A DNA stretch of 64,000 nt. Source: Minisyncoccia bacterium (GTDB lineage Bacteria > Patescibacteriota > Minisyncoccia > Phycocordibacterales > UBA9973). This document shows, piece after piece, positions 1 to 64,000 of this stretch. The notes beneath the pieces were generated by a model. It ran no database searches. It was not told where the DNA came from and saw nothing but the letters and a program-made list of their open reading frames with translations. The stretch is from NCBI GenBank assembly GCA_049287305.1, contig JBAQFO010000009.1, positions 108,558 to 172,557 on the forward strand, given 5' to 3'. The position numbers and the translations under genes are program-made. The first letter of the stretch is position 1. Each line of letters opens with the position of its first letter.

Positions 1-592
1 AGTATCCGAAAACATCATGCACTAGCGCGAAAAGAACATTACCGTCTTTAATGCTATATACCAGCGCTCCGCCTTTTTTGTCTATCGGAAGTTTGGAAAT
101 ATCCACGGGTTCGTTTGCCTTTTTCTTTTTGCTTTCCTGTTCTTTGCCGGGTTCGCCTATTTCTTTGTATACGGCACCAAGGACGCCGTTGACGAATTTG
201 CCGGAGTTTTCTCCGCCGAAAGTTTTCGCAAGTTCAATAGCTTCGTTGATGGCAACCTTTGGAGGAACTTCTTTGCGGTCGCCGAACAAAAGCTCGGTAA
301 GGCCGATTCTGAGTATATTTCTGTCCACTACCGATATTTTATCTATCGGCCAGTCGGGAGCCGCCTTTTCTATAATTTCATCAATAACCCCGCGTTTTTT
401 TAGAACTTGGTCAATCAAAGAAAATACAAAAATGTCATCCTCAAAACCGGGGGCGAATTCGTTTAAATTTCTTTTCAGAACTTCCTTTATTTCTTCCGGC
501 GTAGGATTGGCGTTCTTTTTTTCATCTCCGGAGAAATCCCACTCAAAAAGCGTCTGCAGAACTATTGATCTAGAAAGGTGCCTATTTGCCAT
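1..592 (-). CDS. nusB: Transcription antitermination factor NusB, 5'-complete, C-terminally extended and running off the window start
   Basis: Manual translation of the reverse strand from ATG at 592-590 gives [20 protein letters not shown]...[31 protein letters not shown], the NusB signature. It is followed by a K-rich linker and a new domain start ([20 protein letters not shown]) with no stop before position 1. Confidence 0.8.
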
Positions 593-642
593 TGTTTAAA
601 AACAAATTACTTATTTACAAATTTGCGAAAGCGCTCTTTGGG

Positions 643-873
643 TTACTTGACTGCTTCAGCTTTCTTGGCCTTGGCTTTCTTTTGCTTCTTTTCGGTCTTT
701 TTTATCAAATCCAGAACCTTTTTGCCACGGTAAAATCCGCACTGGGAGCAAACCGTGTGTCGTCTCTTTAATGCTTTGCAATTCTCACATGCCGTAAAAC
801 TGGTGCTTTTTAGCGCATGATGCGAGCGCCTGTTTTTCGTATGCGATTTTGTATGTCTCATTCGTACTACCAT
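643..873 (-). CDS. rpmF: 50S ribosomal protein L32 with K-rich C-terminal tail
   Basis: Shows the L32 consensus pattern: basic N-terminus (MVVRMRHTKSHTKNRRSHHAL) and CENC...CSQC zinc-ribbon cysteines. Confidence 0.8.
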   Translation of the reverse strand: MVVRMRHTKSHTKNRRSHHALKSTSFTACENCKALKRRHTVCSQCGFYRGKKVLDLIKKTEKKQKKAKAKKAEAVK

Positions 874-956
874 AATCTGCTTATACTAGCATATTAAACC
901 CGAAATGCAAATCAGCCCCGTATTGCAAAGGTTAAAAATGTGATATCATTAAATAC

Positions 957-2204
957 ATGGAAAAAGACGAAATAAAGGAAGAGAGCCGAGACCATAAAAA
1001 GATAGGCCGAGAGCTGGAATTATTTACCTTTAGCGACACCGTAGGTAAAGGGCTGCCCTTGTGGCTACCAAAAGGAGCAACTGTGCGACGAGAACTTGAA
1101 CGCTTTATCGTGGACGAGGAGTTGAGGCGTGGATATCTCCATGTTCGCACTCCTGACATCGCCAAGCTTGACCTATATAAAAAATCCGGGCACTACCCTC
1201 ATTACAAAGATTCCATGTATGCGCCTATTCAGATAGACGATGAGGAGTTCATGCTCCGCCCGATGACTTGCCCGCACCATTTTGAACTTTTTCTATCTAA
1301 ACCTCATAGCTATAGAGAGCTTCCCATGCGTATTGCCGAGCTTGCCCAACTATATCGCTACGAGCAATCTGGCGAACTGATGGGACTACAAAGAGTGCGC
1401 ACCTTCTGCTTGGCTGACGCGCATATTATATGCGCGAACGAAGAACAGGCAGTAGAGGAAATCGGCAAAGCTTTGGACCTGATTGAATATGTGACTTCTG
1501 TGTTTAATTTGAAACTCGACGTTGATTATAGATACAGGTTGTCCTTGGGCGACCGAAACAATACTGAAAAGTATTATAAAAATGACGAGGCGTGGGAAAA
1601 AGGCGAAGACCTATTACGCAAATTAATGCAGAAACGCGGAAGCAAGTTTGAAGAAGCAAAAGATGAAGCTGCCTTCTACGGCCCGAAGGTGGATATTCAA
1701 ATGAAAAATGTTAATGGCAAGGAAGATACTGCTTTTACCGTTCAATACGACTTCTGCATGCCAGGAAGATTTAATCTTAACTATATAGGGGAGGACGGCA
1801 AGGACCATTTAGCTTTCGTGGTGCATCGCTCATCCATAGGAGCAATTGAGAGAATCATGGCGTTTTTAATAGAAAAATACGGAGCTGCCTTCCCTCTTTG
1901 GCTTGCGCCAGTTCAGGTAAAAGTCATCCCGGTTCGGGAAAATCATAACGAATATGCTAAGGAAGTTTATGAAATGCTTAAGGCCGAGAATATCAGAGCA
2001 GAGCTTGATACTGCGGATTCAAATCTTGGAGGAAAGGTTCGCCATGCTAAAGAAGAAAAAATGCCATATTGGGTAGTCATCGGCGACAAGGAAATAGAAG
2101 CGAAGAAAGTCACCCTGGAATCACGGGACGCCGGCCAACTTGGACAAATATCCAAAGAAGAATTAGTTTCTAAATTATTAGAAGAAATTAAAAATAAAAA
2201 ATAA
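957..2204 (+). CDS. thrS: Threonyl-tRNA synthetase, catalytic core plus anticodon-binding domain only (lacks N-terminal TGS/editing domains)
   Basis: Starts at RDHKKIGRELELF (the class II ThrRS motif-1 region) and has TCPHHF, FCLADAH and a C-terminal anticodon-binding domain. It is 415 aa against ~640 aa for canonical ThrRS. Confidence 0.9.
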   Translation: MEKDEIKEESRDHKKIGRELELFTFSDTVGKGLPLWLPKGATVRRELERFIVDEELRRGYLHVRTPDIAKLDLYKKSGHYPHYKDSMYAPIQIDDEEFMLRPMTCPHHFELFLSKPHSYRELPMRIAELAQLYRYEQSGELMGLQRVRTFCLADAHIICANEEQAVEEIGKALDLIEYVTSVFNLKLDVDYRYRLSLGDRNNTEKYYKNDEAWEKGEDLLRKLMQKRGSKFEEAKDEAAFYGPKVDIQMKNVNGKEDTAFTVQYDFCMPGRFNLNYIGEDGKDHLAFVVHRSSIGAIERIMAFLIEKYGAAFPLWLAPVQVKVIPVRENHNEYAKEVYEMLKAENIRAELDTADSNLGGKVRHAKEEKMPYWVVIGDKEIEAKKVTLESRDAGQLGQISKEELVSKLLEEIKNKK

Positions 2205-2209
2205 ATGTT

Positions 2210-2422
2210 ATGAAGAGACTCTATAAAAGCGATACGAACAAGGTTTTTGCTGGAGTTATCGGCGGAGTGGGAGAATACTTTGACATGGACCCTACTCTTC
2301 TTCGCCTTGCCTACCTGCTTATAGCCATCCTTACGGCTTTCGTTCCGGCGCTTATAGGATATCTGATTGCGGTAATTATCGTGCCAAAAAAGCCCCTGCA
2401 ACTACCAGGGTCTACGAGCTAA
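2210..2422 (+). CDS. PspC-domain membrane protein
   Basis: MKRLYKSDTNKVFAGVIGGVGEYFDMDPTLLRLAYLLIAIL matches the PspC domain consensus (RLYRS..kvi.GVcgGlaeyf..dp..vRl), followed by a TM helix. Confidence 0.7.
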   Translation: MKRLYKSDTNKVFAGVIGGVGEYFDMDPTLLRLAYLLIAILTAFVPALIGYLIAVIIVPKKPLQLPGSTS

Positions 2423-2433
2423 GTTTCAAAACT

Positions 2434-2457
2434 AAAAATCCCCCGAGGGGGATTTTT
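2434..2457. terminator. Bidirectional rho-independent terminator between convergent pspC-like and gyrB
   Basis: Perfect palindrome aaaaatccccc-gag-ggggattttt flanked by A/T runs. Confidence 0.6.
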
Positions 2458-2460
2458 AGT

Positions 2461-4545
<2,085 letters not shown>

Positions 4546-4591
4546 TTATAGCAAAAACCGGCCTTGATTACTAGTGATTTTAGTGTTTAAA

Positions 4592-4632
4592 AATAGGGCA
4601 TAAAAAGAAAGAGGAGGCCGTCGCGTAATGCG
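4592..4632 (-). terminator. Rho-independent terminator (minus strand) after the small-ORF pair in the GC island
   Basis: Reverse strand forms a 13-bp stem (one mismatch, one GU) with a taa loop, followed by a U-rich tract (ctctttcttttta). Confidence 0.5.
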
Positions 4633-4737
4633 ACAGCCTCCAGTCCCCTGATTCTATCCGACGCTATACAGCCTCGGTTGAGTCGTCGAGGAGACGACTC
4701 ATTTACCTCCCACTCGTCTGACAGGAGGAAACACAAT

Positions 4738-4916
4738 CTACAACACGCCCGAGGTTCCGTTCTTTCCAGGCGTAGGGTCGTACACCTCTGAATCCCCGGG
4801 ATTCCCGAGCCAGATCGACTCTTCCTTCTTCGTAGCCGGCTGGCCAGAAGTCATTCCTGGATAACGGCGATCAAGCGGGGAGGGAGATTCTTCGGAGTTC
4901 TCTCTGTCGGTCTTCA
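4738..4916 (-). CDS. Hypothetical small protein (59 aa, low-complexity/disordered, P/G/S/E-rich)
   Basis: MKTDRENSEESPSPLDRRYPGMTSGQPATKKEESIWLGNPGDSEVYDPTPGKNGTSGVL, preceded by a strong SD (AAGGAGAAGG-8nt-ATG). It lies in the high-GC island and is the internal-ATG version of the listed 124-aa ORF. Confidence 0.4.
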
Positions 4917-4942
4917 TGATTTTTACCTTCTCCTTGTCCTGT

Positions 4943-5449
4943 TTATGTATTGATGGGAACTGCGGCCACCCAGCGAAATCGCTGGAACAAATAATTCGCG
5001 CTGATGAGTCTCGATTCGCGGCAGTCGTCTGCGATCCAGGTCTCTGAGACCATCCTGACATCGTTCGTCCCCATTCGAACAATACAAGGCACGAGCGACA
5101 CCAATGACACATAGTGCCGTCCCAGACGTTTCGGCAAGTCGTGCTGAGTCTGACCTACCGCAAACACTATGCGGGGGTGAGCAGGCTTCAGTCCCTTGTC
5201 TTTTAGAATGTCTAGCGCTACCTCCTTTTTCCACGTCTTGGTCGTCGCAGTCTTCCGAAAACCTAGAAGATGGACATCAATCTTTTCCACTCCCTTGCGA
5301 GAAGATGAATACTGCTCTCCGGTCTGGAAAATGAAAAGTTCGGCATCGCTGTCTTCTCCTGAGAGAAAAATGGCGTCCGGCCAATCCAAGCTCCAGTTAA
5401 CTTCCACCCCCTGAAGTGTAAACTCTTGTACTGGTTTGTGCCTGTGCAA
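4943..5449 (-). CDS. Hypothetical protein (168 aa, TTG start), no family recognised
   Basis: ORF with GGGAGG 9 nt upstream of TTG. The protein (…IDVHLLGFRKTATTKTWKK…RIVFAVGQTQHDLPKRL…) is non-repetitive. The region is ~58% GC against ~40% for the flanks, and its stop lies 26 nt before the downstream small ORF. Confidence 0.4.
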   Translation of the reverse strand: MHRHKPVQEFTLQGVEVNWSLDWPDAIFLSGEDSDAELFIFQTGEQYSSSRKGVEKIDVHLLGFRKTATTKTWKKEVALDILKDKGLKPAHPRIVFAVGQTQHDLPKRLGRHYVSLVSLVPCIVRMGTNDVRMVSETWIADDCRESRLISANYLFQRFRWVAAVPINT

Positions 5450-5703
5450 GTCCCCTTACCTCCCTTTTATTTATTTGTCAAAAAACCAAATCACGTCCCC
5501 TAAAGAAAAACACCGCCTTTAGAGGGCTGGTGTTTGGGTTGTAAGTTTTGTTTTTGAGAGATTTTTACAGCGCAAATATCAGCCTTCTAAATGAGGTGTC
5601 CTTAATGACGAGGAGGGCTGTGTTTTTATTTGTTGCTGTATATTTGTTCACTTTTTTACTATAACACATTTTGAAATAAGAGAAACCTGATCTGTGGAAA
5701 AGA

Positions 5704-7554
5704 TTATCTGACTTGCCATCCGTTATTTTCGGTAATTTTTTTGGATATATTGTCCATAATTTGGTTTATTTCCGCATCGGTGAGAGTTCGATCATAAGAC
5801 TGGAAAACTATTCGGAAAGCATAGGAAATTTTGCCGTCTTTTTTAAACTCATCAAAAAGCTCGGGTCCTTTGATTACTACATCCCCCGCGTTTTCTTTTA
5901 TAACCTTTAGCACCTCTTCGCTTTTTACATTTTCAGGAACCCACACCGCCACGTCCCGAGCGATAAACGGAAACAGGGGCCAATTTTTAAAATTAATGTT
6001 AATCAACTTAAACGGAAGACCAGTTGTAACACTAAATCCGTCTATGGTTGTTGGGAAATTTCCAGTATTTGGTGCGCCTTCACTAAGATTGGAAAAACTG
6101 AAATCTTTACAAAATTCTTCAAGCTTAACTTCTTTTACTTCTTTTTTATCTCCGTAAGCTATTCGCATTTCCTCTCCGTTTTTATTGAATATGGTTCCAA
6201 TCTCAAAAACTTTAATGATGTCCCCTCCCAGGAGCGGAGCATTGGTTTGATTTAATCTTATGCTCTCTTTTAACCCATCGGTTAAATTGGTTCGCAAAAA
6301 GTTTTTATCTGACGCCGAAGCAAGGACGGACACTTCTCCGTTATTTTTAAAAGACGAGGTCATTACTTCGCTGTATCCTTCCGCCAACAGCTTATTTCTC
6401 GCCCAGACAATCTTGGCATATAGTTCATTTTGCTTCGGCTTAAAATCAACTTTTGGGATATTATTCTTTAGCCTGTCAAATCCCAAAATCCTTCCTATCT
6501 CCTCCGCGGCATCTTCTTCTATGTTAAGGTCCAGGCGCATTGTCGGCACTTTTATCTCAAACACTCCCTTCTCTTCTTTGTAGTCTATGTTGTATCTTTT
6601 CAAAATTTCTTTTATCTCCTCCGGAGAAACTTCTATGCCTAAAATTTTAGAAATTTTTTCGGTTCTGAAGGAAAGTTTTTGTATCTCTTGTTTTTTAGGA
6701 TATACATCCACAATATCTTCAAAAACCGCTTCTGGGCACATTTCAAATATGAGGGCTGACAGCTCGCGCATGCCGTAAGCAGCAAGTTCGGGAGAAAGGT
6801 CATTTTCAAAACGTTTCTTGGCGTCCGTGAAAATACTTAGTGCTTGGGCTGTTTTACGGACTGAGGTTGGGTCAAAGTTAGCGCACTCCAATATGATTTC
6901 CGTCGTGTCATTTGTCAGCTCCGCGTATTTGCCTCCTTTTATTCCGGCGATATCAAGCGGGTTGCCGTAATCATCCGCGATAATCATCATAGTATCATTT
7001 AATTCTTTCTCACCGCCGCCAAGCAAAGTAATTTTTTCTCCGTTCTCGGCATTTCTAACTTTTAGTTTTAAATCTTTTACTTTGCTTAAGTCAAAAACGT
7101 GGGCCGGCTGCCCGCAGTTGAACATCACTATATTCGTCGCATCTACTATGTTGTTTATTGAACGCTGCCCTATAGCTTCCAGGTGTTTTACTACCCACTC
7201 CGGGGATGGGCCGATTTTTACATTCCTTACTACTCGCCCCATGTATCGCCGGCATTTGGAAGTTTCTACTGTTTTAATTAATTTTGTCGGCTTGGATTCC
7301 GGAATTTTATATTTTGCCGTCGGGTCAACAAGTTTTATATTTAAAAGCGAAGCAATTTCGCGAGCAATACCCAGATGAGAAAGAAGGTCGTGAGCCCGGT
7401 TCGGCAATATTTTTATATCCAAAATAGTATCTCCATCGGAATTTTTTTCCAGGGACTCCACTTCGGCCAGATGGTAGGTAAAAATATCAGCCAGTTTCTC
7501 CGCTTCCGGCGCCTCCGGTATATACCATTTAAGCCAGTTATAAGAAATTTTCAT
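5704..7554 (-). CDS. pheT: Phenylalanyl-tRNA synthetase beta subunit (short form)
   Basis: MKISYNWLKWYIPEAPEAEKLADIFTYHLAEVESLE at the N-terminus, plus the B3/4 and B5 regions and a C-terminal FDX-ACB-like end. It sits immediately downstream of pheS. Confidence 0.9.
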   Translation of the reverse strand: MKISYNWLKWYIPEAPEAEKLADIFTYHLAEVESLEKNSDGDTILDIKILPNRAHDLLSHLGIAREIASLLNIKLVDPTAKYKIPESKPTKLIKTVETSKCRRYMGRVVRNVKIGPSPEWVVKHLEAIGQRSINNIVDATNIVMFNCGQPAHVFDLSKVKDLKLKVRNAENGEKITLLGGGEKELNDTMMIIADDYGNPLDIAGIKGGKYAELTNDTTEIILECANFDPTSVRKTAQALSIFTDAKKRFENDLSPELAAYGMRELSALIFEMCPEAVFEDIVDVYPKKQEIQKLSFRTEKISKILGIEVSPEEIKEILKRYNIDYKEEKGVFEIKVPTMRLDLNIEEDAAEEIGRILGFDRLKNNIPKVDFKPKQNELYAKIVWARNKLLAEGYSEVMTSSFKNNGEVSVLASASDKNFLRTNLTDGLKESIRLNQTNAPLLGGDIIKVFEIGTIFNKNGEEMRIAYGDKKEVKEVKLEEFCKDFSFSNLSEGAPNTGNFPTTIDGFSVTTGLPFKLININFKNWPLFPFIARDVAVWVPENVKSEEVLKVIKENAGDVVIKGPELFDEFKKDGKISYAFRIVFQSYDRTLTDAEINQIMDNISKKITENNGWQVR

Positions 7555-7557
7555 AAA

Positions 7558-8268
7558 CTAAAATTGATTGAGCCGTAAATCTCCCTGATAAAAAAGTCTC
7601 ACGTCAGGAACTCCCCATTTAATCATTGCAATACGGTCAAGCCCTCCGCCGAAAGCAAAGCCTTGGTATTTTTTAGGGTCAAGACCGATATTCCGCAAAA
7701 CATTAGGGTGCAACATCCCAGCGCCCATCATTTCCAACCATTTGCCTTTAAACTTGGCGAAGACTTCAAGTGATGGTTCCGTAAAAGGAAAGAAGCTGGG
7801 ACGGAATTCAACCTCTACGTCGTCTCCAAGCATTTTTTTATAAAAATGAGTGAGCACCCCCTTAAGGTCGGACAAGGATATGCTCTCCCCGACCATACAT
7901 CCGTCTATTTGGTAAAATTGCATTTCGTGAGTTATATCAGTTGCTTCGTTCCTGAAAACTTTCCCGACGGAAATGAATGCTGCAGGAAGTCGGCCGTCTT
8001 TCCCTGCTTGCTCCAGTGCCCGCGCCGTGACTGTGGTGGTATGTGTGCGTAAAACCTTGTTCGGTATGTCTTTAATCCAAAAAGTATCTTGCATATCGAG
8101 AGCCGGATGGTCTTTGGGGAAATTCAGAACATAGAAGTTATACCAATCGCTTTCAAGCTCGGGACCGGTAGCTATTTCAAACCCAAGGTCCGAAAACGCC
8201 TGATAAGCCTCCTGAGCCAAGAGGGAAAGCGGGTGTATCGTGCCAGACTTATTTTCTTCTTTGTTCAT
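7558..8268 (-). CDS. pheS: Phenylalanyl-tRNA synthetase alpha subunit (N-terminally truncated form, 236 aa)
   Basis: Class II core motifs are present: FPKDHPALDMQDTFWI, FRNEATDITHEMQFYQIDG, FPFTEPS, and GAGMLHPNVLRNIGLD...GFAFGGGLDRIAM. Confidence 0.85.
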   Translation of the reverse strand: MNKEENKSGTIHPLSLLAQEAYQAFSDLGFEIATGPELESDWYNFYVLNFPKDHPALDMQDTFWIKDIPNKVLRTHTTTVTARALEQAGKDGRLPAAFISVGKVFRNEATDITHEMQFYQIDGCMVGESISLSDLKGVLTHFYKKMLGDDVEVEFRPSFFPFTEPSLEVFAKFKGKWLEMMGAGMLHPNVLRNIGLDPKKYQGFAFGGGLDRIAMIKWGVPDVRLFYQGDLRLNQF

Positions 8269-8273
8269 ATACT

Positions 8274-9290
8274 TTATTCTATCAAATTCGCTTCTACTGG
8301 GCTAATTTTCCGCCCATGGCGGGACAAGACGCATCCGCCGACACAGAACGCCTTGCCTTCGTTTTCGACGAGACATTTTTCACAGTTTATAAAATGCCTG
8401 TGGCAGACAGGGTTTGCGCAGTTCACATAATTTTCCGACAAGGCTCCGCAAGTATCGCATTTGCCTACCACTTCCTGCCCGCCCGAATTTTCATTCATTC
8501 GGGTAAACTTTTCATCATCGGTATAGAATCCTGCCCGGCTTATCTGAGACGGGCCCATAGTCACTCGTCCGTCAAAGACATATAATTTTCCTTTGAAATC
8601 TTCATTCGGGTATTTTTCCATGTAACTTACTATCCCGCCGTCTAGTTGATACACATCGGTAAAGCCTTGAGTTATCAAAAACCCCGATGCCTTTTCACAG
8701 CGCACTCCTCCGGTGCAAACAGTCAGAACCGTTTTATTCTTCAAATGAGCTATCTGTTCTACCACTTTCGGCAGGTCGCGAAAATTCTCGATTGGAGGCA
8801 ATATTGAATTTTCAAAATGGCCAACCTTATGCTCATAAACGTTGCGCATGTCCACGATGTAAAATTCCCTGCCCGAATGACCGGAGTCACCTGGTCGGGC
8901 GGGTTTTTTATCTTTTATCCACGCATGAAGTTCTTCCGGCTTCAAATGTTCTCCGGTTACAATATTTGGGTCTATGTCGCAAGCCCCCAGATGGAGAGAC
9001 ACTATTTCTTTGCGAACTTTGACAGAAAGTTTGGGAAACGCCCGCCCTGTCCCCTTACTCAATTTAAAGTGAATATTTAAGAATCGGGAATCTTTCTCAA
9101 GCTCCTTTATATATTTTTGAATGTTTTCGGTGGTTCCTTCAAAAGTCGTGTTTATTCCCTCGGCAGCAATAATACATCTGCCTTTTAAGCCCAACCTAAT
9201 AGACAACTCATCCTGCCACAATCTGACCTCTTCCGGATTTTCTATGCGGACGTATTTATAGAATAGAATAATGGTGTAATCTGCTGTCAT
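8274..9290 (-). CDS. trhO: Rhodanese-domain tRNA U34 hydroxylase TrhO/YceA family (UPF0176) with C-terminal Cys-rich zinc-binding tail
   Basis: N-terminal UPF0176 domain (ILFYKYVRIENPEE...RCIIAAEGINTT), rhodanese active-site loop CTGGVRCEKAS, and a C-terminal CxxC...CxxC cluster. Confidence 0.7.
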   Translation of the reverse strand: MTADYTIILFYKYVRIENPEEVRLWQDELSIRLGLKGRCIIAAEGINTTFEGTTENIQKYIKELEKDSRFLNIHFKLSKGTGRAFPKLSVKVRKEIVSLHLGACDIDPNIVTGEHLKPEELHAWIKDKKPARPGDSGHSGREFYIVDMRNVYEHKVGHFENSILPPIENFRDLPKVVEQIAHLKNKTVLTVCTGGVRCEKASGFLITQGFTDVYQLDGGIVSYMEKYPNEDFKGKLYVFDGRVTMGPSQISRAGFYTDDEKFTRMNENSGGQEVVGKCDTCGALSENYVNCANPVCHRHFINCEKCLVENEGKAFCVGGCVLSRHGRKISPVEANLIE

Positions 9291-9467
9291 GAAAGTATCT
9301 TAACGACAAAAAGACAAAACTACAAGATTCTGTTAATATATGGACATGCATCATAAAGAAGAGGACGAGACAAAAAAAATATATTTGCTTTTGATAAGAA
9401 CAGCCATCATTTTCGCCATTATAGGTTTTTATCTTGCCTGGCTAGACAACGGCCCTGGGTTTTTGCC

Positions 9468-12452
9468 TTAAGGCTTGTATACGGCCGACATTTTGCAATA
9501 TTCGCAGACAGTTCCCTTTCCGTAAGAATTGTAATTGCAAGGTCTATCTACCCATTCGCCAGACTTTAACAAGCTTTCATAATCTCGGATATCTTTCACC
9601 AAGAGGTCTATTTGTTCTTCCCCCACATGAGTTGCGAATAGAGCGTTTTTATCGCCCTTTTTAGCTTCCAGAAATAATAGTCTGGACTCGGAAACGGTCT
9701 TGCCTTTTTCGGCTCCCTTTATTAAATAAGAGTACATCGCAAGTTGTCTCATTAAAGAAGACAACCTCCCCTCTTCATCTGTTTTTTCAATAGCGTTTTT
9801 GGTTTTAACACTTCCGGTCTTAAAATCCGTAATAACTATTTCTCCGTCAGGCATTCGCTCGGTTAAATCCAGCTTGCCATACATTAGTAGTTCCGGAAAG
9901 TCTGGGGAACGAAACTGAACGGATCTCTCAGATGTATAATCTTTTGCCAGGTCTTTGTAGTAGACTTCAATCCATCCCGCGACGGCACTCTCCGCGTCCT
10001 TGGCAAGCTTTTTAAGCTCAGTTTCACTACTCACCCCTTCCTCTACCAGTGCATTTGATATTTTTTCTTTTATAAAAGATTCTTTAGGCAGAGAACCGTT
10101 TTTCAAGATAAATTCTATAGCACCATGCACCGCTGAACCAAGCGCAAGCGACGCTCCCTTTATCTCGGGCAATTTTAAAAAATTTCGGAAATACCACTTC
10201 CACGGACATTCAAAGAAGTTATTCAAGAGAGACACCGACACCCTGCTCTCGGTATAATTATCCTTCACAAAATCTTTTATCTCTTCGAGCATGTTTTCTT
10301 CGCCCTTTTCAGAAAGAGCGGTATATATTTCCGGTCCGTTAGACAAAATTTCTTTTTCGGTATCTTCTTTTGATTTTCTCATAAAATGCGTTTCCGGCAA
10401 TTCCCGTATAATCTGCGCCAGTTCCATTTCTCCTCCTTTGTAATTTTCTTCCGCATAAGATATGTTACAAAATTCTTTAGCCCTGGTTATTGCTACATAT
10501 AGTTCTCTTTTAGTGGATTCTATGTCGCGGTCCGCCATATGCGTTTTTATTTTTTCAGGCAAGGTAAAACCATTCCGTTTCTCGGACATTACCACTTCCT
10601 CGTTCATGTGCGCAATCCATACAGCTTTATATTCCAATCCCTTTGATTTATGCAGAGTCATAACCTGTATCCCCGACCCTCCGCTAAAAGTCGCCACTCC
10701 GATATGGCTACCGTAATTTTCTAATCTTTTAAGATATTTCAGAAAGTCGGATAGTTTTTTATTTTTATTCTTCTCTTCAAATAGCAGTGCCAAATTTATA
10801 AAGCTTCTGACCACTTCCACGTTCCGCACCAACTCTTCGTGGCTTTTGGATTGTTTTATGAGAAATTCATTGCCCACGAAACTCACCGCAAAAGAAAGAT
10901 TCTCTGAAGAAAGCATATCTACCGATTCTTTTAATTTATTACCCCATTTGGCTACCGGATTTTCTCCCGCGAAAAGTCCGGCATCACTTCCATAATTTAT
11001 CAAATCTTCCGGGTTTATTTTATCGGGTTTTACGGATTTCAAAAACTTGTGCGCCAAAAAAGCTGGGACCCCGGAATATTTATCCAGTAAAGACGCGGAA
11101 ATAGATATGGAATCAAATGGATTCGCGACAATATTCAAAACATCAAGCAAACTTTGAGTTGACGATACGTCAAACAAAGAAAGGTTTTTCCCGGCTGACA
11201 CGGGCACCCCCATGTTGTGGAGAATTTCAAGCGCACTTCTAACCTGATAATTTTTCGGCACAAGAAGCGCGCATTCTTCCGGCTTCACCCCTTCTGCAAT
11301 TTTGTCTTTAAAATATAGCCCTGCTCCCAGTATCTCATCCCGAGGATAAGCATATTCCGAAAGATATATTTTATCTTCCCCTGTTGTATTGCTCAGTAAT
11401 TTTTCTTTGGTAATGGAACTTTGGAGCAAGTCGTCAGCCAAGGACAAAATTTTCTCCGTGGAACGATAATTTTCTATAAGAGTTATCAGCTTTGCCTTAC
11501 CGAAAATATGGGAAAATTCTTCAAAATAAGAAAGCGAGGCTCCTGAAAATCCGTATATGAGCTGGCGGTCATCGCCCACCACAAAAATGTTTGGTAATTC
11601 TGTTTCTTTCCAAACGGCCTTTAGAAAATTATTCTGAACATTGCTTGAATCTTGATGTTCGTCTACTAAAACATATTGATAAGCTTCATACACATCAGCA
11701 CGCACATCTTCAAATTCCTCAGCCAGTTTTACTGAATATTCCAAAATATCGTCATAGTCCATGAATCCTTCTTCTAACTTTTTAGCTTCGTATCTTCGGT
11801 AAAATTCCACAACTTCCCGCGTTCTCTCTAAAGATTCTATTCTGGTTATAATTTCTTTTTTTAATTGCCCCTTTGTGTCCCCGCGCGAAGAAATACTTTC
11901 GGGGGCGTTTGTTAGCTCGGCAATATCATTTTCCACGTGAACCAAAAGCTCTTCCGGGGTAAGTCTTTCCCTCTTTAACAGAGATATCAGGTGCTTCAAA
12001 TCATTGAAATACATTTCGGGGTTGGCCCGTGGACGAAGATGTCGCCATTCGTTATTCTGTAAAATCTCGTCAATTAAAAATACTCCTTCCGCGTCGGACA
12101 ACAGTCGTGGCATTGTCTTAAATCCTAAGTTTTCATAATGCTTCTCAACAAGCTCTATGCCGAAGCTGTGAAATGTGGAAATATGAACCTTGTCGGCAAG
12201 CGCTCCTATATATTCGCGCAGGCGATTCTTCATGGCTTTTACCCCTGAGTTCGTGAACGTCAAGCATAAAATTTCATCGGCATTATGGTCGGGCTGCTTT
12301 AAAATATTGGCAATGCGGAGAGCCAGTATTTGAGTCTTCCCGGTTCCCGGACCCGCAACAACCATAACTGGTCCGTCAATGGTATCCACAGCCTCCTTTT
12401 GAGCTTTGTTTAATTTTTTATATTCTTCGTTAAAGGTCTTTTCGGAAACCAT
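9468..12452 (-). CDS. UvrD/PcrA-family superfamily-1 DNA helicase fused to a C-terminal PD-(D/E)xK (RecB/AddA-like) nuclease domain
   Basis: Walker A (VVAGPGTGKTQIL), the helicase motifs, and a C-terminus with ...GKLDLTERMPDGEIVITDFKTG... and a terminal Cys cluster (CNYNSYGKGTVCEYC), as in AddA/AddB nuclease domains. Confidence 0.8.
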   Translation of the reverse strand: MVSEKTFNEEYKKLNKAQKEAVDTIDGPVMVVAGPGTGKTQILALRIANILKQPDHNADEILCLTFTNSGVKAMKNRLREYIGALADKVHISTFHSFGIELVEKHYENLGFKTMPRLLSDAEGVFLIDEILQNNEWRHLRPRANPEMYFNDLKHLISLLKRERLTPEELLVHVENDIAELTNAPESISSRGDTKGQLKKEIITRIESLERTREVVEFYRRYEAKKLEEGFMDYDDILEYSVKLAEEFEDVRADVYEAYQYVLVDEHQDSSNVQNNFLKAVWKETELPNIFVVGDDRQLIYGFSGASLSYFEEFSHIFGKAKLITLIENYRSTEKILSLADDLLQSSITKEKLLSNTTGEDKIYLSEYAYPRDEILGAGLYFKDKIAEGVKPEECALLVPKNYQVRSALEILHNMGVPVSAGKNLSLFDVSSTQSLLDVLNIVANPFDSISISASLLDKYSGVPAFLAHKFLKSVKPDKINPEDLINYGSDAGLFAGENPVAKWGNKLKESVDMLSSENLSFAVSFVGNEFLIKQSKSHEELVRNVEVVRSFINLALLFEEKNKNKKLSDFLKYLKRLENYGSHIGVATFSGGSGIQVMTLHKSKGLEYKAVWIAHMNEEVVMSEKRNGFTLPEKIKTHMADRDIESTKRELYVAITRAKEFCNISYAEENYKGGEMELAQIIRELPETHFMRKSKEDTEKEILSNGPEIYTALSEKGEENMLEEIKDFVKDNYTESRVSVSLLNNFFECPWKWYFRNFLKLPEIKGASLALGSAVHGAIEFILKNGSLPKESFIKEKISNALVEEGVSSETELKKLAKDAESAVAGWIEVYYKDLAKDYTSERSVQFRSPDFPELLMYGKLDLTERMPDGEIVITDFKTGSVKTKNAIEKTDEEGRLSSLMRQLAMYSYLIKGAEKGKTVSESRLLFLEAKKGDKNALFATHVGEEQIDLLVKDIRDYESLLKSGEWVDRPCNYNSYGKGTVCEYCKMSAVYKP

Positions 12453-12467
12453 AAATATATTATATAC

Positions 12468-13391
12468 CTATATCTTCTTAGGAAATATAAACGACAGGGC
12501 GATAGATGCGCATAGCGCGAACATTATTACCCCGAAAGAAACAAAGGATGAAACGTGAAGTCCAAATATTCCCGAAAGCATCTTGAGCCCGATAAACAAA
12601 AGGATGACGGCAAGCCCTTTTTGCAAATGGTGGAAACGATGCAGAACGTTTTCCAAGAGAAAAAAAAGCGCCCGAAGACCCATAATAGCGAAGATGTTGG
12701 AAGTAAAAACTACGAACAAGTTCTGAGATATGGAAAACACCGCCGGAATAGAATCAACCGCAAAAATAATATCGGTTGCTTCCACCATGAGAACAACCAT
12801 AAAGAGAGATGTAAAATAAAATTTTCCGTTTTCCATGAAAAAGAATTTGCCTCCGTGGTGGGTATCGGTAAAGGGAAATATTTTGTGGGCAAATTTTATG
12901 ATTCTATTCTTCTTGAAATCAATGTGTTCTTCTTTTTTCTGCCACAGTAACTTTACCCCCGTATAAAACAATATGGCTCCAAAAATATACAACACCCAGT
13001 GAAACTGTTCTATTATGAATGCGCCCGCCGTAATAAAAACTCCTCGGAATACTATCGCGCCCAGTATCCCCCAAAACAGCGCTTTATGATGGTATTTTTC
13101 TTCCAGTTTAAAGTAGCTGAAAATAAGCATTATCACAAAGAGGTTATCCACTGAAAGCATTTTTTCCGTGACGTATGCGCTAAAAAATTCAACGGCGGTT
13201 TGTTTGTCTATGAAAAAAAATATTAAAGCTCCGAATATAATAGAAACAGCTATCCAAAATATGGATTGATAGAGAGCAGGTTTAAATTCTATTTTATGGC
13301 TTTTTTTGTTGAAAAACCCCAAGTCTGCCACAAGGAATCCCGTGACCACCACACCGAATAAGATTGTAAGTATCGTTTGTGCTTCCATCAC
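12468..13391 (-). CDS. TerC-family integral membrane protein
   Basis: Multiple TM helices and the TerC signature EKMLSVDNLFVIMLIF. Confidence 0.75.
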   Translation of the reverse strand: MMEAQTILTILFGVVVTGFLVADLGFFNKKSHKIEFKPALYQSIFWIAVSIIFGALIFFFIDKQTAVEFFSAYVTEKMLSVDNLFVIMLIFSYFKLEEKYHHKALFWGILGAIVFRGVFITAGAFIIEQFHWVLYIFGAILFYTGVKLLWQKKEEHIDFKKNRIIKFAHKIFPFTDTHHGGKFFFMENGKFYFTSLFMVVLMVEATDIIFAVDSIPAVFSISQNLFVVFTSNIFAIMGLRALFFLLENVLHRFHHLQKGLAVILLFIGLKMLSGIFGLHVSSFVSFGVIMFALCASIALSFIFPKKI

Positions 13392-14143
13392 GACATCTTA
13401 CCAAATTTACCAACCTTTGTCCTATTAATAGAATACGCCAAAGCCGGAACTCCGACCTTCTCTCCAAGGCTATGGGCTATCCCTCGCACATATGTCCCAC
13501 TTCCGCATTTCACTTTGAAGCTTGCAATGAAATATTCTCTGGATTCACCCCCGAGAAATTTATCCCACATATTTAAAATCTCTTCCTGACGGAAATCGCC
13601 CCTAACCTTGCTTATCCTTTTATGCACATTGGCCAAAAGTTTATTGGAATTTATTTTTCTAATCTTTAAAAACTTAAGTTTTTTAACTATTATTTCTCTC
13701 GTCTGCGTCTCCACCCCCTTCCCGTCCCGGGCATATTGGAATAACGGTTTTCCTTTTACTGTTTTGGAAGAATAGGCCGGATACGCTTGCGTAAATTTCC
13801 CAATAAAAAACTTCAAATTCTTTTTGGTCAATTTCTCCAATTCTGACATTTTAATATTCTTAAGAATGTTAGAATGTGATATTTTGCCGAGGATGTCGTA
13901 GGTGTCTGTGGCAGCCCCGAATAGCACTTCAAATTCATATTCTTTATCCAAGCCCAGATACTTCTCTTTATTCTTTACTTCCTCGCCTGCAAGCACAAGC
14001 AAAACTCCGTTTGCCATCGGGTCCAGCCGACCCGCATAGGTCATTTTAGCCTCCTTGTAACCCTGGTGTTTTCGGCGAAATTCCTCCAGCGCCTCAAGTG
14101 GAGTTTCACCTTCTTTTTTATTTAGGACAATAATTTTTTTCAT
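13388..14143 (-). CDS. truB: tRNA pseudouridine(55) synthase TruB
   Basis: Catalytic-Asp motif region YAGRLDPMANGVLLVL (compare TruB HGGTLDPLATGVL) and the expected size. Overlaps the upstream TerC-family gene by 4 nt. Confidence 0.8.
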   Translation of the reverse strand: MKKIIVLNKKEGETPLEALEEFRRKHQGYKEAKMTYAGRLDPMANGVLLVLAGEEVKNKEKYLGLDKEYEFEVLFGAATDTYDILGKISHSNILKNIKMSELEKLTKKNLKFFIGKFTQAYPAYSSKTVKGKPLFQYARDGKGVETQTREIIVKKLKFLKIRKINSNKLLANVHKRISKVRGDFRQEEILNMWDKFLGGESREYFIASFKVKCGSGTYVRGIAHSLGEKVGVPALAYSINRTKVGKFGKMS

Positions 14144-14150
14144 TTACTTT

Positions 14151-14236
14151 GCGGAGGGTAGGAGATTCGAACTCCTGGTGGATTGCTCCACACACGCTTT
14201 CCAAGCGTGCGCACTAGACCGCTATGCGAACCCTCC
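14151..14236 (-). tRNA. tRNA-Ser (anticodon GGA), type II with long variable arm
   Basis: Hand-folded: acceptor GGAGGGT/ACCCTCC, anticodon stem CACGC/GCGTG with loop TTGGAAA (anticodon GGA), variable arm, T-arm AGGAG-TTCGAAT-CTCCT, discriminator G. No encoded CCA. Confidence 0.85.
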
Positions 14237-14270
14237 GTTATTACCATCTTTATACACAAACAACTAAAAG

Positions 14271-14321
14271 CGCTTTCCAAGTCTATATCCCTTCGGCACT
14301 AGACCGCTATGCGAACCCTCC
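14271..14321 (-). pseudogene. Partial duplicate of the tRNA-Ser(GGA) 5' half (acceptor 5' strand, D-arm and anticodon loop/3' stem)
   Basis: gcactagaccgctatgcgaaccctcc (14296-14321) is identical to 14211-14236 and cgctttccaag (14271-14281) is identical to 14196-14206, with 14 unrelated nt replacing the 5' anticodon-stem strand. There is no T-arm or 3' acceptor. Confidence 0.55.
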
Positions 14322-14330
14322 AAACATTAA

Positions 14331-17537
<3,207 letters not shown>

Positions 17538-17550
<13 letters not shown>

Positions 17551-18134
17551 TTAAACAACAACTCTGACAGCTCTATATCATAATTCCCGGAACCTTGCTT
17601 CCAAGAAACCGTGGAAAAAATTTTCACTTCATTGGGATTAGCGCCAGCAACATATCTTATTTTTCTAACAAAACCGGAAAGTTGCCCGGTATATCCGTAC
17701 TGCCCAGAAGTAGAGTCGTAACGAAGTTCCGGACAACCACCTGAAGGGCAAGCTTGAAAGGCTATGTCTAAAACAGGCTGGGAGTTATCGGTAAAGTTCA
17801 AGTTGTCGGCATTATAGTAACATCCCGGAGCAAGTTCGCAGGAAGCTAGATTGGTTTTAAATTCATTCCAGCCCGCGGTTGCGGATGTGGCGTGATAAAT
17901 GACGTAAGTATCTCTTTTGTTTCTTGTAAATTCTACCGCCTCTTGGGCCAAATATCCTGCCAGTATTTTCTTTTTTGCATATCCGGTATCTGAAATACCT
18001 TGGCTTAACGCCACCAAAAGTCCTAAAATGGATATTGTGAAAATTGAGATAGCCACCAATGTTTCCACCAAAGTGAAACCTTTTGTTGCTTCTCCTCCCC
18101 TATTTTTATTTTTTTGTTTAAAAAATTTATACAT
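17538..18134 (-). CDS. Type IV minor pilin (prepilin-type N-terminal cleavage/methylation domain)
   Basis: KGFTLVETLVAISIFTISILGLL is a class III signal peptide with Glu5. Confidence 0.75.
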
Positions 18135-18140
18135 GATATT

Positions 18141-18728
18141 TTAAATATCTACCGCCCGTTGCGACACGGCAGTTTGTAAATAAAAAGGGGTAGTCGCATT
18201 GTCTTTAAGTGTTATTTTTCCGGAAATTTTAATGAAGATAAGCGGTTGTTGCGTATTTCCGGGCGGAGGTTCAGCACCCAAAATAGAAAAGGAAAATTTT
18301 TCAACCTCCACCTCGGCCGGAGTAAGCGGGAAAATAGTGGCGCCGTCGGTTGATTTTTTAATAATTCCGTTTTCCACGTAATAAACCCACTGGTCAGTGT
18401 TGTCGTCCGGGTCGCCATTTTCTGCCTCAAAAGCAATCCCGACAACCCCATCTTCACAACTTCGAGCAGTAAAAGGCTGGGGAAGAGATGCTTGGTTTGC
18501 GACAAGGCAGTGATAGTTATACCCCGTTCGGAGACTTCTAGAAATGTCCTCCATCACAAAACTCAGGTTATCCATAATGGACCTCATGCCTTGGGATTTT
18601 TTGTGTAACAAGTTGGCGTTAAGCAAGGCGCCCATCCCAAGCATCACAATAATGACAAACAACGAAACAGCTATCATTGTTTCTATAATCGTATACCCGG
18701 ATTCTTTTTTTATAGTTTTTTTCGGCAT
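18141..18728 (-). CDS. Type IV minor pilin (PilW/PilV-like)
   Basis: SGYTIIETMIAVSLFVIIVML is a prepilin N-terminal motif with Glu5. Confidence 0.75.
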   Translation of the reverse strand: MPKKTIKKESGYTIIETMIAVSLFVIIVMLGMGALLNANLLHKKSQGMRSIMDNLSFVMEDISRSLRTGYNYHCLVANQASLPQPFTARSCEDGVVGIAFEAENGDPDDNTDQWVYYVENGIIKKSTDGATIFPLTPAEVEVEKFSFSILGAEPPPGNTQQPLIFIKISGKITLKDNATTPFYLQTAVSQRAVDI

Positions 18729-18734
18729 GTTAAA

Positions 18735-19346
18735 TTAATCTACTTCCACTCTTCCAGAACGATACACCTTAATCAAGGCTTGCACCCCCTTGGGAGACTC
18801 AACCGTTATCTGAACATAGTCCGCATTATTATATTTCGTACCCCCAGAAAGTAGTCCTGAGGCTAAAGTTGCAGCAGAGCCAATCCTGGAGAAACTTATC
18901 GTTAGATCTTCCAGGGCAGTGCTCGTGTTGTCCTGGAAGTGAACAGCCAATCCCTTAATGAAGTTATTTTTTGTAATGGAAACCTTGCTCAAACACTCAC
19001 TAGTGCAGTCGGTTCCTTCAAAAAAATTCTGATTGTCTAAGTCGGCGAAGTAAATAAAGCTCTTGTTGAGGGACGCAGGGTTGATATCAAAATAAACCCC
19101 ATAAGCAGGCTTCCAGGTAGCCGGTGCGCCTGAAGGAGGAATAAACCCCGAAAGGGATGATTTTTGCGCTTCTACTATTTTCAGAGCTATGTCATTTGCT
19201 AAATTATTTACATCCACCCGAGCTTGAAAATCCCCATAATTAAACATCGCAACCGTGGACACAACGGAAAAAATACTTAGAACAACGATTATCTCCACAT
19301 ACGTCATCCCCTTATTCTTTTTTAGCTTGGATACAAATATATTCAT
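18735..19346 (-). CDS. Type IV minor pilin (FimT/PilE-like). The start is set to the internal ATG that abuts the pilD stop
   Basis: ...KGMTYVEIIVVLSIFSVVSTVAM is a prepilin motif. The listed ORF start at 19391 would overlap pilD by 44 nt, so MNIFVSKLKKNKGMTYVE at 19346 is more plausible. Confidence 0.65.
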   Translation of the reverse strand: MNIFVSKLKKNKGMTYVEIIVVLSIFSVVSTVAMFNYGDFQARVDVNNLANDIALKIVEAQKSSLSGFIPPSGAPATWKPAYGVYFDINPASLNKSFIYFADLDNQNFFEGTDCTSECLSKVSITKNNFIKGLAVHFQDNTSTALEDLTISFSRIGSAATLASGLLSGGTKYNNADYVQITVESPKGVQALIKVYRSGRVEVD

Positions 19347-19347
19347 A

Positions 19348-20136
19348 TTAAAAAAGGTGCAGGTCCATAAGAAATGCGAGCAGTACTCCAAGCGCTAAAT
19401 AGGGAGCAAAAGGAATTTCGCTTTTAAATTTATAATGCTTTGAAAAAATTATAAGCAGAAGTCCTGCGACAGCACCAATCCAAAAAGCAACAATTACGCC
19501 GGAAATCGCAAGTGAAAATCCCGTCAGCCAACCCAACCCAACAAGCAGCTTCGCGTCGCCAAGCCCCATCCATCTTCCGGAAGACACAAGCCACAACAAA
19601 GCAAAGGGCGCCGCAATGAGGGGACCTGACAAAAATTGCATTAAATATGGTAGGTGGAAATATGGCAATAAATTGCCCGAATTATCAAAGAAAAACAACC
19701 CAATAAAGCCGACAATACCTAAGGTTAGGGATAGAGCATCCGGAATTATTTTATGCTTTAAGTCATAAGCGGATATCACCACCAGAAGAGAGAAGGCCAA
19801 TGTGTAGAAGGCATAAGTAACCGCAAACGCATAAGTGGAGATAAAGAAAATATCTTGAAACTTTAAAAATAAAGCGGCAAAAATAATTCCTACGGCAAGC
19901 TCCACCAGCGGGTACTGAATTGAAATTTTTGTTTTACAATTTCTACATCTCCCCAACAACCCTACATAACTAAACAGAGGAATAAGCTCAACCCAAGAAA
20001 GCTGGTTGCGACACGACATGCACGCGCTTCGTCCGCCAAAAGATTTTTTTGTATGCAACCGCAAGATTACCACATTCAAAAAACTTCCAATAATTAGACC
20101 CAGGACAAAGAAAATAAATGTAATAGCGGTAATCAT
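19348..20136 (-). CDS. pilD: Prepilin peptidase / N-methyltransferase PilD (A24 family). Start set to the internal ATG (MITAIT...)
   Basis: IIGSFLNVVILRL...CMSCRNQLSWVELIPLFSY (zinc-ribbon Cys pairs) and a multi-TM body. The ORF extends to 20190, but that would overlap pilA1. Confidence 0.8.
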   Translation of the reverse strand: MITAITFIFFVLGLIIGSFLNVVILRLHTKKSFGGRSACMSCRNQLSWVELIPLFSYVGLLGRCRNCKTKISIQYPLVELAVGIIFAALFLKFQDIFFISTYAFAVTYAFYTLAFSLLVVISAYDLKHKIIPDALSLTLGIVGFIGLFFFDNSGNLLPYFHLPYLMQFLSGPLIAAPFALLWLVSSGRWMGLGDAKLLVGLGWLTGFSLAISGVIVAFWIGAVAGLLLIIFSKHYKFKSEIPFAPYLALGVLLAFLMDLHLF

Positions 20137-20140
20137 AAAT

Positions 20141-20614
20141 TTAATTGCACAAATATGTGGCCGGGTTAATCGCTGAGCCGACGACGGCATTCACCACCTT
20201 AGCTGCTCCTCGATTGTCTACACACCATGATGTATTGGGAGTTTGGGTCAAACCCACTGCAATCGCCCAGTTGTCTTTGGAATTATAGCAAGAGTTGCCA
20301 TTTCCCCTTTTGGTGGCTTCTGTCACAGAATCTGCAACAACCTTATTTGCAGAAAACATACTGGTTCCTGAGATATTATAGGAGGGACAAACCCCGGTCA
20401 CATTGCTGCCTCCGGCAGGCAAATACGAACTTCCATTATCCAAATAGAAAATTTCCGACTGATTAACAATTGTCCGGAGGTTGGATTTTACCGCCGCGTC
20501 ATTACCTTTTCCTTTTGCGGCACTAAGCGACACTAAGACAACCGACGCCAATATCCCAATGATAGCAACAACCACCAAGAGTTCAATCAGCGTAAAACCT
20601 TTCTTTAAATTCAT
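20141..20614 (-). CDS. pilA: Type IV major pilin (PilA-like), paralog 1
   Basis: MNLKKGFTLIELLVVVAIIGILASVVL is a canonical class III leader plus N-terminal helix with Glu5. The C-terminus carries a Cys pair. Confidence 0.85.
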   Translation of the reverse strand: MNLKKGFTLIELLVVVAIIGILASVVLVSLSAAKGKGNDAAVKSNLRTIVNQSEIFYLDNGSSYLPAGGSNVTGVCPSYNISGTSMFSANKVVADSVTEATKRGNGNSCYNSKDNWAIAVGLTQTPNTSWCVDNRGAAKVVNAVVGSAINPATYLCN

Positions 20615-20673
20615 TTTATATAGATAATATTATAATAAAATTCCTCATTATATTGTAACATATTCCGCCAAAA

Positions 20674-20712
20674 CAAAAACCACTCAAAGCCATGGCTTTG
20701 AGTGGTTTTTTT
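20674..20712. terminator. Bidirectional rho-independent terminator between the pilin paralogs
   Basis: Perfect palindrome aaccactcaaagcc-atgg-ctttgagtggtt with A-run 5' and T-run 3'. Confidence 0.6.
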
Positions 20713-20732
20713 ATACACAAACTAAACACTTA

Positions 20733-21149
20733 CTAACAAGCTGTAGTGGCTGTGTTTCCTGTTCTTTCTTTGGAAGCGCCTGTTGAATCCACGCACCAAG
20801 ATTGAGCTGGAACTGTCTTCAAAGGAACAGCTGCTGCCCAAGCGGAAGTACTGTCAAGGCAAAAAGTTGCTCCACCGCTAGCTTGACCCGCTGCAGCAAG
20901 CGCTGCAAGTATATTGGTGTTCGCACATACTCCATCATAACCAACGCTGTCTGTAGGAGTTTCTACTGTATCATAAATCAATTCTGCTTGTGCGCGCATA
21001 TTGGCCAAGTTTGCTTTTACTGCAGCGTCAGCGCCTTTTGCACGCGCTGAGTTCAATGACGCAAGCACCACCGACGCCAATATCCCAATGATAGCAACAA
21101 CCACCAAGAGTTCAATCAGCGTAAAACCTTTCTTTAAATTCATTTTCAT
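20733..21149 (-). CDS. pilA: Type IV major pilin (PilA-like), paralog 2
   Basis: MKMNLKKGFTLIELLVVVAIIGILASVVLAS. The first ~26 codons are nucleotide-identical to paralog 1 and the C-terminal domain diverges. Confidence 0.85.
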   Translation of the reverse strand: MKMNLKKGFTLIELLVVVAIIGILASVVLASLNSARAKGADAAVKANLANMRAQAELIYDTVETPTDSVGYDGVCANTNILAALAAAGQASGGATFCLDSTSAWAAAVPLKTVPAQSWCVDSTGASKERTGNTATTAC

Positions 21150-21312
21150 AATAATTTTTTAATCTTTCAGCCTTTCAGGCCGAACCGCCCATTAGATTAC
21201 GGACGGAAAATAATAATAAAATTCGACTTATTTTTAATGTATTTATTATAGCATATAGCTAAAAATCCATCCGCAAGTCAGTTATCCACAGCTACCCGTA
21301 GAACTGAAAAAT

Positions 21313-22521
21313 CTAGCTAATGCTTCCAGCCATATTGTAGATAGGCATCAGAACGGAAACCAACAGCACCCCAACGCCTAATCCGAGCACAACAATCATC
21401 ACAGGCTCAATAAGGCCTACTAGAGTATCCACCGCATCATCTACTTCTCTTTTGTAAAAATCTGTCATAGTTTTCAAAATAGACCCGAGAGAGCCGGTTT
21501 CTTCTCCTACCATCACCATCTGCACCATAATAGGCGGTATGTGTTCGCTATGCTTTTCAAATGCAGCCGAAAGAGCAAGTCCAGATTTAACCCCCTCTGC
21601 CACTTCCACTAATAGATTTTTATAAACCAGACTCCCCACAACTTCTGCGGTAATGTCTATGGCTCGGACAATAGGCACACCCGAAGAAAGCATGGTGTTT
21701 AAGTTGTCTGTTATTCTGGAAAGATACAATTTCTTATATAAGTCACCAACAGCGGGCACGGAAAGTCTCAATGAGTCCAGATATACTTTCCCTTTTGGGG
21801 TTGTGGTTAATCGCCACACCCAGATAGCCAAAAGCACCAGGAAAATAAGAGCGAAAAAACCATAGTTAACAAAGAAGCTGGAAATACCAATAATTATTTT
21901 GGTAAAGAACGGCACTTCTTGTCCAGAGTCCATAATAATAGCCGCCAGTTTCGGGATGACAACGGTAAACATCAAAGTCATCACGACAAAAAAAGTAATA
22001 ACAACAAAAACTGGGTAGATGAGAGCGTTCTTGGTTTTAGAAGTGAGGGCGTATTGACGGTCTAAATATTCAGCCAAATGCAAAAAAGTTAAGTTTAATT
22101 TTCCGGTTTCTTCTCCCACCTTTACCATGTTTATGTAAAAATCAGAAAACACGTCAGGGTGTCGGGCGAGCGCGCCCGAAATGGAAACCCCGGCTTCCAA
22201 ATCATCCCCTATTTGGGTAAGCTTGCGTCCCAAGAATTTATTCTCGGTGTTTGTGGCAAGCATTGTGAAAGATTTAAGAGCCGAAACTTGCGCTTCAAAT
22301 AAAGTTGCTATTTGGCGTGACAAAACCACCACATCTTTAGCCTTTACTCTTTCAAAGAAAGACATTTGAAAGATGGATTTTTTCTCGGCTTCTTCGTTGA
22401 TAGAAAGAATCACCAGCCCTCGGCGCTGGAGTCCGCTAATGGCTATGTCTTGGTTTGGAGCGTCAATTTCTCCTTCTTTGTTTGCTCCTTCCGCGTCTAT
22501 GGCTTTGTATTTGAATAACAT
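21313..22521 (-). CDS. pilC: Type IV pilus inner-membrane platform protein PilC (GspF family)
   Basis: Duplicated GspF domains (…FSDFYINMVKVGEETGKL… and …IMVQMVMVGEETGSL…) and 3 TM segments. Confidence 0.85.
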   Translation of the reverse strand: MLFKYKAIDAEGANKEGEIDAPNQDIAISGLQRRGLVILSINEEAEKKSIFQMSFFERVKAKDVVVLSRQIATLFEAQVSALKSFTMLATNTENKFLGRKLTQIGDDLEAGVSISGALARHPDVFSDFYINMVKVGEETGKLNLTFLHLAEYLDRQYALTSKTKNALIYPVFVVITFFVVMTLMFTVVIPKLAAIIMDSGQEVPFFTKIIIGISSFFVNYGFFALIFLVLLAIWVWRLTTTPKGKVYLDSLRLSVPAVGDLYKKLYLSRITDNLNTMLSSGVPIVRAIDITAEVVGSLVYKNLLVEVAEGVKSGLALSAAFEKHSEHIPPIMVQMVMVGEETGSLGSILKTMTDFYKREVDDAVDTLVGLIEPVMIVVLGLGVGVLLVSVLMPIYNMAGSIS

Positions 22522-22532
22522 GGCAGAATAAA

Positions 22533-23591
22533 TTAAATCATCCGCTCTAACCCTTTTGGATTAAGCGAATATTGATAAGCGTTTTCAATTGAAATTTCTC
22601 CCGCCCGCACAAGTTCAAGCAGCGAATGGTTTAAGTCAACCATTCCTGACTCGGTACCGGTTTCTATAACTACATCTATTTCGTGGGTGCGTTTTTCCCT
22701 TATAAGATTGGAAACCGCGTTGTTGTTCAGCAAAAGCTCATATGCCGGCACAAGTCCGCCCGCAATCCGGGGAACAAGCCTCTGCGAAAAAATACCGAGA
22801 AGAGAAGCTGCAAGCTGAGAGCGAATCTGGTCCTGCTGGTTCCCTGGGAAGGAATCAATTATTCTATCAATGGTCTGAGAAGCGTTGTTGGTATGAAGGG
22901 TGGAAAGAACGAGGTGCCCTGTTTCCGCCGCCGTAACGGCCGTAGAAATTGTTTCGGGGGTGCGCATCTCCCCTATCATAATTACGTTCACATCTTCGCG
23001 GAAAACTTCTTTAAGAGCAGTGTGGAAATCCTTGGTGTCAATGCCCACCTCTCGCTGGTTAATTATGGATTTGTTCGCGGTGTATACATGTTCTATGGGG
23101 TCCTCAATTGTTATGATATGACGGGCTTGTTCATTGTTTATCAAGTTAACCATTGAAGAAAGAGTTGTGGATTTTCCTTGCCCCACGGGTCCTACAACCA
23201 AGAAAAACCCCTGCTTCTTGCGAGCCAGCTCCGCCAGTATGGGCGGTAAGCGCAACTCAGTCATTGACTGCACTTTGGGAACCAACCGAAAAACAATGTT
23301 TATCAAACCTTTTTGAAAAAACGCATTCCCTCGCAATCTCGCCTCTCCGCGAAAATCATAAGAAAAATCGGCGTCAAAGTTTTCTTTAAAGCTTTCAATT
23401 TTCTTTTCACTTAAAATTTCTGACAAGAATCCCAGCACGTCTTCTTGAGTCAGCACCGGGTGCTTCGCAAGGCTTATAAGCTCTCCTGATACCCTTATGG
23501 AAGGAACCCGTCCAGCGCCCAAGTGGAGGTCTGAGCCGTTTTCTCGTATTACATTTAAAATAAGTTCTTCAAGATTTTTTTTATAGTCCAT
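22533..23591 (-). CDS. pilT: Type IV pilus retraction ATPase PilT
   Basis: N-terminal SDLHLGAGRVPSIRVSGEL, Walker A VVGPVGQGKSTT, Asp box, Walker B IMIGEMR and His box at a PilT-like length (352 aa). Confidence 0.85.
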   Translation of the reverse strand: MDYKKNLEELILNVIRENGSDLHLGAGRVPSIRVSGELISLAKHPVLTQEDVLGFLSEILSEKKIESFKENFDADFSYDFRGEARLRGNAFFQKGLINIVFRLVPKVQSMTELRLPPILAELARKKQGFFLVVGPVGQGKSTTLSSMVNLINNEQARHIITIEDPIEHVYTANKSIINQREVGIDTKDFHTALKEVFREDVNVIMIGEMRTPETISTAVTAAETGHLVLSTLHTNNASQTIDRIIDSFPGNQQDQIRSQLAASLLGIFSQRLVPRIAGGLVPAYELLLNNNAVSNLIREKRTHEIDVVIETGTESGMVDLNHSLLELVRAGEISIENAYQYSLNPKGLERMI

Positions 23592-23595
23592 GGAT

Positions 23596-24006
23596 TTAAA
23601 TATTTACTTTAGGTGCACCTGTTTTATTTTCTAAAATTTTTACTACCTGCGCTATCACTTCAGCGGGAGTGGAATTTGCTTTGACAATATACCCGGCAAC
23701 CCCAAGTCTCCCCCCCTCTTCTACGTCTTTTGGTTCGCTTTTATTGGACAAAATTACTTTCATGCAATTCGGACACAACTTTTCATCATTCATTTTTTGC
23801 ATTGCTTCAAACCCGTTCATCTCTGGCATAATTATATCCATTAATAAAAGATCCGGAGAAAGTCCATTTTTTAATTTATCTAACGCATGAATTCCGCTCG
23901 TAGCCGTATAAACCTCAAAATTATTTTGGCTGAACTTGAGCGCATACATGTCCAAGAGGAAGTTGTCGTCATCAACTATTAAAATTTTTTTCTTATCTTT
24001 GTCCAT
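23596..24006 (-). CDS. Single-domain CheY-like response regulator (receiver only)
   Basis: KILIVDDDNFLLDMY...DLLLMDIIMPEMNGFEAM...K is the receiver fold with the phospho-acceptor Asp context. It sits between pilT and pilB. Confidence 0.75.
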   Translation of the reverse strand: MDKDKKKILIVDDDNFLLDMYALKFSQNNFEVYTATSGIHALDKLKNGLSPDLLLMDIIMPEMNGFEAMQKMNDEKLCPNCMKVILSNKSEPKDVEEGGRLGVAGYIVKANSTPAEVIAQVVKILENKTGAPKVNI

Positions 24007-24068
24007 ATTTTTTGAGTGAGGCCTAATTGATTATACTACAAAACAGGCTCTATGGCACACCAGGCGCG

Positions 24069-25811
24069 TTATTCGTTTTCGTTGTTGAAATTATAAACTT
24101 CAGTAAATGGAATCAATCCTTGCAGAGATTTAAATATGGCGTCTTCCCTCATCATAAGCATGCCATTTTTTCTAGCAACTTTATAAATTTCAGTGTTTAC
24201 GGGATTTTTCAATATTACTGATTGCATTTCCTTGTCCACCTTGAACATTTCAAAGACGGCAATACGTCCTCGGGTGCCGGACGGGCATTCCGCCGACGGA
24301 ACTATTTCATACATTTTGTCCCCTATTTTTGGTTTAAATTTTTCCGGTAAATCTTTTATCTGCTCCTCAACCTGAGTTCTAACGCTTTCGTCTATTGGAA
24401 CTTCTTTCCGACATGCCGGATAGGTCATGCGCGCCAAGCGTTGAGCGATAGATACTATAAGGGTCGGGGCTATTAAATATGGGTCAACGCCCATATCCAC
24501 CAGGCGCGGAATGGCTCCCACGGCGCTATTGGTGTGAAGCGTGGAAAGAACGAGATGACCAGTAAGGGCAGCCTGAATAGCGAGCTGCGCGGTTTCTTTA
24601 TCGCGAATCTCTCCCACCATTATAATATCCGGGTCCTGTCTTAAGATAGACCGGAGTCCCGAAGCAAAAGTGTATCCTATTTCCGGCATCATTTGCGATT
24701 GGTTTATATCAGGCATGTGATATTCCACTGGGTCTTCCAAAGAAACTATGTTGCTGCTTTCTTTGTCAAGCTCATTCATCATGGAATACAGAGTGGTTGA
24801 TTTACCTGAACCCGTAGGTCCGGTAATCAAAATAAGCCCATAAGGTCTTCTTATAGCCTCTCTTAGTATGTTTAAATTAATCTCCGACAAACCAAGTTGG
24901 TCTATAGGTTTAACTCCTTTTTCCGAATCCAATATTCGCATCACAACTTTTTCTCCGTAATATGCAGGCATAGTAGATACGCGAAAATCTATTTTATGGC
25001 CGTCAATGTTGGCACTGAAAGACCCGTCTTGCGGTTTTCGTTTTTCATCAAGCCGGAGTTTTGCCAGTATTTTTACGCGGGCCACAATTCCCCCATACAC
25101 GTTCGGGGGCAAGACTATGGTTGTATGCAGCATACCGTCCACCCGAAAACGCACTTTAACTTTTTCCCCCGTATGTTCTATGTGTATATCAGATGCATTT
25201 CCTTCTATGGCTGTGCGCAGAATAACAGCCACAATCTTTATTACCGGAGCGTCTTCAACTATTTTTTGCTCCTCCCCGGGTTTAACGTTTTTTATTTCCT
25301 TACTGAGATTCTCCTCGCTTAAATTCTTAACATCAGAAAGTTCTTCTTGGGTGATTTCGTCCAAAGCTTCTTCGACTTGGTTGCCTATGCCTCTATAAGT
25401 TTGCATTACGCTGTCGTAGTCGGTCTTTGAAATTAGAAACACTTTAAAAGGAATGCCGATTTTATTTGAAATAAATTGAAGAGCATCCATCGCTTGGAGA
25501 TTTTCCGGGTCCATGACGCCAACTTCCAAAACTCCGTCTTTCAACTCTATGGGCGCAAAATGGTAATGCATAGCCGAATCCTCAGAAATATATTTCAATA
25601 CGTCAAAAGACATTCCTTGAACATCTAGTTTTTTCGTTGGAATACCTAAATATTGCCCCTTTACTTCAAGAAGTTTTTCTTCCGGAATTCCCAGCTCAAC
25701 AAGAACCCCATCTATGTCTCCAGCATAATCCTGCTTTGCGCGATTTTTAATTTCTCCTATTTGGCTTTGGTTGATTATGCCTTTTTTTGCTAATTCTTCT
25801 AAAAAACTCAT
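24069..25811 (-). CDS. pilB: Type IV pilus assembly ATPase PilB (GspE family)
   Basis: N-terminal GspE-N domains, Walker A LITGPTGSGKSTTLY, Walker B IIMVGEIRD, a tetracysteine motif and a 580-aa length. Confidence 0.85.
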   Translation of the reverse strand: MSFLEELAKKGIINQSQIGEIKNRAKQDYAGDIDGVLVELGIPEEKLLEVKGQYLGIPTKKLDVQGMSFDVLKYISEDSAMHYHFAPIELKDGVLEVGVMDPENLQAMDALQFISNKIGIPFKVFLISKTDYDSVMQTYRGIGNQVEEALDEITQEELSDVKNLSEENLSKEIKNVKPGEEQKIVEDAPVIKIVAVILRTAIEGNASDIHIEHTGEKVKVRFRVDGMLHTTIVLPPNVYGGIVARVKILAKLRLDEKRKPQDGSFSANIDGHKIDFRVSTMPAYYGEKVVMRILDSEKGVKPIDQLGLSEINLNILREAIRRPYGLILITGPTGSGKSTTLYSMMNELDKESSNIVSLEDPVEYHMPDINQSQMMPEIGYTFASGLRSILRQDPDIIMVGEIRDKETAQLAIQAALTGHLVLSTLHTNSAVGAIPRLVDMGVDPYLIAPTLIVSIAQRLARMTYPACRKEVPIDESVRTQVEEQIKDLPEKFKPKIGDKMYEIVPSAECPSGTRGRIAVFEMFKVDKEMQSVILKNPVNTEIYKVARKNGMLMMREDAIFKSLQGLIPFTEVYNFNNENE

Positions 25812-25831
25812 AGTTATATTTCAATCTTAAC

Positions 25832-26578
25832 TTAAGGAGTAACTGTAAACTGCCAGCTGCTGGTACTCTTACCTTTGCTGTTTGTTACAAAAAAACTATA
25901 TACTCCTTGCTTCACTGCCTCAGGTTTAGTTAGGCCGAGGGGCGTAACAGATGAAGGAACAGTAAAGACAATGGAACTGCCGTCAGTAGAGTTTATGTTT
26001 TGTATAGGTGATGATTTAAAGCTTACTTTATTGCCAGACTGGCTAAAACCAGAACCGTTGATAGTTACTACCGTTCCGACTGGTCCGGTTAAAGGCGTAA
26101 CAGATGTAATGCTTAGGGGGTCATTAAAATAATTCACGGGTGGATTATTAGTAGAAGGAGGAGCCGTTGGAGGAGAAGGTTCTGTAGGAAGATTGGTTAA
26201 AAGAGGGTCCAAAGAAACCTCCTCCTTATCAGAACCAATCGGTGCAAAAGGGTTCGGCCTTCCCTCTGTTCCGTCAGGCACTAGAACAATACTTGAGTCA
26301 CGAAGACTATTCCAAGCCGTATCCGCAAAAATAGAATCATCCAACTTTATATTTCTCACGCTTAACAACAACGTCAGAAATTCTTGAGCCACAAGGTTTT
26401 GCGTGTTATCTAAAGCTCCTACCGCATTGGTTCCGCCAACATCAGGTAAATTGGAAGACGGCGAAGACGTTACCAGGTTGGTGTCGGGAGCTTCGGGTTT
26501 CTGCACAAAGAATATATATATCAGCACGAAAACCGCTGCAATTGAGACAAATATTATAATGTTTCTAATTTTTGGCAT
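25832..26578 (-). CDS. Membrane-anchored protein with P/T-rich linker and C-terminal IPT/TIG (Ig-like) domain, sitting at the PilP position
   Basis: Single N-terminal TM (IIIFVSIAAVFVLIYIFF), a PSPPTAPPSTNNPP linker, and SITSVTPLTGPVGTVVTINGSGFS...VSF...FTVP, the IPT/TIG pattern. Confidence 0.5.
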   Translation of the reverse strand: MPKIRNIIIFVSIAAVFVLIYIFFVQKPEAPDTNLVTSSPSSNLPDVGGTNAVGALDNTQNLVAQEFLTLLLSVRNIKLDDSIFADTAWNSLRDSSIVLVPDGTEGRPNPFAPIGSDKEEVSLDPLLTNLPTEPSPPTAPPSTNNPPVNYFNDPLSITSVTPLTGPVGTVVTINGSGFSQSGNKVSFKSSPIQNINSTDGSSIVFTVPSSVTPLGLTKPEAVKQGVYSFFVTNSKGKSTSSWQFTVTP

Positions 26579-26604
26579 TTGTTTATCTTAAATGTCTCTC
26601 AATT

Positions 26605-27207
26605 TTAATTCTTCAACCAATAAGTCTTAATGGTAAAGGTGTAATTATATGTATCCGAAGACGGGGCTACCCCAAGCCCAATGGATGGAGCCGTTTTGGA
26701 GGAAAAAACAATGGAGGATATATCTACTATGCGAAGATTGCTTTCCAAGTCTCTCGTGAAATTAATAAAATTATCGTAGCTTCCCGAAGTTGAGAATTCC
26801 AAATCGAAAACTCCGAAGTCTTTATTGGCGTGTTTTGGCGTCCCCCCGGGCAAGACTCCCTGTGGTTTCGTTGGGTCAGTTACTTTTGTTTCTGTGTTGT
26901 ATTTAACGTCTTTTAGACTCATGCCATAAGGCGCGGCTATCTGTTCTATTTCTAGAATCAAGCGAATATTGTCAACGTTTTGTGGTAGAAACCTTGTTAA
27001 TTTATTCAAGTTTTCAGGGTTTATGGAGTTGAACTTAGCTGTCAATTTATCTCGTTCGCTTTCCAGCATCTTTGAATTGCCAAGTGCTTCGTTATAAGAT
27101 GCAACTTCCGCGTTCAGCACCTTTATTTCATTGAAAATAGGATTTGCGAACACGAAAAAAACAGCTATCGCGATTCCTATTAAAATAATCGGCATTATGA
27201 ATTTCAT
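26605..27207 (-). CDS. pilO: PilO-like pilus assembly protein
   Basis: N-terminal TM, coiled-coil region, PilO-like C-terminal domain and its position after pilN. Confidence 0.6.
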   Translation of the reverse strand: MKFIMPIILIGIAIAVFFVFANPIFNEIKVLNAEVASYNEALGNSKMLESERDKLTAKFNSINPENLNKLTRFLPQNVDNIRLILEIEQIAAPYGMSLKDVKYNTETKVTDPTKPQGVLPGGTPKHANKDFGVFDLEFSTSGSYDNFINFTRDLESNLRIVDISSIVFSSKTAPSIGLGVAPSSDTYNYTFTIKTYWLKN

Positions 27208-27212
27208 AAACT

Positions 27213-27809
27213 TTAAATATCTGCTGAAATCGTTTGTTTGTAATTAACAAAATTTGAATCAACGGAAAAATCCAAATCAAAAACAACATTGCCGTCATTG
27301 TCCAGCGTTAAGTTTGAAAAAATCGGGTCAATCATGTTTTTGTTTTGAGCGAAAATATCTGACTGCAGAGCTATAGAACGATATCCGACCGCTACTCCGG
27401 ACATTTGGACAGAAACAACGGAATCTTGGTCGTCTTCCAAAGTGTAGGTAAACCTGGTGAAGCCCACCGTCTTCATGGTTGTTTTTTCAAGCAATTCAAA
27501 AATAGGAGTTATGGAAATGTGATTTGCTAAAATTTCACTGGAGGCGCGGAGTCTTTTGTCTAAAACTTGAAGCTCTGAAATCTTGGAGGGCTCAAAGCGG
27601 TTCTGCGCCAAAGTTAAATCATTTTCCATTTTCGCGATTCTCTTCGCCGCAATTCCTTTGTAAAAATAAAGCCCACCGGAAGCAAGTAAAACAGTAAACA
27701 AAAGCAGTAAAGATATGATGAGCAAAAGGCTGACGGGACGCGACGAAGTATCACGTTCCTTGATGATAGGTTTTTTAGGTATAAATGATGTTTGAAAATT
27801 TTGCTCCAT
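27213..27809 (-). CDS. pilN: PilN-like pilus assembly protein
   Basis: Single TM (LLLIISLLLLFTVLLASGGLYFY) followed by a coiled coil, positioned after pilM. Confidence 0.6.
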   Translation of the reverse strand: MEQNFQTSFIPKKPIIKERDTSSRPVSLLLIISLLLLFTVLLASGGLYFYKGIAAKRIAKMENDLTLAQNRFEPSKISELQVLDKRLRASSEILANHISITPIFELLEKTTMKTVGFTRFTYTLEDDQDSVVSVQMSGVAVGYRSIALQSDIFAQNKNMIDPIFSNLTLDNDGNVVFDLDFSVDSNFVNYKQTISADI

Positions 27810-27842
27810 TTTCCTTGTTCAATACTTATTACATTATCGCAC

Positions 27843-28970
27843 TTATTGTAATTTTCGCAATGCCAAACCGAGAGCAACGGCAAATTCGGGGCCCATAGAT
27901 AGAAGAACCTTCTCCAGGAAAGCCGGAGCCTCAACTTTGGAAAACGGACGCCCCGTCTCAATCTCGGCGCGGAAGTTATTTGCCGCCACTTCCTTTAGGC
28001 CTTTTAGGAGAGCTCCCCCTCCGGTGAATATTACCTTGCTGATAGTTCTGTCATTTCTCTTTTCGTATCCTAATAATACATTATTTGTTTCTGAAAAGAT
28101 ATAATCTATGTGCACTTTTATGATATCCGCCAAGGTTTTTTCCGCAGGATTCCCAAAAAGACCAAAATCCTTTTTCATTTTCTCGGCGTCGGCAAAAGGG
28201 ATGCTTAGTGATTTGGAAATGGAGTTAGTTATGTCAGCTCCTCCTCGGTCTATGGTGTGATAACCTTTGACCATGCCAAACTCCACGATAGAAAGTTTGG
28301 TGCGTGAAGCTCCAAAATCCATCAAGAGAACCGGAGAGAGTTCGTGTTCAAAATTCGCGCGAATGGAAGAAAATATTTCAATTTCAAAAAAAGCAGGTGT
28401 TAAGTCGCACTGCGACAGAATGGAACGCTGTTTCCCTACCGCTTCGTTTTGCGTAGCGACGACCAGCACATTTATTTTGTCCACAGGAACTAGTGGCAAA
28501 TCCGGATTGTTCATTTCCTCAAAAGACTGTTCTCGTTTTGGAAGCACGAAATAGTCTATGGACACCTCGGTGATAGGAACCGGAATATATTTGCGGGCTT
28601 CCGTGGGAACTATGGACGCTATTTCGTCTTCACTTATTTGCGCCGGCAGGTCAATAATGAAAATTAAACTTGATTGGATGGGAACAGAAAGAGCCACGTT
28701 CTGCCCTGTTACGCCGGATTGTTTTAGGACTTCCTTGAGAGCAAGAGCGGATTTTTCCACCGACAGATTAGTGGCCTGTCCGGCTTCAATATCCGCATAA
28801 GGGCCAAGCGCTATGGCTCCGTATGTCTCCAGCACCGCCTTGCCTCCTTTTCTTTTGATTTCCACTACCTTTATGGATGAAGACCCAATATCAATTCCAA
28901 TAGCGGAATCCGATGCTCCCCCTCCCGCCTTATTAAAACCTGAAAAAATATTTTTTAGCAAATTACTCAT
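27843..28970 (-). CDS. pilM: PilM, actin-like ATPase of the type IV pilus alignment complex
   Basis: IGIDIGSSSIKVVEI... is the actin/FtsA-like fold, and the gene is the first in the pilMNO run. Confidence 0.8.
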   Translation of the reverse strand: MSNLLKNIFSGFNKAGGGASDSAIGIDIGSSSIKVVEIKRKGGKAVLETYGAIALGPYADIEAGQATNLSVEKSALALKEVLKQSGVTGQNVALSVPIQSSLIFIIDLPAQISEDEIASIVPTEARKYIPVPITEVSIDYFVLPKREQSFEEMNNPDLPLVPVDKINVLVVATQNEAVGKQRSILSQCDLTPAFFEIEIFSSIRANFEHELSPVLLMDFGASRTKLSIVEFGMVKGYHTIDRGGADITNSISKSLSIPFADAEKMKKDFGLFGNPAEKTLADIIKVHIDYIFSETNNVLLGYEKRNDRTISKVIFTGGGALLKGLKEVAANNFRAEIETGRPFSKVEAPAFLEKVLLSMGPEFAVALGLALRKLQ

Positions 28971-29008
28971 TGAAATTTATGATAGAATACTTTCTAAGTA
29001 TAACATAT

Positions 29009-29680
29009 ATGCGTTTTTTAGACACCATACTGGAAATAGTTTTCCCGGGAAAATGTCTGGTGTGCGACAAAAGAGGAGCAGATTTATGTTTTTCGTGCCT
29101 TTCGGCATCCCCTCCCGCCCTGCGCGAAAGCCCCGCCTGGATTTTTCCGCTGTTTGATTATCGTCATCCCCCTATTAAAAAATCCCTATGGTGCCTAAAA
29201 TATAAAGGCAGGAAAAAACTGGCCGGGGTATTTGCGGAAGTTATTTATGACCACATTATGGAAGAGTTGTCGGAGTTAAGTATTCTTCAAAACTTTACCG
29301 AACCCATTTTAATCCCCATCCCGCTTTCTCCAGGGAGATGTCGCGAGCGTGGCTTCAACCAGGCAGAGCTAATTTGTAAAGAATTAATAAAGATAGATAC
29401 CATGCGTAATATCGGAGAAACTAAAGGAAGTTTACGCCTAGAGGAAAATATTTTAATCAAGCCTAAAGACACGGAACATCAAGCCCACATAAAAGACCGC
29501 GTCTTGCGGTTAAAAAATATCTCAGGCTCGTTTGTCGTCAGAGTCCCAACCGCGATAAAAGACAAAAACATAATTTTAATAGATGACATCCTGACTACGG
29601 GGGCTACGCTCGGTGAAGCGAAAAAAGTTTTGAAACTTGCTGGGGCAAGGAAAATCATAGCTTTTACCATAGCGCATTGA
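29009..29680 (+). CDS. comFC: ComF-family competence protein (ComFC, zinc-ribbon plus phosphoribosyltransferase domain), divergent from pilM
   Basis: CLVC...CFSC zinc ribbon and the C-terminal PRTase signature IILIDDILTTGATLGEAKKVL. The open frame begins with TTG at 28970 and the first strong ATG is 29009 (MRFLDT...). Confidence 0.75.
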   Translation: MRFLDTILEIVFPGKCLVCDKRGADLCFSCLSASPPALRESPAWIFPLFDYRHPPIKKSLWCLKYKGRKKLAGVFAEVIYDHIMEELSELSILQNFTEPILIPIPLSPGRCRERGFNQAELICKELIKIDTMRNIGETKGSLRLEENILIKPKDTEHQAHIKDRVLRLKNISGSFVVRVPTAIKDKNIILIDDILTTGATLGEAKKVLKLAGARKIIAFTIAH

Positions 29681-30336
29681 AAAAATTCTTTGTTTGTTGT
29701 TATAATCAAAGTTATATTATGGAATTTGCAACCAACCTCTGGCCGTATGTTTCCGAAAATCCGTATTTTTTTCTTTTTATGGGAATGCTCTTCGGAGGAG
29801 AAACCTTTCTTTTGCCGGCTGTTTACTTGGCAACCAGGGGAACCCTTTTCTTTCCCTCTATTGTTCTTCTGTCGGGTCTGGCAACTTTAATCTCTGACAG
29901 TGCCTGGTATTTCATCGGACGTTTTTTGCCTTTGGAAAAAATACTGTTGTGGAAAACATTTTTAAAAAAACGAGAGGTATCTCTGAAAATATTCGAGGGG
30001 TTTAAAAATCACAGTCGCAAGCTTTTATATATTTCAAAATTCGTTTATGGCACAAGAACCTTGGTTCAGGTTCTCGCGGGAACCATTAGGATGCCTTTTG
30101 TTACCTATTCTATCGTAAATTTGGCCGGCATAATGAGTTATCTTCTGGTGATTTCAACTACGGCTATTTTAACTAAAAAGAGTCTGGCTTCTTTCGGACA
30201 GATATCCTACAATGAATATGTTTCAGCTTTCGTATTTATTCTTGTAATCGGTATTGTTCATATATGCCTGAAAAAATGGCTCGGCAAAAAATTTATAGCG
30301 TCGTCATCCCAGCCTGGAATGAAGAACGAACAATAA
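29677..30336 (+). CDS. DedA / SNARE-associated (VTT domain) family membrane protein
   Basis: LFGGETFLLPAVYLATRG...ISDSAWYFIGRF is the DedA-type pattern with multiple TMs. The likely start is MEFATN at 29719. Confidence 0.6.
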   Translation: MKKFFVCCYNQSYIMEFATNLWPYVSENPYFFLFMGMLFGGETFLLPAVYLATRGTLFFPSIVLLSGLATLISDSAWYFIGRFLPLEKILLWKTFLKKREVSLKIFEGFKNHSRKLLYISKFVYGTRTLVQVLAGTIRMPFVTYSIVNLAGIMSYLLVISTTAILTKKSLASFGQISYNEYVSAFVFILVIGIVHICLKKWLGKKFIASSSQPGMKNEQ

Positions 30337-30992
30337 AAGACGTTGTGGAAGTATTTATGGCGCATCCTTGGTGTCATGAAGTCATTGTTGTTTCCGACGG
30401 ATCTACGGATAAAACAGGAGAGGTGGCGCGAGGAGCCGGAGCTATCGTGATAGAACTCCCGCAAAACGAAGGGAAAGGAGAAGCCATGGACAAAGGAATC
30501 GCTGTCGCGAAGACCGATATAATTTTTTTCTCTGACGCGGATATCTTGGGATTAACCCCTGAAATAATTTCCAGCATCGCGGAGCCTGTGTTGGATGGCA
30601 GATATGCAATGTCTATGGGAATTCAAGGCCAATCAATCTACTGGTTAAATCGTATTTTGCATTTTTTCCCCCTGATTGGAGGGCAAAGAGTCGTTACTAA
30701 AGAACTTTGGTATGCAGTGCCAAAGAAGTTTCGCACCCGTTTTCAAATAGAAACTGCGCTAAATTATTACAGTAAAAAGTTCGGGAAAACAGCTCATTTT
30801 ACCCTCTTCCCCGACATGAGACAGGTAAAAAAGGAAACTAAATACGGATTCCTGCGAGGGTTTTGGATGCGGATAAAAATGTTTGCCGAGATATTTTTTG
30901 TTTCTGTGCGCCTATATGTTTTTGACCGGCTATTTACCGCAATTAAAATCAAGCCTCAAAATCTAAAAATTATTGCCAAATATCCCAAATAG
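30276..30992 (+). CDS. Family 2 glycosyltransferase (GT-A fold; Dpm1/GpgS-like)
   Basis: IPAWNEERTI...VIVVSDGSTDKT...FSDADI is the GT2 DxD-type pattern. It overlaps the 3' end of the DedA gene by about 60 nt. Confidence 0.7.
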   Translation: MARQKIYSVVIPAWNEERTIKDVVEVFMAHPWCHEVIVVSDGSTDKTGEVARGAGAIVIELPQNEGKGEAMDKGIAVAKTDIIFFSDADILGLTPEIISSIAEPVLDGRYAMSMGIQGQSIYWLNRILHFFPLIGGQRVVTKELWYAVPKKFRTRFQIETALNYYSKKFGKTAHFTLFPDMRQVKKETKYGFLRGFWMRIKMFAEIFFVSVRLYVFDRLFTAIKIKPQNLKIIAKYPK

Positions 30993-32199
30993 CTCCGGCT
31001 ATGTTCTTTGGTTTTCCCTCCAGAGCGTAGTAGTGCAAGTCAATGAATGGCAGAGTATTGCACTCAATAATCCCCCACTTTTGCGAATCTGATGCTACCG
31101 CCGGGTCGGGAACAATGCAATCAAAACCGATAACAGGCAAATTAACCGCCCTTGCCGCTTCTTCCAAAATTGGGATAAAGCTTGGGTGAAGTTCATCCAG
31201 CATCTCTTTCGTTAAGCCTCCAAAAAGCCTTCCGGTGCGGTGGGTAAGCGACAAGCGAACCCCTGCCGGCACGACATCTTCCATTTTAAAACCCGAACGT
31301 AAAACGTAATTTTTTAATTCTTCGTTGACTAATACTTTCTCCACCCTCTCCGGACGATTGGAATCTTTTTCGGCGATAAGTTCCTCCAACGTTTTTTCTC
31401 CGTCTCCCACAACGAAAGGAGTGGCTCCTCTGTAAAAACCCATCAATTTCCCTTTTACGAATGTGGCTCGGCATACATATCCTTCCAAATGTTCCTCTGC
31501 CACCAACTGCGCGCAGATTTGCTTGGCTATACCAATCCCGGCTTTGAACTCAGAAATGTTGCGGATATTTGTAACGGTATGCCTTCCCCTAGACCCAACT
31601 CGCGGCTTCACTATTATCGGAGTTTTGAATTTTGAAAATATCTGCTCCGTTTTATTAAGAGAAAAAACGCTAAATTCTACATATTCGGGAACCGGGATGT
31701 TTTTTTTAATAAATTCCTGTTTTAGCACGAACTTATCATCCCAATTTTCTACCATATTTAAATCCTTCATGGGAATAGGTAAACTATTAAAGTAAACGGA
31801 TTTCCCGCGGAGCTTGGCGCGATACATGTCCGTGGTTTTGCCAAACATTATCAAATGTTTCATATCTATCCCCCGCCTCCGAGCCTCCTCCCAAATAACC
31901 CGAGAGCGGAAAGTTCTAGCACTATCTATATCGTCCGACAATTTGGCCAGCCGAAAAAATAACAGGATATTAAAAAAAGAAAACAAAAGCCAATCAACAA
32001 AATCTTTCAAGAAATCGGGCGCATGCCTGGTCACCCCCATTATGTGGTCGTCAACGGCCATAGACACCAGGCTGGAAAAGTAAAAAAGTCGGTGGTTAAT
32101 GGGCGCGTCCCCGCAATAAACGCAGGGGCTTTTTTTTCGGCTGGGTTCAGTATTTGTTTTGGAATTTTTTTTCATAAAGGCAAAGAGACAGCCCAGCAT
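30970..32199 (-). CDS. ATP-grasp domain protein (cyanophycin-synthetase N-terminal / RimK-like ligase fold) with N-terminal hydrophobic region
   Basis: IIVKPRVGSRGRHT...GIIECNTLPF... shows ATP-grasp B/C subdomain patterns. The N-terminal ~120 aa are unassigned. Confidence 0.55.
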   Translation of the reverse strand: MLGCLFAFMKKNSKTNTEPSRKKSPCVYCGDAPINHRLFYFSSLVSMAVDDHIMGVTRHAPDFLKDFVDWLLFSFFNILLFFRLAKLSDDIDSARTFRSRVIWEEARRRGIDMKHLIMFGKTTDMYRAKLRGKSVYFNSLPIPMKDLNMVENWDDKFVLKQEFIKKNIPVPEYVEFSVFSLNKTEQIFSKFKTPIIVKPRVGSRGRHTVTNIRNISEFKAGIGIAKQICAQLVAEEHLEGYVCRATFVKGKLMGFYRGATPFVVGDGEKTLEELIAEKDSNRPERVEKVLVNEELKNYVLRSGFKMEDVVPAGVRLSLTHRTGRLFGGLTKEMLDELHPSFIPILEEAARAVNLPVIGFDCIVPDPAVASDSQKWGIIECNTLPFIDLHYYALEGKPKNIAGAIWDIWQ

Positions 32200-32298
32200 A
32201 AATGACAGACTGTCTCTTTTAGAACGAGAAAAACATTTTAGTGTCCTCCGATCATAGTATTATTAGAGTTGAAAATTTACTAATATACGACCTCAATA

Positions 32299-32328
32299 AT
32301 TATACCATAGCTAGTTTGGTTTAAACAA
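32299..32328 (-). promoter_or_regulatory. Sigma70-like promoter (TTGTTT-18nt-TGgTATAAT) for the ATP-grasp gene, inside the 3' end of the NUDIX gene
   Basis: Reverse strand reads TTGTTTaaaccaaactagctatggTATAAT, with an extended -10 TG. Confidence 0.35.
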
Positions 32329-32901
32329 TTCCTCCAGCTTCTTCCTCTTTTCCTGGTCATATTTAGCTTCCAAAAGCTGGGGAACTATTTCTTGCTCTAC
32401 AAAGCGACTTTCCTTGTTGGTTGCCATCTGGATTAACTCATCTAAGGTTACCGACAATAGCTCTATTTTTTCTCCTCCATCCAGGTTCATCTCGGAAACC
32501 TTTTTTAAACCCTTAGCTATGAATACATATACGGGCCAATCGGTCTTCGGAATAGAGTTCTGGGCGTGCCATAGAATATATTCTTCTGCTTCGTATCCGC
32601 TCTCTTCAAGAAGTTCCCGCTTGGCGGCATCCAAGACATCTTCTCCGTCATCTACTCCTCCCCCCGTAGCCCCAATAAATGGGCGCTTCCCTGGCTGTTC
32701 TTGTTGGGTAAGAATTATTTTGCCGTCAGGGAGAACAGGGAAAACCGTTACGGTATCTCGGCGCCTTAATCCTTAAAAAATAGTCCTCGCCCCATCGTAA
32801 AGCTCTTGCTCCCAATGATACACATCAAATACAACTCCTCGAAAAACTCTTTTTGCGTCGGGAGGAATCGGCTGATTGGGTTCTGGGCGATTTATTTCCA
32901 T
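32311..32901 (-). pseudogene. NUDIX hydrolase interrupted by an in-frame TAA at codon 43
   Basis: Reverse-strand ATG at 32901 gives MEINRPEPNQPIPPDAKRVFRGVVFDVYHWEQELYDGARTIF-TAA-GLRRRDTVTVFPVLPDGKIILTQQEQPGKRPFIGATGGGVDDGEDVLDAAKRELLEESGY... (NUDIX box) in the same frame. The ORF finder reports only the downstream 107 aa. Confidence 0.6.
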
Positions 32902-32907
32902 ATTATT

Positions 32908-33276
32908 TTAATTTTTTTCTTTTAAAATATCCCTGATTTCGGTTAACAGTTTTTCTTGCTTATTTTCTTCTTCGGCTTTGGCTTCTTCTTCTTTCTTTTT
33001 AAACCTATTGATAAATTTCACTATCAAGAAAATGAAAAAGGCGATAATCAAGAAATCTACCGCGGACTTTATGAAGTTTCCTATAAGCACTGGACCTATC
33101 TTCCACTCGCTAAAACTTGCGACACTTAAGAATGGCGTCAGCGCTGGAAAAATTATGTCATTTACCAACGAAGAAACTATCTTCTGGAACGATGCTCCGA
33201 TAGCAAGACCCACGGCAAGGTCTATGACATTCCCCTTAACCGCAAATTCTTTAAATTCCTTCAAAAAGTTGGACAT
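32908..33276 (-). CDS. mscL: Large-conductance mechanosensitive channel MscL
   Basis: MSNFLKEFKEFAVKGNVIDLAVGLAIGASFQKIVSSLV is a near-canonical MscL N-terminus, with 2 TMs. Confidence 0.9.
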   Translation of the reverse strand: MSNFLKEFKEFAVKGNVIDLAVGLAIGASFQKIVSSLVNDIIFPALTPFLSVASFSEWKIGPVLIGNFIKSAVDFLIIAFFIFLIVKFINRFKKKEEEAKAEEENKQEKLLTEIRDILKEKN

Positions 33277-33294
33277 GTCTGTATTATAGCACTT

Positions 33295-33384
<90 letters not shown>

Positions 33385-33454
33385 AAGGCTTGGGAGAGTA
33401 TACCAGAAAAATGGAAAAATGGCTGAAATATGTTAGAGTTATTAAGTTATTTAC

Positions 33455-33545
33455 GGAGCCGTGTCAGAGTGGTCTAACGTACCTCTTTGCTAAAGAGGCA
33501 GGGGCTTTATACCCCCTCGCGAGTTCGAATCTCGCCGGCTCCGCA
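33455..33545 (+). tRNA. tRNA-Ser (anticodon GCU), type II
   Basis: Acceptor GGAGCCG/CGGCTCC, anticodon stem CCTCT/AGAGG with loop TTGCTAA, long variable arm, T-arm GCGAG-TTCGAAT-CTCGC, discriminator G. Confidence 0.85.
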
Positions 33546-33644
33546 AAATTCAAAATCGGAAGACGTTGATGCCTTTTTTAATGTTACTTTTTTCTTCTTC
33601 ATTTAATTTATTCGTAATATTGTTACTATATTAACAACGAAATT

Positions 33645-35375
33645 TTACCCAAAGGTAAAAGTAAATGCTTGTAATCCAGCCTTAGGTATCACAATCTTGA
33701 GAGTGTGTTTCCCATAATCTGTATCTTGTATAAGCGGATAGAGTGTCTCGTCTTTGATAATTACTTTTTTTACAAATACATTGTCTTTGTAAATTTCGAC
33801 TTCAACACCCTGTGATGACCCCGCTGTAATATACACATTTTTTGCTTCGTAATTAAACACAACACTTCCAGTAGTTTTATTTTCGGCATATTCGGAAGTT
33901 ATATCCCATGTACCACCAAGGTATAGCTTATTAGAAGATATAGTTGATGGAGGGGAGAAAACTTGCTCACCTGAAATACCATTTTTGCCATTTGCGAGTA
34001 AGCTATTTCGTGCTGATCCAAAATATATTTCAGGACTTTTTACTTTGCTAAATTCCACAACTGTCACACTTTCTGGTTTGGATGTATTTGAGGACACCTC
34101 CAAATTCACATTTAACCTATCCGCTCTTTCTTTTAATGCTTTTTGTATCTCACCCTCTGTTTCTTTGTATTGACCCTCTCCTGCGTGATCGTAGACAATA
34201 TATCCATCTATGTCTATAAGATACTTCCGAGGCCAGTATTGATTCTTATATGCCTGCCATGTAGAGAAATCATTATCGAGTACAACAGGATATTTTATAT
34301 CAAATTCTTTTACAGCTTTTTCTACATTCTTTTGAACTTTTTCAAAAGAAAATTCTGGAGTATGCAGCCCGATAATGACAAGCCCCTCATCTTCATATTC
34401 TTTATACCACTCGTTTAGATACGGAATAGTGCGTTGACAATTGATACAGCTATACGTCCAAATATCTAATAGCACAACTTTTTTATCCTTGAATTCACTT
34501 ATAGTTATTGGTAGATTATTTGTATTTACTAAACCGTCGGGAGTGCTAATGTCTGGCGCTAAAGTAAATTTTTTGCTTTTCTGTTCAAGTGTTAAGTAAG
34601 TATTTTCACTTGTGCCTGAGGAGTTATTTATGCTTGTATCATTTTTATCTTTTTTTTCTAACAATATTTGCTCAATTTTGGTAACGTCTAAAAATCCCGC
34701 ATCAAGAAGACTGATTTGGAGTTTCTTGTCATACCCAGAAATAATAGCAACTGCTACTAAAATAAAAATGCCACCGAAAATCTTTTTAAACCAGCCTCTC
34801 GGATCTGAAACTTTTCCAACTCTTGCCATAATGCGTTCACCTAAAACAGCAACCACAATAAGTGCAAGTGATAAACCTAAAACATAAGTAAAAAGATAAA
34901 TAACTCCCAAGAAAAACGATACGGGTAGGACTGTGGCTAGAATGACAAAGTATGTCGGGCTACAGGCAGAAAATATAGGTCCAAGCGATGCGCCAATTAT
35001 GGCATCCCCCAAAATACTATTCTTTTGGTATCCTTGTGACAAAACCCTGTTTGACTTTAGAGATAGCATATTTGCAAAAGAAAATCTTTCCCAGATGCTT
35101 GGGAAAATCATAGTGACGCCAAAGAAGAATATAATCCCGCCGGAAATCCATTTCCAGAAATCTTGTGGAATATCAATCAATAAAGAACTTGCTTTAAGGA
35201 TAAGAGTAAAGAGTATGACAGAAATCCCAAGCGCCGTCACAACCACAAATAACCTTCTCCTGTTCGGGCTAGTATCTGTAATTGAATGCCCAACAATAAC
35301 AGGAAGCAACGGTAGAATACACGGTGCAAGCACCGTCAGTACCCCAGCGATAAATGAAATCAGGAGAAGCAACAT
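33645..35375 (-). CDS. DsbD/CcdA-family thiol:disulfide interchange membrane protein fused to a C-terminal thioredoxin-like (TlpA/redoxin) domain
   Basis: Multi-TM N-terminal half with paired Cys (LAPCILP...ACSP) and a C-terminal thioredoxin fold with WTYSCINCQRTIP (CxxC). Confidence 0.7.
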   Translation of the reverse strand: MLLLLISFIAGVLTVLAPCILPLLPVIVGHSITDTSPNRRRLFVVVTALGISVILFTLILKASSLLIDIPQDFWKWISGGIIFFFGVTMIFPSIWERFSFANMLSLKSNRVLSQGYQKNSILGDAIIGASLGPIFSACSPTYFVILATVLPVSFFLGVIYLFTYVLGLSLALIVVAVLGERIMARVGKVSDPRGWFKKIFGGIFILVAVAIISGYDKKLQISLLDAGFLDVTKIEQILLEKKDKNDTSINNSSGTSENTYLTLEQKSKKFTLAPDISTPDGLVNTNNLPITISEFKDKKVVLLDIWTYSCINCQRTIPYLNEWYKEYEDEGLVIIGLHTPEFSFEKVQKNVEKAVKEFDIKYPVVLDNDFSTWQAYKNQYWPRKYLIDIDGYIVYDHAGEGQYKETEGEIQKALKERADRLNVNLEVSSNTSKPESVTVVEFSKVKSPEIYFGSARNSLLANGKNGISGEQVFSPPSTISSNKLYLGGTWDITSEYAENKTTGSVVFNYEAKNVYITAGSSQGVEVEIYKDNVFVKKVIIKDETLYPLIQDTDYGKHTLKIVIPKAGLQAFTFTFG

Positions 35376-35376
35376 A

Positions 35377-36240
35377 TTATTTTACTTCAGATACAAGAGC
35401 AGAAAGAGTTGGACTACCACTCCATTTCTTAATCATATTTCCATCCTTGTCAACTTGCACAAATGTATGCTGATAAGTAACACCGTACTTTTGCTTGAGC
35501 GCAGTAGCGGTATCATAATTAATATCAAGAATAGTGAGGTTCGAAGGAATTTGGGAGAGATTAGCTTTAATATCAGAGTCTACTGCTCGACATGTCGGGC
35601 ACCAACTTGCTCGGAAAAATAAAACTACATCATTAGTAGTAGAAGCTAACATAACTTTCTCTGATGCATAAGATTCATACGAACCGGCTTTCATCATTGT
35701 GTCGCTCTTTTCCATCATGCTTGTCGCCTCTTTTCCTATCATTGCTCCAAAAAAATCTTTGGGCAGATTCCCGCCAGAAACGAAAGTTTTTACTTCGTCT
35801 TTTGATTTATGCACCATCACAGTTAGGGGCAACTTTTCACCCAATGTTTCCAGCGAGACATCAAGAATCGTCTCTGCCTTGCCGTTCACAACTGCACTTA
35901 AAGGATATACGATCGCACCCGGCGCTGAATATTCGCCTACATGAATATGGGATGGCTGAGGAACACCAGTAACACTTCCGGAAACTTCAACCATAACCTT
36001 TGTCTTTCCACTCATCTCGGAGAAAGTGGCCTTACCTGCCTGCCCTGAAGCATTTAACGCACTCAATGTCACCACTATATCTTTTTTCATCATGGACTGG
36101 TCATCTTCCACCACCACCTGTTGTTCCATTTTTTCCTTCTCCATAATTACATCATTTTTGTTACTCATCGATGAATAGATTCCACTTATCACAACTACCA
36201 ACGCTATAATACCAATAACAATTCCAGTGCTTTTACTCAT
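35377..36240 (-). CDS. Membrane-anchored thioredoxin-domain protein with a possible CHRD-like domain upstream of it
   Basis: N-terminal TM, a middle segment PSHIHVGEYSAPGAIVYPL (possibly CHRD-like, weak), and a C-terminal thioredoxin motif FFRASWCPTCRAV. Confidence 0.55.
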   Translation of the reverse strand: MSKSTGIVIGIIALVVVISGIYSSMSNKNDVIMEKEKMEQQVVVEDDQSMMKKDIVVTLSALNASGQAGKATFSEMSGKTKVMVEVSGSVTGVPQPSHIHVGEYSAPGAIVYPLSAVVNGKAETILDVSLETLGEKLPLTVMVHKSKDEVKTFVSGGNLPKDFFGAMIGKEATSMMEKSDTMMKAGSYESYASEKVMLASTTNDVVLFFRASWCPTCRAVDSDIKANLSQIPSNLTILDINYDTATALKQKYGVTYQHTFVQVDKDGNMIKKWSGSPTLSALVSEVK

Positions 36241-36290
36241 AAAATAATAAGTTAATTAATAATGATAATAAACAAAGTCTACACAATAAC

Positions 36291-36324
36291 AAAACGAATG
36301 TAAAGTCTGCTTTACATTCGTTTT
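36291..36324. terminator. Perfect 13-bp-stem palindrome (bidirectional terminator-like) carrying the ATGTAAAG-N4-CTTTACAT motif
   Basis: aacgaatgtaaag-tctg-ctttacattcgtt flanked by an A-run and a T-run. It shares both 8-mer half-sites with the XRE operator at 36931-36954. Confidence 0.5.
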
Positions 36325-36339
36325 GTGGATAACTATATT

Positions 36340-36726
36340 TTAGAGGTTTTTATCGCTCCAAATTCTGGTAGTAATTTTAACAATTATAATAACTATTAAG
36401 GCAATAACTAACCAAGGATCTACAGAATGGGAATAACCTTGAGTAACAATACCCAACATGAGTATTGTTGATCCAGCCAGAAATGCATTTCGTCCAGCGA
36501 GCGAGCGATGAAGACTATCTCGTTCATCAAATATTTTTTCTCTCAAAATAAAATTCGCGAATATACCAAAAAGTACAAGTGCGAAGGCAAGCATAATCAT
36601 AACTATCATGTCTGGCATCCAAAAGTGAAAAGGGTTTAAAAGAAGTATAGCTATCACAATAAGGAAAATAGTTACTATTATTTCCGTTATATTATTTTTC
36701 ATAAGATATTTTAAATATTTTTTCAA
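36340..36726 (-). CDS. Hypothetical small multi-TM membrane protein, overlapping and co-oriented with the XRE regulator gene
   Basis: Three predicted hydrophobic helices. Its start overlaps the XRE gene by about 35 nt, so the pair probably forms a two-gene module. Confidence 0.5.
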   Translation of the reverse strand: MKKYLKYLMKNNITEIIVTIFLIVIAILLLNPFHFWMPDMIVMIMLAFALVLFGIFANFILREKIFDERDSLHRSLAGRNAFLAGSTILMLGIVTQGYSHSVDPWLVIALIVIIIVKITTRIWSDKNL

Positions 36727-36910
36727 CCGGCGTTTTAAAAAAGCTGGCGATTTTTATTGCTAATAAAACTGAAGGGGTATAATGCCCCTTCTCTAAGGCA
36801 ACAATGGTTTGACGACTGACATCAACATTAGAAGCCAGGTTTTCCTGGGTTACTCCTGTACGTAAACGTAATGCCTCAACTTCATTTTTAATATATTCTC
36901 GCATTAACAT
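36692..36910 (-). CDS. XRE-family (Cro/C1-type) helix-turn-helix transcriptional regulator
   Basis: LRTGVTQENLASNVDVSRQTIVALEKGHYTPSVLLAIKIASFF is the canonical HTH_XRE; the protein is 72 aa. Confidence 0.8.
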   Translation of the reverse strand: MLMREYIKNEVEALRLRTGVTQENLASNVDVSRQTIVALEKGHYTPSVLLAIKIASFFKTPVEKIFKISYEK

Positions 36911-36930
36911 TATTATACATACTAAACGTG

Positions 36931-36954
36931 TTATGTAAAGTTATCTTTACATAA
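36931..36954. promoter_or_regulatory. Palindromic operator (TTATGTAAAG-ttat-CTTTACATAA) upstream of the XRE gene
   Basis: 10-bp perfect inverted repeat with a 4-nt spacer, 20-45 nt upstream of the XRE start and next to a TATAAT element (reverse strand 36912-36917). Confidence 0.5.
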
Positions 36955-37080
36955 GTAAGCCCTGAAGTATTTGAACTAAATGACTAGGTCATATTTTATC
37001 AGGTGACTCGGACGGTTCGTATATTGGAACCTCCATCCCAAAAAGCGTGCGGTAGATTGCATGTTTTTTTATTATTGTTG

Positions 37081-37470
37081 TTATTTTTTTCTTTTTATTG
37101 CCTTGGTTCCGGTTGTAGCTTTCTTTACTTTCTTGACTGCCTTAACTGTTTTGCCTGAAATTTCTTTCCATTCCCCTTTCAATTTTTTAGCTATAGCCTT
37201 GATATCTTCCCCGTGAAGCTCGTACTGCTTGGCATAATTTTCTGAAATCATATCAACCGCTTTGTTGTAAACCGGCATACTTACCTCTTTGGCTTTTTTT
37301 ACTTCTTTTTGCACTTCGTTTTTTATTTTAGACACCAGTGCCTTCGCTTTCTTTTGATGCGCTTTTCTGTTGGGCCCGAGCAAATAATACGCTCCCGCGC
37401 CAATCACAGCTGCGCCTGCCGTTGCGACCGCCATCCCCTTCCTGGACACTTTTTTGTTATCTTTTTTCAT
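37081..37470 (-). CDS. YtxH-like (DUF948-type) Lys-rich small protein
   Basis: N-terminal GMAVATAGAAVIGAGAYYLLGPNRK Gly-zipper helix followed by a K/E-rich coiled coil. Confidence 0.45.
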   Translation of the reverse strand: MKKDNKKVSRKGMAVATAGAAVIGAGAYYLLGPNRKAHQKKAKALVSKIKNEVQKEVKKAKEVSMPVYNKAVDMISENYAKQYELHGEDIKAIAKKLKGEWKEISGKTVKAVKKVKKATTGTKAIKRKK

Positions 37471-37500
37471 AATATATATTTATTAAAACTTAAAATGTTT

Positions 37501-37761
37501 TTAATTTCTACGACGAGCCTTCTTTTTCCTAAACAAGAAATTCCATGCGACACTGTCCTTCATTTCTTCAAACATTTCTTTGGTAATGTCTCCAACTCTG
37601 TTCACGTCTTTTTCTATGTTATCTATTATCCGAGAAAATGTTTTGGTGACGCGGATAAGGTAATACAACAATATCCCCACCAATATCCATAGCACCACGA
37701 AGCTAATAGATGATATTAAAAAGAAAATCTCCGATTGTGAAAGTGTTCCCATAAAATCCAT
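37501..37761 (-). CDS. Small membrane-anchored protein with TM plus coiled coil and basic C-terminal tail. Start set to the internal ATG MDFMG
   Basis: FFLISSISFVVLWILVGILLYYLI TM helix. The longer listed ORF start (37848) would overlap the recG 5' region. Confidence 0.4.
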   Translation of the reverse strand: MDFMGTLSQSEIFFLISSISFVVLWILVGILLYYLIRVTKTFSRIIDNIEKDVNRVGDITKEMFEEMKDSVAWNFLFRKKKARRRN

Positions 37762-37780
37762 TATACCATATACTAGGCAT

Positions 37781-39943
37781 ATGAATATAGACGCTCGCCT
37801 GGACGCAACATTACGCCTGGACGCAAACCAGAAGAAGGCTTTGGCCAAGCTCCGGATAGTAACCGTGGAAGATTTACTTTTTCATTTTCCTGTCAGATAC
37901 AGCGACATGAGTATCGTAAAGAACATTGCCGAGCTTGTTCCCGGAGACGTAGCCACGGTATATGGAAAAGTTTCCAAGCTTAAAACTAAGAAAGCTTTCC
38001 GTTCAAAAATTCCCATGGGCGAAGGCGAAATAGAAGACCTATCAGGAAAAATAAAAATCACCTGGTTCAATCAGGCCTATCTTGCCAAAATGATAAAAAA
38101 CGGAGAAAACGTGAAGTTGACCGGCAAAATAACGGCAGGTAAAAACGGCATCTATCTTGCTAATCCTGAGTTTGAAAAATCTCCCGATATGCCAATAGAC
38201 GCTCATGATACCCTTTTCAAAAAAGAAGGTTTACCGAATAGCGGTTTCTCTTATCCGGTCTACGCCGAAACCCGCGGTATTACTTCAAAATGGTTTTATC
38301 ACGCAATTGAGAAAATACTGAAAGATAAAATCCTGGACAGTGTGGTAGATTACATTCCCGAAGAAATTCTTAAGAAATATCACCTCCCTACTCTGAAAAC
38401 CGCCCTTATCTGGATACACAAACCGAAAAATAAAAACGACGCGGAGAGTGCCCGCAAAAGATTCGCTTTTGAAGAAGTGTTTTGTATCCAGCTTGAGCGC
38501 CAGCACGATAAATTTGAATACAAAAAAAATAAATCTTTTCAAATAAAGCCGAAAGAGGAGGACGTGGAAGAATTTTTAAAAAGATTCCCTTTTAACCCCA
38601 CCAAGGCTCAAGAAAAATCTATCTCCACCATTTTGAAGGATATGGGAGAAAATTATCCCATGTCCCGGCTTCTTGAAGGAGATGTGGGGTCGGGCAAGAC
38701 AGCGGTCGCCGCCACAGCAAGCTATGTAGCCGTAAAGCAAAGACCTGTCGGCCAGGATTTTGGCAATCTACAAGTAGCCTATATGGCGCCCACGGAAATC
38801 CTAGCCACTCAGCATTTTGAGTCCTTTATCCAGTATTTCAAACATCTGCCAATTAACATCGGCCTCATTACAGGAAGCGGGTGCAGGAAGTTCCCATCAA
38901 AAATAAATCCGAACGGATGGACAGACATTTCCCGAGCTCAACTCTTAAAGTGGACAGCCGAGGGTGTTGTCCCGATTCTTATTGGCACGCATGCTTTAAT
39001 CCAAAAAACAGTCAAGTTTAAAAACCTGGCTTTGGTAGTAATTGACGAACAGCACCGCTTCGGCACGGCCCAGCGACGAAAGCTTGTGCGAAAAGACGGG
39101 CTTGCTCCGCATCTTCTGTCTATGACTGCTACCCCCATACCGAGAACTTTGGCACTTACCATATATGGAGACTTGGACCTTTCTCTCTTGGATGAAATGC
39201 CAGCCGGAAGAAAACAAATCATTACGGAAATTATTACCCCCGACAAAAGAGAGCCTACCTACGAGCAAATAAGAAAAGAGCTGGCGGTAGGCAGACAGTT
39301 ATATGTTATCTGCCCCAGGATAAACGAACCCGACCCCGAAAAAGAACTCGCCCTCAACGTCAAATCGGTAATGGCGGAAGCAAAACGCTTGAAAAAAGAA
39401 GTATTTCAAGAATACGAAATCGGAGTTCTTCATTCCAAGATGAGCAAAGATAAAAAAGAAGGCGTCATGGAAGAGTTTACTTCGGGAAAAATAAATATCT
39501 TGTGCGCCACTTCCGTGATAGAAGTAGGGGTAAACGTTCCAAATGCGACCATAATCATAATTGAGGGCGCTGAGCGTTTCGGACTGGCCCAGCTTCACCA
39601 GCTCCGCGGGCGGGTCATTCGTAGCTCGCATCAAGCCTACTGCTACGTATTCGCCGACGCAAAGACTGAAAAAACAATGAGCCGCCTGAAGGCTTTGAAA
39701 ACCGCCAAGAACGGTTTTGAGCTTGCAGAGCTTGACCTTACCCTGCGTGGCGCGGGCGAGCTCGGAGGCACTAAACAATGGGGCATCACCGACCTTGGGA
39801 TGGAAGCAATAAAAAATATAAAGATGGTAGAAGCGGCCCGGACTGAAGCTGAAGCAATGATAGGAAAAGATCCCGAACTTTCAAGATATCCCCTACTGAA
39901 GAAAAAAGTCAGCTCCCGGGCAGACGAATTTCATTTTGAATAA
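37781..39943 (+). CDS. recG: ATP-dependent DNA helicase RecG
   Basis: N-terminal wedge/OB region, Walker A DVGSGKTAVA, DEQH box (LVVIDEQHRFG), and helicase motifs IV-VI (QLHQLRGRVIRS). Confidence 0.9.
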   Translation: MNIDARLDATLRLDANQKKALAKLRIVTVEDLLFHFPVRYSDMSIVKNIAELVPGDVATVYGKVSKLKTKKAFRSKIPMGEGEIEDLSGKIKITWFNQAYLAKMIKNGENVKLTGKITAGKNGIYLANPEFEKSPDMPIDAHDTLFKKEGLPNSGFSYPVYAETRGITSKWFYHAIEKILKDKILDSVVDYIPEEILKKYHLPTLKTALIWIHKPKNKNDAESARKRFAFEEVFCIQLERQHDKFEYKKNKSFQIKPKEEDVEEFLKRFPFNPTKAQEKSISTILKDMGENYPMSRLLEGDVGSGKTAVAATASYVAVKQRPVGQDFGNLQVAYMAPTEILATQHFESFIQYFKHLPINIGLITGSGCRKFPSKINPNGWTDISRAQLLKWTAEGVVPILIGTHALIQKTVKFKNLALVVIDEQHRFGTAQRRKLVRKDGLAPHLLSMTATPIPRTLALTIYGDLDLSLLDEMPAGRKQIITEIITPDKREPTYEQIRKELAVGRQLYVICPRINEPDPEKELALNVKSVMAEAKRLKKEVFQEYEIGVLHSKMSKDKKEGVMEEFTSGKINILCATSVIEVGVNVPNATIIIIEGAERFGLAQLHQLRGRVIRSSHQAYCYVFADAKTEKTMSRLKALKTAKNGFELAELDLTLRGAGELGGTKQWGITDLGMEAIKNIKMVEAARTEAEAMIGKDPELSRYPLLKKKVSSRADEFHFE

Positions 39944-40638
39944 TTAAAATCTATCTTTATTCCTAGTTTTTTATAGTAATTCAAATGATGACTTATCACG
40001 ACCAAAACTTCATCGTGGGCTTTCTTGTGGCCACTTTCCTTTAATACGTTAAGCAGCCGGCAGGCGGTCCGAACAGAGGTTCTTTCAACAATTTTTTTAA
40101 CTGACTCTTTGTTTTCACTTAACCCTTCTGCAAATACTAACGCAAAATGATTTCCCTGAATCGTATCGATTAACTTAGACACTAAAGCTTCTAATTTGGT
40201 TATTTTTTCTATAGGCTTTTCAAAATCCTGGAAATAACCTCGGAGTTTGCGGGAAGTTTTAAAAGGAAGAAATTTTGTTATTCTTTCTATTTCTTTTTGC
40301 TCCAAAAGATGCTTGTTTATGCCATCTCCATTTATTTGCCTAAATTGAGAAATATCTCCAATAAAAGTTTCTCCCATGTCATGACTCCACACCCGCTCGT
40401 AAATCTCTCTGGTATCCACTAACGCTCTGAGTGCCGGGCAGACATCCTGGAGAGTTAGCCAGAATCCTATACATGCCCACTGGTGAGCCAAGATGGATTC
40501 ATTCTTTCCTGCTATAATATTTTTTTGCATCCATGGAACCCCTCCCCAGCGATAAGACCAGTTACCTTCATAATTGTCCGCCATAAATTTATAAATGGTG
40601 TTGAGAGATTTATTGAGTTGAGAATTTACTTTTTTCAT
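39931..40638 (-). CDS. HD-domain phosphohydrolase (YfbR-like 5'-deoxynucleotidase family)
   Basis: H...HD....E..GD pattern: ILAHQWACIGFWL...VWSHDMGETFIGDIS. Confidence 0.55.
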   Translation of the reverse strand: MKKVNSQLNKSLNTIYKFMADNYEGNWSYRWGGVPWMQKNIIAGKNESILAHQWACIGFWLTLQDVCPALRALVDTREIYERVWSHDMGETFIGDISQFRQINGDGINKHLLEQKEIERITKFLPFKTSRKLRGYFQDFEKPIEKITKLEALVSKLIDTIQGNHFALVFAEGLSENKESVKKIVERTSVRTACRLLNVLKESGHKKAHDEVLVVISHHLNYYKKLGIKIDFNYSK

Positions 40639-41195
40639 TATTTATAGTCAGGCTTGGGTTCTTCTTTCCCCTCAAGGTGGCTTGCTATCCTTGCCAGTGC
40701 GTATAGCAAGCTTGAAAGCCTGTTGAGATACGCCAGAGTATCAGCGCTCACGGATATCTTTCCTTCTTCTTTGGCGGCAATAACCCTTCTCTCCGCTCGG
40801 CGAGCCAAGGTCCTGGTTATATCAAGCACGGCGCCATCTTTGGTTGCGCCGCTTATGAAGAAATTTTTTATCGGCGGAAGGATTTTTTCTATTCCGTCCA
40901 CTATATTTTCTACTCTGGTTATTTTTTCTTTATCAATAGAAAGGTTAGCCCCAGCCACTTCGGCTTGCACAATAAATAAATTTTGTTGCACTTCTAGAAT
41001 AAGTTCCCCAAATTCAAGTTTCCCTTCTCCTGTTTCAAAATATTTTCCGGTAGTTCTGGCTCTCGCCAGTCCCAAAAAAGAGTTGGCTTCATCAAGCGAG
41101 CCAAGCGCTTCCGCCACAATAGAACTTTTAGAAATGCGCTGGTCGCACCCAAAAGTCTTTGTAGTTCCACTATCTCCTTTTCTAGTGTAGAGCAT
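40638..41195 (-). CDS. pduO: ATP:cob(I)alamin adenosyltransferase, PduO type
   Basis: MLYTRKGDSGTT...(PduO/MMAB N-terminus TKTGDKGETSL-like) and a helical bundle with a conserved RRAER region. Confidence 0.8.
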   Translation of the reverse strand: MLYTRKGDSGTTKTFGCDQRISKSSIVAEALGSLDEANSFLGLARARTTGKYFETGEGKLEFGELILEVQQNLFIVQAEVAGANLSIDKEKITRVENIVDGIEKILPPIKNFFISGATKDGAVLDITRTLARRAERRVIAAKEEGKISVSADTLAYLNRLSSLLYALARIASHLEGKEEPKPDYK

Positions 41196-41329
41196 ATTAA
41201 TATTTTAGCATAAACTCTTCGCGGACGTATTTTTTAGAATGCCTTGCGCAGGCTGACGAGCCGAGCAGTTCGCTGGGATAGCAATCCCAGACAGGTTGCA
41301 TTATAAAAAATATGCCAAGAAGAGTTGGG

Positions 41330-43636
41330 TTAGATTTCGCAAACTCCAGAGACACAAGCGAATTCTTTGGCACCGGTAGTGTTGTCCATTGCTTCGTATT
41401 GAGAAAGCTTGGAAAAATCTATTTTACCGATAGCCCGAGCCCGTTTTTCATATTCTTCCTTGGTGATAGCTTCGTAGGGAGCAAGTTTGTACACATGCTC
41501 GGAGCGCGGAAGAAAAGAAAGTCCTCCTATCCAATCCCAGTTTTCGTATACGAAGTTGCCTACCGCAATCCACTCATCCGGGCCCACATAAATTGTCGCT
41601 GAAGGGTTGTGTTCCACGAAGTGCTCTTTAAGCCTTTTCCATTCTTTCATAAGGTCAAGCGCCGATACTTCATCTTTAAAGATCGCTCCAGGTGGCGCCT
41701 TAACCGGAAATTCCAATACAAAGGTAGTAGCTGTTGCTTCGGTCTGGCCATTTTCCGGCACGCAAGGAACTCCTTGGTCGCGGGCCATCTGAAGGAGCGT
41801 GTCGGTGTGGGAAATTCGCACACGACGTATAAAGTAAGGAGCAAACCAAGGGTGCATTCCGGAACCTACTCCCAAAAGTTGGCCGGAATTTCCATGAGGC
41901 TTTACGCAAGTTATTGCGGTGGAAGGATTTATGCCGAAGCGCTTTGCGTATTTTTTGTTGGTTTCAACAGAGTCCGCTTTTAATGTATCCAGCATTTTAT
42001 CATTTCTGATGATAGGGTTGTCGTAATATCCTGTAAGAGATACGCCGAGCAGTCTTTCTTCTTCACAGTTCTCTTTCCATTTCTTGGAAAGGTATCCGAA
42101 GTTGGTAAGTGTGGACTGGTAAGTTCCGAGCAATGTCGCCAACTCCATCTTTCTCTTGAGAGTCGCCGCGGTATCTTTAGGTCGAATAACTATGCTTGTC
42201 AAATTACAAAATTGTTTGGAACGCAAATAAATTTCTCCGCATGGATTGAGCCCCATCTGTCTTTCATCTTTTATCGCCGCCCATCTTCGCGCAGGCACTT
42301 GTTTTTCCAAGCCAGCTCGATTGAAAATTCCTCTTTCGCCTGATTTGGATTTCACCAACGCTGTCCACTCATCCAAAAATTCTTCAGCTCCAGGCTTAGC
42401 ATTGTAAACCGCGGAATTGTTTGCCATTGAACGCTGGTCTTCGGTCAAATAAAATTGTCCCTTCTTCGCGTCTCGCATTTCGGTATCTTCCAGTTCGGAG
42501 AGAGAGATAAGAGCGCTTCTTCGCACGCCTCCAGCGACAACAATCATTCCAATTTTACAGATGACATCATGCATGTCTATATTGGAAAGGCGTCGTCCTT
42601 GTTTTGCTAAAATTTTTCTTTTCGCAAACTCCATCAAGTCTATCAGCGGTTGCGGTCCTGAAGCTTTTCCTCCGGCTGTTTCCAATCTTGAACCCGCCGG
42701 TCGAATTTGAGAATAATCAAACACCATGTCTCTCCCATCAAACCACGCGGTAAGACCCATAACGAAGGCGTCTGCCCATCCTTCTTTACTGTCTACAACC
42801 AGATGAGTAGCTGGCTTTTCTTTTGTTTGTTTTTTTATTTGCGGAAACTGCTGAACATTTTCCCACTCTACGGCAAAACCAAGTCCCGCTCCGCACATTG
42901 ATATATACATTATTTCACCCAAGTCCTGAGGGCAGGTTGGAGCAATATATGAGCAGTTGTATGCCCAAACGTTGGATTGTCGGCATGCCTTGCCGGAAGA
43001 CCACAGAAGCCTCATGGAAGGACAGATATCTTGATTAAGTATAGCTTGCTTCACTTCCTCGTATTCTTTGGCTGTAAGCTTATTCCCAAGGTTTTCCTTC
43101 ATGTAGTCCATGTAACGCTCTATGGTCTCTATCCAGGTTTCGCGGCGGCCAAGCTCAGGCACCCAGCGGGAGTAAAATTGATAGAAGATATATTCAGAGT
43201 ATGGGCTGGAAAAATACTTACTGGATTCTTCCACCGCCGCCCGAACAGATTCGGAAACGGGACCAAAGGTAGCCCTTAGCTCTGAGCGCTTGTTTCTGTA
43301 TAAAATATATTTTTTCGCGGTGTCGGTAAAACCATCTTTCATTAATTCTTTTTCCACGAAATCCTGCACTGACTCCACGGTCGGCAAAAATTTTGCTCCT
43401 TTGTTTGTGTTTATAAGTTCCGTGCGTAATCCAAGAAGTGTTTTAAAAACATTGTTCGCAACTTTTTGCGCCGCTTCTTCTCCTCCCTCACCTGTCACCT
43501 CAAAAGCTTTGAAAACTGCGCGAGCGACTCTTTCTAACTCAAAAGGAACGACTTCTCCCGTTCGTCTTCGGATTGTTTTTATTTTCGCCAAGTCGCTTTT
43601 TGAAATTTTCTCGCTCGCTTTTGTTTTTGTTTTCAT
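41330..43636 (-). CDS. nrdJ: Adenosylcobalamin-dependent (class II) ribonucleotide reductase NrdJ with N-terminal ATP-cone
   Basis: ATP-cone (IRRRTGEVVPFELERVARAV), RNR active-site region NPCGEIYLRSKQFCNLTS, and C-terminal Cys pairs. Co-operonic with the pduO-type adenosyltransferase. Confidence 0.85.
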   Translation of the reverse strand: MKTKTKASEKISKSDLAKIKTIRRRTGEVVPFELERVARAVFKAFEVTGEGGEEAAQKVANNVFKTLLGLRTELINTNKGAKFLPTVESVQDFVEKELMKDGFTDTAKKYILYRNKRSELRATFGPVSESVRAAVEESSKYFSSPYSEYIFYQFYSRWVPELGRRETWIETIERYMDYMKENLGNKLTAKEYEEVKQAILNQDICPSMRLLWSSGKACRQSNVWAYNCSYIAPTCPQDLGEIMYISMCGAGLGFAVEWENVQQFPQIKKQTKEKPATHLVVDSKEGWADAFVMGLTAWFDGRDMVFDYSQIRPAGSRLETAGGKASGPQPLIDLMEFAKRKILAKQGRRLSNIDMHDVICKIGMIVVAGGVRRSALISLSELEDTEMRDAKKGQFYLTEDQRSMANNSAVYNAKPGAEEFLDEWTALVKSKSGERGIFNRAGLEKQVPARRWAAIKDERQMGLNPCGEIYLRSKQFCNLTSIVIRPKDTAATLKRKMELATLLGTYQSTLTNFGYLSKKWKENCEEERLLGVSLTGYYDNPIIRNDKMLDTLKADSVETNKKYAKRFGINPSTAITCVKPHGNSGQLLGVGSGMHPWFAPYFIRRVRISHTDTLLQMARDQGVPCVPENGQTEATATTFVLEFPVKAPPGAIFKDEVSALDLMKEWKRLKEHFVEHNPSATIYVGPDEWIAVGNFVYENWDWIGGLSFLPRSEHVYKLAPYEAITKEEYEKRARAIGKIDFSKLSQYEAMDNTTGAKEFACVSGVCEI

Positions 43637-43641
43637 AAGAT

Positions 43642-44220
43642 TTAAATTGTTTTAGGGTTAAGGTTGCTAATGGGAGTCAGAGATTCTTTCTTCTTATCTA
43701 TTGGTATGTGAATCTTCTTTTTAATTAAGAAATTATAAATTCCGGGAGACAGCACGTAGGCGAAGGTAATGTTGCCTAAGAGATGTAGCGCAGTGAAAGG
43801 AATTTGTCCGGCAAGCGCTTGTGTAAAAGATTGATTGAAGAAAATTGGTCCCACCGTAAGCCCCGTAATGGCGTCAAAAAATAAAGTTCCCATGATAGCG
43901 AACTTTACATAGCTCCATTTATTCGTGTTTTGTTTCTTAAAATAGCTTGCTGCCCATAAACCAAGAAGCCCATACGCCCCCGCAGTAAAGACTGTGTGCA
44001 CTCCAAGCGTCCCGGTTACCAAATCATAAATAAAAATACTCAAGGCTCCGAAGGAAAATCCGAAAATTGCTCCGTAGGCGCGGCTCATAGGCATGGCGGA
44101 TGCCAAGATAGGCTCAATGTTGGGAGCGCGCATCGGAATTAGGCGAACAAGAAGACAAAAAACCAACAGAAGGAGAAATTTTGGAGAAAAATTTAGATAA
44201 TTTTTTTTGCTTTTTTGCAT
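43642..44220 (-). CDS. Small 5-6 TM membrane protein, ECF-transporter S-component-like. Co-operonic with nrdJ and pduO, so a candidate cobalamin uptake component
   Basis: 192 aa, hydrophobic throughout, stop 5 nt upstream of the nrdJ start. Family assignment is inferred from context only. Confidence 0.35.
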   Translation of the reverse strand: MQKSKKNYLNFSPKFLLLLVFCLLVRLIPMRAPNIEPILASAMPMSRAYGAIFGFSFGALSIFIYDLVTGTLGVHTVFTAGAYGLLGLWAASYFKKQNTNKWSYVKFAIMGTLFFDAITGLTVGPIFFNQSFTQALAGQIPFTALHLLGNITFAYVLSPGIYNFLIKKKIHIPIDKKKESLTPISNLNPKTI

Positions 44221-44411
44221 GGGTTTATAATCATATCAGAAACGGAATGTTCCGCAACCGTTCAGTCATTATACACGACCCTTCCTTTGGAAAGTAAGTG
44301 GATAACCCGTATTTTTTGCCAAATTTCGCAAAAGAAAACACCGAAAAACAGAAGACAAGAGGTGATTTTTCTGAGCCAGTATTTATAAGCTCCTTATGAG
44401 ACAAAAAAGTG

Positions 44412-44485
44412 TCCGTCCTCTTGGATTCGAACCAAGGACCCCAGAGGTATAAGCTCTGTGCTCTAACCAACTGAGCTAAGGACGG
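44412..44485 (-). tRNA. tRNA-Ile (anticodon UAU)
   Basis: Hand-folded 74-nt cloverleaf: acceptor CCGTCCT/AGGACGG, D-arm GCTC-AGTTGGTTA-GAGC, anticodon stem CAGAG/CTCTG with loop CTTATAC (UAU), V-loop GGGTC, T-arm CTTGG-TTCGAAT-CCAAG, discriminator A. Resembles Ile2-type tRNAs. Confidence 0.8.
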
Positions 44486-44542
44486 GTCAGCTGACAACAA
44501 GACTACAATATCTTATTTCGACGATAAATTCAACCGAAAAAA

Positions 44543-46468
44543 TTACTTGACTCCTTGCGGTGGCGCCACTAAATCTTTCTTCTTTAGAAGTATTCCGTGA
44601 GCAACCAGTATTTTTTCGTATTCGTCTTGCTCTATGGTTTCCACTTCTATTAGTTTATGGGCTATGGCAGTAAAGGCTTTTTTGTGTTCATTCAGAACTT
44701 TTTCCGCGGACTTAAGTCCGTCATTGATAATTCGCGAAACTTCTCCGTCTACCTTGGTTGCCAAGTTTTCAGAAAGTTCTTTTTCCGGAATATCGCCGTA
44801 TTGAGCCCGTCCAGGAGAATCTGCCAGCGCAATCGGGCCAATAAGATCGGACATTCCCCATCTTGTCACCATCGCCCGGGCTAGGTTGGTCGCAACTTGC
44901 AAATCGCTTGATGGTCCCGTTGTTATGTCTCCGAAAATCATCTGCTCCGCAACATATCCACCAAGCGACATCGCGATGTCATCTATAAATTCTTTTTTGG
45001 ATTGCAATCTTTTTTCTTCAAGCGGAAGTTTGAGTGTGTATCCGCCGGCGTTGCCTCGAGAAATAATTGAAACTTTGTGAACTGGGTCGGCGTAAGGAAG
45101 GACAGACGCTACGATGGCGTGTCCGGCTTCGTGATAAGCGGTAATTTCTTTTTCTTTCTTTGAAAGCAGGTGGCTCTTTCTCTCGGGTCCAAGCATAACT
45201 TTTTCTATCGCCCGGATAAGGTCAAACTGAAAAACTTTTTTCCTGTTCTCTCGTGCCGCAAGTATCGCACCTTCATTCATAAGAGAATATAAATCCGCGC
45301 CGGAGAATCCCGGAGTTCTCTCGGCGATTAATTTCAAATTAATATCTTCGGCGAGCGGTTTTTTGAGCGCGTGAATATTCAATATCGCTTCACGGTCGGA
45401 ACGGTCCGGTAAATCAAGAATCACTTTTCTGTCAAAGCGACCCGGACGCACAAGCGCGGGGTCTAGAACATCGGGCCTGTTGGTCGCCGCCATAACTATA
45501 ACTTTATCGTTCGGTTCAAAGCCGTCCATCTCCACCAATATTTGGTTTAATGTTTGTTCCCGCTCATCGTTCCCTCCGCCGAATCCTCCCCCGCGAGTGC
45601 GTCCTATGGCGTCTATTTCATCCACGAATATGATTGCGGGTGCCGCTCTTTTGGCCATTTTGAAAAGATCTCGCACCCTGGATGCTCCTACTCCCACAAA
45701 CATTTCCACAAATTCGCTTCCAGATAAGTGGAAAAATGGCACAGAGGCTTCTCCTGCTACCGCCCGGGCAAGCAAAGTCTTCCCCGTTCCCGGCGCGCCG
45801 GTAAGCATTACTCCTTTTGGAATTCTGGCTCCAATATCTAAAAATTTCTTGGGACTCTTCAGAAAATCCACAATTTCTTTTAGTTCTTCCTTCGCCTCCT
45901 TGCATCCGGCAACATCTTTGAAAGTTACCTTGTTGTTCTTGTCGTTGGGGTCAGTGATGCGCGCTTTGGACTGGCCGAAGGTGAACGCCTGCATCCCTGC
46001 TCCTTTGACCTGTCGGGACAAATACCAGAAAAATAAAAGTATGAAGACTATGGGCAGAAGAAACGGCAAGATATTCACCAACCAGAAAGTAAAGCCGCTT
46101 TCGTTTTTTATTTGTATCTCGGTTTCTGCAAGAGCTTCCGGCTTCACACCGTAGTTAAAGAGCGTTTGAGACAATGCGGAGTTAACTTCTTTTTTGGTTG
46201 TTTTTATTTCTTCATTTTTATAAGTTACCGTGAGCTTGTCTCCTTCCACTAAAATGCTTTTAACTTCCCCCGCTGAAACATTCTGGGCAAGTTCGGAAAT
46301 GGCGATTTCGGGAATTTCTTTCTTGTCTCCGGATATCATCAAATAAAATGCCGTAATGAGCATGAAGAAAACCACAGCCCCTAAAATGTTGTTGCTGAAC
46401 TTTGTCTGCTTCGGAAGCTTTTTCCCCTTTCTTTCGGGCTCTTTTTGATTAAGAAAATTTAAATCCAT
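44543..46468 (-). CDS. ftsH: ATP-dependent zinc metalloprotease FtsH
   Basis: Two N-terminal TMs, AAA module ([25 protein letters not shown], second region of homology), and protease HEAGHAIV. Confidence 0.9.
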
Positions 46469-46666
46469 AGGGGCAATAATAGCACAAAAAACACCAAATG
46501 TGAAATTGGTTTTTATTCTTTCTATTTAAATAATCTACAAACCTATAAAAATAAGATTTTGGAAAAATGACGGCAACGGAACCATTCCAAAATAACCAGC
46601 AACAAGGTAAACGATTACCAAAACTATAATAATTAATAAATATTTCATATCAAATATTATACTACT

Positions 46667-46683
46667 TTTGTGGAGATGGGGGA
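46667..46683. repeat. 17-nt direct repeat ttgtggagatgggggaa. The second copy (46822-46838) is the 3' terminus of the tmRNA gene
   Basis: Exact 17/17 identity at 46667-46683 and 46822-46838, spacing 155 bp. The intervening segment holds the ssrA terminator hairpin. Confidence 0.7.
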
Positions 46684-46785
46684 ACGAGCTACAAATATTT
46701 TTCTGCTGAAAAATTTCGCAGCCCCACCTCAGTCGCCTTCGCTCCCTCCGGCTATTCGATTTCCCTCTTATTTCTACCGGCAACG

Positions 46786-46820
46786 CAAAATAAAACTGCC
46801 ATTTAGGCAGTTTTATTTTG
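46786..46820 (-). terminator. Rho-independent terminator immediately 3' of the tmRNA gene
   Basis: aaaactgcc-attta-ggcagtttt hairpin with flanking A/T runs. Confidence 0.6.
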
Positions 46821-46824
46821 ATTG

Positions 46825-47223
46825 TGGAGATGGGGGAAATCGAATCCCCGTGCAGAAGGTTTTTGTAAGGACGTCTACATGTTTAGCGCGCTTTTTGTTT
46901 TAAATTAAAAAATTATGAAACGCGCCAAATATTTTTTAATCGATTCTCTTTGTTTCGGAAGAAAGCCGAGACATTCTTTTTCCTATCCCGATTATGTTAT
47001 GCCCGCTCTTGTATATCGGAAGTCCACAAGAGAGACACGAGCTTACGCTAAAGCGGAAACTCGAGCAAAAGCGAAATCATTCATACCGAAGTATGGAGAG
47101 ACTGCGACTCTTACCTTGGAAGCTAATTTTGCAATTAAGCTATTGAACGACTTTTTACGAGATTACGTTCATGCTCGACATGCACCGATGACAAAAGGCC
47201 AACTGTCTATGCCTTGCATCCCC
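46825..47223 (-). ncRNA. ssrA: tmRNA (ssrA), about 399 nt, directly downstream of smpB
   Basis: Reverse strand starts GGGGAUGCAAGG... and ends ...GGGGAUUCGAUUUCCCCCAUCUCCA: a tRNA-like acceptor (GGGGAUG pairs with CAUCUCC, with G3-U as in E. coli), T-arm GGGGA-UUCGAUU-UCCCC and discriminator A. It has an internal GGUGCAUG and an exact CUCGUAAAAAG block as in E. coli tmRNA, and a tag-like reading frame ending ...AFARVSALA-UAA (stop at 47045-47043). Confidence 0.8.
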
Positions 47224-47245
47224 ATATTTTTTTCTCAATGTTCGT

Positions 47246-47692
47246 TTATCTCTCTTTGTATTCCCTTCGGAGTTCTCTGTCCGTTTCACGTTTTTTTATC
47301 GTGTCCCGTTTATCAAATTTTTTCTTGCCTTTGACTAAAGCAATTTCCACTTTTATCTTTCTGCCTTTATTATACACTGAAATTGGCACTATTGTCAAAC
47401 TCTTGTTTTTTTCACTCCCCGTAAGCTCGTTTATTTCTTTCTTGGTCAAGAGCAACTTCCGGTTGCGAAGCGGGTCATAGTCGCTCGGAGCATTTTTGGC
47501 CTGATATGGCGGAATATTTGCGTTAATTATATACGCTTCTCCCCCGCGAATAATGACAAAAGCCCCCTCAAGAGATACCTGCCCGCCCCGAACGGATTTC
47601 ACCTCCGTGCCCAAAAGCTCAATACCTGTTTCGTATTTTTCCAAGATTTCATAGTTAAATCGCGCCTTCCTGTTTTCAGCGTAAATCGCCAT
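47246..47692 (-). CDS. smpB: SsrA-binding protein SmpB
   Basis: MAIYAENRKARFNYEILEKYETGIELLGTEVKSVRGG... is a near-canonical SmpB. Confidence 0.9.
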   Translation of the reverse strand: MAIYAENRKARFNYEILEKYETGIELLGTEVKSVRGGQVSLEGAFVIIRGGEAYIINANIPPYQAKNAPSDYDPLRNRKLLLTKKEINELTGSEKNKSLTIVPISVYNKGRKIKVEIALVKGKKKFDKRDTIKKRETDRELRREYKER

Positions 47693-47765
47693 AATTACAT
47701 ATTATCATATGTGTTGACTTTAGCCTTCAAATACGCTATTATCCCCTGGTAGTCATAGGCTTTAA

Positions 47766-48287
47766 TTGCCTTACTTATATCAATTGCGCGAAAGAATAAA
47801 CAACCAAATACGGGCTAAGGAACTTCGGGTCCTGGACAGCGAAAACAAAAATCTAGGTGTTTTAAGTATCAGAGATGCTCTGGAAATGGCACAGAGTAAG
47901 GGTTTGGACTTAATTGAAATATCCCCGAACGGCAACCCCCCTATAGCCAAGTTGATGGATTTCGGCAAGTATCAGTATGAGGCCAATAAAAAATTAAAGA
48001 AGGCAAAAGCGGGCGCAAACAAGACAGAGACCAAGTCAATCCAGATAAAGATAGGCACCGGAGACCATGACCTGGAATTAAAGGCAAAAACGGCATCCAA
48101 GTGGATAAAGGAAGGCCACAGGATAAAAGTAGAACTCTTTCTTGCCGGACGAGCCAAATACATGGATGAGAAATTTTTAAGGGAGCGATTGGACAGAGTG
48201 CTTCATTTGATTACCGAAGATTATAAGGTTTCAGATAATTATAAAAAGGGTCCGAAAGGTTTGACTATAACAATAGAAAAAAAATAA
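47766..48287 (+). CDS. infC: Translation initiation factor IF-3 (start codon uncertain, non-ATG)
   Basis: INNQIRAKELRVLDSENKNLGVLSIRDALEMAQSKGLDLIEISPNGNPPIAKLMDFGKYQYE is the IF3 N- and C-domains. The frame opens with TTG; infC commonly uses atypical starts. Confidence 0.85.
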   Translation: MPYLYQLRERINNQIRAKELRVLDSENKNLGVLSIRDALEMAQSKGLDLIEISPNGNPPIAKLMDFGKYQYEANKKLKKAKAGANKTETKSIQIKIGTGDHDLELKAKTASKWIKEGHRIKVELFLAGRAKYMDEKFLRERLDRVLHLITEDYKVSDNYKKGPKGLTITIEKK

Positions 48288-48288
48288 C

Positions 48289-48483
48289 ATGAAAGGAATG
48301 AAGACAAACAAATCATATAGTAAGAGACTGAAGCTTACCAAGAACGGCAAGATTCTTTCTCGCAAGGCAGGATTCAACCATTTTAATGCAAAGCAGTCGC
48401 GAAACGCACAGCTTGCAGGTCGCAAGGGAACAAACTTTGTTATCAAGAACAAGCCAAAGAGTCACCTCTTGCCGTTTTCCTAA
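48289..48483 (+). CDS. rpmI: 50S ribosomal protein L35
   Basis: MKGMKTNKSYSKRLKLTKNGKIL... is the L35 basic N-terminus, in the infC-rpmI-rplT arrangement. Confidence 0.85.
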   Translation: MKGMKTNKSYSKRLKLTKNGKILSRKAGFNHFNAKQSRNAQLAGRKGTNFVIKNKPKSHLLPFS

Positions 48484-48522
48484 TTTATACTGAATTTATT
48501 AATCGTAGTAATTTAAAATAAT

Positions 48523-48873
48523 ATGACAAGAGTAAAAAAGGGAGTTCACGCGTTAAAGAGGAGAAGGAGCGTTTTAAAGCAGACTAAGGGAATGCGCCAC
48601 GGCCGAAGCACTAAAGAACGTCAGGCAAAAGACGCGCTCTTGCATGCCGGAAATTATTCTTTCGCTCACCGAAAAGACAAGAAGTCGCATAACAGAAAAC
48701 TTTGGAATATAAAAATAAACGCTGGTTCGCGAGAGCTCGGAATGACTTATTCCAAGCTGATAGACGCGCTTAAAAAGAAAAACATTATGCTGGACAGAAA
48801 GATAATGTCGGACTTTGCCGAACACCACCCGGAAACTTTCGCCAGAATTTTGGAAGCTGTTAAAGTTAAATGA
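48523..48873 (+). CDS. rplT: 50S ribosomal protein L20
   Basis: MTRVKKGVHALKRRRSVLKQTKGMRHGRS... is canonical L20. Confidence 0.9.
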   Translation: MTRVKKGVHALKRRRSVLKQTKGMRHGRSTKERQAKDALLHAGNYSFAHRKDKKSHNRKLWNIKINAGSRELGMTYSKLIDALKKKNIMLDRKIMSDFAEHHPETFARILEAVKVK

Positions 48874-48908
48874 AAAAATAAAACCCCTCGTCTGAGGGGT
48901 TTTATTTT
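48874..48908. terminator. Bidirectional rho-independent terminator after rplT
   Basis: aaaacccctc-gtct-gaggggtttt is a perfect 10-bp stem with A/T flanks. Confidence 0.65.
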
Positions 48909-49554
48909 AGTGCGCTACTGGTGGTTTTACTATTTTATATTCTTCTACTTTGTCTTTGTTTATGAGCGTAATTATGTCTTCGAGCAATTTCTTTGGGTCG
49001 TCTCCGCTTACAATCTTCGCGTTGGGACGATGCCCTTTGGCAACGATATCCTTCAGCTGGTTGCCCATTTCCCATGGCCCTTCAAAAATACCTATGGGCT
49101 TCCCGTCTTCAAAAGCAACGGTAAATTCATGAATTGTGCCCACTCGCCCACAGCCGCAGATGACGGCATCAGACGAACGAGTAAGCAGTATGTCACGCCC
49201 CGGATAGCCAAACCCGGTATAAATAACCAAATCCATATAGTCCAAAGGAAGCTTGTATGTTTCCACATGCTCCCGTTCCGAAGCTGCCGGTGAAATGCCT
49301 ATGGAGATACCTCCTTCTTCTTTTACTCCCATAGCTACCCAAAGAGGAAACCCGGTCGTTGCTCCGGTAACAAGTATTGCTCCTTGGCGGGCTATTTCAC
49401 GGCCAAGTTCTTTCGCCTTGTCTAGCGCACCTACTCCGCAATGCCCCGTCTCAGCTGCGCCAGAGACGCATATTTTTATTTGACTGTGTCCATGTTTCTC
49501 GGGAAAATTTGAAAAATCCATTGCTTCGGTATTGTAACAGAAATAATCTAACAC
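48907..49554 (-). CDS. Rossmann-fold SLOG/LOG-family protein (TIGR00725-like)
   Basis: KICVSGAAETGHCGVGALDKAKELGREIARQGAILVTGATTGFP and a later GFGYPGRDILL; LOG/SLOG-like glycine-rich nucleotide-binding loops. Confidence 0.45.
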   Translation of the reverse strand: MLDYFCYNTEAMDFSNFPEKHGHSQIKICVSGAAETGHCGVGALDKAKELGREIARQGAILVTGATTGFPLWVAMGVKEEGGISIGISPAASEREHVETYKLPLDYMDLVIYTGFGYPGRDILLTRSSDAVICGCGRVGTIHEFTVAFEDGKPIGIFEGPWEMGNQLKDIVAKGHRPNAKIVSGDDPKKLLEDIITLINKDKVEEYKIVKPPVAH

Positions 49555-50912
49555 TCCAAATTTACCACATCTCCCTGCTCCGGCGCTGAAGCTTCAATCC
49601 CTAAATTGTCTCTGAGCTTCTGAACTAAAAACATAGAAGACTTGGGTTCTCCCATAACCACAAAAACTTTTTTAAGCGACTCTTGCATGTCCTGAACAAA
49701 ATTAAGCAGTCCGTCGGAATCTTTATGTCCGGAATATCCGAAAATAGTAACTACGTGGGCTCGGACAGGAACCTCTTCTCCGGTAATCCGAACTTTGGTT
49801 AACCCTTCCTGTATCAAACGCCCCGGTGTTCCCACGGATTGGTATCCAGTCAAAAGCAAGGTGTTATTCGGGTCCGGCAAGTAATGTCTCTCATGATGCA
49901 CCACGCGTCCCCCGGTAGACATTCCGCTTCCAGCTATAACTATCTTTGGTCCTGGAACATCGGCGATAAGTTTGGATTCATCGGATTTTAAAGTGTTATG
50001 CAACCCCGGGAAATCAAACAAATATGGTCCGGAGGATATGGCCTTTTGCGCGGTTTCGTTTAAATAATTTTTATATTGCTTAAAGACATCGGTCAGCCGT
50101 ATGGCAAGAGGAGAGTCAAAGAATATAGGCATAATCGGAATTCGGTTGCCTTCCAAGAGCGCATCTAATTCAAAAAGTAGCTCCTGCGAGCGCTCCAGGG
50201 AAAACGTGGGAATTATCAGAGTCCCCTTTCTTTTATGGTTATCTTGGATTACTTCAGCCAACAGCCTACGGCGGTCATCTCGGGATTCGTGATTCCTATC
50301 TCCATAAACTGACTCCATTATCAGATAATCAACCTCCGTTACTTTTTCCGTGTCGGGAAGAAGCGGAGAAGGACTGTTCCCCAAGTCTCCAGTAAAGAGT
50401 ATTTTCTTTCCGTTGTAAACAAACTGGACCATTGCTGACCCCAAAATATGCCCCGCATTAAAAAAACTGACTTCTACTTCGGGAGTAATATTAATTTTTT
50501 CGTGATAATCAAATCCCTGCCACAGAGACATGATTAATTTTACATTTTCCGGAGAATAAATTTTATCCAGCCCCAACTCCGTATTTTTGGAAAGAATCCC
50601 CGCCGTATCCTCAAGCATTGGCAATGCCAGCCCCCTTGTTGGAAGAGTGGAATAAATTTTCCCCCTAAATCCCTCGTGGACAAGTTTCGGAATCCTGCCC
50701 AAGTGGTCCACGTGCCCATGAGTAATAAAAAGAATATCTATTTCTTTCGCGTCGTATGAAAAAGGCTCCCAGTTTATATCGTCCGCTATTTTTGTTCCTT
50801 GAGTAAGTCCGCAGTCTACTAGAATTTTTTTTCCATCAATTTCTAAAAGAAAATTAGACCCCGTTACATATCCTGCTCCTCCATAAAATGTTATCTTAGC
50901 GTTTTTTTTCAT
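49548..50912 (-). CDS. Metallo-beta-lactamase / beta-CASP family ribonuclease (RNase J / CPSF-like)
   Basis: HxHxDH motif (ITHGHVDHLGRIP), downstream beta-CASP motifs, 454 aa. Confidence 0.7.
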   Translation of the reverse strand: MKKNAKITFYGGAGYVTGSNFLLEIDGKKILVDCGLTQGTKIADDINWEPFSYDAKEIDILFITHGHVDHLGRIPKLVHEGFRGKIYSTLPTRGLALPMLEDTAGILSKNTELGLDKIYSPENVKLIMSLWQGFDYHEKINITPEVEVSFFNAGHILGSAMVQFVYNGKKILFTGDLGNSPSPLLPDTEKVTEVDYLIMESVYGDRNHESRDDRRRLLAEVIQDNHKRKGTLIIPTFSLERSQELLFELDALLEGNRIPIMPIFFDSPLAIRLTDVFKQYKNYLNETAQKAISSGPYLFDFPGLHNTLKSDESKLIADVPGPKIVIAGSGMSTGGRVVHHERHYLPDPNNTLLLTGYQSVGTPGRLIQEGLTKVRITGEEVPVRAHVVTIFGYSGHKDSDGLLNFVQDMQESLKKVFVVMGEPKSSMFLVQKLRDNLGIEASAPEQGDVVNLEC

Positions 50913-50917
50913 TCGTC

Positions 50918-51346
50918 TTATTGTATCTTAAATACCTGTTTCGGCACAATCTTTCTAATCGCATAAATAAGAGCACAAGCTCCGCCAGCAAGGTCTATTA
51001 ATATGTCCGAGACAGTATCAATCATACTGAATGCTTCCCGCCCTATAGTATTAAATGTAAGAAACTCCCCTGCTTCCCACGATATTCCAACCAATAAAAC
51101 GAACAAAAGAGCGTAAAGTAGAGTTTGCTTGTTCAGGTCTTGAATCGCTCGTCTTACAAATGGCATCCGCACTACCCCAAAGAACCATATAAAAAACATC
51201 CCCACCCAAAAACCACCCAAGAAATGCACAAATATATCAAACCACCAGATAGAATAATACCAGTAAAATTTTTGCACCAGAATATCAAGCACCCACATAA
51301 AAAGAGCAAGGTAAATTATGGGTTTAAAAAGTTGTTTCCTGTCCAT
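50918..51346 (-). CDS. Hypothetical multi-TM membrane protein (W/F-rich)
   Basis: Four predicted TM helices; no family recognised. Confidence 0.4.
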   Translation of the reverse strand: MDRKQLFKPIIYLALFMWVLDILVQKFYWYYSIWWFDIFVHFLGGFWVGMFFIWFFGVVRMPFVRRAIQDLNKQTLLYALLFVLLVGISWEAGEFLTFNTIGREAFSMIDTVSDILIDLAGGACALIYAIRKIVPKQVFKIQ

Positions 51347-51623
51347 CCCTCCATTTTACCATTTTGATAAGAAAAAATCCGCATTGGCGCGGAGTTCTTC
51401 TTAGGACTATCTCAGAAATATTACCATAGCTATATGCTAAGTGGGTGTTAGACGCGATTAACCAAGGTTAAACTCGATCGAAACTCCCATAAATTAGTGT
51501 TCTAGGTAATAATCGGAAATAACCCTACTGAAAGTATACTCCCCTCTTAAAATTTTGCAATATAGACGAATTTCTTTTTTCGTTTCGGAATTATGTAGCC
51601 TACTTTTTTAATCAATTTCCATA

Positions 51624-52184
51624 CTATTTATCTGTTCCGGTTTTGAAACTCAAATTTGGAGGTGTAACTTTGTTTTGTTCGGCACCATATTGGCTTTGTA
51701 TTTTTTGTGTTACAGGATCTTTTAGTTCCGCAAAAACCATCATAGCAACAGGGTCTTTATATTTTAATCGAATCCTTAAATTCCCGACATTTTTTATTTC
51801 TAGCACAACCACATGAGGAGCCTCAAAGGTTCCATCCGCAATTGATGCGGTTATATGTGTCGTTATGCCAAGTCGAGCAACAGTACTCCTGCCGTCTAAA
51901 ATAGCCAATATATTTGCTGGTGTTTGTATTGCTTCATAGGTGGCTCCAAGAATAAACCCGCCTGGTTCTAGGTAGAACTCTTCTTTTGTTAAATCTATTT
52001 CCTGGTAAGTAGGGCTTTGTGTGCCACTTATCTCAACAGTCTGGTTTGGTTCCGGGACCAGAATATCTTTCGCAAGATGAATTCTTATTCCAACCGGCCG
52101 GATATTTTTCTTATCAAATTCCGGCCTTATTATAAGTGTCCCGTCATCTATATATTTCTCAATTGTTTGATGTGATAAAAACAT
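51624..52184 (-). CDS. dcd: dCTP deaminase (dUTPase superfamily)
   Basis: MFLSHQTIEKYIDDGTLIIRP...GIRIHLAKD and the dUTPase-fold motifs (GRSTVARLGI). Confidence 0.8.
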   Translation of the reverse strand: MFLSHQTIEKYIDDGTLIIRPEFDKKNIRPVGIRIHLAKDILVPEPNQTVEISGTQSPTYQEIDLTKEEFYLEPGGFILGATYEAIQTPANILAILDGRSTVARLGITTHITASIADGTFEAPHVVVLEIKNVGNLRIRLKYKDPVAMMVFAELKDPVTQKIQSQYGAEQNKVTPPNLSFKTGTDK

Positions 52185-52206
52185 AGAATTTTTTTAAAAT
52201 TATAAT

Positions 52207-52767
52207 TTATTTTACTCCAAATTTTTGATAAATTTCATGGAGCATAATGTCGTATTTATGGTTCACCAAAAGGTCCTCTTTGGCAACACCCAGAGTTTCC
52301 AGAAAATCACAGAGCTCGTCCTGTATTTTTTTCCTGTCTTCGGAATTCTCGTTGGTGGTAATTTTTTCGGCTTCAATAAAGTCGCCCAGGTCTTTGACGT
52401 CATCCAAGACGATTTCCATATCTTGAAACTTTGTCTTTAATCTTTTTTTATCAACTATTATTGTTTCTCTCCACTTAAGAAGCTTGAGAATTCCAATCAT
52501 CATTTCTCCATCCGTAATTTCAAGCTCCCTTTCTATGGAATCCTGCCTGCCAGACTGAGAAATTTTTAGGGTAAAAAAATATTTGTCGTTTTGATTTCTA
52601 ACACGCAACACCGGAGTGGTGAGAGGCGGGGGGAAAGGAACGCCCTCCGGGATAAAGATATGGTCTATCTGATTAAGCTCAGAAGAAAAAGAGCAGCCCA
52701 TGTCTTCCAGCTTCTTTTTTATTTCCTCTTTATTTTTTAAATTGGCCTTGATTTCAACTTCGTACAT
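52207..52767 (-). CDS. CYTH-domain protein (class IV adenylyl cyclase / triphosphatase fold)
   Basis: MYEVEIKANL N-terminal ExExK signature and a later RVRNQNDKYFFTLK. Confidence 0.65.
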   Translation of the reverse strand: MYEVEIKANLKNKEEIKKKLEDMGCSFSSELNQIDHIFIPEGVPFPPPLTTPVLRVRNQNDKYFFTLKISQSGRQDSIERELEITDGEMMIGILKLLKWRETIIVDKKRLKTKFQDMEIVLDDVKDLGDFIEAEKITTNENSEDRKKIQDELCDFLETLGVAKEDLLVNHKYDIMLHEIYQKFGVK

Positions 52768-52780
52768 AGTGGCATATTAA

Positions 52781-52806
52781 CACAAAAGCCCCCTAGAGGG
52801 CTTTTT
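52781..52806. terminator. Rho-independent terminator after ndk (bidirectional)
   Basis: aagcccc-ctagag-gggctt hairpin followed by a T-run on both strands. Confidence 0.55.
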
Positions 52807-52809
52807 ATT

Positions 52810-53394
52810 CTATTCGTCTACTCCGAAACGCTTGTAGTCGTAAGTTTTTCCTTCACCAAACCAGTGTTTTATTTCGTGTTCTGCTTCTTCTGGGGTCTCC
52901 GAACAGTGAATTATATTCATAACTGCTCTTTTTTCCTTGTTAGCCAGCGCGGGAGAATCTATGGAAAAGTCTCCGCGAATGGTGCCTACAGCGGCAAGGT
53001 ATGGCATGGTTTCTCCCGCGATTTTCCTGACTACATCAACCGCGTGTATCCCCTGCACAACTATCTTCACCAAAGGAGAAGTTTTCATGTAGTCAATAAG
53101 CCATTTGCGAATTTCAGGACCGATAACAGCAGCGTCCATAGTGCCAAAGTCCAACATCGCGTCATACCCGTATTTCTCGTAGGTAGAAAGAGTTTTTTTG
53201 CCGAGTCTGGTAATCCACTCTTCGTTTTTGGGATAATGATTGTCTAAAAGTTCATGGGAAGGCTGAAACATTTCCAGCGCCACAATTTTCAAGTCACGCT
53301 TCTCAAACCGCGCGATTATTTCTCCGGTTAGTCCTTTACGAACCCCGTCCGGCTTTATCATTACATACGTTTTTTCTTCTTTTGGCTGCTTCAT
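52810..53394 (-). CDS. ndk: Nucleoside diphosphate kinase (with insertions; 194 aa)
   Basis: TYVMIKPDGVRKGLTGEIIARFEKRDLKIVALEM is the NDK N-terminus, and the active-site His region (NIIHCSETPEEAEHEIKHWF) is present. Confidence 0.8.
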   Translation of the reverse strand: MKQPKEEKTYVMIKPDGVRKGLTGEIIARFEKRDLKIVALEMFQPSHELLDNHYPKNEEWITRLGKKTLSTYEKYGYDAMLDFGTMDAAVIGPEIRKWLIDYMKTSPLVKIVVQGIHAVDVVRKIAGETMPYLAAVGTIRGDFSIDSPALANKEKRAVMNIIHCSETPEEAEHEIKHWFGEGKTYDYKRFGVDE

Positions 53395-53416
53395 AAATAT
53401 TATTTATTTCTTTTAA

Positions 53417-53800
53417 TTAAATTTGTAAATTTTCTATCATTCCTTCTATTCTGGCAACCTTGTCTCTAAAATTCATCCAGGCAATTTTCTTAGTCATCTC
53501 CACATTACTGTCACCGGCACTTCTCATTTTTTCTATTGTGCGTAAATCTTTTATCCATTTTTTATATGCCGCCTGCAGTTCATCCTTTATTTTCTTGTCC
53601 GTCGGTATTTGTTTATTTTTAAAAATTGTTTCAGCTTTTGCTTTTAATTCTTGTTCTAACTCTTTCAGTTTTAACCTTAGCTCGTCGGGGTCTTGAGGCA
53701 ATTCTGGTCTTGGCTCAGGATTCTCTTCCTCCGGGGAACTTTTCTTTGGTTCCACGGTCGGACCAGTAATACCAGAAGGCCATTTTTCTCCTGTGTTCAT
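53417..53800 (-). CDS. Hypothetical coiled-coil protein with Pro/Glu-rich N-terminus
   Basis: No family recognised; it sits immediately downstream of the HerA-like ATPase gene. Confidence 0.4.
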   Translation of the reverse strand: MNTGEKWPSGITGPTVEPKKSSPEEENPEPRPELPQDPDELRLKLKELEQELKAKAETIFKNKQIPTDKKIKDELQAAYKKWIKDLRTIEKMRSAGDSNVEMTKKIAWMNFRDKVARIEGMIENLQI

Positions 53801-53845
53801 AAGCCTTATTCTATCAGAAAAAATCTGCTTTGTAAAATTTTGTTT

Positions 53846-56608
53846 TTATTCCATTGAGGTGTATCGCGCCATGATTTCCGCCTCTACTTCTTCTCGGTCT
53901 CGGCCGAATTTTACGTAGGAAAGTTCTTTGAGACTGTCTACGATATCCATGTTCCCCTTCTCGGCATCCAAAGTTCTTAAATTAAAGGGCTTTGTAGGTT
54001 GGCCGTTAACCAACATGCTCATGTAAGCTTCGCGGTTATTGAGTTTGGTAATATCGTGCGCAGAAAACTGCGGTTTGAACTTTGGTTCTAAGAACGTAGC
54101 GTCTTCTGTTCCCACTCGGAACACTGCCATAGACCCAACGTTACCGAAAACTGCGTTTTTGATATTCTCTTCAAGTTGAGTTATATATTGGTGCGCAATG
54201 TTAAGAGACAGTCTGTATTTTCTCGCTTCAGACAAAATAGAAGCGATGGAGTCGGTAGTAACGTTTTGGAATTCGTCAATGTATAAGTAGAAATCATTCA
54301 TTGGCTTGCCGAACATGTCTACTCTGGACAAAGCCGCCATTTGGATTTTACCTACCAGCACAAGACCGATTAAATTAGCGTTTATATCACCAAGTCTCCC
54401 TTTTGAAAGATTAACAAGCAATATTTTTTTCTCGTCCATAATCTTTCGGAAATTGAAAACCGAATTTTGCTGAAGCACTACCGGCCGCATGATGTCGTTG
54501 GAAATAAAGTTATCAAATTTGGATGAGATATAAGGCACGAAGTTCGCAAGCGACTGGTCCCCTGTCGTCTGCTCGGCAGAAATCCAAAATTGCTTAATAA
54601 TGGGATTCTTGCATTTTGCTAATTTCATATCCCGAAATTCTTTATCGCCAAGGACACGAGTAATTTCAAGCAAAGTAGAACCGGATTCTGGGTCTTCCAT
54701 CACCAAGAAGGCGCTGTTTCGGAAATATTGTTCAAACATGGCGCCTCCTCCAACCTTCATGTCAAAAAGCTTGTTGAAAATTCCCATCATTTCGTTAACT
54801 ACGAAAGTTTTCTGCTCCGGATATTTCGGGTCGTATTCAAGCATGTTTAGCCCCATTGGACGCGCCGTGTAAGCAGGGTCAAAATATATGACATCATCAA
54901 TTCGTTCTTTGGGAATACGGGAAAGTATTGTCTGAATATCGGTGCCGTGCGGGTCAATGTAGCAGCATCCATCGCCGTTTTTTATATCCTGGGTAATCAT
55001 GTTGAGCATAATGTTGGTCTTACCGGTTCCGGTCTGACCTATCACATACATATGTCGCATTCTGTCTTCGCGAGCCAGATGTATCTCGGTATCCCGCCCA
55101 CGGTAACTGTTTATTCCCAAAACTATACCTTCCTGCCCCATTTCAATAGGGGCCGGAGCAATCCCCGCCTTGGCTTCTTTAAGCTGAGGCTGGCTGCCAA
55201 TTCCAATCGGGAAATGAAACACCGAGGCCAGTTCCTTTAAATTCATCGGTAAGGCTTTATCGGAAGCGAATGTTCGGAAAGAGAAGTCGTGAAAAAGTTT
55301 CTTCAAACCACTTCCATTTACCTGTTCAAAAATCAAGGAATTGCTGGCTGCTTCGGAGAATTGATTAAAGGACGACTCTATCTCCTTTAAAATTCCTTCC
55401 GCGCGTTCCTTGGTTTCTCCGGAGGCAATTACCCGGATGTTGGCTTTCATTATTGTGCTTTTTATTTTATTGCCAATTTTCTCCACTGCCCCTTCATCCA
55501 CCGCGCGTCGTCCCTTCATGTTTTTATCTGTTTTTTCAACTTCCGGTTTTCCTCCGAAAATCAAATCCTTACTTACCTTGGTGAGGGCTCTGTGAAATTT
55601 GTAGAAGTTATCCGCGGCATGTTTTACGGCCATACCGTCCTTAACATCATCCAAAATGATGTGAAACTCATTTATAAATTTATCTCCTGCGGGAGCGATA
55701 ACGAACTGGATGGCTGCGCCTTCCCCTGTCTTTTGGAGCTTGGAAAACACGTTCAAAATCACATTCATCGGGTCGTGTTCTATATTGTCGTATGTTTTGA
55801 GCGGCATCACGGCTCTTTCGGTAAATGAAGCGTATGCTCCCACCGAACCGCCATTTTCATTAAAAATATTATAGTCATCGGTAGCTTCGCGAATTTTCGC
55901 ATTATGATAGAAGGCGGAAATTTGTTTTTCAAAAAGAGATGTGTATTTATTGGGAATAGCCGCGTATATCACCACTTCGTCGTTTTGGTTTCCCAAAGCC
56001 ACCTCAAGAGTGAAGTAATTTTCTTCTTTATTCGCTTTTCCTTCCGAGATAGACTGCATCCCGGCGTAAAACTGCTCCATGGCGCCGATGAATTCTTTAA
56101 AGTTTTTTGATTTGTCAGCTTCATCTTCCGGCGGAGGGAGAGTTATTTCAAAAAGAGTCATATTTAAAGCTTTATAAACAGGATTGCCTTCTTTAAAATC
56201 TGATATGACCTGCCCCGTTTTCAAATATTGAACTAGAAGCCGATGGAAGTCATCGTCTATGTGCGCGCTATTCATTGCCTCTACCACGGAAAGAGCGTTG
56301 CGAATTCCCTTGGTTATAACTATGCCCAAAAGTTCTTCCATTACACTATCGTGGGGCTCTGGTTTAAGAGCCAATACTATGTTTTCCGTATCGTTTGCAC
56401 TCAAAACATTGTCTGTGTGAAGAACTTGCTCCGTTGGAATATTCTTATATTCCCCGATAACCTCCTCTGCCGCTTTTTCGGTGGCGTGTTCTACATGCCC
56501 GATTTTTATGAGTTCTTCTTCCTTTGATTTAACATGCGCGCGTAAATAATCCAACTCCTCTTCAGGAGTCTTAAATCTCGGCATTTCTTTAAAGAATGAC
56601 GGTTCCAT
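53846..56608 (-). CDS. HerA/DUF87 (FtsK-HerA superfamily, VirB4/TraD-related) P-loop ATPase with a ~500-aa unrecognised N-terminal domain
   Basis: Walker A VIGQTGTGKTN followed by the HerA-type IDPHG motif, Walker B LYIDEFQN, a C-terminal region like T4SS/HerA DNA-translocase C-domains, and no TM segments. The N-terminal 1-500 has no recognisable motif. Confidence 0.6.
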   Translation of the reverse strand: MEPSFFKEMPRFKTPEEELDYLRAHVKSKEEELIKIGHVEHATEKAAEEVIGEYKNIPTEQVLHTDNVLSANDTENIVLALKPEPHDSVMEELLGIVITKGIRNALSVVEAMNSAHIDDDFHRLLVQYLKTGQVISDFKEGNPVYKALNMTLFEITLPPPEDEADKSKNFKEFIGAMEQFYAGMQSISEGKANKEENYFTLEVALGNQNDEVVIYAAIPNKYTSLFEKQISAFYHNAKIREATDDYNIFNENGGSVGAYASFTERAVMPLKTYDNIEHDPMNVILNVFSKLQKTGEGAAIQFVIAPAGDKFINEFHIILDDVKDGMAVKHAADNFYKFHRALTKVSKDLIFGGKPEVEKTDKNMKGRRAVDEGAVEKIGNKIKSTIMKANIRVIASGETKERAEGILKEIESSFNQFSEAASNSLIFEQVNGSGLKKLFHDFSFRTFASDKALPMNLKELASVFHFPIGIGSQPQLKEAKAGIAPAPIEMGQEGIVLGINSYRGRDTEIHLAREDRMRHMYVIGQTGTGKTNIMLNMITQDIKNGDGCCYIDPHGTDIQTILSRIPKERIDDVIYFDPAYTARPMGLNMLEYDPKYPEQKTFVVNEMMGIFNKLFDMKVGGGAMFEQYFRNSAFLVMEDPESGSTLLEITRVLGDKEFRDMKLAKCKNPIIKQFWISAEQTTGDQSLANFVPYISSKFDNFISNDIMRPVVLQQNSVFNFRKIMDEKKILLVNLSKGRLGDINANLIGLVLVGKIQMAALSRVDMFGKPMNDFYLYIDEFQNVTTDSIASILSEARKYRLSLNIAHQYITQLEENIKNAVFGNVGSMAVFRVGTEDATFLEPKFKPQFSAHDITKLNNREAYMSMLVNGQPTKPFNLRTLDAEKGNMDIVDSLKELSYVKFGRDREEVEAEIMARYTSME

Positions 56609-56628
56609 TGATATAATAATAACACAAA

Positions 56629-56736
56629 AAAGGCAATAATTAATAAATTAAGAGACTTGGGAGCGCGACGGCGCAAGCACGAGGAATTTTTTAACAAAAA
56701 AATATCCGTGCTCTTAATTTATTAATTATTGCCTTT
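56629..56736. repeat. 26-bp perfect inverted repeat (aaaggcaataattaataaattaagag / ctcttaatttattaattattgccttt) around a 56-nt GC-richer spacer; the right arm overlaps the map stop codon
   Basis: Arms at 56629-56654 and 56711-56736 are exact reverse complements. The spacer contains the gcgc-gacg-gcgc mini-hairpin. On the minus strand the structure is followed by a U-run. Confidence 0.7.
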
Positions 56737-57507
56737 GATGGTTAGAATCTCGGGTTCGCCATCCGTAATCAAAATTGTGTGTTCAAAATGGGCGCTCTTT
56801 TTCTCGTCAGCGGTGCGGATGGTATATCCATCGTTGTCTATGGTTACATGCTTGGTCCCCATGTTTAGCATTGGCTCTAGCGCCACAATCATCCCGGAAA
56901 CAAGTTTCGCTCCGGTTCCCCTTTTGCCAAAGTTTGGAATATACGGGTCTTCGTGGATTGCCTTTCCCACACCGTGTCCGGACAAAACTTCCACAATCCC
57001 GTATTTTGGATTTTTAACTCTGCGAACATGGCTTTCTATGGCATATCCTATGTCTCCCACCGTGTTGCCAGCCCTGGCGGCATCTATCCCGGCATGTAGG
57101 GCTTCCAGGGTCGTTTCCAAAAGTTTAGCGTCTGCGGAACTAATCTTGCCCACCGGCACCGTAAGCGCCATGTCAGTAAAAAGACCTTTATGCTTTACCC
57201 CTAAATCTATTGAAACAATATCTCCTTCTTTTAATATTTTATTTTTGCGAGGAATTCCGTGAACCACCTCGTCGTTGACCGAAACACACAAAGACGCCGG
57301 AAATGGCTTGCTTGCTCCCTCCGGCTGATAGTTCAAAAAAGCCGGGGTATCTCCCATCCCTCTTATTAATTCTTCGGCATACGCATCCAAATCTTTGGTG
57401 GATATTCCGGGAGCAACTTTTTCTTTTACCTTATGGAGCACGGTAGCCAGATGTTTTCCTCCTTGGCGGATTATTTCAATTTCTTGCGGTGTTTTAATTA
57501 TTATCAT
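56722..57507 (-). CDS. map: Methionine aminopeptidase type I
   Basis: MIIIKTPQEIEIIRQGGKHLA..., metal-ligand residues in DIVSIDLG...HGVGKAIHE...E contexts. Confidence 0.9.
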   Translation of the reverse strand: MIIIKTPQEIEIIRQGGKHLATVLHKVKEKVAPGISTKDLDAYAEELIRGMGDTPAFLNYQPEGASKPFPASLCVSVNDEVVHGIPRKNKILKEGDIVSIDLGVKHKGLFTDMALTVPVGKISSADAKLLETTLEALHAGIDAARAGNTVGDIGYAIESHVRRVKNPKYGIVEVLSGHGVGKAIHEDPYIPNFGKRGTGAKLVSGMIVALEPMLNMGTKHVTIDNDGYTIRTADEKKSAHFEHTILITDGEPEILTIKGNN

Positions 57508-57508
57508 T

Positions 57509-58195
57509 TTAAGATATTATTGTGCCAGAAAATTTTTCTCCGTTTAAACATTTTGCCAAATTATCTATCGGTTTGCCATTCATTATCATGACACTGATAC
57601 CGCCTTCTTCCGCTGCTTTTGACGCAATAGGGTCAAAAGGAGTGCTCAATCCAGCCGAAGTCCACTCTTTTGGAATTAGATTCCGATAGTCTGGCCAAGA
57701 AATTGTCTCAAGTTTCTTGGCGTTAGAATTTAACTTAGGGTCAGAATCGTAAACGTGGTCTATGTTGGATAGGTTTATTATCTTTTTTGCCCCAACGGTC
57801 TTTGCGGCCAAGACCGCATCAAAGTCAGAGCTATGACCAGGCTCAAGCGCGCCACCTATTACAATCGGCTTATTCAAAGGAAAAGGCTTTGATAGGTCAG
57901 TAATTACCTTACTTAAGGCTTGTTCGTTGAAAACCACCCGCAACAACTCGGCATTCAAGTTGTTTGTGGCAATTCCTATCCAGTCCAGATTTTCTTTTGA
58001 AGCGGGGGTAATTTCGTTGGCGGTATTTTGATAGTTCCTGCAAGTCCTCCCTCCTCCGGTAATGATTACAAATTTTCTTCCTGAAGATACGTGGTTAAGT
58101 ATCAAGTTTTTAAATTCTTTCAGAAAATTTATATCCAAGCTGTCAGGAACAATCATAGACCCCCCAAGTGAAATAATTATTGTTTCTTCTGTCAT
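57509..58195 (-). CDS. pyrH: Amino-acid-kinase family protein, archaeal-type UMP kinase-like
   Basis: IIISLGGSMI...FVIITGGGRTCRNY...IVIGGALEPGHSSDFDAVLAAKTVGAKKIINLSNIDHVYDSDP matches the archaeal PyrH pattern (GG..R.Y / GG..PG.S.D / TNVDGVY..DP). Confidence 0.55.
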   Translation of the reverse strand: MTEETIIISLGGSMIVPDSLDINFLKEFKNLILNHVSSGRKFVIITGGGRTCRNYQNTANEITPASKENLDWIGIATNNLNAELLRVVFNEQALSKVITDLSKPFPLNKPIVIGGALEPGHSSDFDAVLAAKTVGAKKIINLSNIDHVYDSDPKLNSNAKKLETISWPDYRNLIPKEWTSAGLSTPFDPIASKAAEEGGISVMIMNGKPIDNLAKCLNGEKFSGTIIS

Positions 58196-58198
58196 ATA

Positions 58199-58783
58199 CT
58201 AAAATCCAAGAGCCTTAATTATATCTTTATGAACATTTTCTATCGGTTGTTCGCCGTTTATTTCAACAAAGTTATATCCAGGTCGGTTGCGAAAATATTC
58301 AACAGCGGGAAGAACATCTTTTTCATACCAAGCAAGTCTGTTTTTTATTTTCTCGGGTGTGTCATCGGCTCTTCTACGCTCCATCATTCTGGTATATGAC
58401 CAATCTTCAGATACATTTATCAAAACTATGTTTGGTTTTTCTATTTTGTAAAAATCAAACGCAGAGTCCAAGGCTACGGATTCTTCCATTCTTCGGCACA
58501 CTCCATCTAAAACCATATCCTCTGTTCCAGAATAGTTTTTCACCAAAAGTTCTGTCCAAATCCAAATCGGCAAAAAAACAGGAATGAGTCCGCCTTCTTT
58601 TAGTATTTCCCCAACGAGCTTGGCGGAATAATTATTCGTTTTCATAAACTCTCTGAACTGGCTGCCTGTTTCTGTATACAGCACTTCCCTTGACTGCGCC
58701 CTCAAAACATCAGCTAAAAGCTTGGCTTGGGTTCCTTTTCCGCATCCAGATCGTCCAAAAAAAACAACTGCTCGTGAATTCAT
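58199..58783 (-). CDS. adk: Adenylate kinase
   Basis: P-loop GRSGCGKGTQA, the LID region and the conserved position after secY. Confidence 0.85.
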   Translation of the reverse strand: MNSRAVVFFGRSGCGKGTQAKLLADVLRAQSREVLYTETGSQFREFMKTNNYSAKLVGEILKEGGLIPVFLPIWIWTELLVKNYSGTEDMVLDGVCRRMEESVALDSAFDFYKIEKPNIVLINVSEDWSYTRMMERRRADDTPEKIKNRLAWYEKDVLPAVEYFRNRPGYNFVEINGEQPIENVHKDIIKALGF

Positions 58784-58820
58784 GTAACTACAATATATGT
58801 TTTTTGCTTAAAAATCAAGG

Positions 58821-60092
58821 TTAGTATTCCCTCATTGAAACCTGAGCATCTACTTTTTTCATTAGGTCTAGAACTACGGAAACAACGATAAGCACTGATG
58901 TTCCGCCAAGTGCAAGAGATGCGATACCTGTCAGGTATTGCATTATAAGAGGCAAAACTGCGATAAACCCGAGGAACAATGCTCCTACGAGTGTTATACG
59001 GGTCAAAACCTTGGAAATGTATTCTGATGTGGATGGACCCGGACGAATTCCAGGAATGAATGCTCCATTCTTCTGTAAATTTTTAGAGAGAGCTTCAGGG
59101 TCGAAAGTCACGGCTGTGTAGAAGTAAGTGAAAAGAAAAACAAAGCCGAAATACAGCACCGCGTATAGCAGGCTTGTCTGTGAAAAGGACAGGAGAACGG
59201 AAGAAATTTTAACCAGCGCAGGCTGAGTAAAGCGCGCTAGAAACGTCCCTATCATTTGCGGAAAGAGCAAGATTGAGAGCGCAAATATGATTGGGATAAC
59301 TCCCGCTTGGTTAACACGAAGAGGAAGATAGGTAGATCCTCCGCCGAACATTTTTGCGCCTCGGACTTGCTTTGCGTAGGTTACCGGAATAGGACGCTCT
59401 GCTTCGGTCACGAGAACAATCCCCGCGATAACAAGAGCTCCTGCCACAACAAACCCCAAATAAAGAGGCACTTGAGAAACGTCAAAAGTGAAAGCTAGTT
59501 CGCTTACAGTGGCAGGAAGACGTGATACGATACCAGCGAAAATTATCAGAGATACTCCGTTACCGATTCCAAATTCAGATACCAGCTCACCTATCCACAT
59601 GAGCAGAACAGAGCCGGCTATAACTATAAGCAGATTCACAATTCGGTCAAAAGAAGTCAGGTTAAACAAAATTCCCTGTTGTTCAAGAATATATAAAAGG
59701 CTGAATCCCTGCACCGCGGCAAGCGGAACAGTAAGCAATCGTGAATATTGAGCAAATCTTTTTCTGCCTGCTTCTCCTTCCTCGCTGTATGCGCGCTTTA
59801 AAGCAGGAACCATCATGGTCAAAAGCTGCATGATAATAGACCCTGTAATATAAGGTCCTACTCCGAGCATTATAATAGAAAGGTTGGAAAGACCTCCTCC
59901 GGAAAATATATTCAATATGCCGAAAAATTGGTTGTTGGACAAAAATCTTGAAAGCGCCACGGTGTCTATCCCTGGGATTGGAATAGCGGAAAGCAATCTG
60001 AATACAATTAAAGCAAAAAGAACAAACATGACTCTCTTCCTGAGCCCCGCATCTGTCCAGATTAGTTTTAATTTATGAAGAAAATTTTGCAT
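58821..60092 (-). CDS. secY: Preprotein translocase subunit SecY
   Basis: 10-TM protein of 423 aa between rplO and adk, with SecY plug/hinge region patterns. Confidence 0.9.
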   Translation of the reverse strand: MQNFLHKLKLIWTDAGLRKRVMFVLFALIVFRLLSAIPIPGIDTVALSRFLSNNQFFGILNIFSGGGLSNLSIIMLGVGPYITGSIIMQLLTMMVPALKRAYSEEGEAGRKRFAQYSRLLTVPLAAVQGFSLLYILEQQGILFNLTSFDRIVNLLIVIAGSVLLMWIGELVSEFGIGNGVSLIIFAGIVSRLPATVSELAFTFDVSQVPLYLGFVVAGALVIAGIVLVTEAERPIPVTYAKQVRGAKMFGGGSTYLPLRVNQAGVIPIIFALSILLFPQMIGTFLARFTQPALVKISSVLLSFSQTSLLYAVLYFGFVFLFTYFYTAVTFDPEALSKNLQKNGAFIPGIRPGPSTSEYISKVLTRITLVGALFLGFIAVLPLIMQYLTGIASLALGGTSVLIVVSVVLDLMKKVDAQVSMREY

Positions 60093-60119
60093 TGCTTTAC
60101 TTTATTTTATTTGAAAGAG

Positions 60120-60422
60120 TTATCTAACCAGAATTTTTTTACCTTTTACCCCGAGACGCTTTCGGATTTCAGAAAACTTTTCGCCCTTGGAAGCCAGCTT
60201 GTCTTTTTCCACCATAAGGACTTTTTGAATGGACTTGAACTGATACCCCCTGTTCTTGGGCAGTTTTTTAATGATATCACGAAGTTCCGGGCGGCGTTTG
60301 TTCCCGGCCCGAGCTGTCTGCCCCTTGCCTCCTCGGCCGGAGGTTTTGGCATGTTTGCCTCCTCGGCCAACCAGCCTGTCTCCTTTGTTTTTATGAACTC
60401 TTTTTAAATTATGTATCTGCAT
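60120..60422 (-). CDS. rplO: 50S ribosomal protein L15 (short form)
   Basis: G/R/K-rich N-terminus GRGGKHAKTSGRGGKGQTARAG, positioned upstream of secY. Confidence 0.85.
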   Translation of the reverse strand: MQIHNLKRVHKNKGDRLVGRGGKHAKTSGRGGKGQTARAGNKRRPELRDIIKKLPKNRGYQFKSIQKVLMVEKDKLASKGEKFSEIRKRLGVKGKKILVR

Positions 60423-60434
60423 ATCTTTTGTTTA

Positions 60435-61001
60435 TTATTTTATTTCTTCGGGTGTAACCACGACCTCTTTGTTGGCAACTACGGTTGTTTCCGGAGCTGC
60501 TTTTGTGTATTTGGAAGAAATTTGCGAAAGAGCCGCCATAACTGCCTTGGCGTTGTTTAGTTTATTTTTGCTGTTAGACAATATTTTACCGGTAATATCT
60601 TTCATCCCCGATAGCTTGATTATGTCTCGAATAACGGAGCCAGCAACAAGTCCTCTTCCTTTGTTGGGCAAAAGCATAATGCTTGAGCTTGAGAATTTTG
60701 CGGAAAGTTCGTGAGGGATAGACATAGTCTTGGAAAGATTTAGTTTCACCATGTTTTTCTTCGCGTTTCTGAGAGCTTTGTTAATAGCGAGAGCTGTGTC
60801 TCCCGCTTTCCCCAAACCTAATCCCACACTGCCTTTCTTGTCTCCAGCCACAAGGGCCACGCTAAAAGAAAAACGGCGCCCTCCTGCCACGACACGAGTT
60901 ACTCTTCGTATATCCAATATCTTCTGGTCAAACTCCGGCTTTACTCTGTTGAAAGAGGATGAGCGGCGTCCAGTATTCTTTTTTTCAATTCTTTTTTCCA
61001 T
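60435..61001 (-). CDS. rpsE: 30S ribosomal protein S5
   Basis: dsRBD-like N-domain (RVTRVVAGGRRFSFSVALVAGDKKGSVGLGLGKA) and the S5 C-domain. Confidence 0.9.
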   Translation of the reverse strand: MEKRIEKKNTGRRSSSFNRVKPEFDQKILDIRRVTRVVAGGRRFSFSVALVAGDKKGSVGLGLGKAGDTALAINKALRNAKKNMVKLNLSKTMSIPHELSAKFSSSSIMLLPNKGRGLVAGSVIRDIIKLSGMKDITGKILSNSKNKLNNAKAVMAALSQISSKYTKAAPETTVVANKEVVVTPEEIK

Positions 61002-61018
61002 ACAAAATAAATCTATAA

Positions 61019-61360
61019 TTAAAATTCCAAACCGGAAGCCCTCGCTTCGTCAGCTACTAATTTGATTCTTCCCGTGTATTTGAATCCGTTTCGGTCAAAA
61101 ACAACTTGCTTGATTTTTTCCTTGAGGCAAGCTGCTCCGATCATTTTACCCACTTCTTTGGCGCGTTCTGTTTTGGTCCCTTTTGTTATTTTCACGTCAT
61201 TTGCTTGGGCCACGGTCTTGCCTGTCTGGTCGTTGATAACCTGAGCGTAAATAAATTTATTAGAGCGAAAAACGGTAAGACGTGGGCGCGCTTCGGTGCC
61301 GGAAATTTTTACCCTTATCTTTTTCTTTAATCTTATTCTTTTGTTCTGTTTCTTAATCAT
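61019..61360 (-). CDS. rplR: 50S ribosomal protein L18
   Basis: RPRLTVFRSNKFIYAQVINDQTGKTVAQA... is canonical L18. Confidence 0.9.
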   Translation of the reverse strand: MIKKQNKRIRLKKKIRVKISGTEARPRLTVFRSNKFIYAQVINDQTGKTVAQANDVKITKGTKTERAKEVGKMIGAACLKEKIKQVVFDRNGFKYTGRIKLVADEARASGLEF

Positions 61361-61380
61361 ATTTTTGTTTTATCGTAGCC

Positions 61381-61914
61381 CTAAACTGTTTTCTTGCCTT
61401 GTTTGCGTCTTATTACTTCGCCTTCATATCGCATTCCTTTTCCTTTGTATGGCTCAGGCTTCTTGAGCGCGCGAACCATAGCGGTAAAGCTACCGACTAA
61501 TTCCTTATCAATACCGGTAATGGTTATGTTGTTTTTCTCGGCGGTAGCGGTGAGGCCCTCGGGGATGGGAACAATAACAGGATGAGAAAACCCGAGCGCA
61601 AAATGCAATTCTTTACCTTTGACTTCGGACTTAAATCCCACTCCTTCCAAAATTAATTTCTTCTGATAAGGCTCTACCACTCCCTTTATCATGTTCACGA
61701 TATGGGAAGCGTAAGTGCCCCAAAGTGATTTGGAGAATTTATCGTTTCTCTTAATATTTAAAGTTACGTTTTTTTCTCCCACGGCAATCGTAATATCGTC
61801 CCTGAAAATTTTACTGATTGTTCCTTTTGGTCCGGTCACCGACAAAGTAGTCCCGTTTTGTGTGACTTTTACTCCGGCTGGTATTAATATTTCTTGTTTT
61901 CCTATTCTTGACAT
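61381..61914 (-). CDS. rplF: 50S ribosomal protein L6 (start set to internal ATG MSRIGKQ)
   Basis: MSRIGKQEILIPAGVKVT...; duplicated L6 alpha/beta domains. Confidence 0.9.
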   Translation of the reverse strand: MSRIGKQEILIPAGVKVTQNGTTLSVTGPKGTISKIFRDDITIAVGEKNVTLNIKRNDKFSKSLWGTYASHIVNMIKGVVEPYQKKLILEGVGFKSEVKGKELHFALGFSHPVIVPIPEGLTATAEKNNITITGIDKELVGSFTAMVRALKKPEPYKGKGMRYEGEVIRRKQGKKTV

Positions 61915-61930
61915 AATATTTTTATTTAAA

Positions 61931-62317
61931 CTACCAAAGTCGGAATAGCGCCTCCCCTCCCACCTGCTCCTTGCGGGCTTCTTTGCCTGATAAAATTCCT
62001 TTCGGTGTTGAAAGAACAAGGAGTCCGGTGCCGTTTCTGACAGAGTGAATATCTTTCATACCGAAATATACGCGCCTAGATTGCTTTGATATTCTTTCAA
62101 CTTCGGTGATTCTGGGTTTGTTGTCTACATACAAAAGTCCTACTTCCAATACGGGCTGTCCCTTTTTTATTTTTTTGGAAACTTCTCCCACGTATCCCGC
62201 TTTTTTTAAACATTCACCTATAGCGTTCTTCATCTTAGAATACGGAATAGCTACAGACTCTTTGCCTGCCAAGCTTCCATTCTTCATTATTATTATCATG
62301 TTTGAAATTGAGTCCAT
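61931..62317 (-). CDS. rpsH: 30S ribosomal protein S8
   Basis: S8 fold signature ...GVVGEVSKK...LLVLSTPKGILSGKEARKEQVGGEAL. Confidence 0.85.
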   Translation of the reverse strand: MDSISNMIIIMKNGSLAGKESVAIPYSKMKNAIGECLKKAGYVGEVSKKIKKGQPVLEVGLLYVDNKPRITEVERISKQSRRVYFGMKDIHSVRNGTGLLVLSTPKGILSGKEARKEQVGGEALFRLW

Positions 62318-62323
62318 ATATTT

Positions 62324-62509
62324 TTACCAGCTTGATTTTCTAACTCCCGGAAGCATCCCTTCGTTTGCTAATTCACGGAAACAAATACGACAAATGCCGA
62401 AGTCTCTCATAAAAGCATTTCCCCTTCCACAGCGAAAACATCGATTTTTCTGTCGAGTTGAGAACTTGGGTGTTTTTTTGCTTCGTGCTATAACTGATGT
62501 TTTTGCCAT
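62324..62509 (-). CDS. rpsN: 30S ribosomal protein S14, Zn-binding type (S14-Z)
   Basis: 61 aa with CFRCGR...CRIC zinc ribbon. Confidence 0.9.
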
Positions 62510-62675
62510 AAATAAATATTGCCCATTTATAGGTGATATCTTGTGTAATTTCTTAAAATCTCGCAGAGACCTTAAGGAGAAACACAGATCAAACCTAAAC
62601 CTTAGGACCTTTTCATACTAGCAGATTAGGCTAAAGTAGTCAAACTCAAAAAACTCTCTGTCACAGCTAACCAGA

Positions 62676-63317
62676 TTACAATAAATCTCGCTCTAATTGT
62701 GGTTCTCGATCTTCTTCTTTGAGTAGAACTGCATCTTTCTTTGCTCTACGTTCTACGAACTCTTGAACTGCGGTAATTTCATAATACTTATTAAAAAGCT
62801 TTTGAGCCAATTCCTGGCTTATTGGCTTCCCATCTGCAATCCCCCCAACAACACCACGTATAGATTGCCTTCTTTTCCCTAACTCGGAGTCGTGTGCCAA
62901 AAGTGTCGGTCTTTCACCCCGCCAATCAAATTCTATCTTAATAGCATGCTTAGGGGTAACTTTCTCTGGATTATTTGGGTCTACTTTACCTAATACTTTA
63001 CCCTCTAGAAAACCTTTGCCCTCTTCTCCTACTTCAGCTCCCGTGATACGTAATTGTATTCGTGGCAAATCTTCCACAGACAGTTCTGCTTCCTCTAAAA
63101 ATCCAGGTATTCTGCGTTTACCCTCGCCGGTACCGAATAGTAGAGCATAAGAGGACCTTTCGCGGAAACTAGACATTTTAGCTTGAACTGGCGTTAATTT
63201 TTCTTCTCCAAGCTCGTCACGCTTTTTTTGTTCTTCTTGTCTTGCTGCTGCTAAGGCAGCTTCGGCAGCTATAGCTGCTTCCGATTTACCTAGTTGTGAA
63301 GATTCCATTGATGACAT
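62676..63317 (-). CDS. Hypothetical protein (213 aa, Ala/Glu-rich N-terminus), sitting where rplE would be expected upstream of rpsN
   Basis: No ribosomal-protein signature; no family recognised. Confidence 0.4.
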   Translation of the reverse strand: MSSMESSQLGKSEAAIAAEAALAAARQEEQKKRDELGEEKLTPVQAKMSSFRERSSYALLFGTGEGKRRIPGFLEEAELSVEDLPRIQLRITGAEVGEEGKGFLEGKVLGKVDPNNPEKVTPKHAIKIEFDWRGERPTLLAHDSELGKRRQSIRGVVGGIADGKPISQELAQKLFNKYYEITAVQEFVERRAKKDAVLLKEEDREPQLERDLL

Positions 63318-63438
63318 ATTTGTACGCTGATAATTAATAATCTGGAAGTTTTACAGAGGCTTGCCAATCTCTTGAGATATATTGACTTGTTTATTGCTTA
63401 CATAATTCTAACCCTTAAATTATAGAAGTCAAGCAATC

Positions 63439-63466
63439 AAAAAATCCCCTTTCGGGGATTTTTTGA
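63439..63466. terminator. Bidirectional rho-independent terminator
   Basis: aaaaatcccc-tttc-ggggattttt is a perfect palindrome. Confidence 0.65.
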
Positions 63467-63573
63467 TTGACGATTTTTATTTCCCTCGGCCATAGCCTAC
63501 TGGCGAGGCTTCTTGCTGTCTTCTTCTTTCTTGAAAGGAATTCAAAAGACAGGCTTCTCTTTTAGATTTAAAT

Positions 63574-64000
63574 TTAAATACAACTACCCCCTTTGGTAAT
63601 AATTCCATTGCTGTTCGTGCCGTAATGAAAAAATACCGAGGGAAGAGCGTTGCTGCCGTTACCACATGAACGGGAGCCGTCGTTGCTCTGGGCAAAATGC
63701 GCCTGATTCTCCATGCGAAACACTATCATATACCACTGCTGAGAAGTTTGCCCCGGAGACCTGTATCCACTTGAATAATATGAATATGTATACCCTCCGT
63801 TATATCCGCAGCAAGCATTATTCGTCGGGTCAACGGGAAGTGCCGGAATATATGGTCTCAGGGCGTTCGCCAGGGCATTTGTTTGCCAAGTCGCATCCAC
63901 GCTATGAATCCAGCTTACTTGGGGATAATAACCAAAATTGGAATAATACAACTCTATGGCGGTTTGAAAAGACCTGATGTCAGAAAGTCGCTTGGCGTCC
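63574..64000 (-). CDS. Type IV pilin-like protein, 3' part (N-terminus lies beyond the window end)
   Basis: Reverse-strand frame is open to the window edge. It reads ...DAKRLSDIRSFQTAIELYYSNFGYYP..., the conserved segment after the pilin N-terminal helix, and the C-terminal domain has Cys pairs (CCGYNGG...C...C). Confidence 0.6.
   Translation of the reverse strand, partial: DAKRLSDIRSFQTAIELYYSNFGYYPQVSWIHSVDATWQTNALANALRPYIPALPVDPTNNACCGYNGGYTYSYYSSGYRSPGQTSQQWYMIVFRMENQAHFAQSNDGSRSCGNGSNALPSVFFHYGTNSNGIITKGGSCI

What the first reader, a model, noticed from the sequence alone, without database searches (positions are those of the whole stretch)
46667..46838. Exact 17-nt direct duplication of the tmRNA 3' end (att-like scar) 155 bp downstream of ssrA
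ttgtggagatgggggaa occurs at 46822-46838 (the last 17 nt of the tmRNA, minus strand TTCCCCCATCTCCACAA) and again at 46667-46683, just before the ftsH promoter TATAAT. The 3' end of ssrA is a classic integrase target, and integration duplicates exactly such a terminal segment. Only about 138 bp (the terminator plus a short GC-richer stretch) lies between the copies, so this looks like attL/attR left after loss of an element or a minimal remnant. The second copy positions a tRNA-like acceptor 3' sequence inside the ftsH leader.
Basis: seen in the sequence. Interest (0 to 1): 0.55.

Follow-up and report, generated by a model that had tools for sequence, protein, structure and literature searches.

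The report
Small palindromic insert duplicating tmRNA end
The repeated 17 bases are real and mark the far edge of a 137-base insert behind the tmRNA gene; the insert carries a conserved hairpin element, not matched by any Rfam family, that recurs behind tRNA-type genes in related Patescibacteria.

Summary
TTGTGGAGATGGGGGAA occurs exactly twice, at 46668-46684 and 46822-46838. On the minus strand it is the last 17 nt of a bona fide tmRNA (47223-46822), from the last T-loop base to the 3' end.

The repeat behaves like a regenerated gene end plus a displaced fragment. Relatives show clean empty sites, with ssrA followed within 30-60 nt by the ftsH promoter. One relative, L150, has the same insert ending in a second copy directly in front of that promoter.

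The 137 nt between the copies are not debris of a lost island. They are a terminator hairpin, an inverted T-arm copy and a conserved hairpin core. That core belongs to a family found at 17 or more places in related Patescibacteria, including window 56632-56733. Its stem shows compensatory changes at 12 of 15 pairs, and no Rfam family matches it.

The layout "gene 3' end, hairpin, inverted copy, core, direct copy" recurs at tmRNA, tRNA-Ile and tRNA-Ser genes. No integrase lies in the window, and the mobilising enzyme is unknown. Other relatives carry a serine-recombinase prophage or cargo genes at the same junction, so the ssrA 3' end is an insertion hot spot.

The parts
47246..47692 (-). smpB (148 aa), directly upstream of ssrA
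   Evidence: The ORF translation is SmpB-like, and Pfam SmpB is recorded for the orthologue in L205. It is 81-91% identical in close relatives.
46822..47223 (-). ssrA (tmRNA); CCA is not encoded and the 3' tail is ACAA
   Evidence: Rfam RF00023 scores 110.8 bits, E 1.9e-42, over the full-length model.
46822..46838 (-). X1: 17-mer TTCCCCCATCTCCACAA, the functional 3' end of the tmRNA
   Evidence: The same 17-mer ends the tmRNA in about 39 related metagenomic loci.
46786..46820 (-). Terminator-type hairpin: 15-bp perfect stem, 5-nt loop, A-tract and T-tract inside the stem
   Evidence: Inverted repeat I3 and the MFE fold. It is homologous in L150, L058/L189, L154, L155 and L176.
46749..46778 (-). 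X': diverged inverted copy of the tmRNA 3' end. The best part, GGGAAATCGAATAGCCG, matches the reverse complement of the T arm at 15 of 17 positions. It forms the 5' strand of a degenerate outer stem with X2.
   Evidence: Inverted repeat I4. It is conserved in L150 and L058. In L011 the equivalent AGGAATCGA pairs perfectly with TCGATTCCT and follows L011's own T-arm sequence.
46688..46748 (-). Conserved core: linker GAGGGAGCGAAGGCGACTGAGGTGGG plus hairpin P2 (46722-46688; 15 bp, one bulged A, loop AGCA)
   Evidence: CM R1 scores 80.5 bits. P2 covariation is 9 of 15 pairs and 12 of 15 pairs in 17 sequences.
46668..46684 (-). X2: second exact copy of the 17-mer, at the distal boundary of the insert
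   Evidence: Equivalent copies are L150 7245-7261 (17 nt identical, shifted by 2), L011 (20 of 22), L024 and L122 (decayed).
46535..46661 (-). TATAAT (46661-46656) plus a 37-codon hydrophobic ORF (46648-46535). It may be a remnant of a cassette that sits directly after ssrA in L122/L152.
   Evidence: The start region resembles the promoter and start of the lycopene-cyclase-domain gene of L122/L152. This is suggestive only.
46476..46504 (-). Promoter-like site TTCACA-17-(TG)TATTAT in front of ftsH, conserved in empty-site relatives
   Evidence: alignment with L001, L150, L174, L124 and L086.
44543..46468 (-). ftsH (641 aa)
   Evidence: 82-90% identical in the closest GTDB genomes.
56632..56733 (+). 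Second member of the element family in the window: a 23-bp perfect outer stem (56632-56654 with 56711-56733) encloses the core. It lies between map and an ATPase gene, antisense to both.
   Evidence: CM R1 scores 67 bits. Sequence. Outer-stem duplex -33 kcal/mol, z = -8.6.

Best explanation
Copy 2 (X2) is the displaced 3' fragment of ssrA. It marks the distal edge of a 137-bp insert that entered at the T-loop/3' end of the tmRNA gene and rebuilt that end, as an attL/attR pair does. The insert is a complete small unit: a terminator hairpin, an inverted copy of the gene end, and a conserved two-hairpin core. The core belongs to a family of small palindromic elements in Paceibacteria-type Patescibacteria. 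Members sit behind tmRNA, tRNA-Ile and tRNA-Ser genes, at the apex of long hairpin stems between genes (behind rplT these look like terminators), and once in frame inside glmM. I commit to site-specific (att-type) recombination at the tDNA end, catalysed in trans by an unidentified recombinase, followed by vertical inheritance. Easy precise loss by recombination between the two copies explains the empty sites. The ssrA 3' boundary is a hot spot where units pile up, newest next to the gene, and then decay. Shown: the duplication, the filled and empty sites, the family and its structure, and the recurrent layout at three kinds of tDNA. Inferred: the direction of the event, its enzyme, and mobility itself.
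For: (1) Filled versus empty sites. L150 reads ssrA-X1 / insert (90% identical) / X2 / ftsH promoter / ATG. L001, L174, L124, L086 and L103 read ssrA-X / ftsH promoter / ATG. By SmpB identity the empty-site genomes L086 (90%), L124 (89%) and L001 (86%) are closer to the window than filled L150 (83%), and distant L011 and L024 (61-65%) are also filled. The distribution is therefore patchy. (2) The same layout occurs at other tDNAs. For tRNA-Ile, L001 carries an ~88-nt insert flanked by GACGGACA, where the window has the uninterrupted GACGGACAC, and L058 is alike. For tRNA-Ser(gct) in L205, the core is followed by CGAATCTCGCCGGCTCGCA, a copy of the gene end starting in the T-loop. That copy keeps the ancestral CGGCTC seen in the window and L003, while the working gene has changed both acceptor strands (GGAGACG/CGTCTCC). 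A displaced fragment would behave this way. (3) L011 has two near-identical units. One ends in a tmRNA-type fragment and the other in a different tRNA-type fragment that is in register (TCGATT-CCCAG-TATCTAC-A-CCA). They flank one gene. (4) The core is a real structured family. R1 hits score 22-90 bits at 17 sites. 12 of 15 P2 pairs show compensatory changes, 88% of cells are paired, and 0 of 500 shuffles reach this. No Rfam match was found. (5) Selfish-DNA behaviour. There is an in-frame insertion in glmM of L003. Orientations are opposite at the same smpB-ssrA spacer in L096 and L155. (6) Hot spot. Different cargo abuts the same CCACAA junction: a serine-recombinase prophage (L205/L206; remnants in L133, L183, L137), a membrane-protein gene followed by a decayed unit plus X2 in L122, a P-type ATPase in L003 and a secreted protein in L058. 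In both the window and L122 the unit next to ssrA is intact and the distal one is decayed.
Against: No recombinase, circular form or autonomous relative of the unit was found. The window has no integrase-like ORF. The flanking repeat varies in length (7-8 nt at tRNA-Ile, 17-22 nt at tmRNA and tRNA-Ser), so it is not a fixed target-site duplication. The inverted copy X' and the rebuilt gene end are specific to each target, which a single mobile sequence cannot carry. This requires either target-adapted sublineages or a mechanism that copies the target. The unit is more conserved than the tmRNA, which fits host function as well as selfish maintenance. Outer stems of the tDNA-linked copies are weak today (z about 0 to -1.5). 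L011's second unit lacks a clean left junction with a tRNA. All comparisons rest on fragments of metagenome-assembled genomes.
Confidence: 0.55

Rival explanations
1. Host-maintained structured module of local origin. The terminator, X', core and X2 form a functional RNA or DNA element coupled to tRNA-type genes, for example in termination, insulation, 3' processing or protein binding. X' and X2 arose by local template switching (direct-inverted-direct triplication of the gene end) and persist because they form the outer stem. Empty sites are deletions.
For: The module is more conserved than the tmRNA. It sits at orthologous places across genera: ssrA 3' end in the window, L150, L011 and L024; tRNA-Ile in L001 and L058; rplT terminator in L138 and L140. 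P2 shows strong covariation with conserved G-U pairs, which is strand-specific. X' follows the local T-arm sequence. Most copies (about 10 of 14) are in sense orientation to the neighbouring gene. The MFE of the window region is unusually stable (z = -4.8).
Against: There are copies antisense to flanking genes (window 56632-56733, L019, L155) and inside a coding region (L003 glmM). X2 and X' decay freely in L024, L122 and L205-Ser. Close relatives manage without it. L011 holds two near-identical copies with different flanks.
Confidence: 0.25
2. One reading: attL/attR of a former large island or prophage whose interior was deleted, leaving 137 bp of junk.
For: Prophages and cargo genes do occupy this junction in relatives. 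L137 keeps only about 23 nt of the recombinase gene, a genuine scar.
Against: The 137 nt are shared as a unit with L150, L011 and L024 and are under constraint. They contain a complete family member also found away from ssrA. There is no similarity to the recombinase-prophage junction TCGGGAAAGTTC. The serine-recombinase prophage shows no second tmRNA-end copy within 8.6 kb.
Confidence: 0.1
3. Chance repeat or assembly artefact.
For: The 17-mer occurs by chance in many unrelated metagenome contigs.
Against: Shuffles never exceed 15 nt locally. The arrangement is reproduced in independent assemblies (L150, L011).
Confidence: 0.01

Closest known systems
Genomic islands and prophages integrated in tRNA/tmRNA genes by tyrosine integrases (Islander model; T-loop sublocation)
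   Same: There is an intact gene plus a displaced 3' fragment in the same orientation. The identity block runs from the T-loop to the gene end. The element supplies the new 3' end and a terminator. Relatives have empty sites. Tandem pile-up places the newest unit next to the gene (PMC4383910; bioRxiv 10.1101/2020.11.02.365908).
   Different: The interval is 137 bp with no integrase or any gene. The interior is a conserved palindromic element that also occurs away from tDNAs. An inverted copy of the target is part of the unit.
CIMEs (cis-mobilisable elements: att-flanked units without recombination genes, described for ICESt1-type elements of Streptococcus thermophilus; from my own knowledge, not read here)
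   Same: The unit is att-flanked, gene-less and sits at a tDNA-type hot spot next to other integrated units. It would need a recombinase supplied in trans.
   Different: No autonomous element sharing its att and arm sequences was found. The size is one to two orders of magnitude smaller. The family also occurs in hairpin apices and in a coding region.
Rickettsia palindromic elements (RPE) and other bacterial palindromic MITE-like repeats such as REP/BIME and Correia (own knowledge; PMC1458961 and PMC1779305 were only listed, not read)
   Same: These are palindromic units of about 100-150 nt in small genomes. Copies are intergenic and there is at least one in-frame copy inside a protein gene (L003 glmM). 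Both orientations occur, and the stem is maintained by compensatory change.
   Different: The host phylum is different and there is no sequence relation. Here a conserved asymmetric core sits between arms that vary from site to site, and copies at tDNAs are flanked by copies of the gene's 3' end.
Large-serine-recombinase prophage at the ssrA 3' end of related Patescibacteria (L205/L206)
   Same: It uses exactly the same junction at the tmRNA 3' end in the same clade.
   Different: It is a gene-bearing prophage-like element whose recombinase gene overlaps the tmRNA end by 12 nt. It shares no sequence with the window's insert, and no long duplicated gene end was seen.

Membership tests
tmRNA (RF00023), for the gene that owns copy 1 | Covariance-model score above the gathering threshold over the full model, including tRNA-like acceptor and T arm with G3-U70 | tested here: met
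   110.8 bits against 47, model positions 1-374. The acceptor is GGGGAUG/CAUCUCC. ARAGORN did not call it.
tDNA-integrated genomic island (Islander criteria) | Intact tDNA plus a cognate tDNA fragment in the same orientation on the same replicon | tested here: met
   X1 at 46822-46838 and X2 at 46668-46684, both on the minus strand.
tDNA-integrated genomic island (Islander criteria) | The fragment starts at a recognised crossover sublocation (T-loop or anticodon loop) and runs to the gene's 3' end | tested here: met
   The exact identity starts at the last T-loop base, and weaker identity (TCG) reaches into the loop. In L011 and L205-Ser the copy starts at T-loop position 2-3.
tDNA-integrated genomic island (Islander criteria) | A tyrosine integrase gene lies inside the interval | tested here: not met
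   The interval is 137 nt with no ORF. No integrase-like ORF was recognised by eye anywhere in the 64-kb window, without a profile search.
tDNA-integrated genomic island (Islander criteria) | An unoccupied attB exists in related genomes | tested here: met
   L001, L174, L124/L134, L086 and L103 have ssrA followed after 28-62 nt by ftsH.
CIME-type non-autonomous integrative element | An autonomous element with the same att core and arms exists and could supply the recombinase | tested here: inconclusive
   A serine-recombinase prophage uses the same junction but shares no arm sequence. Viral-contig scans for the 17-mer and for the core motif gave only context-free hits.
MITE | Terminal inverted repeats conserved among copies | tested here: inconclusive
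   One subfamily shares GAATTACGAAA-type arms across three genomes (L008a/b, L058c, L205b). Other copies have unrelated arms.
MITE | Target-site duplication of fixed length | tested here: not met
   The flanking repeat is 7-8 nt at tRNA-Ile, 17-22 nt at tmRNA and about 19 nt at tRNA-Ser. None is obvious at stand-alone copies.
MITE | A related transposase-encoding parent element exists | not tested
   Only about 1.7 Mb of fragments were available.
Any described RNA family (Rfam 15) | A covariance-model match to the core or the whole insert | tested here: not met
   Nothing reached the gathering score. In E-value mode the only hits were hairpin look-alikes (miRNA precursors, terminator ends) far below their thresholds.
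Structured nucleic-acid element (generic) | Base pairs maintained by compensatory substitutions beyond controls | tested here: met
   P2 has 9 of 15 pairs with double changes in a MAFFT alignment. In the model-fitted alignment of 17 sequences, 12 of 15 pairs show double changes, 88% of cells are paired against 41-60% when partners are slid, and 0 of 500 shuffles reach this. P1 pairs GGCT/AGCC, GGCC/GGCC, GCGC/GCGC, GGACT/AGTCC and GGCGT/ACGCC were read directly.

The most novel reading that the evidence does not exclude
The unit is a new kind of miniature mobile element that recognises its target by base pairing. Its inverted segment X', complementary to the last 17-25 nt of a tRNA or tmRNA (the span retroviruses use as a primer-binding site), would act as a guide or primer-binding site. 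It would direct insertion behind tRNA-type genes, copying the gene end on both sides of a conserved protein-binding hairpin. That would make it a target-templated, programmable insertion system in ultra-small Patescibacteria genomes.
Probability: 0.08. Interest if true: 0.85.

Novelty: new variant of a known kind. Interest (0 to 1): 0.5.

Why it matters
Patescibacteria have tiny, streamlined genomes and are thought to carry little mobile DNA. This window shows a compact, conserved palindromic element that repeatedly sits at the 3' ends of tmRNA and tRNA genes, duplicates those ends, and can even sit in frame inside a protein gene. It also shows that the ssrA 3' boundary is a hot spot where prophage, single-gene cargo and these mini-units replace one another. 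If the unit is mobile, it is the smallest att-flanked tDNA insert I know of, and it raises the question of which enzyme moves it. If it is host-functional, it is a new structured element tied to tRNA-type genes. Either way, a covariance model now exists to census it, and tDNA-fragment island finders applied to these genomes should expect such mini-intervals.

Tried and rejected
The following led nowhere or were rejected.

1. An exact look-up of the window's SmpB in the contig index found nothing on record.
2. The 17-mer in viral contigs gave four hits. None has T-loop context, a tmRNA or the core, so I treat them as chance.
3. The core motif AAWTTTTCAGCAGAAAAWTAT in viral contigs gave three hits that match only the 21-23-nt motif and not the element.
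4. A metagenome scan for the 17-mer found no contig with two exact copies. About one third of hits are tmRNA ends and the rest are chance.
5. Rfam in permissive mode over both window copies found no credible family.
6. I considered the pairing GAGGUGGG/CCCAUCUC seen in the MFE as a designed acceptor-stem mimic. I rejected it as a family feature because GAGGYGGGG is a conserved linker also present at the tRNA-Ser copy, and it does not covary with X2.
7. I considered that the core simply dropped into pre-existing terminator loops. This fits the stand-alone copies behind rplT. It does not fit the glmM copy, which brings its own arms, or the tDNA-linked layout.
8. I considered IS200/IS605-type, integron attC-type, TnpB guide-RNA-type and IS110 bridge-RNA-type analogies. 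None could be tested, and no such protein lies in the window.
9. My first outer-stem script used wrong windows and crashed. It was redone with model-derived boundaries.
10. Literature searches for a described Patescibacteria repeat of this kind found nothing.

Full report
**Observation**

The window comes from a Patescibacteria genome of the Paceibacterota/Nomurabacteria type. The closest FtsH matches are 82-90% identical MAGs. On the minus strand the order is smpB (47692-47246), ssrA (47223-46822), ftsH (46468-44543) and tRNA-Ile(UAU) (44485-44412).

TTGTGGAGATGGGGGAA occurs exactly twice, at 46668-46684 and 46822-46838. On the minus strand the distal copy X1 is the last T-loop base, the T-stem 3' strand, the acceptor 3' strand and the ACAA tail of the tmRNA. 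In 100 dinucleotide shuffles, local direct repeats never exceed 15 nt.

**What lies between the copies**

Reading from ssrA, the 137 nt contain four parts:
- A perfect 15-bp hairpin with A and T tracts (46786-46820).
- A stretch whose best part, GGGAAATCGAATAGCCG (46765-46749), matches the reverse complement of the T arm at 15 of 17 positions. I call this X'.
- A G+C-richer linker.
- A 15-bp hairpin with one bulge and loop AGCA (P2, 46722-46688).

These are followed by TCG and then X2.

**Relatives: empty, filled and differently filled sites**

The tmRNA 3' end with this 17-mer is shared by about 39 metagenomic loci.
- Empty: in L001, L174, L124/L134, L086 and L103 the gene is followed after 28-62 nt by the ftsH start codon. 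A conserved promoter-like TTTCAC...TGnTAnnAT lies in between.
- Filled: L150 has the same insert (90-93% identical). It ends in ATTTCCCCCATCTCCAC and is followed directly by that ftsH promoter. This is a clean filled-versus-empty pair.
- Partly filled: L058/L189 and L154 keep only the left part (hairpin plus X'). L176 keeps the hairpin and a degenerate X2.
- Filled in distant genomes: L011 and L024 (SmpB 61-65% identical) also have hairpin, X', core and X2 behind their own tmRNA.

By SmpB and FtsH identity, several empty-site genomes are closer to the window than filled L150. The distribution therefore needs repeated loss or repeated gain. The unit is more conserved than the tmRNA: 90% against 82% (window versus L150) and 65% against 51% (window versus L011).

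**The core is a family**

An nhmmer profile and then a covariance model (R1) built from 12 copies found members at 17 places scoring 22-90 bits, plus two weaker copies (L096, L140; about 16 bits):
- Window 46675-46763 and a second window copy at 56644-56725.
- Behind tRNA-Ile in L001 and L058.
- Behind tRNA-Ser(gct) in L205.
- At the apex of the rplT terminator in L138 and L140.
- In the smpB-ssrA spacer of L096 and L155, in opposite orientations.
- Behind ftsH in L019.
- Flanking two genes in L008.
- Inside glmM of L003.

P2 is supported by compensatory change at 9 of 15 pairs in a MAFFT alignment. In the model-fitted alignment of 17 sequences, 12 of 15 pairs show double changes and 88% of cells are paired. 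No shuffle reaches this, and slid controls give 41-60%. That alignment leans towards the model. A second small hairpin, P1, shows GGCT/AGCC, GGCC/GGCC, GCGC/GCGC, GGACT/AGTCC and GGCGT/ACGCC. P1 is degenerate in the tmRNA-linked copies. No Rfam family matches.

Stand-alone copies sit between long, site-specific, often perfect arms (z = -5 to -14 against shuffles). The glmM copy brings its arms and adds roughly 23-38 residues in frame relative to L007 and L155 GlmM.

**Recurrent layout at tRNA-type genes**

At tmRNA, tRNA-Ile and tRNA-Ser the order is always gene 3' end (X1), palindromic hairpin, inverted copy (X'), core, direct copy (X2).
- tRNA-Ile: L001 has an insert of about 88 nt flanked by GACGGACA, where the window reads the uninterrupted GACGGACAC.
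- tRNA-Ser: in L205 X2 starts in the T-loop and keeps the ancestral CGGCTC of the window and L003. The working gene has compensatory GGAGACG/CGTCTCC. X2 is therefore a fossil made before that change, as expected for a displaced fragment.
- L011: two units differing at only a few positions flank a single gene. One ends in a tmRNA-type fragment. The other ends in a different tRNA-type fragment that is exactly in register (T-loop, T stem, acceptor, discriminator, CCA).

**Hot spot**

The junction right after CCACAA carries different neighbours in different genomes.
- Prophage: L205/L206 carry a prophage-like element with an HTH protein, an S24 repressor, a methylase and a tail-fibre-type protein. 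Its large serine recombinase gene converges on ssrA and overlaps it by 12 nt. L133 and L183 keep a 166-residue (L133) or 150-residue (L183) C-terminal remnant of the recombinase, and L137 keeps about 23 nt.
- L122: a lycopene-cyclase-domain membrane gene, followed by a remnant of P2 plus a diverged X2 (TTCCTCCGTCTCCACCA) and then a pPIWI-nuclease-like gene.
- L003 has a P-type ATPase and L058 a secreted protein.

In the window, the stretch after X2 begins like the promoter and start of the L122/L152 membrane gene but encodes only 37 codons. This resemblance is suggestive only. If it is real, both genomes show an intact proximal unit and a decayed distal one, which is the pattern of serial integration at one att site.

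**Mechanism**

The best-supported reading is an att-type insertion of a miniature, gene-less unit at the T-loop/3' end of ssrA. X1 is the rebuilt end and X2 the displaced one. Precise loss between the repeats produces the empty sites.

The weak points are these:
- No recombinase and no circular form were found.
- The repeat length varies with the target.
- X' and the rebuilt end are target-specific.

For these reasons I hold the reading at 0.55. The main rival is a host-maintained structured module of local origin (0.25). The window itself has no integrase- or transposase-like ORF recognisable by eye.

**Comparison with known systems**

The unit works like a tDNA-integrated island (PMC4383910; bioRxiv 10.1101/2020.11.02.365908) but fails the integrase criterion. 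It resembles CIMEs in being att-flanked and gene-less. It resembles Rickettsia palindromic elements in size, palindromy and in-frame insertion. I did not read the CIME or RPE papers here, so those comparisons rest on my own knowledge. I rate it a new variant of a known kind.

**Verdict**

The duplication is real and non-random, and it is att-like in geometry. It is not a lonely scar. It is the boundary of a conserved palindromic unit, matched by no Rfam family and by nothing in my literature searches, that recurs at tRNA-type gene ends in this clade. Interest 0.5.

Noticed in passing
window 14211-14236 and 14296-14321: A second tDNA-fragment duplication. A 26-nt exact direct repeat equals the 5' end (acceptor strand plus D arm) of tRNA-Ser(GGA) (14236-14151, minus strand). 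The upstream copy, just after the ligA stop, continues to a second CTTGGAAAGCG (anticodon loop). It looks like a displaced 5' half only 85 nt from the gene, and no core element is present.
   Followed up: partly
window 56632-56733: A second member of the hairpin-element family, enclosed by a perfect 23-bp AT-rich stem. It lies between map and a 920-aa ATPase gene and is antisense to both. On the gene strand the stem is followed by a T run and probably serves as the map terminator.
   Followed up: yes
L205 7030-9062 (also L206, L133, L183, L137): A prophage-like element in related Patescibacteria is integrated at the ssrA 3' end. Its large serine recombinase gene overlaps the tmRNA end by 12 nt. 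Nearly all 120 listed homologues of the recombinase C-terminal fragment used as query are short or partial, and most lie on short contigs, which suggests assembly breaks at a variable element.
   Followed up: partly
L003 1422-1509 (inside glmM, 522-1943, minus strand): The palindromic element sits in frame inside the phosphoglucosamine mutase gene. It adds a stretch (SVSTHNFLLKICYAWLASLRNAS and flanks) that is absent from L007 and L155 GlmM, much like Rickettsia palindromic elements.
   Followed up: partly
window 46822-47766 versus L002, L007, L011, L152: The smpB-ssrA pair is inverted in place between infC and ftsH in different relatives. In the window ssrA points to ftsH, while in L002, L195, L096 and others it points to infC. 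The cause of the inversion was not identified.
   Followed up: no
window 46535-46648 (minus strand): A 37-codon strongly hydrophobic ORF (MKYLLIIIVLVIVYLVAGYFGMVPLPSFFQNLIFIGL) with its own TATAAT lies just upstream of ftsH. It could be a small membrane protein or the stump of a lost membrane-protein gene. A correctly framed Pfam scan was not obtained, because the reference was offset.
   Followed up: partly
L122 820-1899 nt downstream of ssrA; L152 1-240: Cargo in the ssrA-ftsH interval of close relatives includes a protein with a predicted pPIWI-associated nuclease domain (L122). L152 has what looks, by eye, like the C-terminal part of a DDE (rve-type) transposase truncating the membrane gene; this was not profile-tested.
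   Followed up: no
window 46822-47223: ARAGORN fails to call this tmRNA although Rfam scores it at 110.8 bits. It does call the orthologues in L003, L011 and L019.
   Followed up: no
L008 6214-6301 and 8000-8086: Two element copies in inverted orientation bracket a two-gene block (an unknown 206-aa protein and a LysE-like exporter, identified by eye only). Their GAATTACGAAA-type outer arms are shared with copies in L058 (11903-11992) and L205 (14612-14697), which resembles conserved terminal repeats of a subfamily.
   Followed up: partly

What the first reader, a model, noticed from the sequence alone, without database searches (positions are those of the whole stretch)
46825..47334. tmRNA (ssrA) downstream of smpB, masked by a spurious 139-aa plus-strand ORF
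The minus strand between 47223 and 46825 has all tmRNA hallmarks. It has a 5' GGGGAUG that pairs with 3' CAUCUCC-A (with the G3-U wobble of E. coli tmRNA), a T-arm GGGGA-UUCGAUU-UCCCC, an internal GGUGCAUG, an exact CUCGUAAAAAG block, and a tag-like frame ending …FAFARVSALA-UAA. A hairpin terminator follows immediately. The +139-aa ORF at 46915-47334 and the +88-aa ORF at 47214-47480 are antisense artefacts. The proteolysis tag appears unusually long or ambiguous (the resume codon was not pinned down), which is worth resolving for this lineage.
Basis: seen in the sequence. Interest (0 to 1): 0.55.

Follow-up and report, generated by a model that had tools for sequence, protein, structure and literature searches.

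The report
Standard tmRNA gene, 29-residue tag
This is a genuine, conventionally built tmRNA (ssrA) gene just downstream of smpB in a Nomurabacteria (candidate phyla radiation) genome. Its ribosome-rescue tag is 29 residues long, and the only unusual features lie around it: a promoter buried in smpB and a small insertion scar at its 3' end.

Summary
Rfam's tmRNA model matches window 47223->46822 (minus strand) end to end (110.8 bits, E 1.9e-42). smpB lies 22 nt upstream. The two plus-strand ORFs have no Pfam match, and the antisense ORF is not conserved.

Seventy-one related Nomurabacteria/Paceibacterota loci carry a homologous ~400-nt tmRNA. On a 70-sequence alignment the full fold is 91% paired, against 37-51% in slid controls. 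That fold comprises the acceptor stem with invariant G3-U, the T arm, H2, PK1-PK4 and H5. Compensatory changes occur at 76 of 96 pairs.

The resume codon is GCA at 47132-47130 and the tag is AKLASKVRVAVSPYFGMNDFAFARVSALA, with UAA at 47045-47043. Relatives have tags of 21-29 aa in the same frame, and every indel in the reading frame is a multiple of 3.

So this is an ordinary one-piece tmRNA with a long, Mycoplasma-like tag. Three extras were found:
- a UUCG hairpin inside the tag reading frame;
- a perfect TTGACA-18-TATAAT promoter inside smpB whose synonymous sites are frozen across relatives;
- a 154-bp insertion at the exact 3' end (46668-46821) that supplies the terminator and duplicates the last 17 nt. 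It belongs to a repeat family found 3' of tmRNA and tRNA-Ile genes. Longer elements at the same tmRNA position in relatives encode a GIY-YIG nuclease.

The parts
46822..47223 (-). tmRNA (ssrA) gene. The mature RNA is probably positions 1-399 (47223-46825) with CCA added afterwards, because the gene encodes A-CAA rather than A-CCA.
   Evidence: Rfam RF00023 110.8 bits, E 1.9e-42, model 1-374. Homologous tmRNAs in 71 relatives. CCA is encoded in only 14 of 70.
47217..47223 (-). Acceptor stem 5' strand GGGGAUG. It pairs with 46826-46832 (CAUCUCC). G3-U is invariant, and the discriminator A lies at 46825.
   Evidence: helix 1: 98.8% paired; G-U in 69 of 70; pairs 4 and 5 switch GC/AU to AU/CG in 15 sequences. 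A399 is invariant.
46833..46849 (-). T arm GGGGA-UUCGAUU-UCCCC.
   Evidence: helix 16: 100% paired; all 5 pairs show compensatory changes.
47144..47177 (-). Pseudoknot PK1 (stems 47-50/63-66 and 53-58/75-80 in tmRNA numbering).
   Evidence: helices 4 and 5: 97.1% and 94.7% paired.
47046..47132 (-). Tag reading frame. The resume codon is GCA at 47132-47130. The encoded tag is AKLASKVRVAVSPYFGMNDFAFARVSALA (29 aa). The stop UAA lies at 47045-47043.
   Evidence: ARAGORN -ps gives the same tag at positions 92..181. The Rfam alignment puts GCA at the consensus resume position. UAAUUGCA occurs in 66 of 70 sequences, and all 40 gap runs are multiples of 3. Third-codon-position diversity is 0.37 against 0.19 and 0.23. 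Relatives have tags of 21-29 aa.
47082..47095 (-). Hairpin inside the tag reading frame, CAUAC-UUCG-GUAUG, encoding PYFGM.
   Evidence: Fold -4.5 kcal/mol, z = -3.9. 92.8% paired, with 3 of 5 pairs compensatory (helix 6). Loop types among 70 sequences: UUCG 46, UUCA 5, UUUA 4, GCAA 2.
47038..47063 (-). Helix 5, which carries the stop codon in its 3' strand.
   Evidence: Fold -11.6 kcal/mol. helix 7: 7 of 7 pairs with compensatory changes.
46885..47032 (-). Pseudoknots PK2 (47032-46986), PK3 (46983-46945) and PK4 (46940-46885).
   Evidence: helices 9-15. PK2 83.6% and 99.4% paired. PK3 stem 2 92.5% paired. PK4 98.4% and 82.8% paired. One PK3 sub-helix is weak at 56%.
47246..47692 (-). smpB (148 aa), the protein partner of tmRNA.
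   Evidence: Pfam PF01668, E 3.4e-53, covering profile positions 2-142 of 143.
47369..47398 (-). Consensus sigma-70 promoter TTGACA-18-TATAAT inside smpB (codons 99-100 and 107-108). It is the likely ssrA promoter and would give a leader of about 139 nt.
   Evidence: 12 of 12 match. 12/12 in 50 and 11/12 in 8 of 59 relatives. Synonymous codon diversity is 0.00-0.08 at the four hexamer codons, against a gene median of 0.51 (24 sequences).
46787..46819 (-). Bidirectional intrinsic-terminator-like hairpin directly after the tmRNA. It is part of the inserted segment.
   Evidence: -22.6 kcal/mol, z = -7.7. It is absent from the empty-site relatives L081 and L082.
46668..46821 (-). 154-bp insertion at the exact 3' end of the gene. 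It consists of the terminator, an inverted copy of the T loop and T stem (46754-46765), two hairpins (46727-46749 and 46689-46721), and a 17-nt direct repeat of the tmRNA 3' end (46668-46684).
   Evidence: The 17-mer occurs exactly twice. An empty site exists in metagenome contigs. A profile of the module finds copies 3' of tmRNA and of tRNA-Ile genes. The hairpin shows covariation.
46915..47334 (+). Spurious 139-aa ORF antisense to the tmRNA gene and to the smpB 3' end. The 88-aa ORF at 47214-47480 is the same kind of artefact.
   Evidence: No Pfam match for either ORF. The longest ORF antisense to the tmRNA gene is not conserved in 71 relatives.

Best explanation
Window 47223-46822 (minus strand) encodes a functional one-piece tmRNA. 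It works with the SmpB protein encoded 22 nt upstream.

Shown here:
- A tRNA-Ala-like domain: a 7-bp acceptor stem with G3-U, discriminator A and a T arm.
- The long H2 helix.
- PK1 followed by the conserved UAAUU|GCA resume context.
- A 29-codon reading frame whose stop lies in helix 5.
- PK2, PK3 and PK4.

Inferred from established trans-translation biology:
- The RNA is trimmed and CCA is added, because CCA is not encoded.
- It is charged with alanine and enters stalled ribosomes with SmpB.
- The ribosome resumes on GCA and appends (A)AKLASKVRVAVSPYFGMNDFAFARVSALA. It then terminates at UAA, releasing a protein marked for proteolysis.
- The long tag with an internal FAFA and a final A-x-A resembles the long Mycoplasma tags read by Lon. 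The responsible protease here is unknown. ftsH lies next downstream.

Transcription most likely starts at the conserved TTGACA-18-TATAAT promoter inside smpB. The 5' end would then be made by RNase P.

The present 3' terminus and terminator come from a 154-bp insertion that displaced the original 3' end to 46668-46684.
For: - Covariance model: 110.8 bits, E 1.9e-42, full length.
- smpB: Pfam E 3.4e-53.
- Relatives: 80 related loci, all CPR. A homologous tmRNA follows smpB in 71 of them.
- Consensus fold: 48 of 63 pairs are compensatory.
- Named structure with four pseudoknots: 91.0% of cells paired against 36.9-50.9% when slid; 76 of 96 pairs have double changes; 0 of 500 shuffles reach the observed values.
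- Tag: ARAGORN -ps and 27 default calls on the 72 extracted tmRNA sequences, nearly all using the same resume codon. Tags of 21-29 aa in 72 sequences, with 69 TAA and 3 TAG stops.
- Coding signal: third-position diversity excess, all 40 ORF indels multiples of 3, and UAAUUGCA in 66 of 70.
- Promoter.
- Insertion.
- Long Mycoplasma tag degraded by Lon: PMC8403727.
Against: - ARAGORN at default thresholds misses the gene, and with -ps it labels it 'tmRNAp'.
- The Rfam alignment has several non-canonical positions in H2. Its mean posterior is 0.73.
- One PK3 sub-helix is only 56% paired across relatives.
- There are no expression, aminoacylation or tagging data.
- A later in-frame Ala codon (GCU, tmRNA positions 101-103) cannot be excluded as the resume codon by frame analysis alone.
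- The promoter hexamers lie in conserved codons, so part of their conservation is protein-driven.
- The protease that reads the tag is not identified.
Confidence: 0.95

Rival explanations
1. The locus is protein-coding. The 139-aa plus-strand ORF (46915-47334) is a real gene and the tmRNA-like features are coincidental.
For: The ORF is open for 139 codons with an ATG start.
Against: The ORF has no Pfam match. The tmRNA model E-value is 1.9e-42 on the other strand. In 71 relatives the longest antisense ORF is 34-132 aa, median 90, and only 2 reach 130 aa. Substitutions follow RNA pairing on the minus strand.
Confidence: 0.01
2. The gene is a decaying tmRNA pseudogene. The ARAGORN 'tmRNAp' flag and the rearranged 3' end would be signs of that decay.
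For: ARAGORN calls it only below its default threshold. The 3' end has been rebuilt by an insertion.
Against: All helices and the reading frame are intact. They match relatives position by position. The inserted copy restores a perfect T arm and acceptor stem. smpB is intact. ARAGORN also misses 45 of the 72 extracted tmRNA sequences, although their structures covary, so the miss reflects the tool.
Confidence: 0.03
3. The tag starts at a different codon. One option is the in-frame GCU at tmRNA positions 101-103, giving a 26-aa tag ASKVRVAV... Another option is a different frame.
For: ARAGORN chose a later in-frame start in L054 and an unrelated frame in L013. Frame statistics cannot separate in-frame alternatives.
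Against: UAAUU|GCA|AAA is the most conserved stretch of the region, with 66 of 70 identical. It aligns with the Rfam consensus resume position. It keeps U(-5)A(-4), which I recall as important in E. coli; that is recalled, not tested here. The GCU/ACU codon 4 varies between Ala and Thr among relatives. Other frames lack the third-position signal.
Confidence: 0.1
4. For the 154-bp segment at 46668-46821: it is the att scar of a tyrosine-integrase genomic island or prophage that integrated into the tmRNA T loop and was later deleted.
For: The direct repeat starts in the T loop and runs to the gene end. That is the classic arrangement for islands in tmRNA genes. Gene fragments of this origin are described in PMC4131195. 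An empty site exists.
Against: ORF lists for the 2.5 kb downstream of the tmRNA in L015 and L001 show no integrase-sized candidate; those ORFs were not scanned against Pfam. Two scans of viral contigs found nothing. Related short copies sit 3' of tRNA-Ile genes. The only protein gene found inside the longer elements 3' of tmRNA encodes a GIY-YIG nuclease of 79-97 aa.
Confidence: 0.2
5. For the same segment: it is a functional 3'-trailer RNA element, not a mobile relic. Its target-complementary stretch would pair alternately with the tmRNA 3' end or with the downstream mimic, controlling 3' maturation or termination.
For: The inverted copy matches each locus's own T-arm or acceptor variant. Hairpin 46689-46721 has compensatory changes and two invariant G-U pairs on the tmRNA strand. 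The whole segment folds with z = -6.7.
Against: The distribution is patchy: the module is absent from the closest tmRNA relative L031 and from most loci. Empty sites exist. A strong terminator lies between the tmRNA and the element. Nuclease-coding versions exist.
Confidence: 0.15

Closest known systems
Escherichia coli SsrA/tmRNA (Rfam RF00023, one-piece tmRNA)
   Same: The architecture is the same. It has an acceptor stem with G3-U and discriminator A, a T arm, H2, and PK1 before a GCA resume codon. The stop codon lies in helix 5, followed by PK2-PK4. smpB is the adjacent partner.
   Different: The tag is 29 aa and ends in ALA; from my own knowledge the E. coli tag is 10 aa (ANDENYALAA). There is an extra UUCG hairpin inside the reading frame. 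CCA is not encoded. The likely promoter lies inside smpB.
Mycoplasma tmRNAs with long tags read by Lon
   Same: Both come from genome-reduced bacteria with unusually long tags and an ...FAFA/A-x-A hydrophobic end. PMC8403727 calls the M. pneumoniae tag 'unusual long' and shows Lon-dependent degradation.
   Different: The lineage is unrelated (CPR). The tag sequences are not homologous. The protease here is untested, and only ftsH is seen nearby.
tmRNA gene fragments left by genomic-island integration into ssrA (Williams laboratory; PMC4131195)
   Same: A second copy of the tmRNA 3' end lies downstream of the intact gene. The identity block begins in the T loop.
   Different: The copies are only 154 bp apart. 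No integrase was found. Longer elements at the same tmRNA position in relatives carry a GIY-YIG nuclease gene instead.
Group I introns in the tmRNA T loop and in tRNA genes of Patescibacteria (PMC13011429)
   Same: The insertion point is the T loop. The host phylum is rich in such elements. A homing-type nuclease occurs in longer relatives. The segment formally starts after a U and ends in G.
   Different: The tmRNA is already complete upstream of the segment, so no splicing is needed. At 154 nt the segment is, from my own knowledge, too short for a group I ribozyme. There was no Intron_gpI match at E <= 1 or <= 0.1. A terminator lies inside the segment.

Membership tests
tmRNA (RF00023) | Covariance-model score above the curated gathering threshold over the whole model | tested here: met
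   110.8 bits against 47; model positions 1-374 of 374; E 1.9e-42.
tmRNA (RF00023) | tRNA-Ala-like domain: 7-bp acceptor stem with a G3-U pair, discriminator A, and a T arm with a 7-nt UUCRAUU-type loop | tested here: met
   The sequence shows it directly. G-U in 69 of 70 sequences. T arm 100% paired, with 5 of 5 compensatory pairs. A399 is invariant.
tmRNA (RF00023) | Pseudoknot PK1 immediately upstream of the resume codon | tested here: met
   Stems 47-50/63-66 and 53-58/75-80 are 97.1% and 94.7% paired across 70 sequences.
tmRNA (RF00023) | Short reading frame without a start codon. It begins at a conserved resume codon (usually GCA), ends in a hydrophobic Ala-rich C terminus, and has its stop in or near helix 5. 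| tested here: met
   GCA in 69 of 70 aligned sequences. Tags of 21-29 aa, all but one ending in Ala, in 72 sequences. Coding-type substitution and indel pattern. Stop in the H5 3' strand.
tmRNA (RF00023) | Downstream pseudoknots PK2-PK4, closed by the long H2 helix | tested here: met
   Helices 2, 3 and 9-15 are mostly 78-99% paired with compensatory changes. One PK3 sub-helix is weak at 56%.
tmRNA (RF00023) | Presence of the partner gene smpB | tested here: met
   Pfam SmpB E 3.4e-53, 22 nt upstream.
tmRNA (RF00023) | Alanylation by AlaRS and trans-translation activity | not testable with these tools
   Requires biochemistry or proteomics.
Integrase-mediated island at ssrA (attL/attR) | Direct repeat of the tmRNA 3' end flanking the inserted DNA | tested here: met
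   The 17-nt exact repeat lies at 46822-46838 and 46668-46684. An empty site occurs in L081/L082.
Integrase-mediated island at ssrA (attL/attR) | Tyrosine or serine integrase gene within the element | tested here: inconclusive
   The 154-bp insert has no room for one. ORF lists downstream of the module in L015 and L001 show no integrase-sized candidate, but those ORFs were not scanned against Pfam. The longer elements 3' of tmRNA contain only a GIY-YIG ORF.
Group I intron in the tmRNA T loop | Ribozyme core detectable, and an exon interrupted so that splicing is needed | tested here: not met
   No Intron_gpI match in six element-bearing loci at E <= 0.1, nor in three others at E <= 1. The tmRNA is complete before the insert. 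The cited paper notes that divergent Patescibacteria introns escape RF00028, so the first half of the test is weak.
Homing-endonuclease cassette (GIY-YIG) | GIY-YIG nuclease ORF inside the element | tested here: not met
   Not met for the window copy: there is no GIY-YIG match in the 64-kb window. Met in relatives, with ORFs of 79-97 aa lying 138-309 nt after the tmRNA in about 10 loci, Pfam E 1e-16 to 1e-17.

The most novel reading that the evidence does not exclude
The present 3' end and terminator of this tmRNA were installed by a miniature, ORF-less member of an undescribed family of small mobile elements in Nomurabacteria.

These elements insert into the T loop of tmRNA and at the 3' end of tRNA-Ile(UAU). 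Each carries:
- a replacement copy of the gene's 3' end;
- a stretch complementary to the target that tracks each genome's own sequence;
- two conserved hairpins;
- in full-length copies at the tmRNA site, a 79-97-aa GIY-YIG nuclease that would drive homing without any intron or integrase.
Probability: 0.4. Interest if true: 0.55.

Novelty: new member of a known kind. Interest (0 to 1): 0.25.

Why it matters
For annotation. ARAGORN at default settings misses this gene and 45 of the 72 extracted tmRNA sequences. It also mis-assigns the tag in at least two relatives. Pipelines that rely on it will therefore leave ssrA unannotated in Nomurabacteria and may call a spurious antisense ORF instead.

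For biology. The lineage-wide tag family AKL..SPYFGM..FAFA..A-x-A (21-29 aa) adds a second genome-reduced group, after Mycoplasma, with long tags. This makes the question of which protease reads the tag in CPR bacteria concrete.

The smpB-embedded promoter is a clean example of a regulatory signal constraining synonymous sites.

If the nuclease-associated element at t(m)RNA 3' ends proves mobile, it would be a compact new way of colonising essential RNA genes without disrupting them.

Tried and rejected
- ARAGORN default on the window gave no tmRNA. Relaxed thresholds recover it, so this reflects tool sensitivity, not absence of the gene.
- An exact look-up of the SmpB protein in the assembly collection found nothing on record.
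- The terminator scan did not list the post-gene hairpin. Direct folding shows it.
- Two scans of viral contigs found no matches. One used the T-loop-to-3'-end 21-mer and the other a 37-nt core of the insert, so there is no support for a phage attP.
- A search for integrases next to the module in L015 and L001 found no candidate in the ORF lists; the ORFs were not scanned against Pfam.
- Group I intron reading: no Rfam Intron_gpI match, and the gene is complete upstream, so I rejected it for the window copy.
- I considered an invertible segment giving an alternative tmRNA 3' end. The inverted form could not pair with the acceptor 5' strand, so I rejected it by inspection.
- Direct blastn between the window insert and the nuclease-bearing elements gave only 10-nt matches. 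The link rests on the profile hits to their right ends (E 1e-4 to 6e-2) and on shared architecture, so it is suggestive only.
- Pfam on ten large window ORFs found housekeeping genes and no Lon or Clp protease. This is uninformative for the whole genome.
Full report
**1. Checking the observation**

- GGGGAUG at 47223-47217 and CAUCUCC at 46832-46826, followed by A at 46825.
- T arm GGGGA-UUCGAUU-UCCCC at 46849-46833.
- GGUGCAUG at 47186-47179 and CUCGUAAAAAG at 47161-47151.
- A frame ending ...FAFARVSALA with UAA at 47045-47043.
- A hairpin directly after the gene.

Rfam's tmRNA model (RF00023) matches 47223-46822 over its full length. The score is 110.8 bits against a gathering score of 47, with E = 1.9e-42. 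The match was reproduced on the sub-region.

ARAGORN at default thresholds reports four tRNAs in the window but no tmRNA. Run locally with lowered thresholds, it reports 'tmRNAp' [1,400] with the tag at positions 92-181.

The post-gene hairpin at 46819-46787 folds at -22.6 kcal/mol, z = -7.7. The simple terminator scan did not list it. I infer this is because the scan extends the stem through the U tract.

**2. Context**

- The ORF at 47246-47692 (minus strand) is SmpB (Pfam E 3.4e-53). It ends 22 nt before the tmRNA 5' end.
- FtsH (44543-46468, minus strand) follows downstream.
- A gene encoding IF3 starts at 47766 on the plus strand. I read the two short ORFs after it as rpmI and rplT from their translations; they were not scanned.
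- The plus-strand ORFs of 139 and 88 aa have no Pfam match.
- In 71 relatives the longest ORF antisense to the tmRNA gene ranges from 34 to 132 aa, median 90. These are chance frames on the antisense strand of a conserved RNA gene.
- Ten large ORFs elsewhere in the window are housekeeping genes, including gyrB, pheT, ligA, recG and secY.

**3. Relatives**

A scan of one-genome-per-species contigs with SmpB returned 80 loci. The records are labelled Candidatus Nomurabacteria, Paceibacterota, Patescibacteria or similar uncultured-bacterium names, and SmpB identity is 70-92%.

nhmmer with the window tmRNA finds a full-length ~400-nt homologue just after smpB in 71 of them.

I aligned 70 sequences (A1). 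RNAalifold predicts 63 pairs, and 48 of them show compensatory changes.

I then wrote out the complete structure from the window sequence: acceptor stem, H2, PK1, a hairpin inside the reading frame, H5, PK2, PK3, PK4 and the T arm. Counted on A1, the results were as follows.
- 91.0% of cells are standard pairs, against 36.9-50.9% when partners are slid by 1-3 columns.
- 76 of 96 pairs have double changes.
- No shuffle out of 500 reaches the observed values.
- The G3-U pair is present in 69 of 70 sequences. The one exception, L006, has a misplaced 5' end.
- Acceptor pairs 4 and 5 switch together (GC/AU to AU/CG) in 15 sequences.
- The T arm is 100% paired, with all five pairs covarying.
- The weakest part is one PK3 sub-helix, at 56% paired.

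**4. The tag**

The Rfam alignment places GCA (tmRNA positions 92-94, window 47132-47130) at the consensus resume position. ARAGORN -ps gives the same start.

Translation gives AKLASKVRVAVSPYFGMNDFAFARVSALA followed by UAA.

In all 72 sequences the same frame is open for 21-29 codons, starting with AK or AN (one VK). It has a core SPYFGM and usually FAFA. All but one end in Ala, most often as A-x-A. The stop is TAA in 69 and TAG in 3.

Three observations show that the frame is read.
- Diversity at codon position 3 is 0.37, against 0.19 at position 1 and 0.23 at position 2.
- All 40 gap runs in the reading-frame columns are 3, 6, 9 or 12 nt.
- UAAUU|GCA is identical in 66 of 70 sequences. This keeps the U(-5)A(-4) context that I recall as important in E. 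coli, which I did not test here.

An in-frame later Ala codon cannot be formally excluded. It is variable (Ala or Thr) among relatives, so I put about 0.85 on GCA-92.

CCA is encoded in only 14 of 70 genes, and the window has CAA. CCA must therefore be added after transcription.

The tag is long but not ambiguous. The closest precedent is the long tag of Mycoplasma, which is degraded mainly by Lon (PMC8403727). Which protease acts here is untested.

**5. A hairpin inside the reading frame**

Codons PYFGM are encoded by CAUAC-UUCG-GUAUG at 47095-47082 (-4.5 kcal/mol, z = -3.9).

Loop types across the 70 sequences are UUCG 46, UUCA 5, UUUA 4, UUCC 1 and GCAA 2.

Several variants keep the stem while changing the peptide.
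- CAUUC...GAAUG changes Y to F, paired with a synonymous Gly change.
- CCUUAC...GUAAGG changes M to K.
- Two sequences swap the loop to GCAA.

Helix 6 is 92.8% paired, and 3 of 5 pairs show double changes. The RNA structure therefore appears to be selected in addition to the peptide. The counts are small. I do not know of a described equivalent, which is recollection rather than a test.

**6. Promoter**

The only room for a promoter is inside smpB. TTGACA-18-TATAAT at 47398-47369 is a 12/12 match.

The same hexamers are 12/12 in 50 and 11/12 in 8 of the 59 relatives where I could locate the region. The 18-nt spacer varies at synonymous sites.

In a 24-sequence codon alignment the four hexamer codons (Leu99 TTG, Thr100 ACA, Tyr107 TAT, Asn108 AAT) have synonymous diversity of 0.00-0.08. 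The median over 108 conserved degenerate codons is 0.51.

I infer an ssrA promoter giving a leader of about 139 nt that RNase P removes. This is inference, because no transcript ends were mapped.

**7. The 3' end is rebuilt**

The last 17 nt of the gene (TTCCCCCATCTCCACAA) recur exactly at 46668-46684, 154 nt downstream.

Between the two copies lie:
- the terminator;
- an inverted copy of the T loop and T stem (GGGAAATCGAAT, 46754-46765);
- two hairpins (46727-46749 and 46689-46721).

A pattern written to match only an empty site is the T loop through ACAA joined directly to the distal flank AAGTA. It hits two metagenome contigs (L081 and L082). In both, the tmRNA end abuts the homologue of the window's distal flank and its small membrane ORF. 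The 154 bp is therefore an insertion at the exact gene end. The functional 3' terminus and the terminator are insert-derived.

**8. What the insert is**

- Pieces of the insert recur just after the tmRNA in L015, L022 and L052.
- The same three-part layout occurs in L072, and similar layouts in L069, L076 and L001. The layout is the target end, then an inverted copy, then a direct partial copy.
- The inverted copy always matches that locus's own T-arm or acceptor variant.
- A profile built from five copies hits further copies in other loci. The eight strongest of these lie immediately 3' of, and co-oriented with, tRNA-Ile(UAU) genes. They are flanked by short repeats of the tRNA end.
- The main hairpin shows compensatory changes and two invariant G-U pairs on the strand of the upstream RNA gene.
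- In about ten loci the segment after the tmRNA is roughly 450 nt and contains a 79-97-aa ORF with a GIY-YIG nuclease domain (Pfam E 1e-16 to 1e-17).
- In L008 a decayed copy of the tmRNA 3' end lies on the far side of the nuclease-bearing element.
- The right ends of the nuclease-bearing elements are hit by the profile at E 1e-4 to 6e-2. Direct similarity to the window copy is not significant.
- No integrase-sized candidate appeared in the ORF lists of two flanks, which were not scanned against Pfam. There was also no viral match and no group I intron match.
- The window has no GIY-YIG gene.

My best reading is that the window copy is an ORF-less relic of a small mobile element that targets t(m)RNA 3' ends and brings its own replacement end (about 0.4-0.5). 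The rivals are an integrase att scar and a functional trailer RNA.

**9. Comparison and verdict**

Every defining feature of the tmRNA family that can be tested in silico is met. The gene is a new member of a known kind, with a lineage-specific long tag.

Interest in the finding itself is low. The surrounding observations are modestly interesting leads: the reading-frame hairpin, the promoter inside smpB and the nuclease-associated insertion family. They are only partly followed up here.

Noticed in passing
window 46668-46821 (minus strand): A 154-bp insertion sits at the exact 3' end of the tmRNA. It holds a terminator, an inverted T-loop copy (46754-46765), two hairpins, and a 17-nt direct repeat of the gene end (46668-46684). 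An empty site exists in metagenome contigs L081 and L082.
   Followed up: partly
L065 399-518, L076 673-806, L017 834-879, L082 1217-1262, L054 803-848, L023 5973-6034, L048 6015-6073, L038 6011-6061: Copies of the same two-hairpin module lie immediately 3' of, and co-oriented with, tRNA-Ile(UAU) genes. Each is preceded by a stretch complementary to the tRNA 3' end plus trailer. Each is followed by a 4-8-nt repeat of that end.
   Followed up: partly
L045 2193-2477, L021 4020-4304, L013 4074-4358, L055 4096-4389, L070 4066-4305, L019 3995-4267; also L035, L080, L008, L025: Small GIY-YIG nuclease ORFs (79-97 aa) sit 138-309 nt after the tmRNA inside ~450-nt versions of the 3' element. L011 has a GIY-YIG match between smpB and the tmRNA. 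None is present in the window.
   Followed up: partly
window 47369-47398 (minus strand, inside smpB): A perfect TTGACA-18-TATAAT promoter lies in smpB codons 99-100 and 107-108. It is 12/12 in 50 of 59 relatives, and the synonymous sites of the hexamer codons are frozen. It is the likely ssrA promoter.
   Followed up: yes
window 47082-47095 (minus strand): A UUCG-tetraloop hairpin lies inside the tag reading frame. It is conserved in relatives, with compensatory changes and two swaps to a GCAA loop.
   Followed up: yes
window 33295-33384 (minus strand), next to 33455-33544 (plus strand): A type II tRNA with a long variable arm and discriminator G is called tRNA-Ser with anticodon ACU by ARAGORN. 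It is divergently paired with a tRNA-Ser(GCU). A34 is unusual outside tRNA-Arg in bacteria (my own knowledge).
   Followed up: no
window 44411-44485 (minus strand): A tRNA-Ile with anticodon UAU (an AUA reader) lies just after ftsH. The same gene lies within about 3 kb of smpB in many relatives. In the window it has no copy of the 3' module.
   Followed up: partly
L013 3530-3930; L054 3460-3854; 45 of the 72 extracted tmRNA sequences: ARAGORN at default settings misses most Nomurabacteria tmRNAs. It gives a wrong tag in L013 (ARSNIFRKLRTRLKNIWPA, from the pseudoknot region) and a truncated one in L054.
   Followed up: yes
L011 3856-4306; L069 3467-3893; L025 2789-3012 plus 3068-3249: Some relatives have enlarged tmRNA genes (451 and 427 nt). 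One has its nhmmer match split by an insert of roughly 50-60 nt near position 223. The inserts were not examined.
   Followed up: no
window 44543-47692 (minus strand): The gene order is smpB, ssrA, a small membrane ORF (46535-46648), ftsH, tRNA-Ile. A protease known to degrade ssrA-tagged proteins in E. coli is thus the next large gene after ssrA. Whether this order is conserved was not counted.
   Followed up: no
window 53846-56608 (minus strand): A 920-aa ORF has no Pfam match at E <= 1e-5.
   Followed up: no

What the first reader, a model, noticed from the sequence alone, without database searches (positions are those of the whole stretch)
53417..56608. HerA/DUF87-type ATPase with a 500-aa unrecognised N-terminal domain, followed by a small coiled-coil protein
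The C-terminal half has the FtsK-HerA superfamily signature (GQTGTGKTN…IDPHG, then LYIDEFQN) seen in HerA, VirB4-type conjugation ATPases and HerA-containing anti-phage systems (Sir2-HerA, DUF4297-HerA). It has no TM helices. The N-terminal 500 residues match nothing I recognise. The next gene encodes a 127-aa Pro/Glu-rich coiled-coil protein. No conjugation partners (VirB6/VirD4/relaxase) are nearby. The pair lies between nucleotide-metabolism genes and the map-secY block, which fits a stand-alone defence or DNA-translocation module rather than a T4SS.
Basis: partly seen in the sequence, partly recalled or inferred. Interest (0 to 1): 0.6.

Follow-up and report, generated by a model that had tools for sequence, protein, structure and literature searches.

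The report
Orphan VirB4-like secretion ATPase, Patescibacteria
The 920-residue protein is not an anti-phage HerA module but a conserved core gene of ultra-small Patescibacteria: a soluble motor ATPase related to type IV secretion ATPases, with a built-in adaptor that its relatives encode as a separate small gene, and what it moves is still unknown.

Summary
Both ORFs exist as described: 53846-56608(-), 920 aa, and 53417-53800(-), 127 aa. The motifs are present and there is no TM helix. The defence-pair reading fails.

The ATPase half is closest to type IV coupling proteins (TrwB, DotL), not HerA. The "unrecognised" N-terminus has two parts:
- Residues 1-144 are homologous to a ~115-190 aa soluble protein. 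In membrane-anchored paralogues this protein is a separate gene just upstream of the ATPase. Reciprocal HMM searches support a gene fusion.

The gene is a core gene. It is 84-88% identical across Nomurabacteria-like genomes, about as conserved as SecY. The order secY-adk-map-ATPase-ndk holds in most of 80 species.

The 127-aa ORF has no homologue anywhere (0 of 81 loci; only itself among 5.8 billion proteins). It is a lineage-specific insert, not a partner.

An orthologue is already listed in the literature as an orphan "T4CP homologue" of Patescibacteria, encoded away from virB4.

Function is unknown. Most likely it is a hexameric translocation or assembly motor working with the patescibacterial envelope machinery.

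The parts
53846..56608 (-). Gene for the 920-aa three-module ATPase (adaptor module, VirB4-NTD-like DUF8128, T4CP-like P-loop motor)
   Evidence: ORF. Identical protein P0001 is named 'TraM recognition domain-containing protein [Minisyncoccia bacterium]' and carries PF26449. AF2 model has pLDDT 83.2.
56177..56608 (-). aa 1-144: helical adaptor module. It has an N-terminal 'EEEL..LR..KE.EL' helix and a conserved core around aa 86-133 (KGI.NAL......H.DDDFHR.LV). It is homologous to a separate small protein encoded upstream of the TM-anchored paralogues.
   Evidence: An HMM of this segment hits 28 small ORFs at E<1e-3 (best 5e-17) among 3,170 six-frame ORFs of 82 paralogue loci. All lie upstream on the ATPase strand, 25 of them within 151 nt. 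The reciprocal HMM hits only the fused ATPases, window E 9.6e-9. hhalign 73% probability, E 3e-5. Alignment. No Pfam family.
55199..56176 (-). aa 145-470: DUF8128 domain with the fold of the VirB4/TrwK N-terminal domain
53849..55138 (-). aa 491-920: T4CP-like P-loop ATPase domain. Walker A is at nt 55016-55039, Walker B at 54263-54286, the Arg-finger motif SEARKY at 54215-54232 and the AHQ sensor at 54185-54196.
   Evidence: Pfam and NCBIfam hits. PDB profile hits TrwB 5e-4 and DotL 7e-4. Foldseek TM on TrwB 0.65-0.69. Residue mapping: K530=K136, D778/E779=D356/E357, R796=R375, Q807=Q386 of TrwB. Coordinates checked.
54434..54814 (-). aa 599-725: all-helical insertion between Walker A and Walker B, at the position of the all-alpha domain of T4CPs and the helical bundle of VirB4
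   Evidence: Secondary structure of the AF2 model shows helices only over 599-725. Near-full-length alignment to TrwB-deltaN70.
53417..53800 (-). 127-aa ORFan, a lineage-specific insert between the ATPase and ndk. It is not a conserved partner.
   Evidence: 0 of 81 related loci by tblastn. Only itself in the 5.8-billion-protein search. ATPase and ndk are directly adjacent in 33 of 55 relatives. Coding-like codon usage and low GC.
53808..53836 (-). Promoter-like site (TTTACA-17-TAGAAT with TG) just upstream of the 127-aa ORF
   Evidence: Consensus scan, 10 of 12 matches. This is a consensus match only and its function was not tested.

Best explanation
The 920-aa protein is a chromosomally fixed, Patescibacteria-specific member of the VirB4/VirD4 branch of FtsK-HerA ATPases. 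It has three modules:
- aa 1-144, a helical adaptor;
- aa 145-470, a VirB4-type N-terminal domain (Pfam DUF8128);
- aa 491-920, a coupling-protein-like P-loop motor with an intact Walker A lysine, Walker B Asp-Glu, arginine finger and sensor glutamine.

Shown here: the architecture, the fold assignments, the adaptor fusion, the core-gene conservation and synteny, and the absence of any conserved link to the downstream 127-aa ORF.

Inferred: like its structural relatives it assembles into a ring (hexamer) and uses ATP hydrolysis in trans to drive translocation or assembly. The VirB4-like domain and adaptor mediate oligomerisation and docking. The soluble fused form docks peripherally, as VirB4 does on VirB3. 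The paralogues carry their own N-terminal membrane anchor and a free adaptor.

My preferred specific reading is that it is the missing second ('coupling-type') ATPase of the patescibacterial type IV secretion-like envelope machine, which is encoded elsewhere in the genome. I put the classification and architecture at about 0.85-0.9 and this specific mechanism at about 0.4.
For: Structure:
- Foldseek agrees.
- The full-length model aligns to TrwK over about 900 columns at E 4e-13, and to TrwB with TM 0.65-0.69.

Sequence:
- TrwB and DotL are the best PDB sequence hits.
- hhalign to TrwB gives 93.6%.
- TrwB_AAD_bind and TraG-D_C match 20 of 22 family members.
- Catalytic residues are conserved in 90% or more of members.

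Adaptor fusion:
- Supported by forward and reciprocal HMM searches with positional specificity and an independent look-up.
- The paralogues have an N-terminal hydrophobic segment with KD 2-3.5.

Core-gene status:
- 84-88% identity over 920 aa, equal to SecY and above Map in the same loci.
- map upstream in 52 and ndk downstream in 55 of 81 loci.

Literature:
- Orthologue KKS24372.1 is listed as T4CP (profile t4cp1, 88% coverage, not near virB4), and its genome has a separate VirB4.
- Patescibacterial T4SS clusters lack a recognisable coupling protein (PMC10633639).
- In S. epibionticum a 'TraM recognition domain' protein of similar length, with a small upstream ORF, is essential.
Against: - Never encoded with T4SS genes. 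There are none in this window, and only 148 of 5,713 patescibacterial T4CP-like genes lie near virB4 (PMC12102498).
- T4CP-like genes occur in more genomes (2,918) than VirB4 does (2,417), so at least some function without a detectable T4SS, or those MAGs are incomplete.
- One S. epibionticum homologue (SEML1_0293, 921 aa) is non-essential although the T4SS is essential.
- The VirB4-NTD relationship is seen only at fold level. There are no Pfam VirB4 family hits, and hhalign to TrwK gives only 8-12%, limited to the P-loop.
- The oligomeric state and the substrate were not tested.
Confidence: 0.45

Rival explanations
1. The same protein acts independently of any T4SS. It would be a housekeeping cytoplasmic or membrane-proximal nucleic-acid translocase, for example in chromosome segregation or repair, or in handling imported DNA or RNA for nucleotide salvage. 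The VirB4-like domain would have been exapted as an oligomerisation or docking module.
For: - Fixed synteny with housekeeping and nucleotide-metabolism genes (adk, map, ndk, CYTH, beta-CASP nuclease, SLOG).
- A dnaX-like gene lies downstream of the TM-anchored paralogues in 17 of 63 loci.
- T4CP-like genes are present in more genomes than VirB4, and the authors say exaptation 'cannot be ruled out'.
- FtsK-HerA members commonly translocate DNA (established knowledge).
Against: - Neighbourhood associations are weak and non-specific. holA was found upstream in only 1 of 60 loci and there is no conserved downstream partner.
- No DNA-binding domain was recognised.
- Both recognisable domains have their closest relatives in T4SS ATPases.
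Confidence: 0.33
2. A stand-alone anti-phage defence module of HerA type, in which the N-terminal domain or the 127-aa protein is the effector or partner.
For: - PADLOC hits: mad8 9.7e-12 and HerA 4.6e-7, over the P-loop region only.
- HerA structures appear among Foldseek hits at 2e-11.
Against: - The gene is a core gene with SecY-like conservation and fixed synteny in 80 species. Defence genes are typically variable.
- There is no HAS-barrel. The N-terminus has the VirB4-NTD fold, not Sir2, a nuclease or TIR.
- The 127-aa ORF is an ORFan.
- No PADLOC partner was found among 10 neighbours.
- DUF87 scores below the Pfam gathering threshold.
Confidence: 0.03
3. A canonical conjugative coupling protein or VirB4 of an integrated mobile element, with its partners elsewhere.
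For: T4CP family matches. [quoted passage not shown]
Against: - No TM anchor.
- No relaxase or MPF genes in the window.
- Vertical, syntenic inheritance with no composition anomaly (GC 0.427 versus 0.43-0.46 for neighbours).
- Scores far below the curated NCBIfam cut-offs, for example 45.9 versus 366 bits for SXT_TraD.
- Most patescibacterial T4SS clusters lack relaxases.
Confidence: 0.03

Closest known systems
VirB4 (TrwK of plasmid R388; PDB 7o42, 7o43, 8rtd)
   Different: There is no sequence-level membership: no CagE_TrbE_VirB or AAA_10 hits, and hhalign to TrwK gives 8-12%. It is not encoded with VirB3, VirB6 or VirB8. It has an extra N-terminal adaptor module. The same genomes carry a separate bona fide VirB4.
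Type IV coupling proteins (TrwB, VirD4, TraD, DotL)
   Same: This is the closest sequence relationship for the ATPase domain. The Walker A and B motifs, Arg finger and Gln sensor are conserved and map onto TrwB residues. TM-score on TrwB is 0.65-0.69. An orthologue is classed as T4CP by CONJScan profile t4cp1.
   Different: It has no N-terminal TM domain. It has a 490-aa N-terminal extension that T4CPs lack. It has no relaxase or T4SS neighbourhood. It is a core chromosomal gene rather than a mobile-element gene.
HerA (archaeal HerA-NurA; Sir2-HerA and DUF4297-HerA defence systems)
   Same: Same superfamily P-loop. DUF87 matches 19 of 22 family members at E<=0.01. Foldseek E 2e-11 to 4d2i.
   Different: No HAS-barrel. 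TM-score on target is lower (0.43-0.53 versus 0.65-0.69 for TrwB). No nuclease, Sir2 or DUF4297 partner. Not in a variable defence context.
Orphan 'T4CP homologues' of Patescibacteria (Quinonero-Coronel et al. 2025, PMC12102498)
   Same: This is that class. KKS24372.1 (87% identical) is in their Table S3 as T4CP, not near virB4.
   Different: The paper treats them as VirD4 homologues. In the passages I searched (term searches for VirD4, T4CP and DUF8128) it does not describe the VirB4-like N-terminal domain, the lack of a TM anchor in this subgroup, or the adaptor fusion. No held paper mentions DUF8128.

Membership tests
Pfam DUF8128 (PF26449) family | Match to the PF26449 profile | tested here: met
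   The precomputed Pfam annotation of the 100%-identical protein P0001 and of all 120 listed homologues gives PF26449. It is named DUF8128. The local Pfam copy lacks this model.
Type IV coupling protein (VirD4/TraD/TrwB) | FtsK-HerA-type NBD with Walker A, Walker B, Arg finger and Gln sensor | tested here: met
   K530, D778/E779, R796 and Q807 align to TrwB K136, D356/E357, R375 and Q386. They are 90% or more conserved. TraG-D_C scores 24.6 (threshold 22) and TrwB_AAD_bind 23.3 (threshold 20.5). hhalign gives 93.6%.
Type IV coupling protein (VirD4/TraD/TrwB) | N-terminal transmembrane anchor | tested here: not met
   Maximum KD19 is 1.54, located in the ATPase core. The N-terminus is hydrophilic and helical. 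The paralogous short form does have an anchor.
Type IV coupling protein (VirD4/TraD/TrwB) | All-alpha domain inserted in the NBD | tested here: inconclusive
   The model shows a 127-residue all-helical insertion at aa 599-725, and alignment to TrwB is near full length. No residue-level alignment of the AAD was available, and VirB4 has a helical bundle at the same position.
Type IV coupling protein (VirD4/TraD/TrwB) | Encoded with a relaxase or mating-pair-formation genes; curated family score | tested here: not met
   There are no such genes among the ~40 window ORFs scanned. In the 80 relatives, tblastn recovers the window's housekeeping genes within +-6 kb of the ATPase, but these flanks were not themselves searched for relaxase or MPF genes. 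NCBIfam scores are 16-46 bits against cut-offs of 250-800.
VirB4 | VirB4-type N-terminal domain followed by a RecA-like C-terminal ATPase | tested here: met
   [not shown]
VirB4 | Sequence membership (Pfam CagE_TrbE_VirB or AAA_10; CONJScan virb4) | tested here: not met
   No such hits at E<=1 for the window protein, or at E<=0.01 for 22 members. hhalign to TrwK gives 8-12%. The orthologue is listed as T4CP, and a different protein in that genome is the VirB4.
VirB4 | Clustered with VirB3, VirB6 or VirB8-type inner-membrane components | tested here: not met
   The neighbours are housekeeping genes in the window. In relatives, tblastn recovers the same housekeeping block around the gene, but these flanks were not searched for VirB3, VirB6 or VirB8 families. 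Divergent small CPR T4SS proteins could escape Pfam.
HerA | N-terminal HAS-barrel plus DUF87 core above threshold | tested here: not met
   DUF87 scores 21.1, below the gathering score of 23.2. The N-terminal model has no barrel-type hits and its fold is the VirB4 NTD.
HerA-based defence systems (Sir2-HerA, DUF4297-HerA, MADS) | Adjacent effector or partner genes; variable presence among relatives | tested here: not met
   PADLOC on the 127-aa protein and 10 neighbours finds nothing relevant. The gene is present and syntenic in all relatives examined.
Hexameric ring translocase (functional class) | Ring assembly and substrate-stimulated ATPase activity | not testable with these tools
   No multimer prediction or biochemistry was available. 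This is inferred from the conserved trans-acting arginine (R796) and homology to TrwB and VirB4.

The most novel reading that the evidence does not exclude
DUF8128 ATPases, together with their adaptor (free or fused), form a third and so far unrecognised lineage of the VirB4/VirD4 motor family. It would be universal and partly essential in Patescibacteria, combining a VirB4-type docking domain with a coupling-protein-type motor. It would be either the missing substrate-coupling ATPase of the essential patescibacterial T4SS, or a T4SS-independent nucleic-acid import or processing motor underlying the epibiotic, nucleotide-scavenging lifestyle. As a VirB4-NTD plus T4CP-like-CTD hybrid it might also bear on how VirB4 and VirD4 diverged.
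Probability: 0.3. Interest if true: 0.75.

Novelty: new variant of a known kind. Interest (0 to 1): 0.45.

Why it matters
Patescibacteria are a large fraction of bacterial diversity. They depend on hosts, and in the one genetically tractable species they need a T4SS for growth. That T4SS lacks a recognisable coupling protein.

Nearly every patescibacterial genome carries 'orphan T4CP homologues' of unknown role. This analysis adds three points about one major class of them:
- It has a VirB4-like N-terminal domain.
- It comes in a soluble fused form and a membrane-anchored split form.
- It has a dedicated small adaptor protein with no Pfam family.

Together these give concrete, testable hypotheses about partners, docking and essentiality. 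They also give a functional handle on two unannotated families, DUF8128 and the adaptor. The analysis also removes a false lead, since this is not a defence system.

Tried and rejected
- Defence reading. PADLOC on the two proteins and on 10 neighbours gave only P-loop-level hits (mad8, HerA) and no partners. Rejected.
- The 127-aa ORF as partner. Pfam, NCBIfam and PADLOC gave nothing. The homologue search found only the protein itself. tblastn found it in 0 of 81 loci. Rejected as a conserved partner.
- Sequence-level link of DUF8128 to VirB4. hhalign of A2 and A1 against R388 TrwK gave 8-12% probability, P-loop only. The link rests on fold only.
- Conserved neighbours of the TM-anchored paralogues. 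dnaX lies downstream in 17 of 63 loci. holA, fpg and S20 were each found upstream in only 1 of 60 loci. Downstream ORFs do not form a conserved family; the largest cluster is 12 of 61 and is GtrA-like. No further system component was found.
- The upstream ORF in L083 did not match the adaptor profile.
- The afdb50 fold library was unavailable.
- A literature search for DUF8128 and for the S. epibionticum locus tags found nothing.
Full report
**Observation.** The window carries a 920-aa ORF at 53846-56608(-) and a 127-aa ORF at 53417-53800(-).
- The large protein has GQTGTGKT (aa 524), IDPHG (551), LYIDEFQN (775), SEARKY (793), AHQY (805) and FGNVG (821).
- It has no hydrophobic segment that reaches TM level. 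The highest 19-residue Kyte-Doolittle mean is 1.54, inside the ATPase core.
- About 40 ORFs of the window were scanned, covering every ORF of 110 aa or more within about 25 kb on the low-coordinate side; the ribosomal-protein ORFs between secY and the window end were not scanned. None matches a relaxase or a T4SS family. A complete type IV pilus cluster lies about 25-37 kb away.
Two details need correcting. The N-terminus does have a Pfam family, and the small protein's coiled coil is unverified.

**Whose genome, and how conserved.** The identical protein is deposited as 'TraM recognition domain-containing protein [Minisyncoccia bacterium]'.
- The best 120 homologues are 84-88% identical over the full 920 residues. 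They come from Nomurabacteria/Paceibacteria MAGs, and all carry PF26449 = DUF8128.
- A scan of one genome per species returned 80 loci with 87% to 51% identity.
- In these loci plus L001, tblastn finds map upstream in 52 of 81, ndk downstream in 55, secY in 38, the beta-CASP gene in 51 and L20 in 36. Most of the missing cases are truncated contigs or the most distant species.
- ATPase and ndk are directly adjacent (<250 nt) in 33 of 55 loci, and map and the ATPase (<400 nt) in 27 of 52. The other loci have variable inserts.
- In the closest relatives the ATPase is 83-86% identical. This is as conserved as SecY (80-84%) and more conserved than Map (72-80%).
- This is the signature of a vertically inherited core gene, not of a defence island.

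**The small ORF.** The 127-aa protein has no tblastn hit in any of the 81 loci, and only itself in the 5.8-billion-protein search.
- It has no hit in Pfam, NCBIfam or PADLOC.
- Its codon usage is coding-like in frame, but its GC (37.8%, GC3 34%) is below that of its neighbours.
- A promoter-like TTTACA-17-TAGAAT sits directly upstream.
- It is best read as a lineage-specific insert at a position where relatives carry other inserts (LysE in L001). It is not a partner of the ATPase.
- dcd is likewise absent from all related loci.

**The ATPase half.**
- For the window protein, Pfam gives TraG-D_C and TrwB_AAD_bind just above their gathering scores and DUF87 just below. Across 22 diverse family members, the counts are TrwB_AAD_bind 20, TraG-D_C 20, DUF87 19 and T4SS-DNA_transf 5 (best 7.8e-12), with no VirB4 family.
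- NCBIfam's best hits are TraD/VirD4-type models, far below their cut-offs.
- Against PDB sequences, the family profile hits TrwB (5e-4) and DotL (7e-4) ahead of HerA. hhalign to R388 TrwB gives 93.6% probability, and to TrwK only 8%.
- The HMM alignment maps K530, D778/E779, R796 and Q807 onto TrwB K136, D356/E357, R375 and Q386. These residues are invariant or 90% or more conserved, so the enzyme should be active and should use a trans-acting arginine, as ring ATPases do.
- The AF2 model (pLDDT 83.2) superposes on TrwB-deltaN70 with a TM-score on target of 0.65-0.69. For HerA the value is 0.43-0.53.
- The model shows an all-helical insertion at aa 599-725 between the Walker motifs.

**The N-terminal 490 residues.**
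- A search with aa 1-490 against 1.84 billion representatives found 1,021 clusters at E<=1e-3. Full-length members are 800-1,100 aa, so the region is always fused to this ATPase.
- An N-terminus-only AF2 model (42-sequence alignment, pLDDT 84.2, pTM 0.69) was compared with the PDB by two methods.
  - Foldseek gives ten TrwK chains at E 2.5e-5 to 4.8e-3, and nothing else below 0.027.
- With the full-length model, TrwK chains are the top hits (E about 4e-13) and align over about 900 columns, which covers both domains.
- So aa 145-470 (DUF8128) has the fold of the VirB4 N-terminal domain, and the protein as a whole has the VirB4 two-domain plan.
- This link is structural only. No VirB4 sequence family or TrwK profile comparison detects it.
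- No Sir2, nuclease, TIR or HAS-barrel fold is present.

**The first 144 residues are a fused adaptor.** Some family members are shorter and start with a hydrophobic helix instead of aa 1-144.
- A metagenome scan with these short forms gave 80 loci. With L082 and L083 that makes 82 loci.
- Nearly all complete short-form proteins (about 780-860 aa) have a strongly hydrophobic N-terminal segment (KD 2-3.5) immediately before DUF8128, so they are membrane-anchored.
- An HMM of the window-type extension (aa 1-144) was searched against all 3,170 six-frame ORFs of 40 aa or more in these loci. It hit 28 ORFs at E<1e-3 (best 5e-17). All are 115-192 aa, on the ATPase strand and upstream of it, and 25 end within 151 nt of its start. 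After one iteration, 34 of 82 loci have such a gene.
- The small proteins have no TM segment.
- They share two features with the window protein: the N-terminal 'EEEL..LR..KE.EL' helix, and the motif KG(I/L)..A(L/I)......NP(H/Y)..D(D/E)FH(R/D).LV, which corresponds to window aa 86-133 (hhalign 73%, E 3e-5).
- Reciprocally, an HMM built only from the 28 small proteins was searched against all ORFs of the 81 long-form loci plus the window. It hits only the fused ATPases (79 hits, window E 9.6e-9) and no separate small ORF.
- A database search with the small-protein alignment found 370 or more clusters. All of the 120 listed are 129-170 aa, carry no Pfam domain, and are either unnamed or carry only a generic or evidently automatic name.
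- In three of three places looked up, the next gene is a PF26449 ATPase.
- This is a classic gene-fusion (Rosetta-stone) relationship. The family exists in two forms: [adaptor] + [TM-DUF8128-ATPase], or [adaptor-DUF8128-ATPase] without a TM helix. The window has the fused form.

**What is already known.** Quinonero-Coronel et al. 2025 (PMC12102498) report 5,713 VirD4-type T4CP homologues in 2,918 of 3,035 Patescibacteria genomes.
- Only 148 of these are near virB4, and VirB4 itself is found in 2,417 genomes. The authors note that exaptation 'cannot be ruled out'.
- Their Table S3 lists KKS24372.1, which is P0021 and 87% identical to the window protein, as T4CP (profile t4cp1, 88% coverage, not near virB4). 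The same genome has a separate VirB4.
- Wang et al. 2023 (PMC10633639) state that the essential T4SS of Southlakia epibionticum lacks recognisable coupling and relaxase proteins.
- Their Tn-seq table shows two similarly annotated genes:
  - SEML1_0142 (3,060 nt, 'TraM recognition domain-containing protein') is essential at all time points. It is preceded on the same strand by SEML1_0141, a 420-nt hypothetical gene scored GD/ES/ES.
  - SEML1_0293 (2,766 nt; PF10412, PF12696 and PF01935, the same three families as here) is non-essential.
- The 0141/0142 arrangement looks like the adaptor-plus-ATPase pair. I could not test orthology.
- No held paper mentions DUF8128. In the passages I searched, I found no description of the VirB4-like domain or of the adaptor.

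**Mechanism.**
- Shown: a three-module, catalytically intact, soluble ATPase of the VirB4/VirD4 clade. It is a core, syntenic gene. The adaptor module is an autonomous unit that selection keeps next to, or fused to, the ATPase.
- Inferred from established knowledge of TrwB, VirB4 and other FtsK-HerA motors: ring assembly with ATP hydrolysis at subunit interfaces, driving translocation or assembly.
- Also inferred: the N-terminal domain is used for oligomerisation and docking, as the VirB4 N-terminal domain docks on VirB3 and VirB8 tails in the R388 inner-membrane complex.
- My preferred specific model (about 0.4) is that this is the coupling-type second ATPase of the patescibacterial T4SS-like machine.
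- The main rival (about 0.33) is a T4SS-independent nucleic-acid motor. It is favoured by the housekeeping synteny and by the excess of genomes with T4CP-like genes over genomes with VirB4.
- Defence and mobile-element readings are each about 0.03.

**Verdict.** The defence-pair interpretation is not supported.
- The gene belongs to a family already catalogued (DUF8128; 'orphan T4CP homologues').
- Its architecture is an unusual variant of known T4SS ATPases: a VirB4-type N-terminal domain, a T4CP-like motor and a fused adaptor, with no membrane anchor.
- Function remains unknown.
- Interest is moderate. It is a useful lead for Patescibacteria cell biology, not a new kind of system.

Noticed in passing
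window 16354-28970 (-): A complete type IV pilus gene cluster. It comprises PilM, a PilB-like ATPase, a response regulator, PilT, PilC, two pilins, a prepilin peptidase, three minor-pilin-like ORFs and a Laminin_G_3 protein.
   Followed up: partly
window 51624-52184 (-): The dCTP-deaminase-like gene has no tblastn hit in any of the 81 related loci. Like the 127-aa ORF, it is a lineage-specific insertion in an otherwise conserved block.
   Followed up: partly
window 57509-58195 (-): An AA_kinase-family gene (228 aa) sits between adk and map at the end of the ribosomal-protein/secY operon. It is present in 29 of 81 related loci.
   Followed up: no
window 60120-61001 (-): No L30 gene lies between the ORF I read as S5 (60435-61001) and secY. 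Between them is only a 100-aa basic ORF (60120-60422) that matches no Pfam family; I take it to be a short L15. Neither the S5 nor the L15 assignment was tested on the window; both rest on the gene order in L001, where a 100-aa protein with no Pfam hit sits between Ribosomal_S5 and SecY. Loss of L30 is known for this radiation, as far as I recall.
   Followed up: no
window 52810-53394 (-): The NDK is unusually long (194 aa), and its Pfam NDK match is split into two stretches. In several close relatives the gene directly after the ATPase is only 30-44% identical to it, which suggests two divergent NDK types at this position.
   Followed up: no
L085-L164, L082, L083 (short-form loci): The membrane-anchored DUF8128 ATPases have a dnaX-like gene downstream on the same strand in 17 of 63 loci. 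In two independent contexts (three loci, L165-L167), fpg and holA lie upstream of the adaptor-ATPase pair. There is no conserved downstream partner.
   Followed up: partly
window protein aa 145-470 (nt 55199-56176): The VirB4-NTD-like domain keeps invariant E202, D245, G297 and Q301, and near-invariant K381 and R392, across 42 diverse sequences. This hints at a specific ligand or partner site whose nature is unknown.
   Followed up: no
L001 8465-9855 and 12797-13432: In an 84%-identical relative, two extra genes (363 and 98 aa, no Pfam) lie between map and the ATPase, and a LysE gene takes the place of the 127-aa ORF. The flanks of the ATPase gene therefore act as insertion hot spots.
   Followed up: partly
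[not shown]
   Followed up: no
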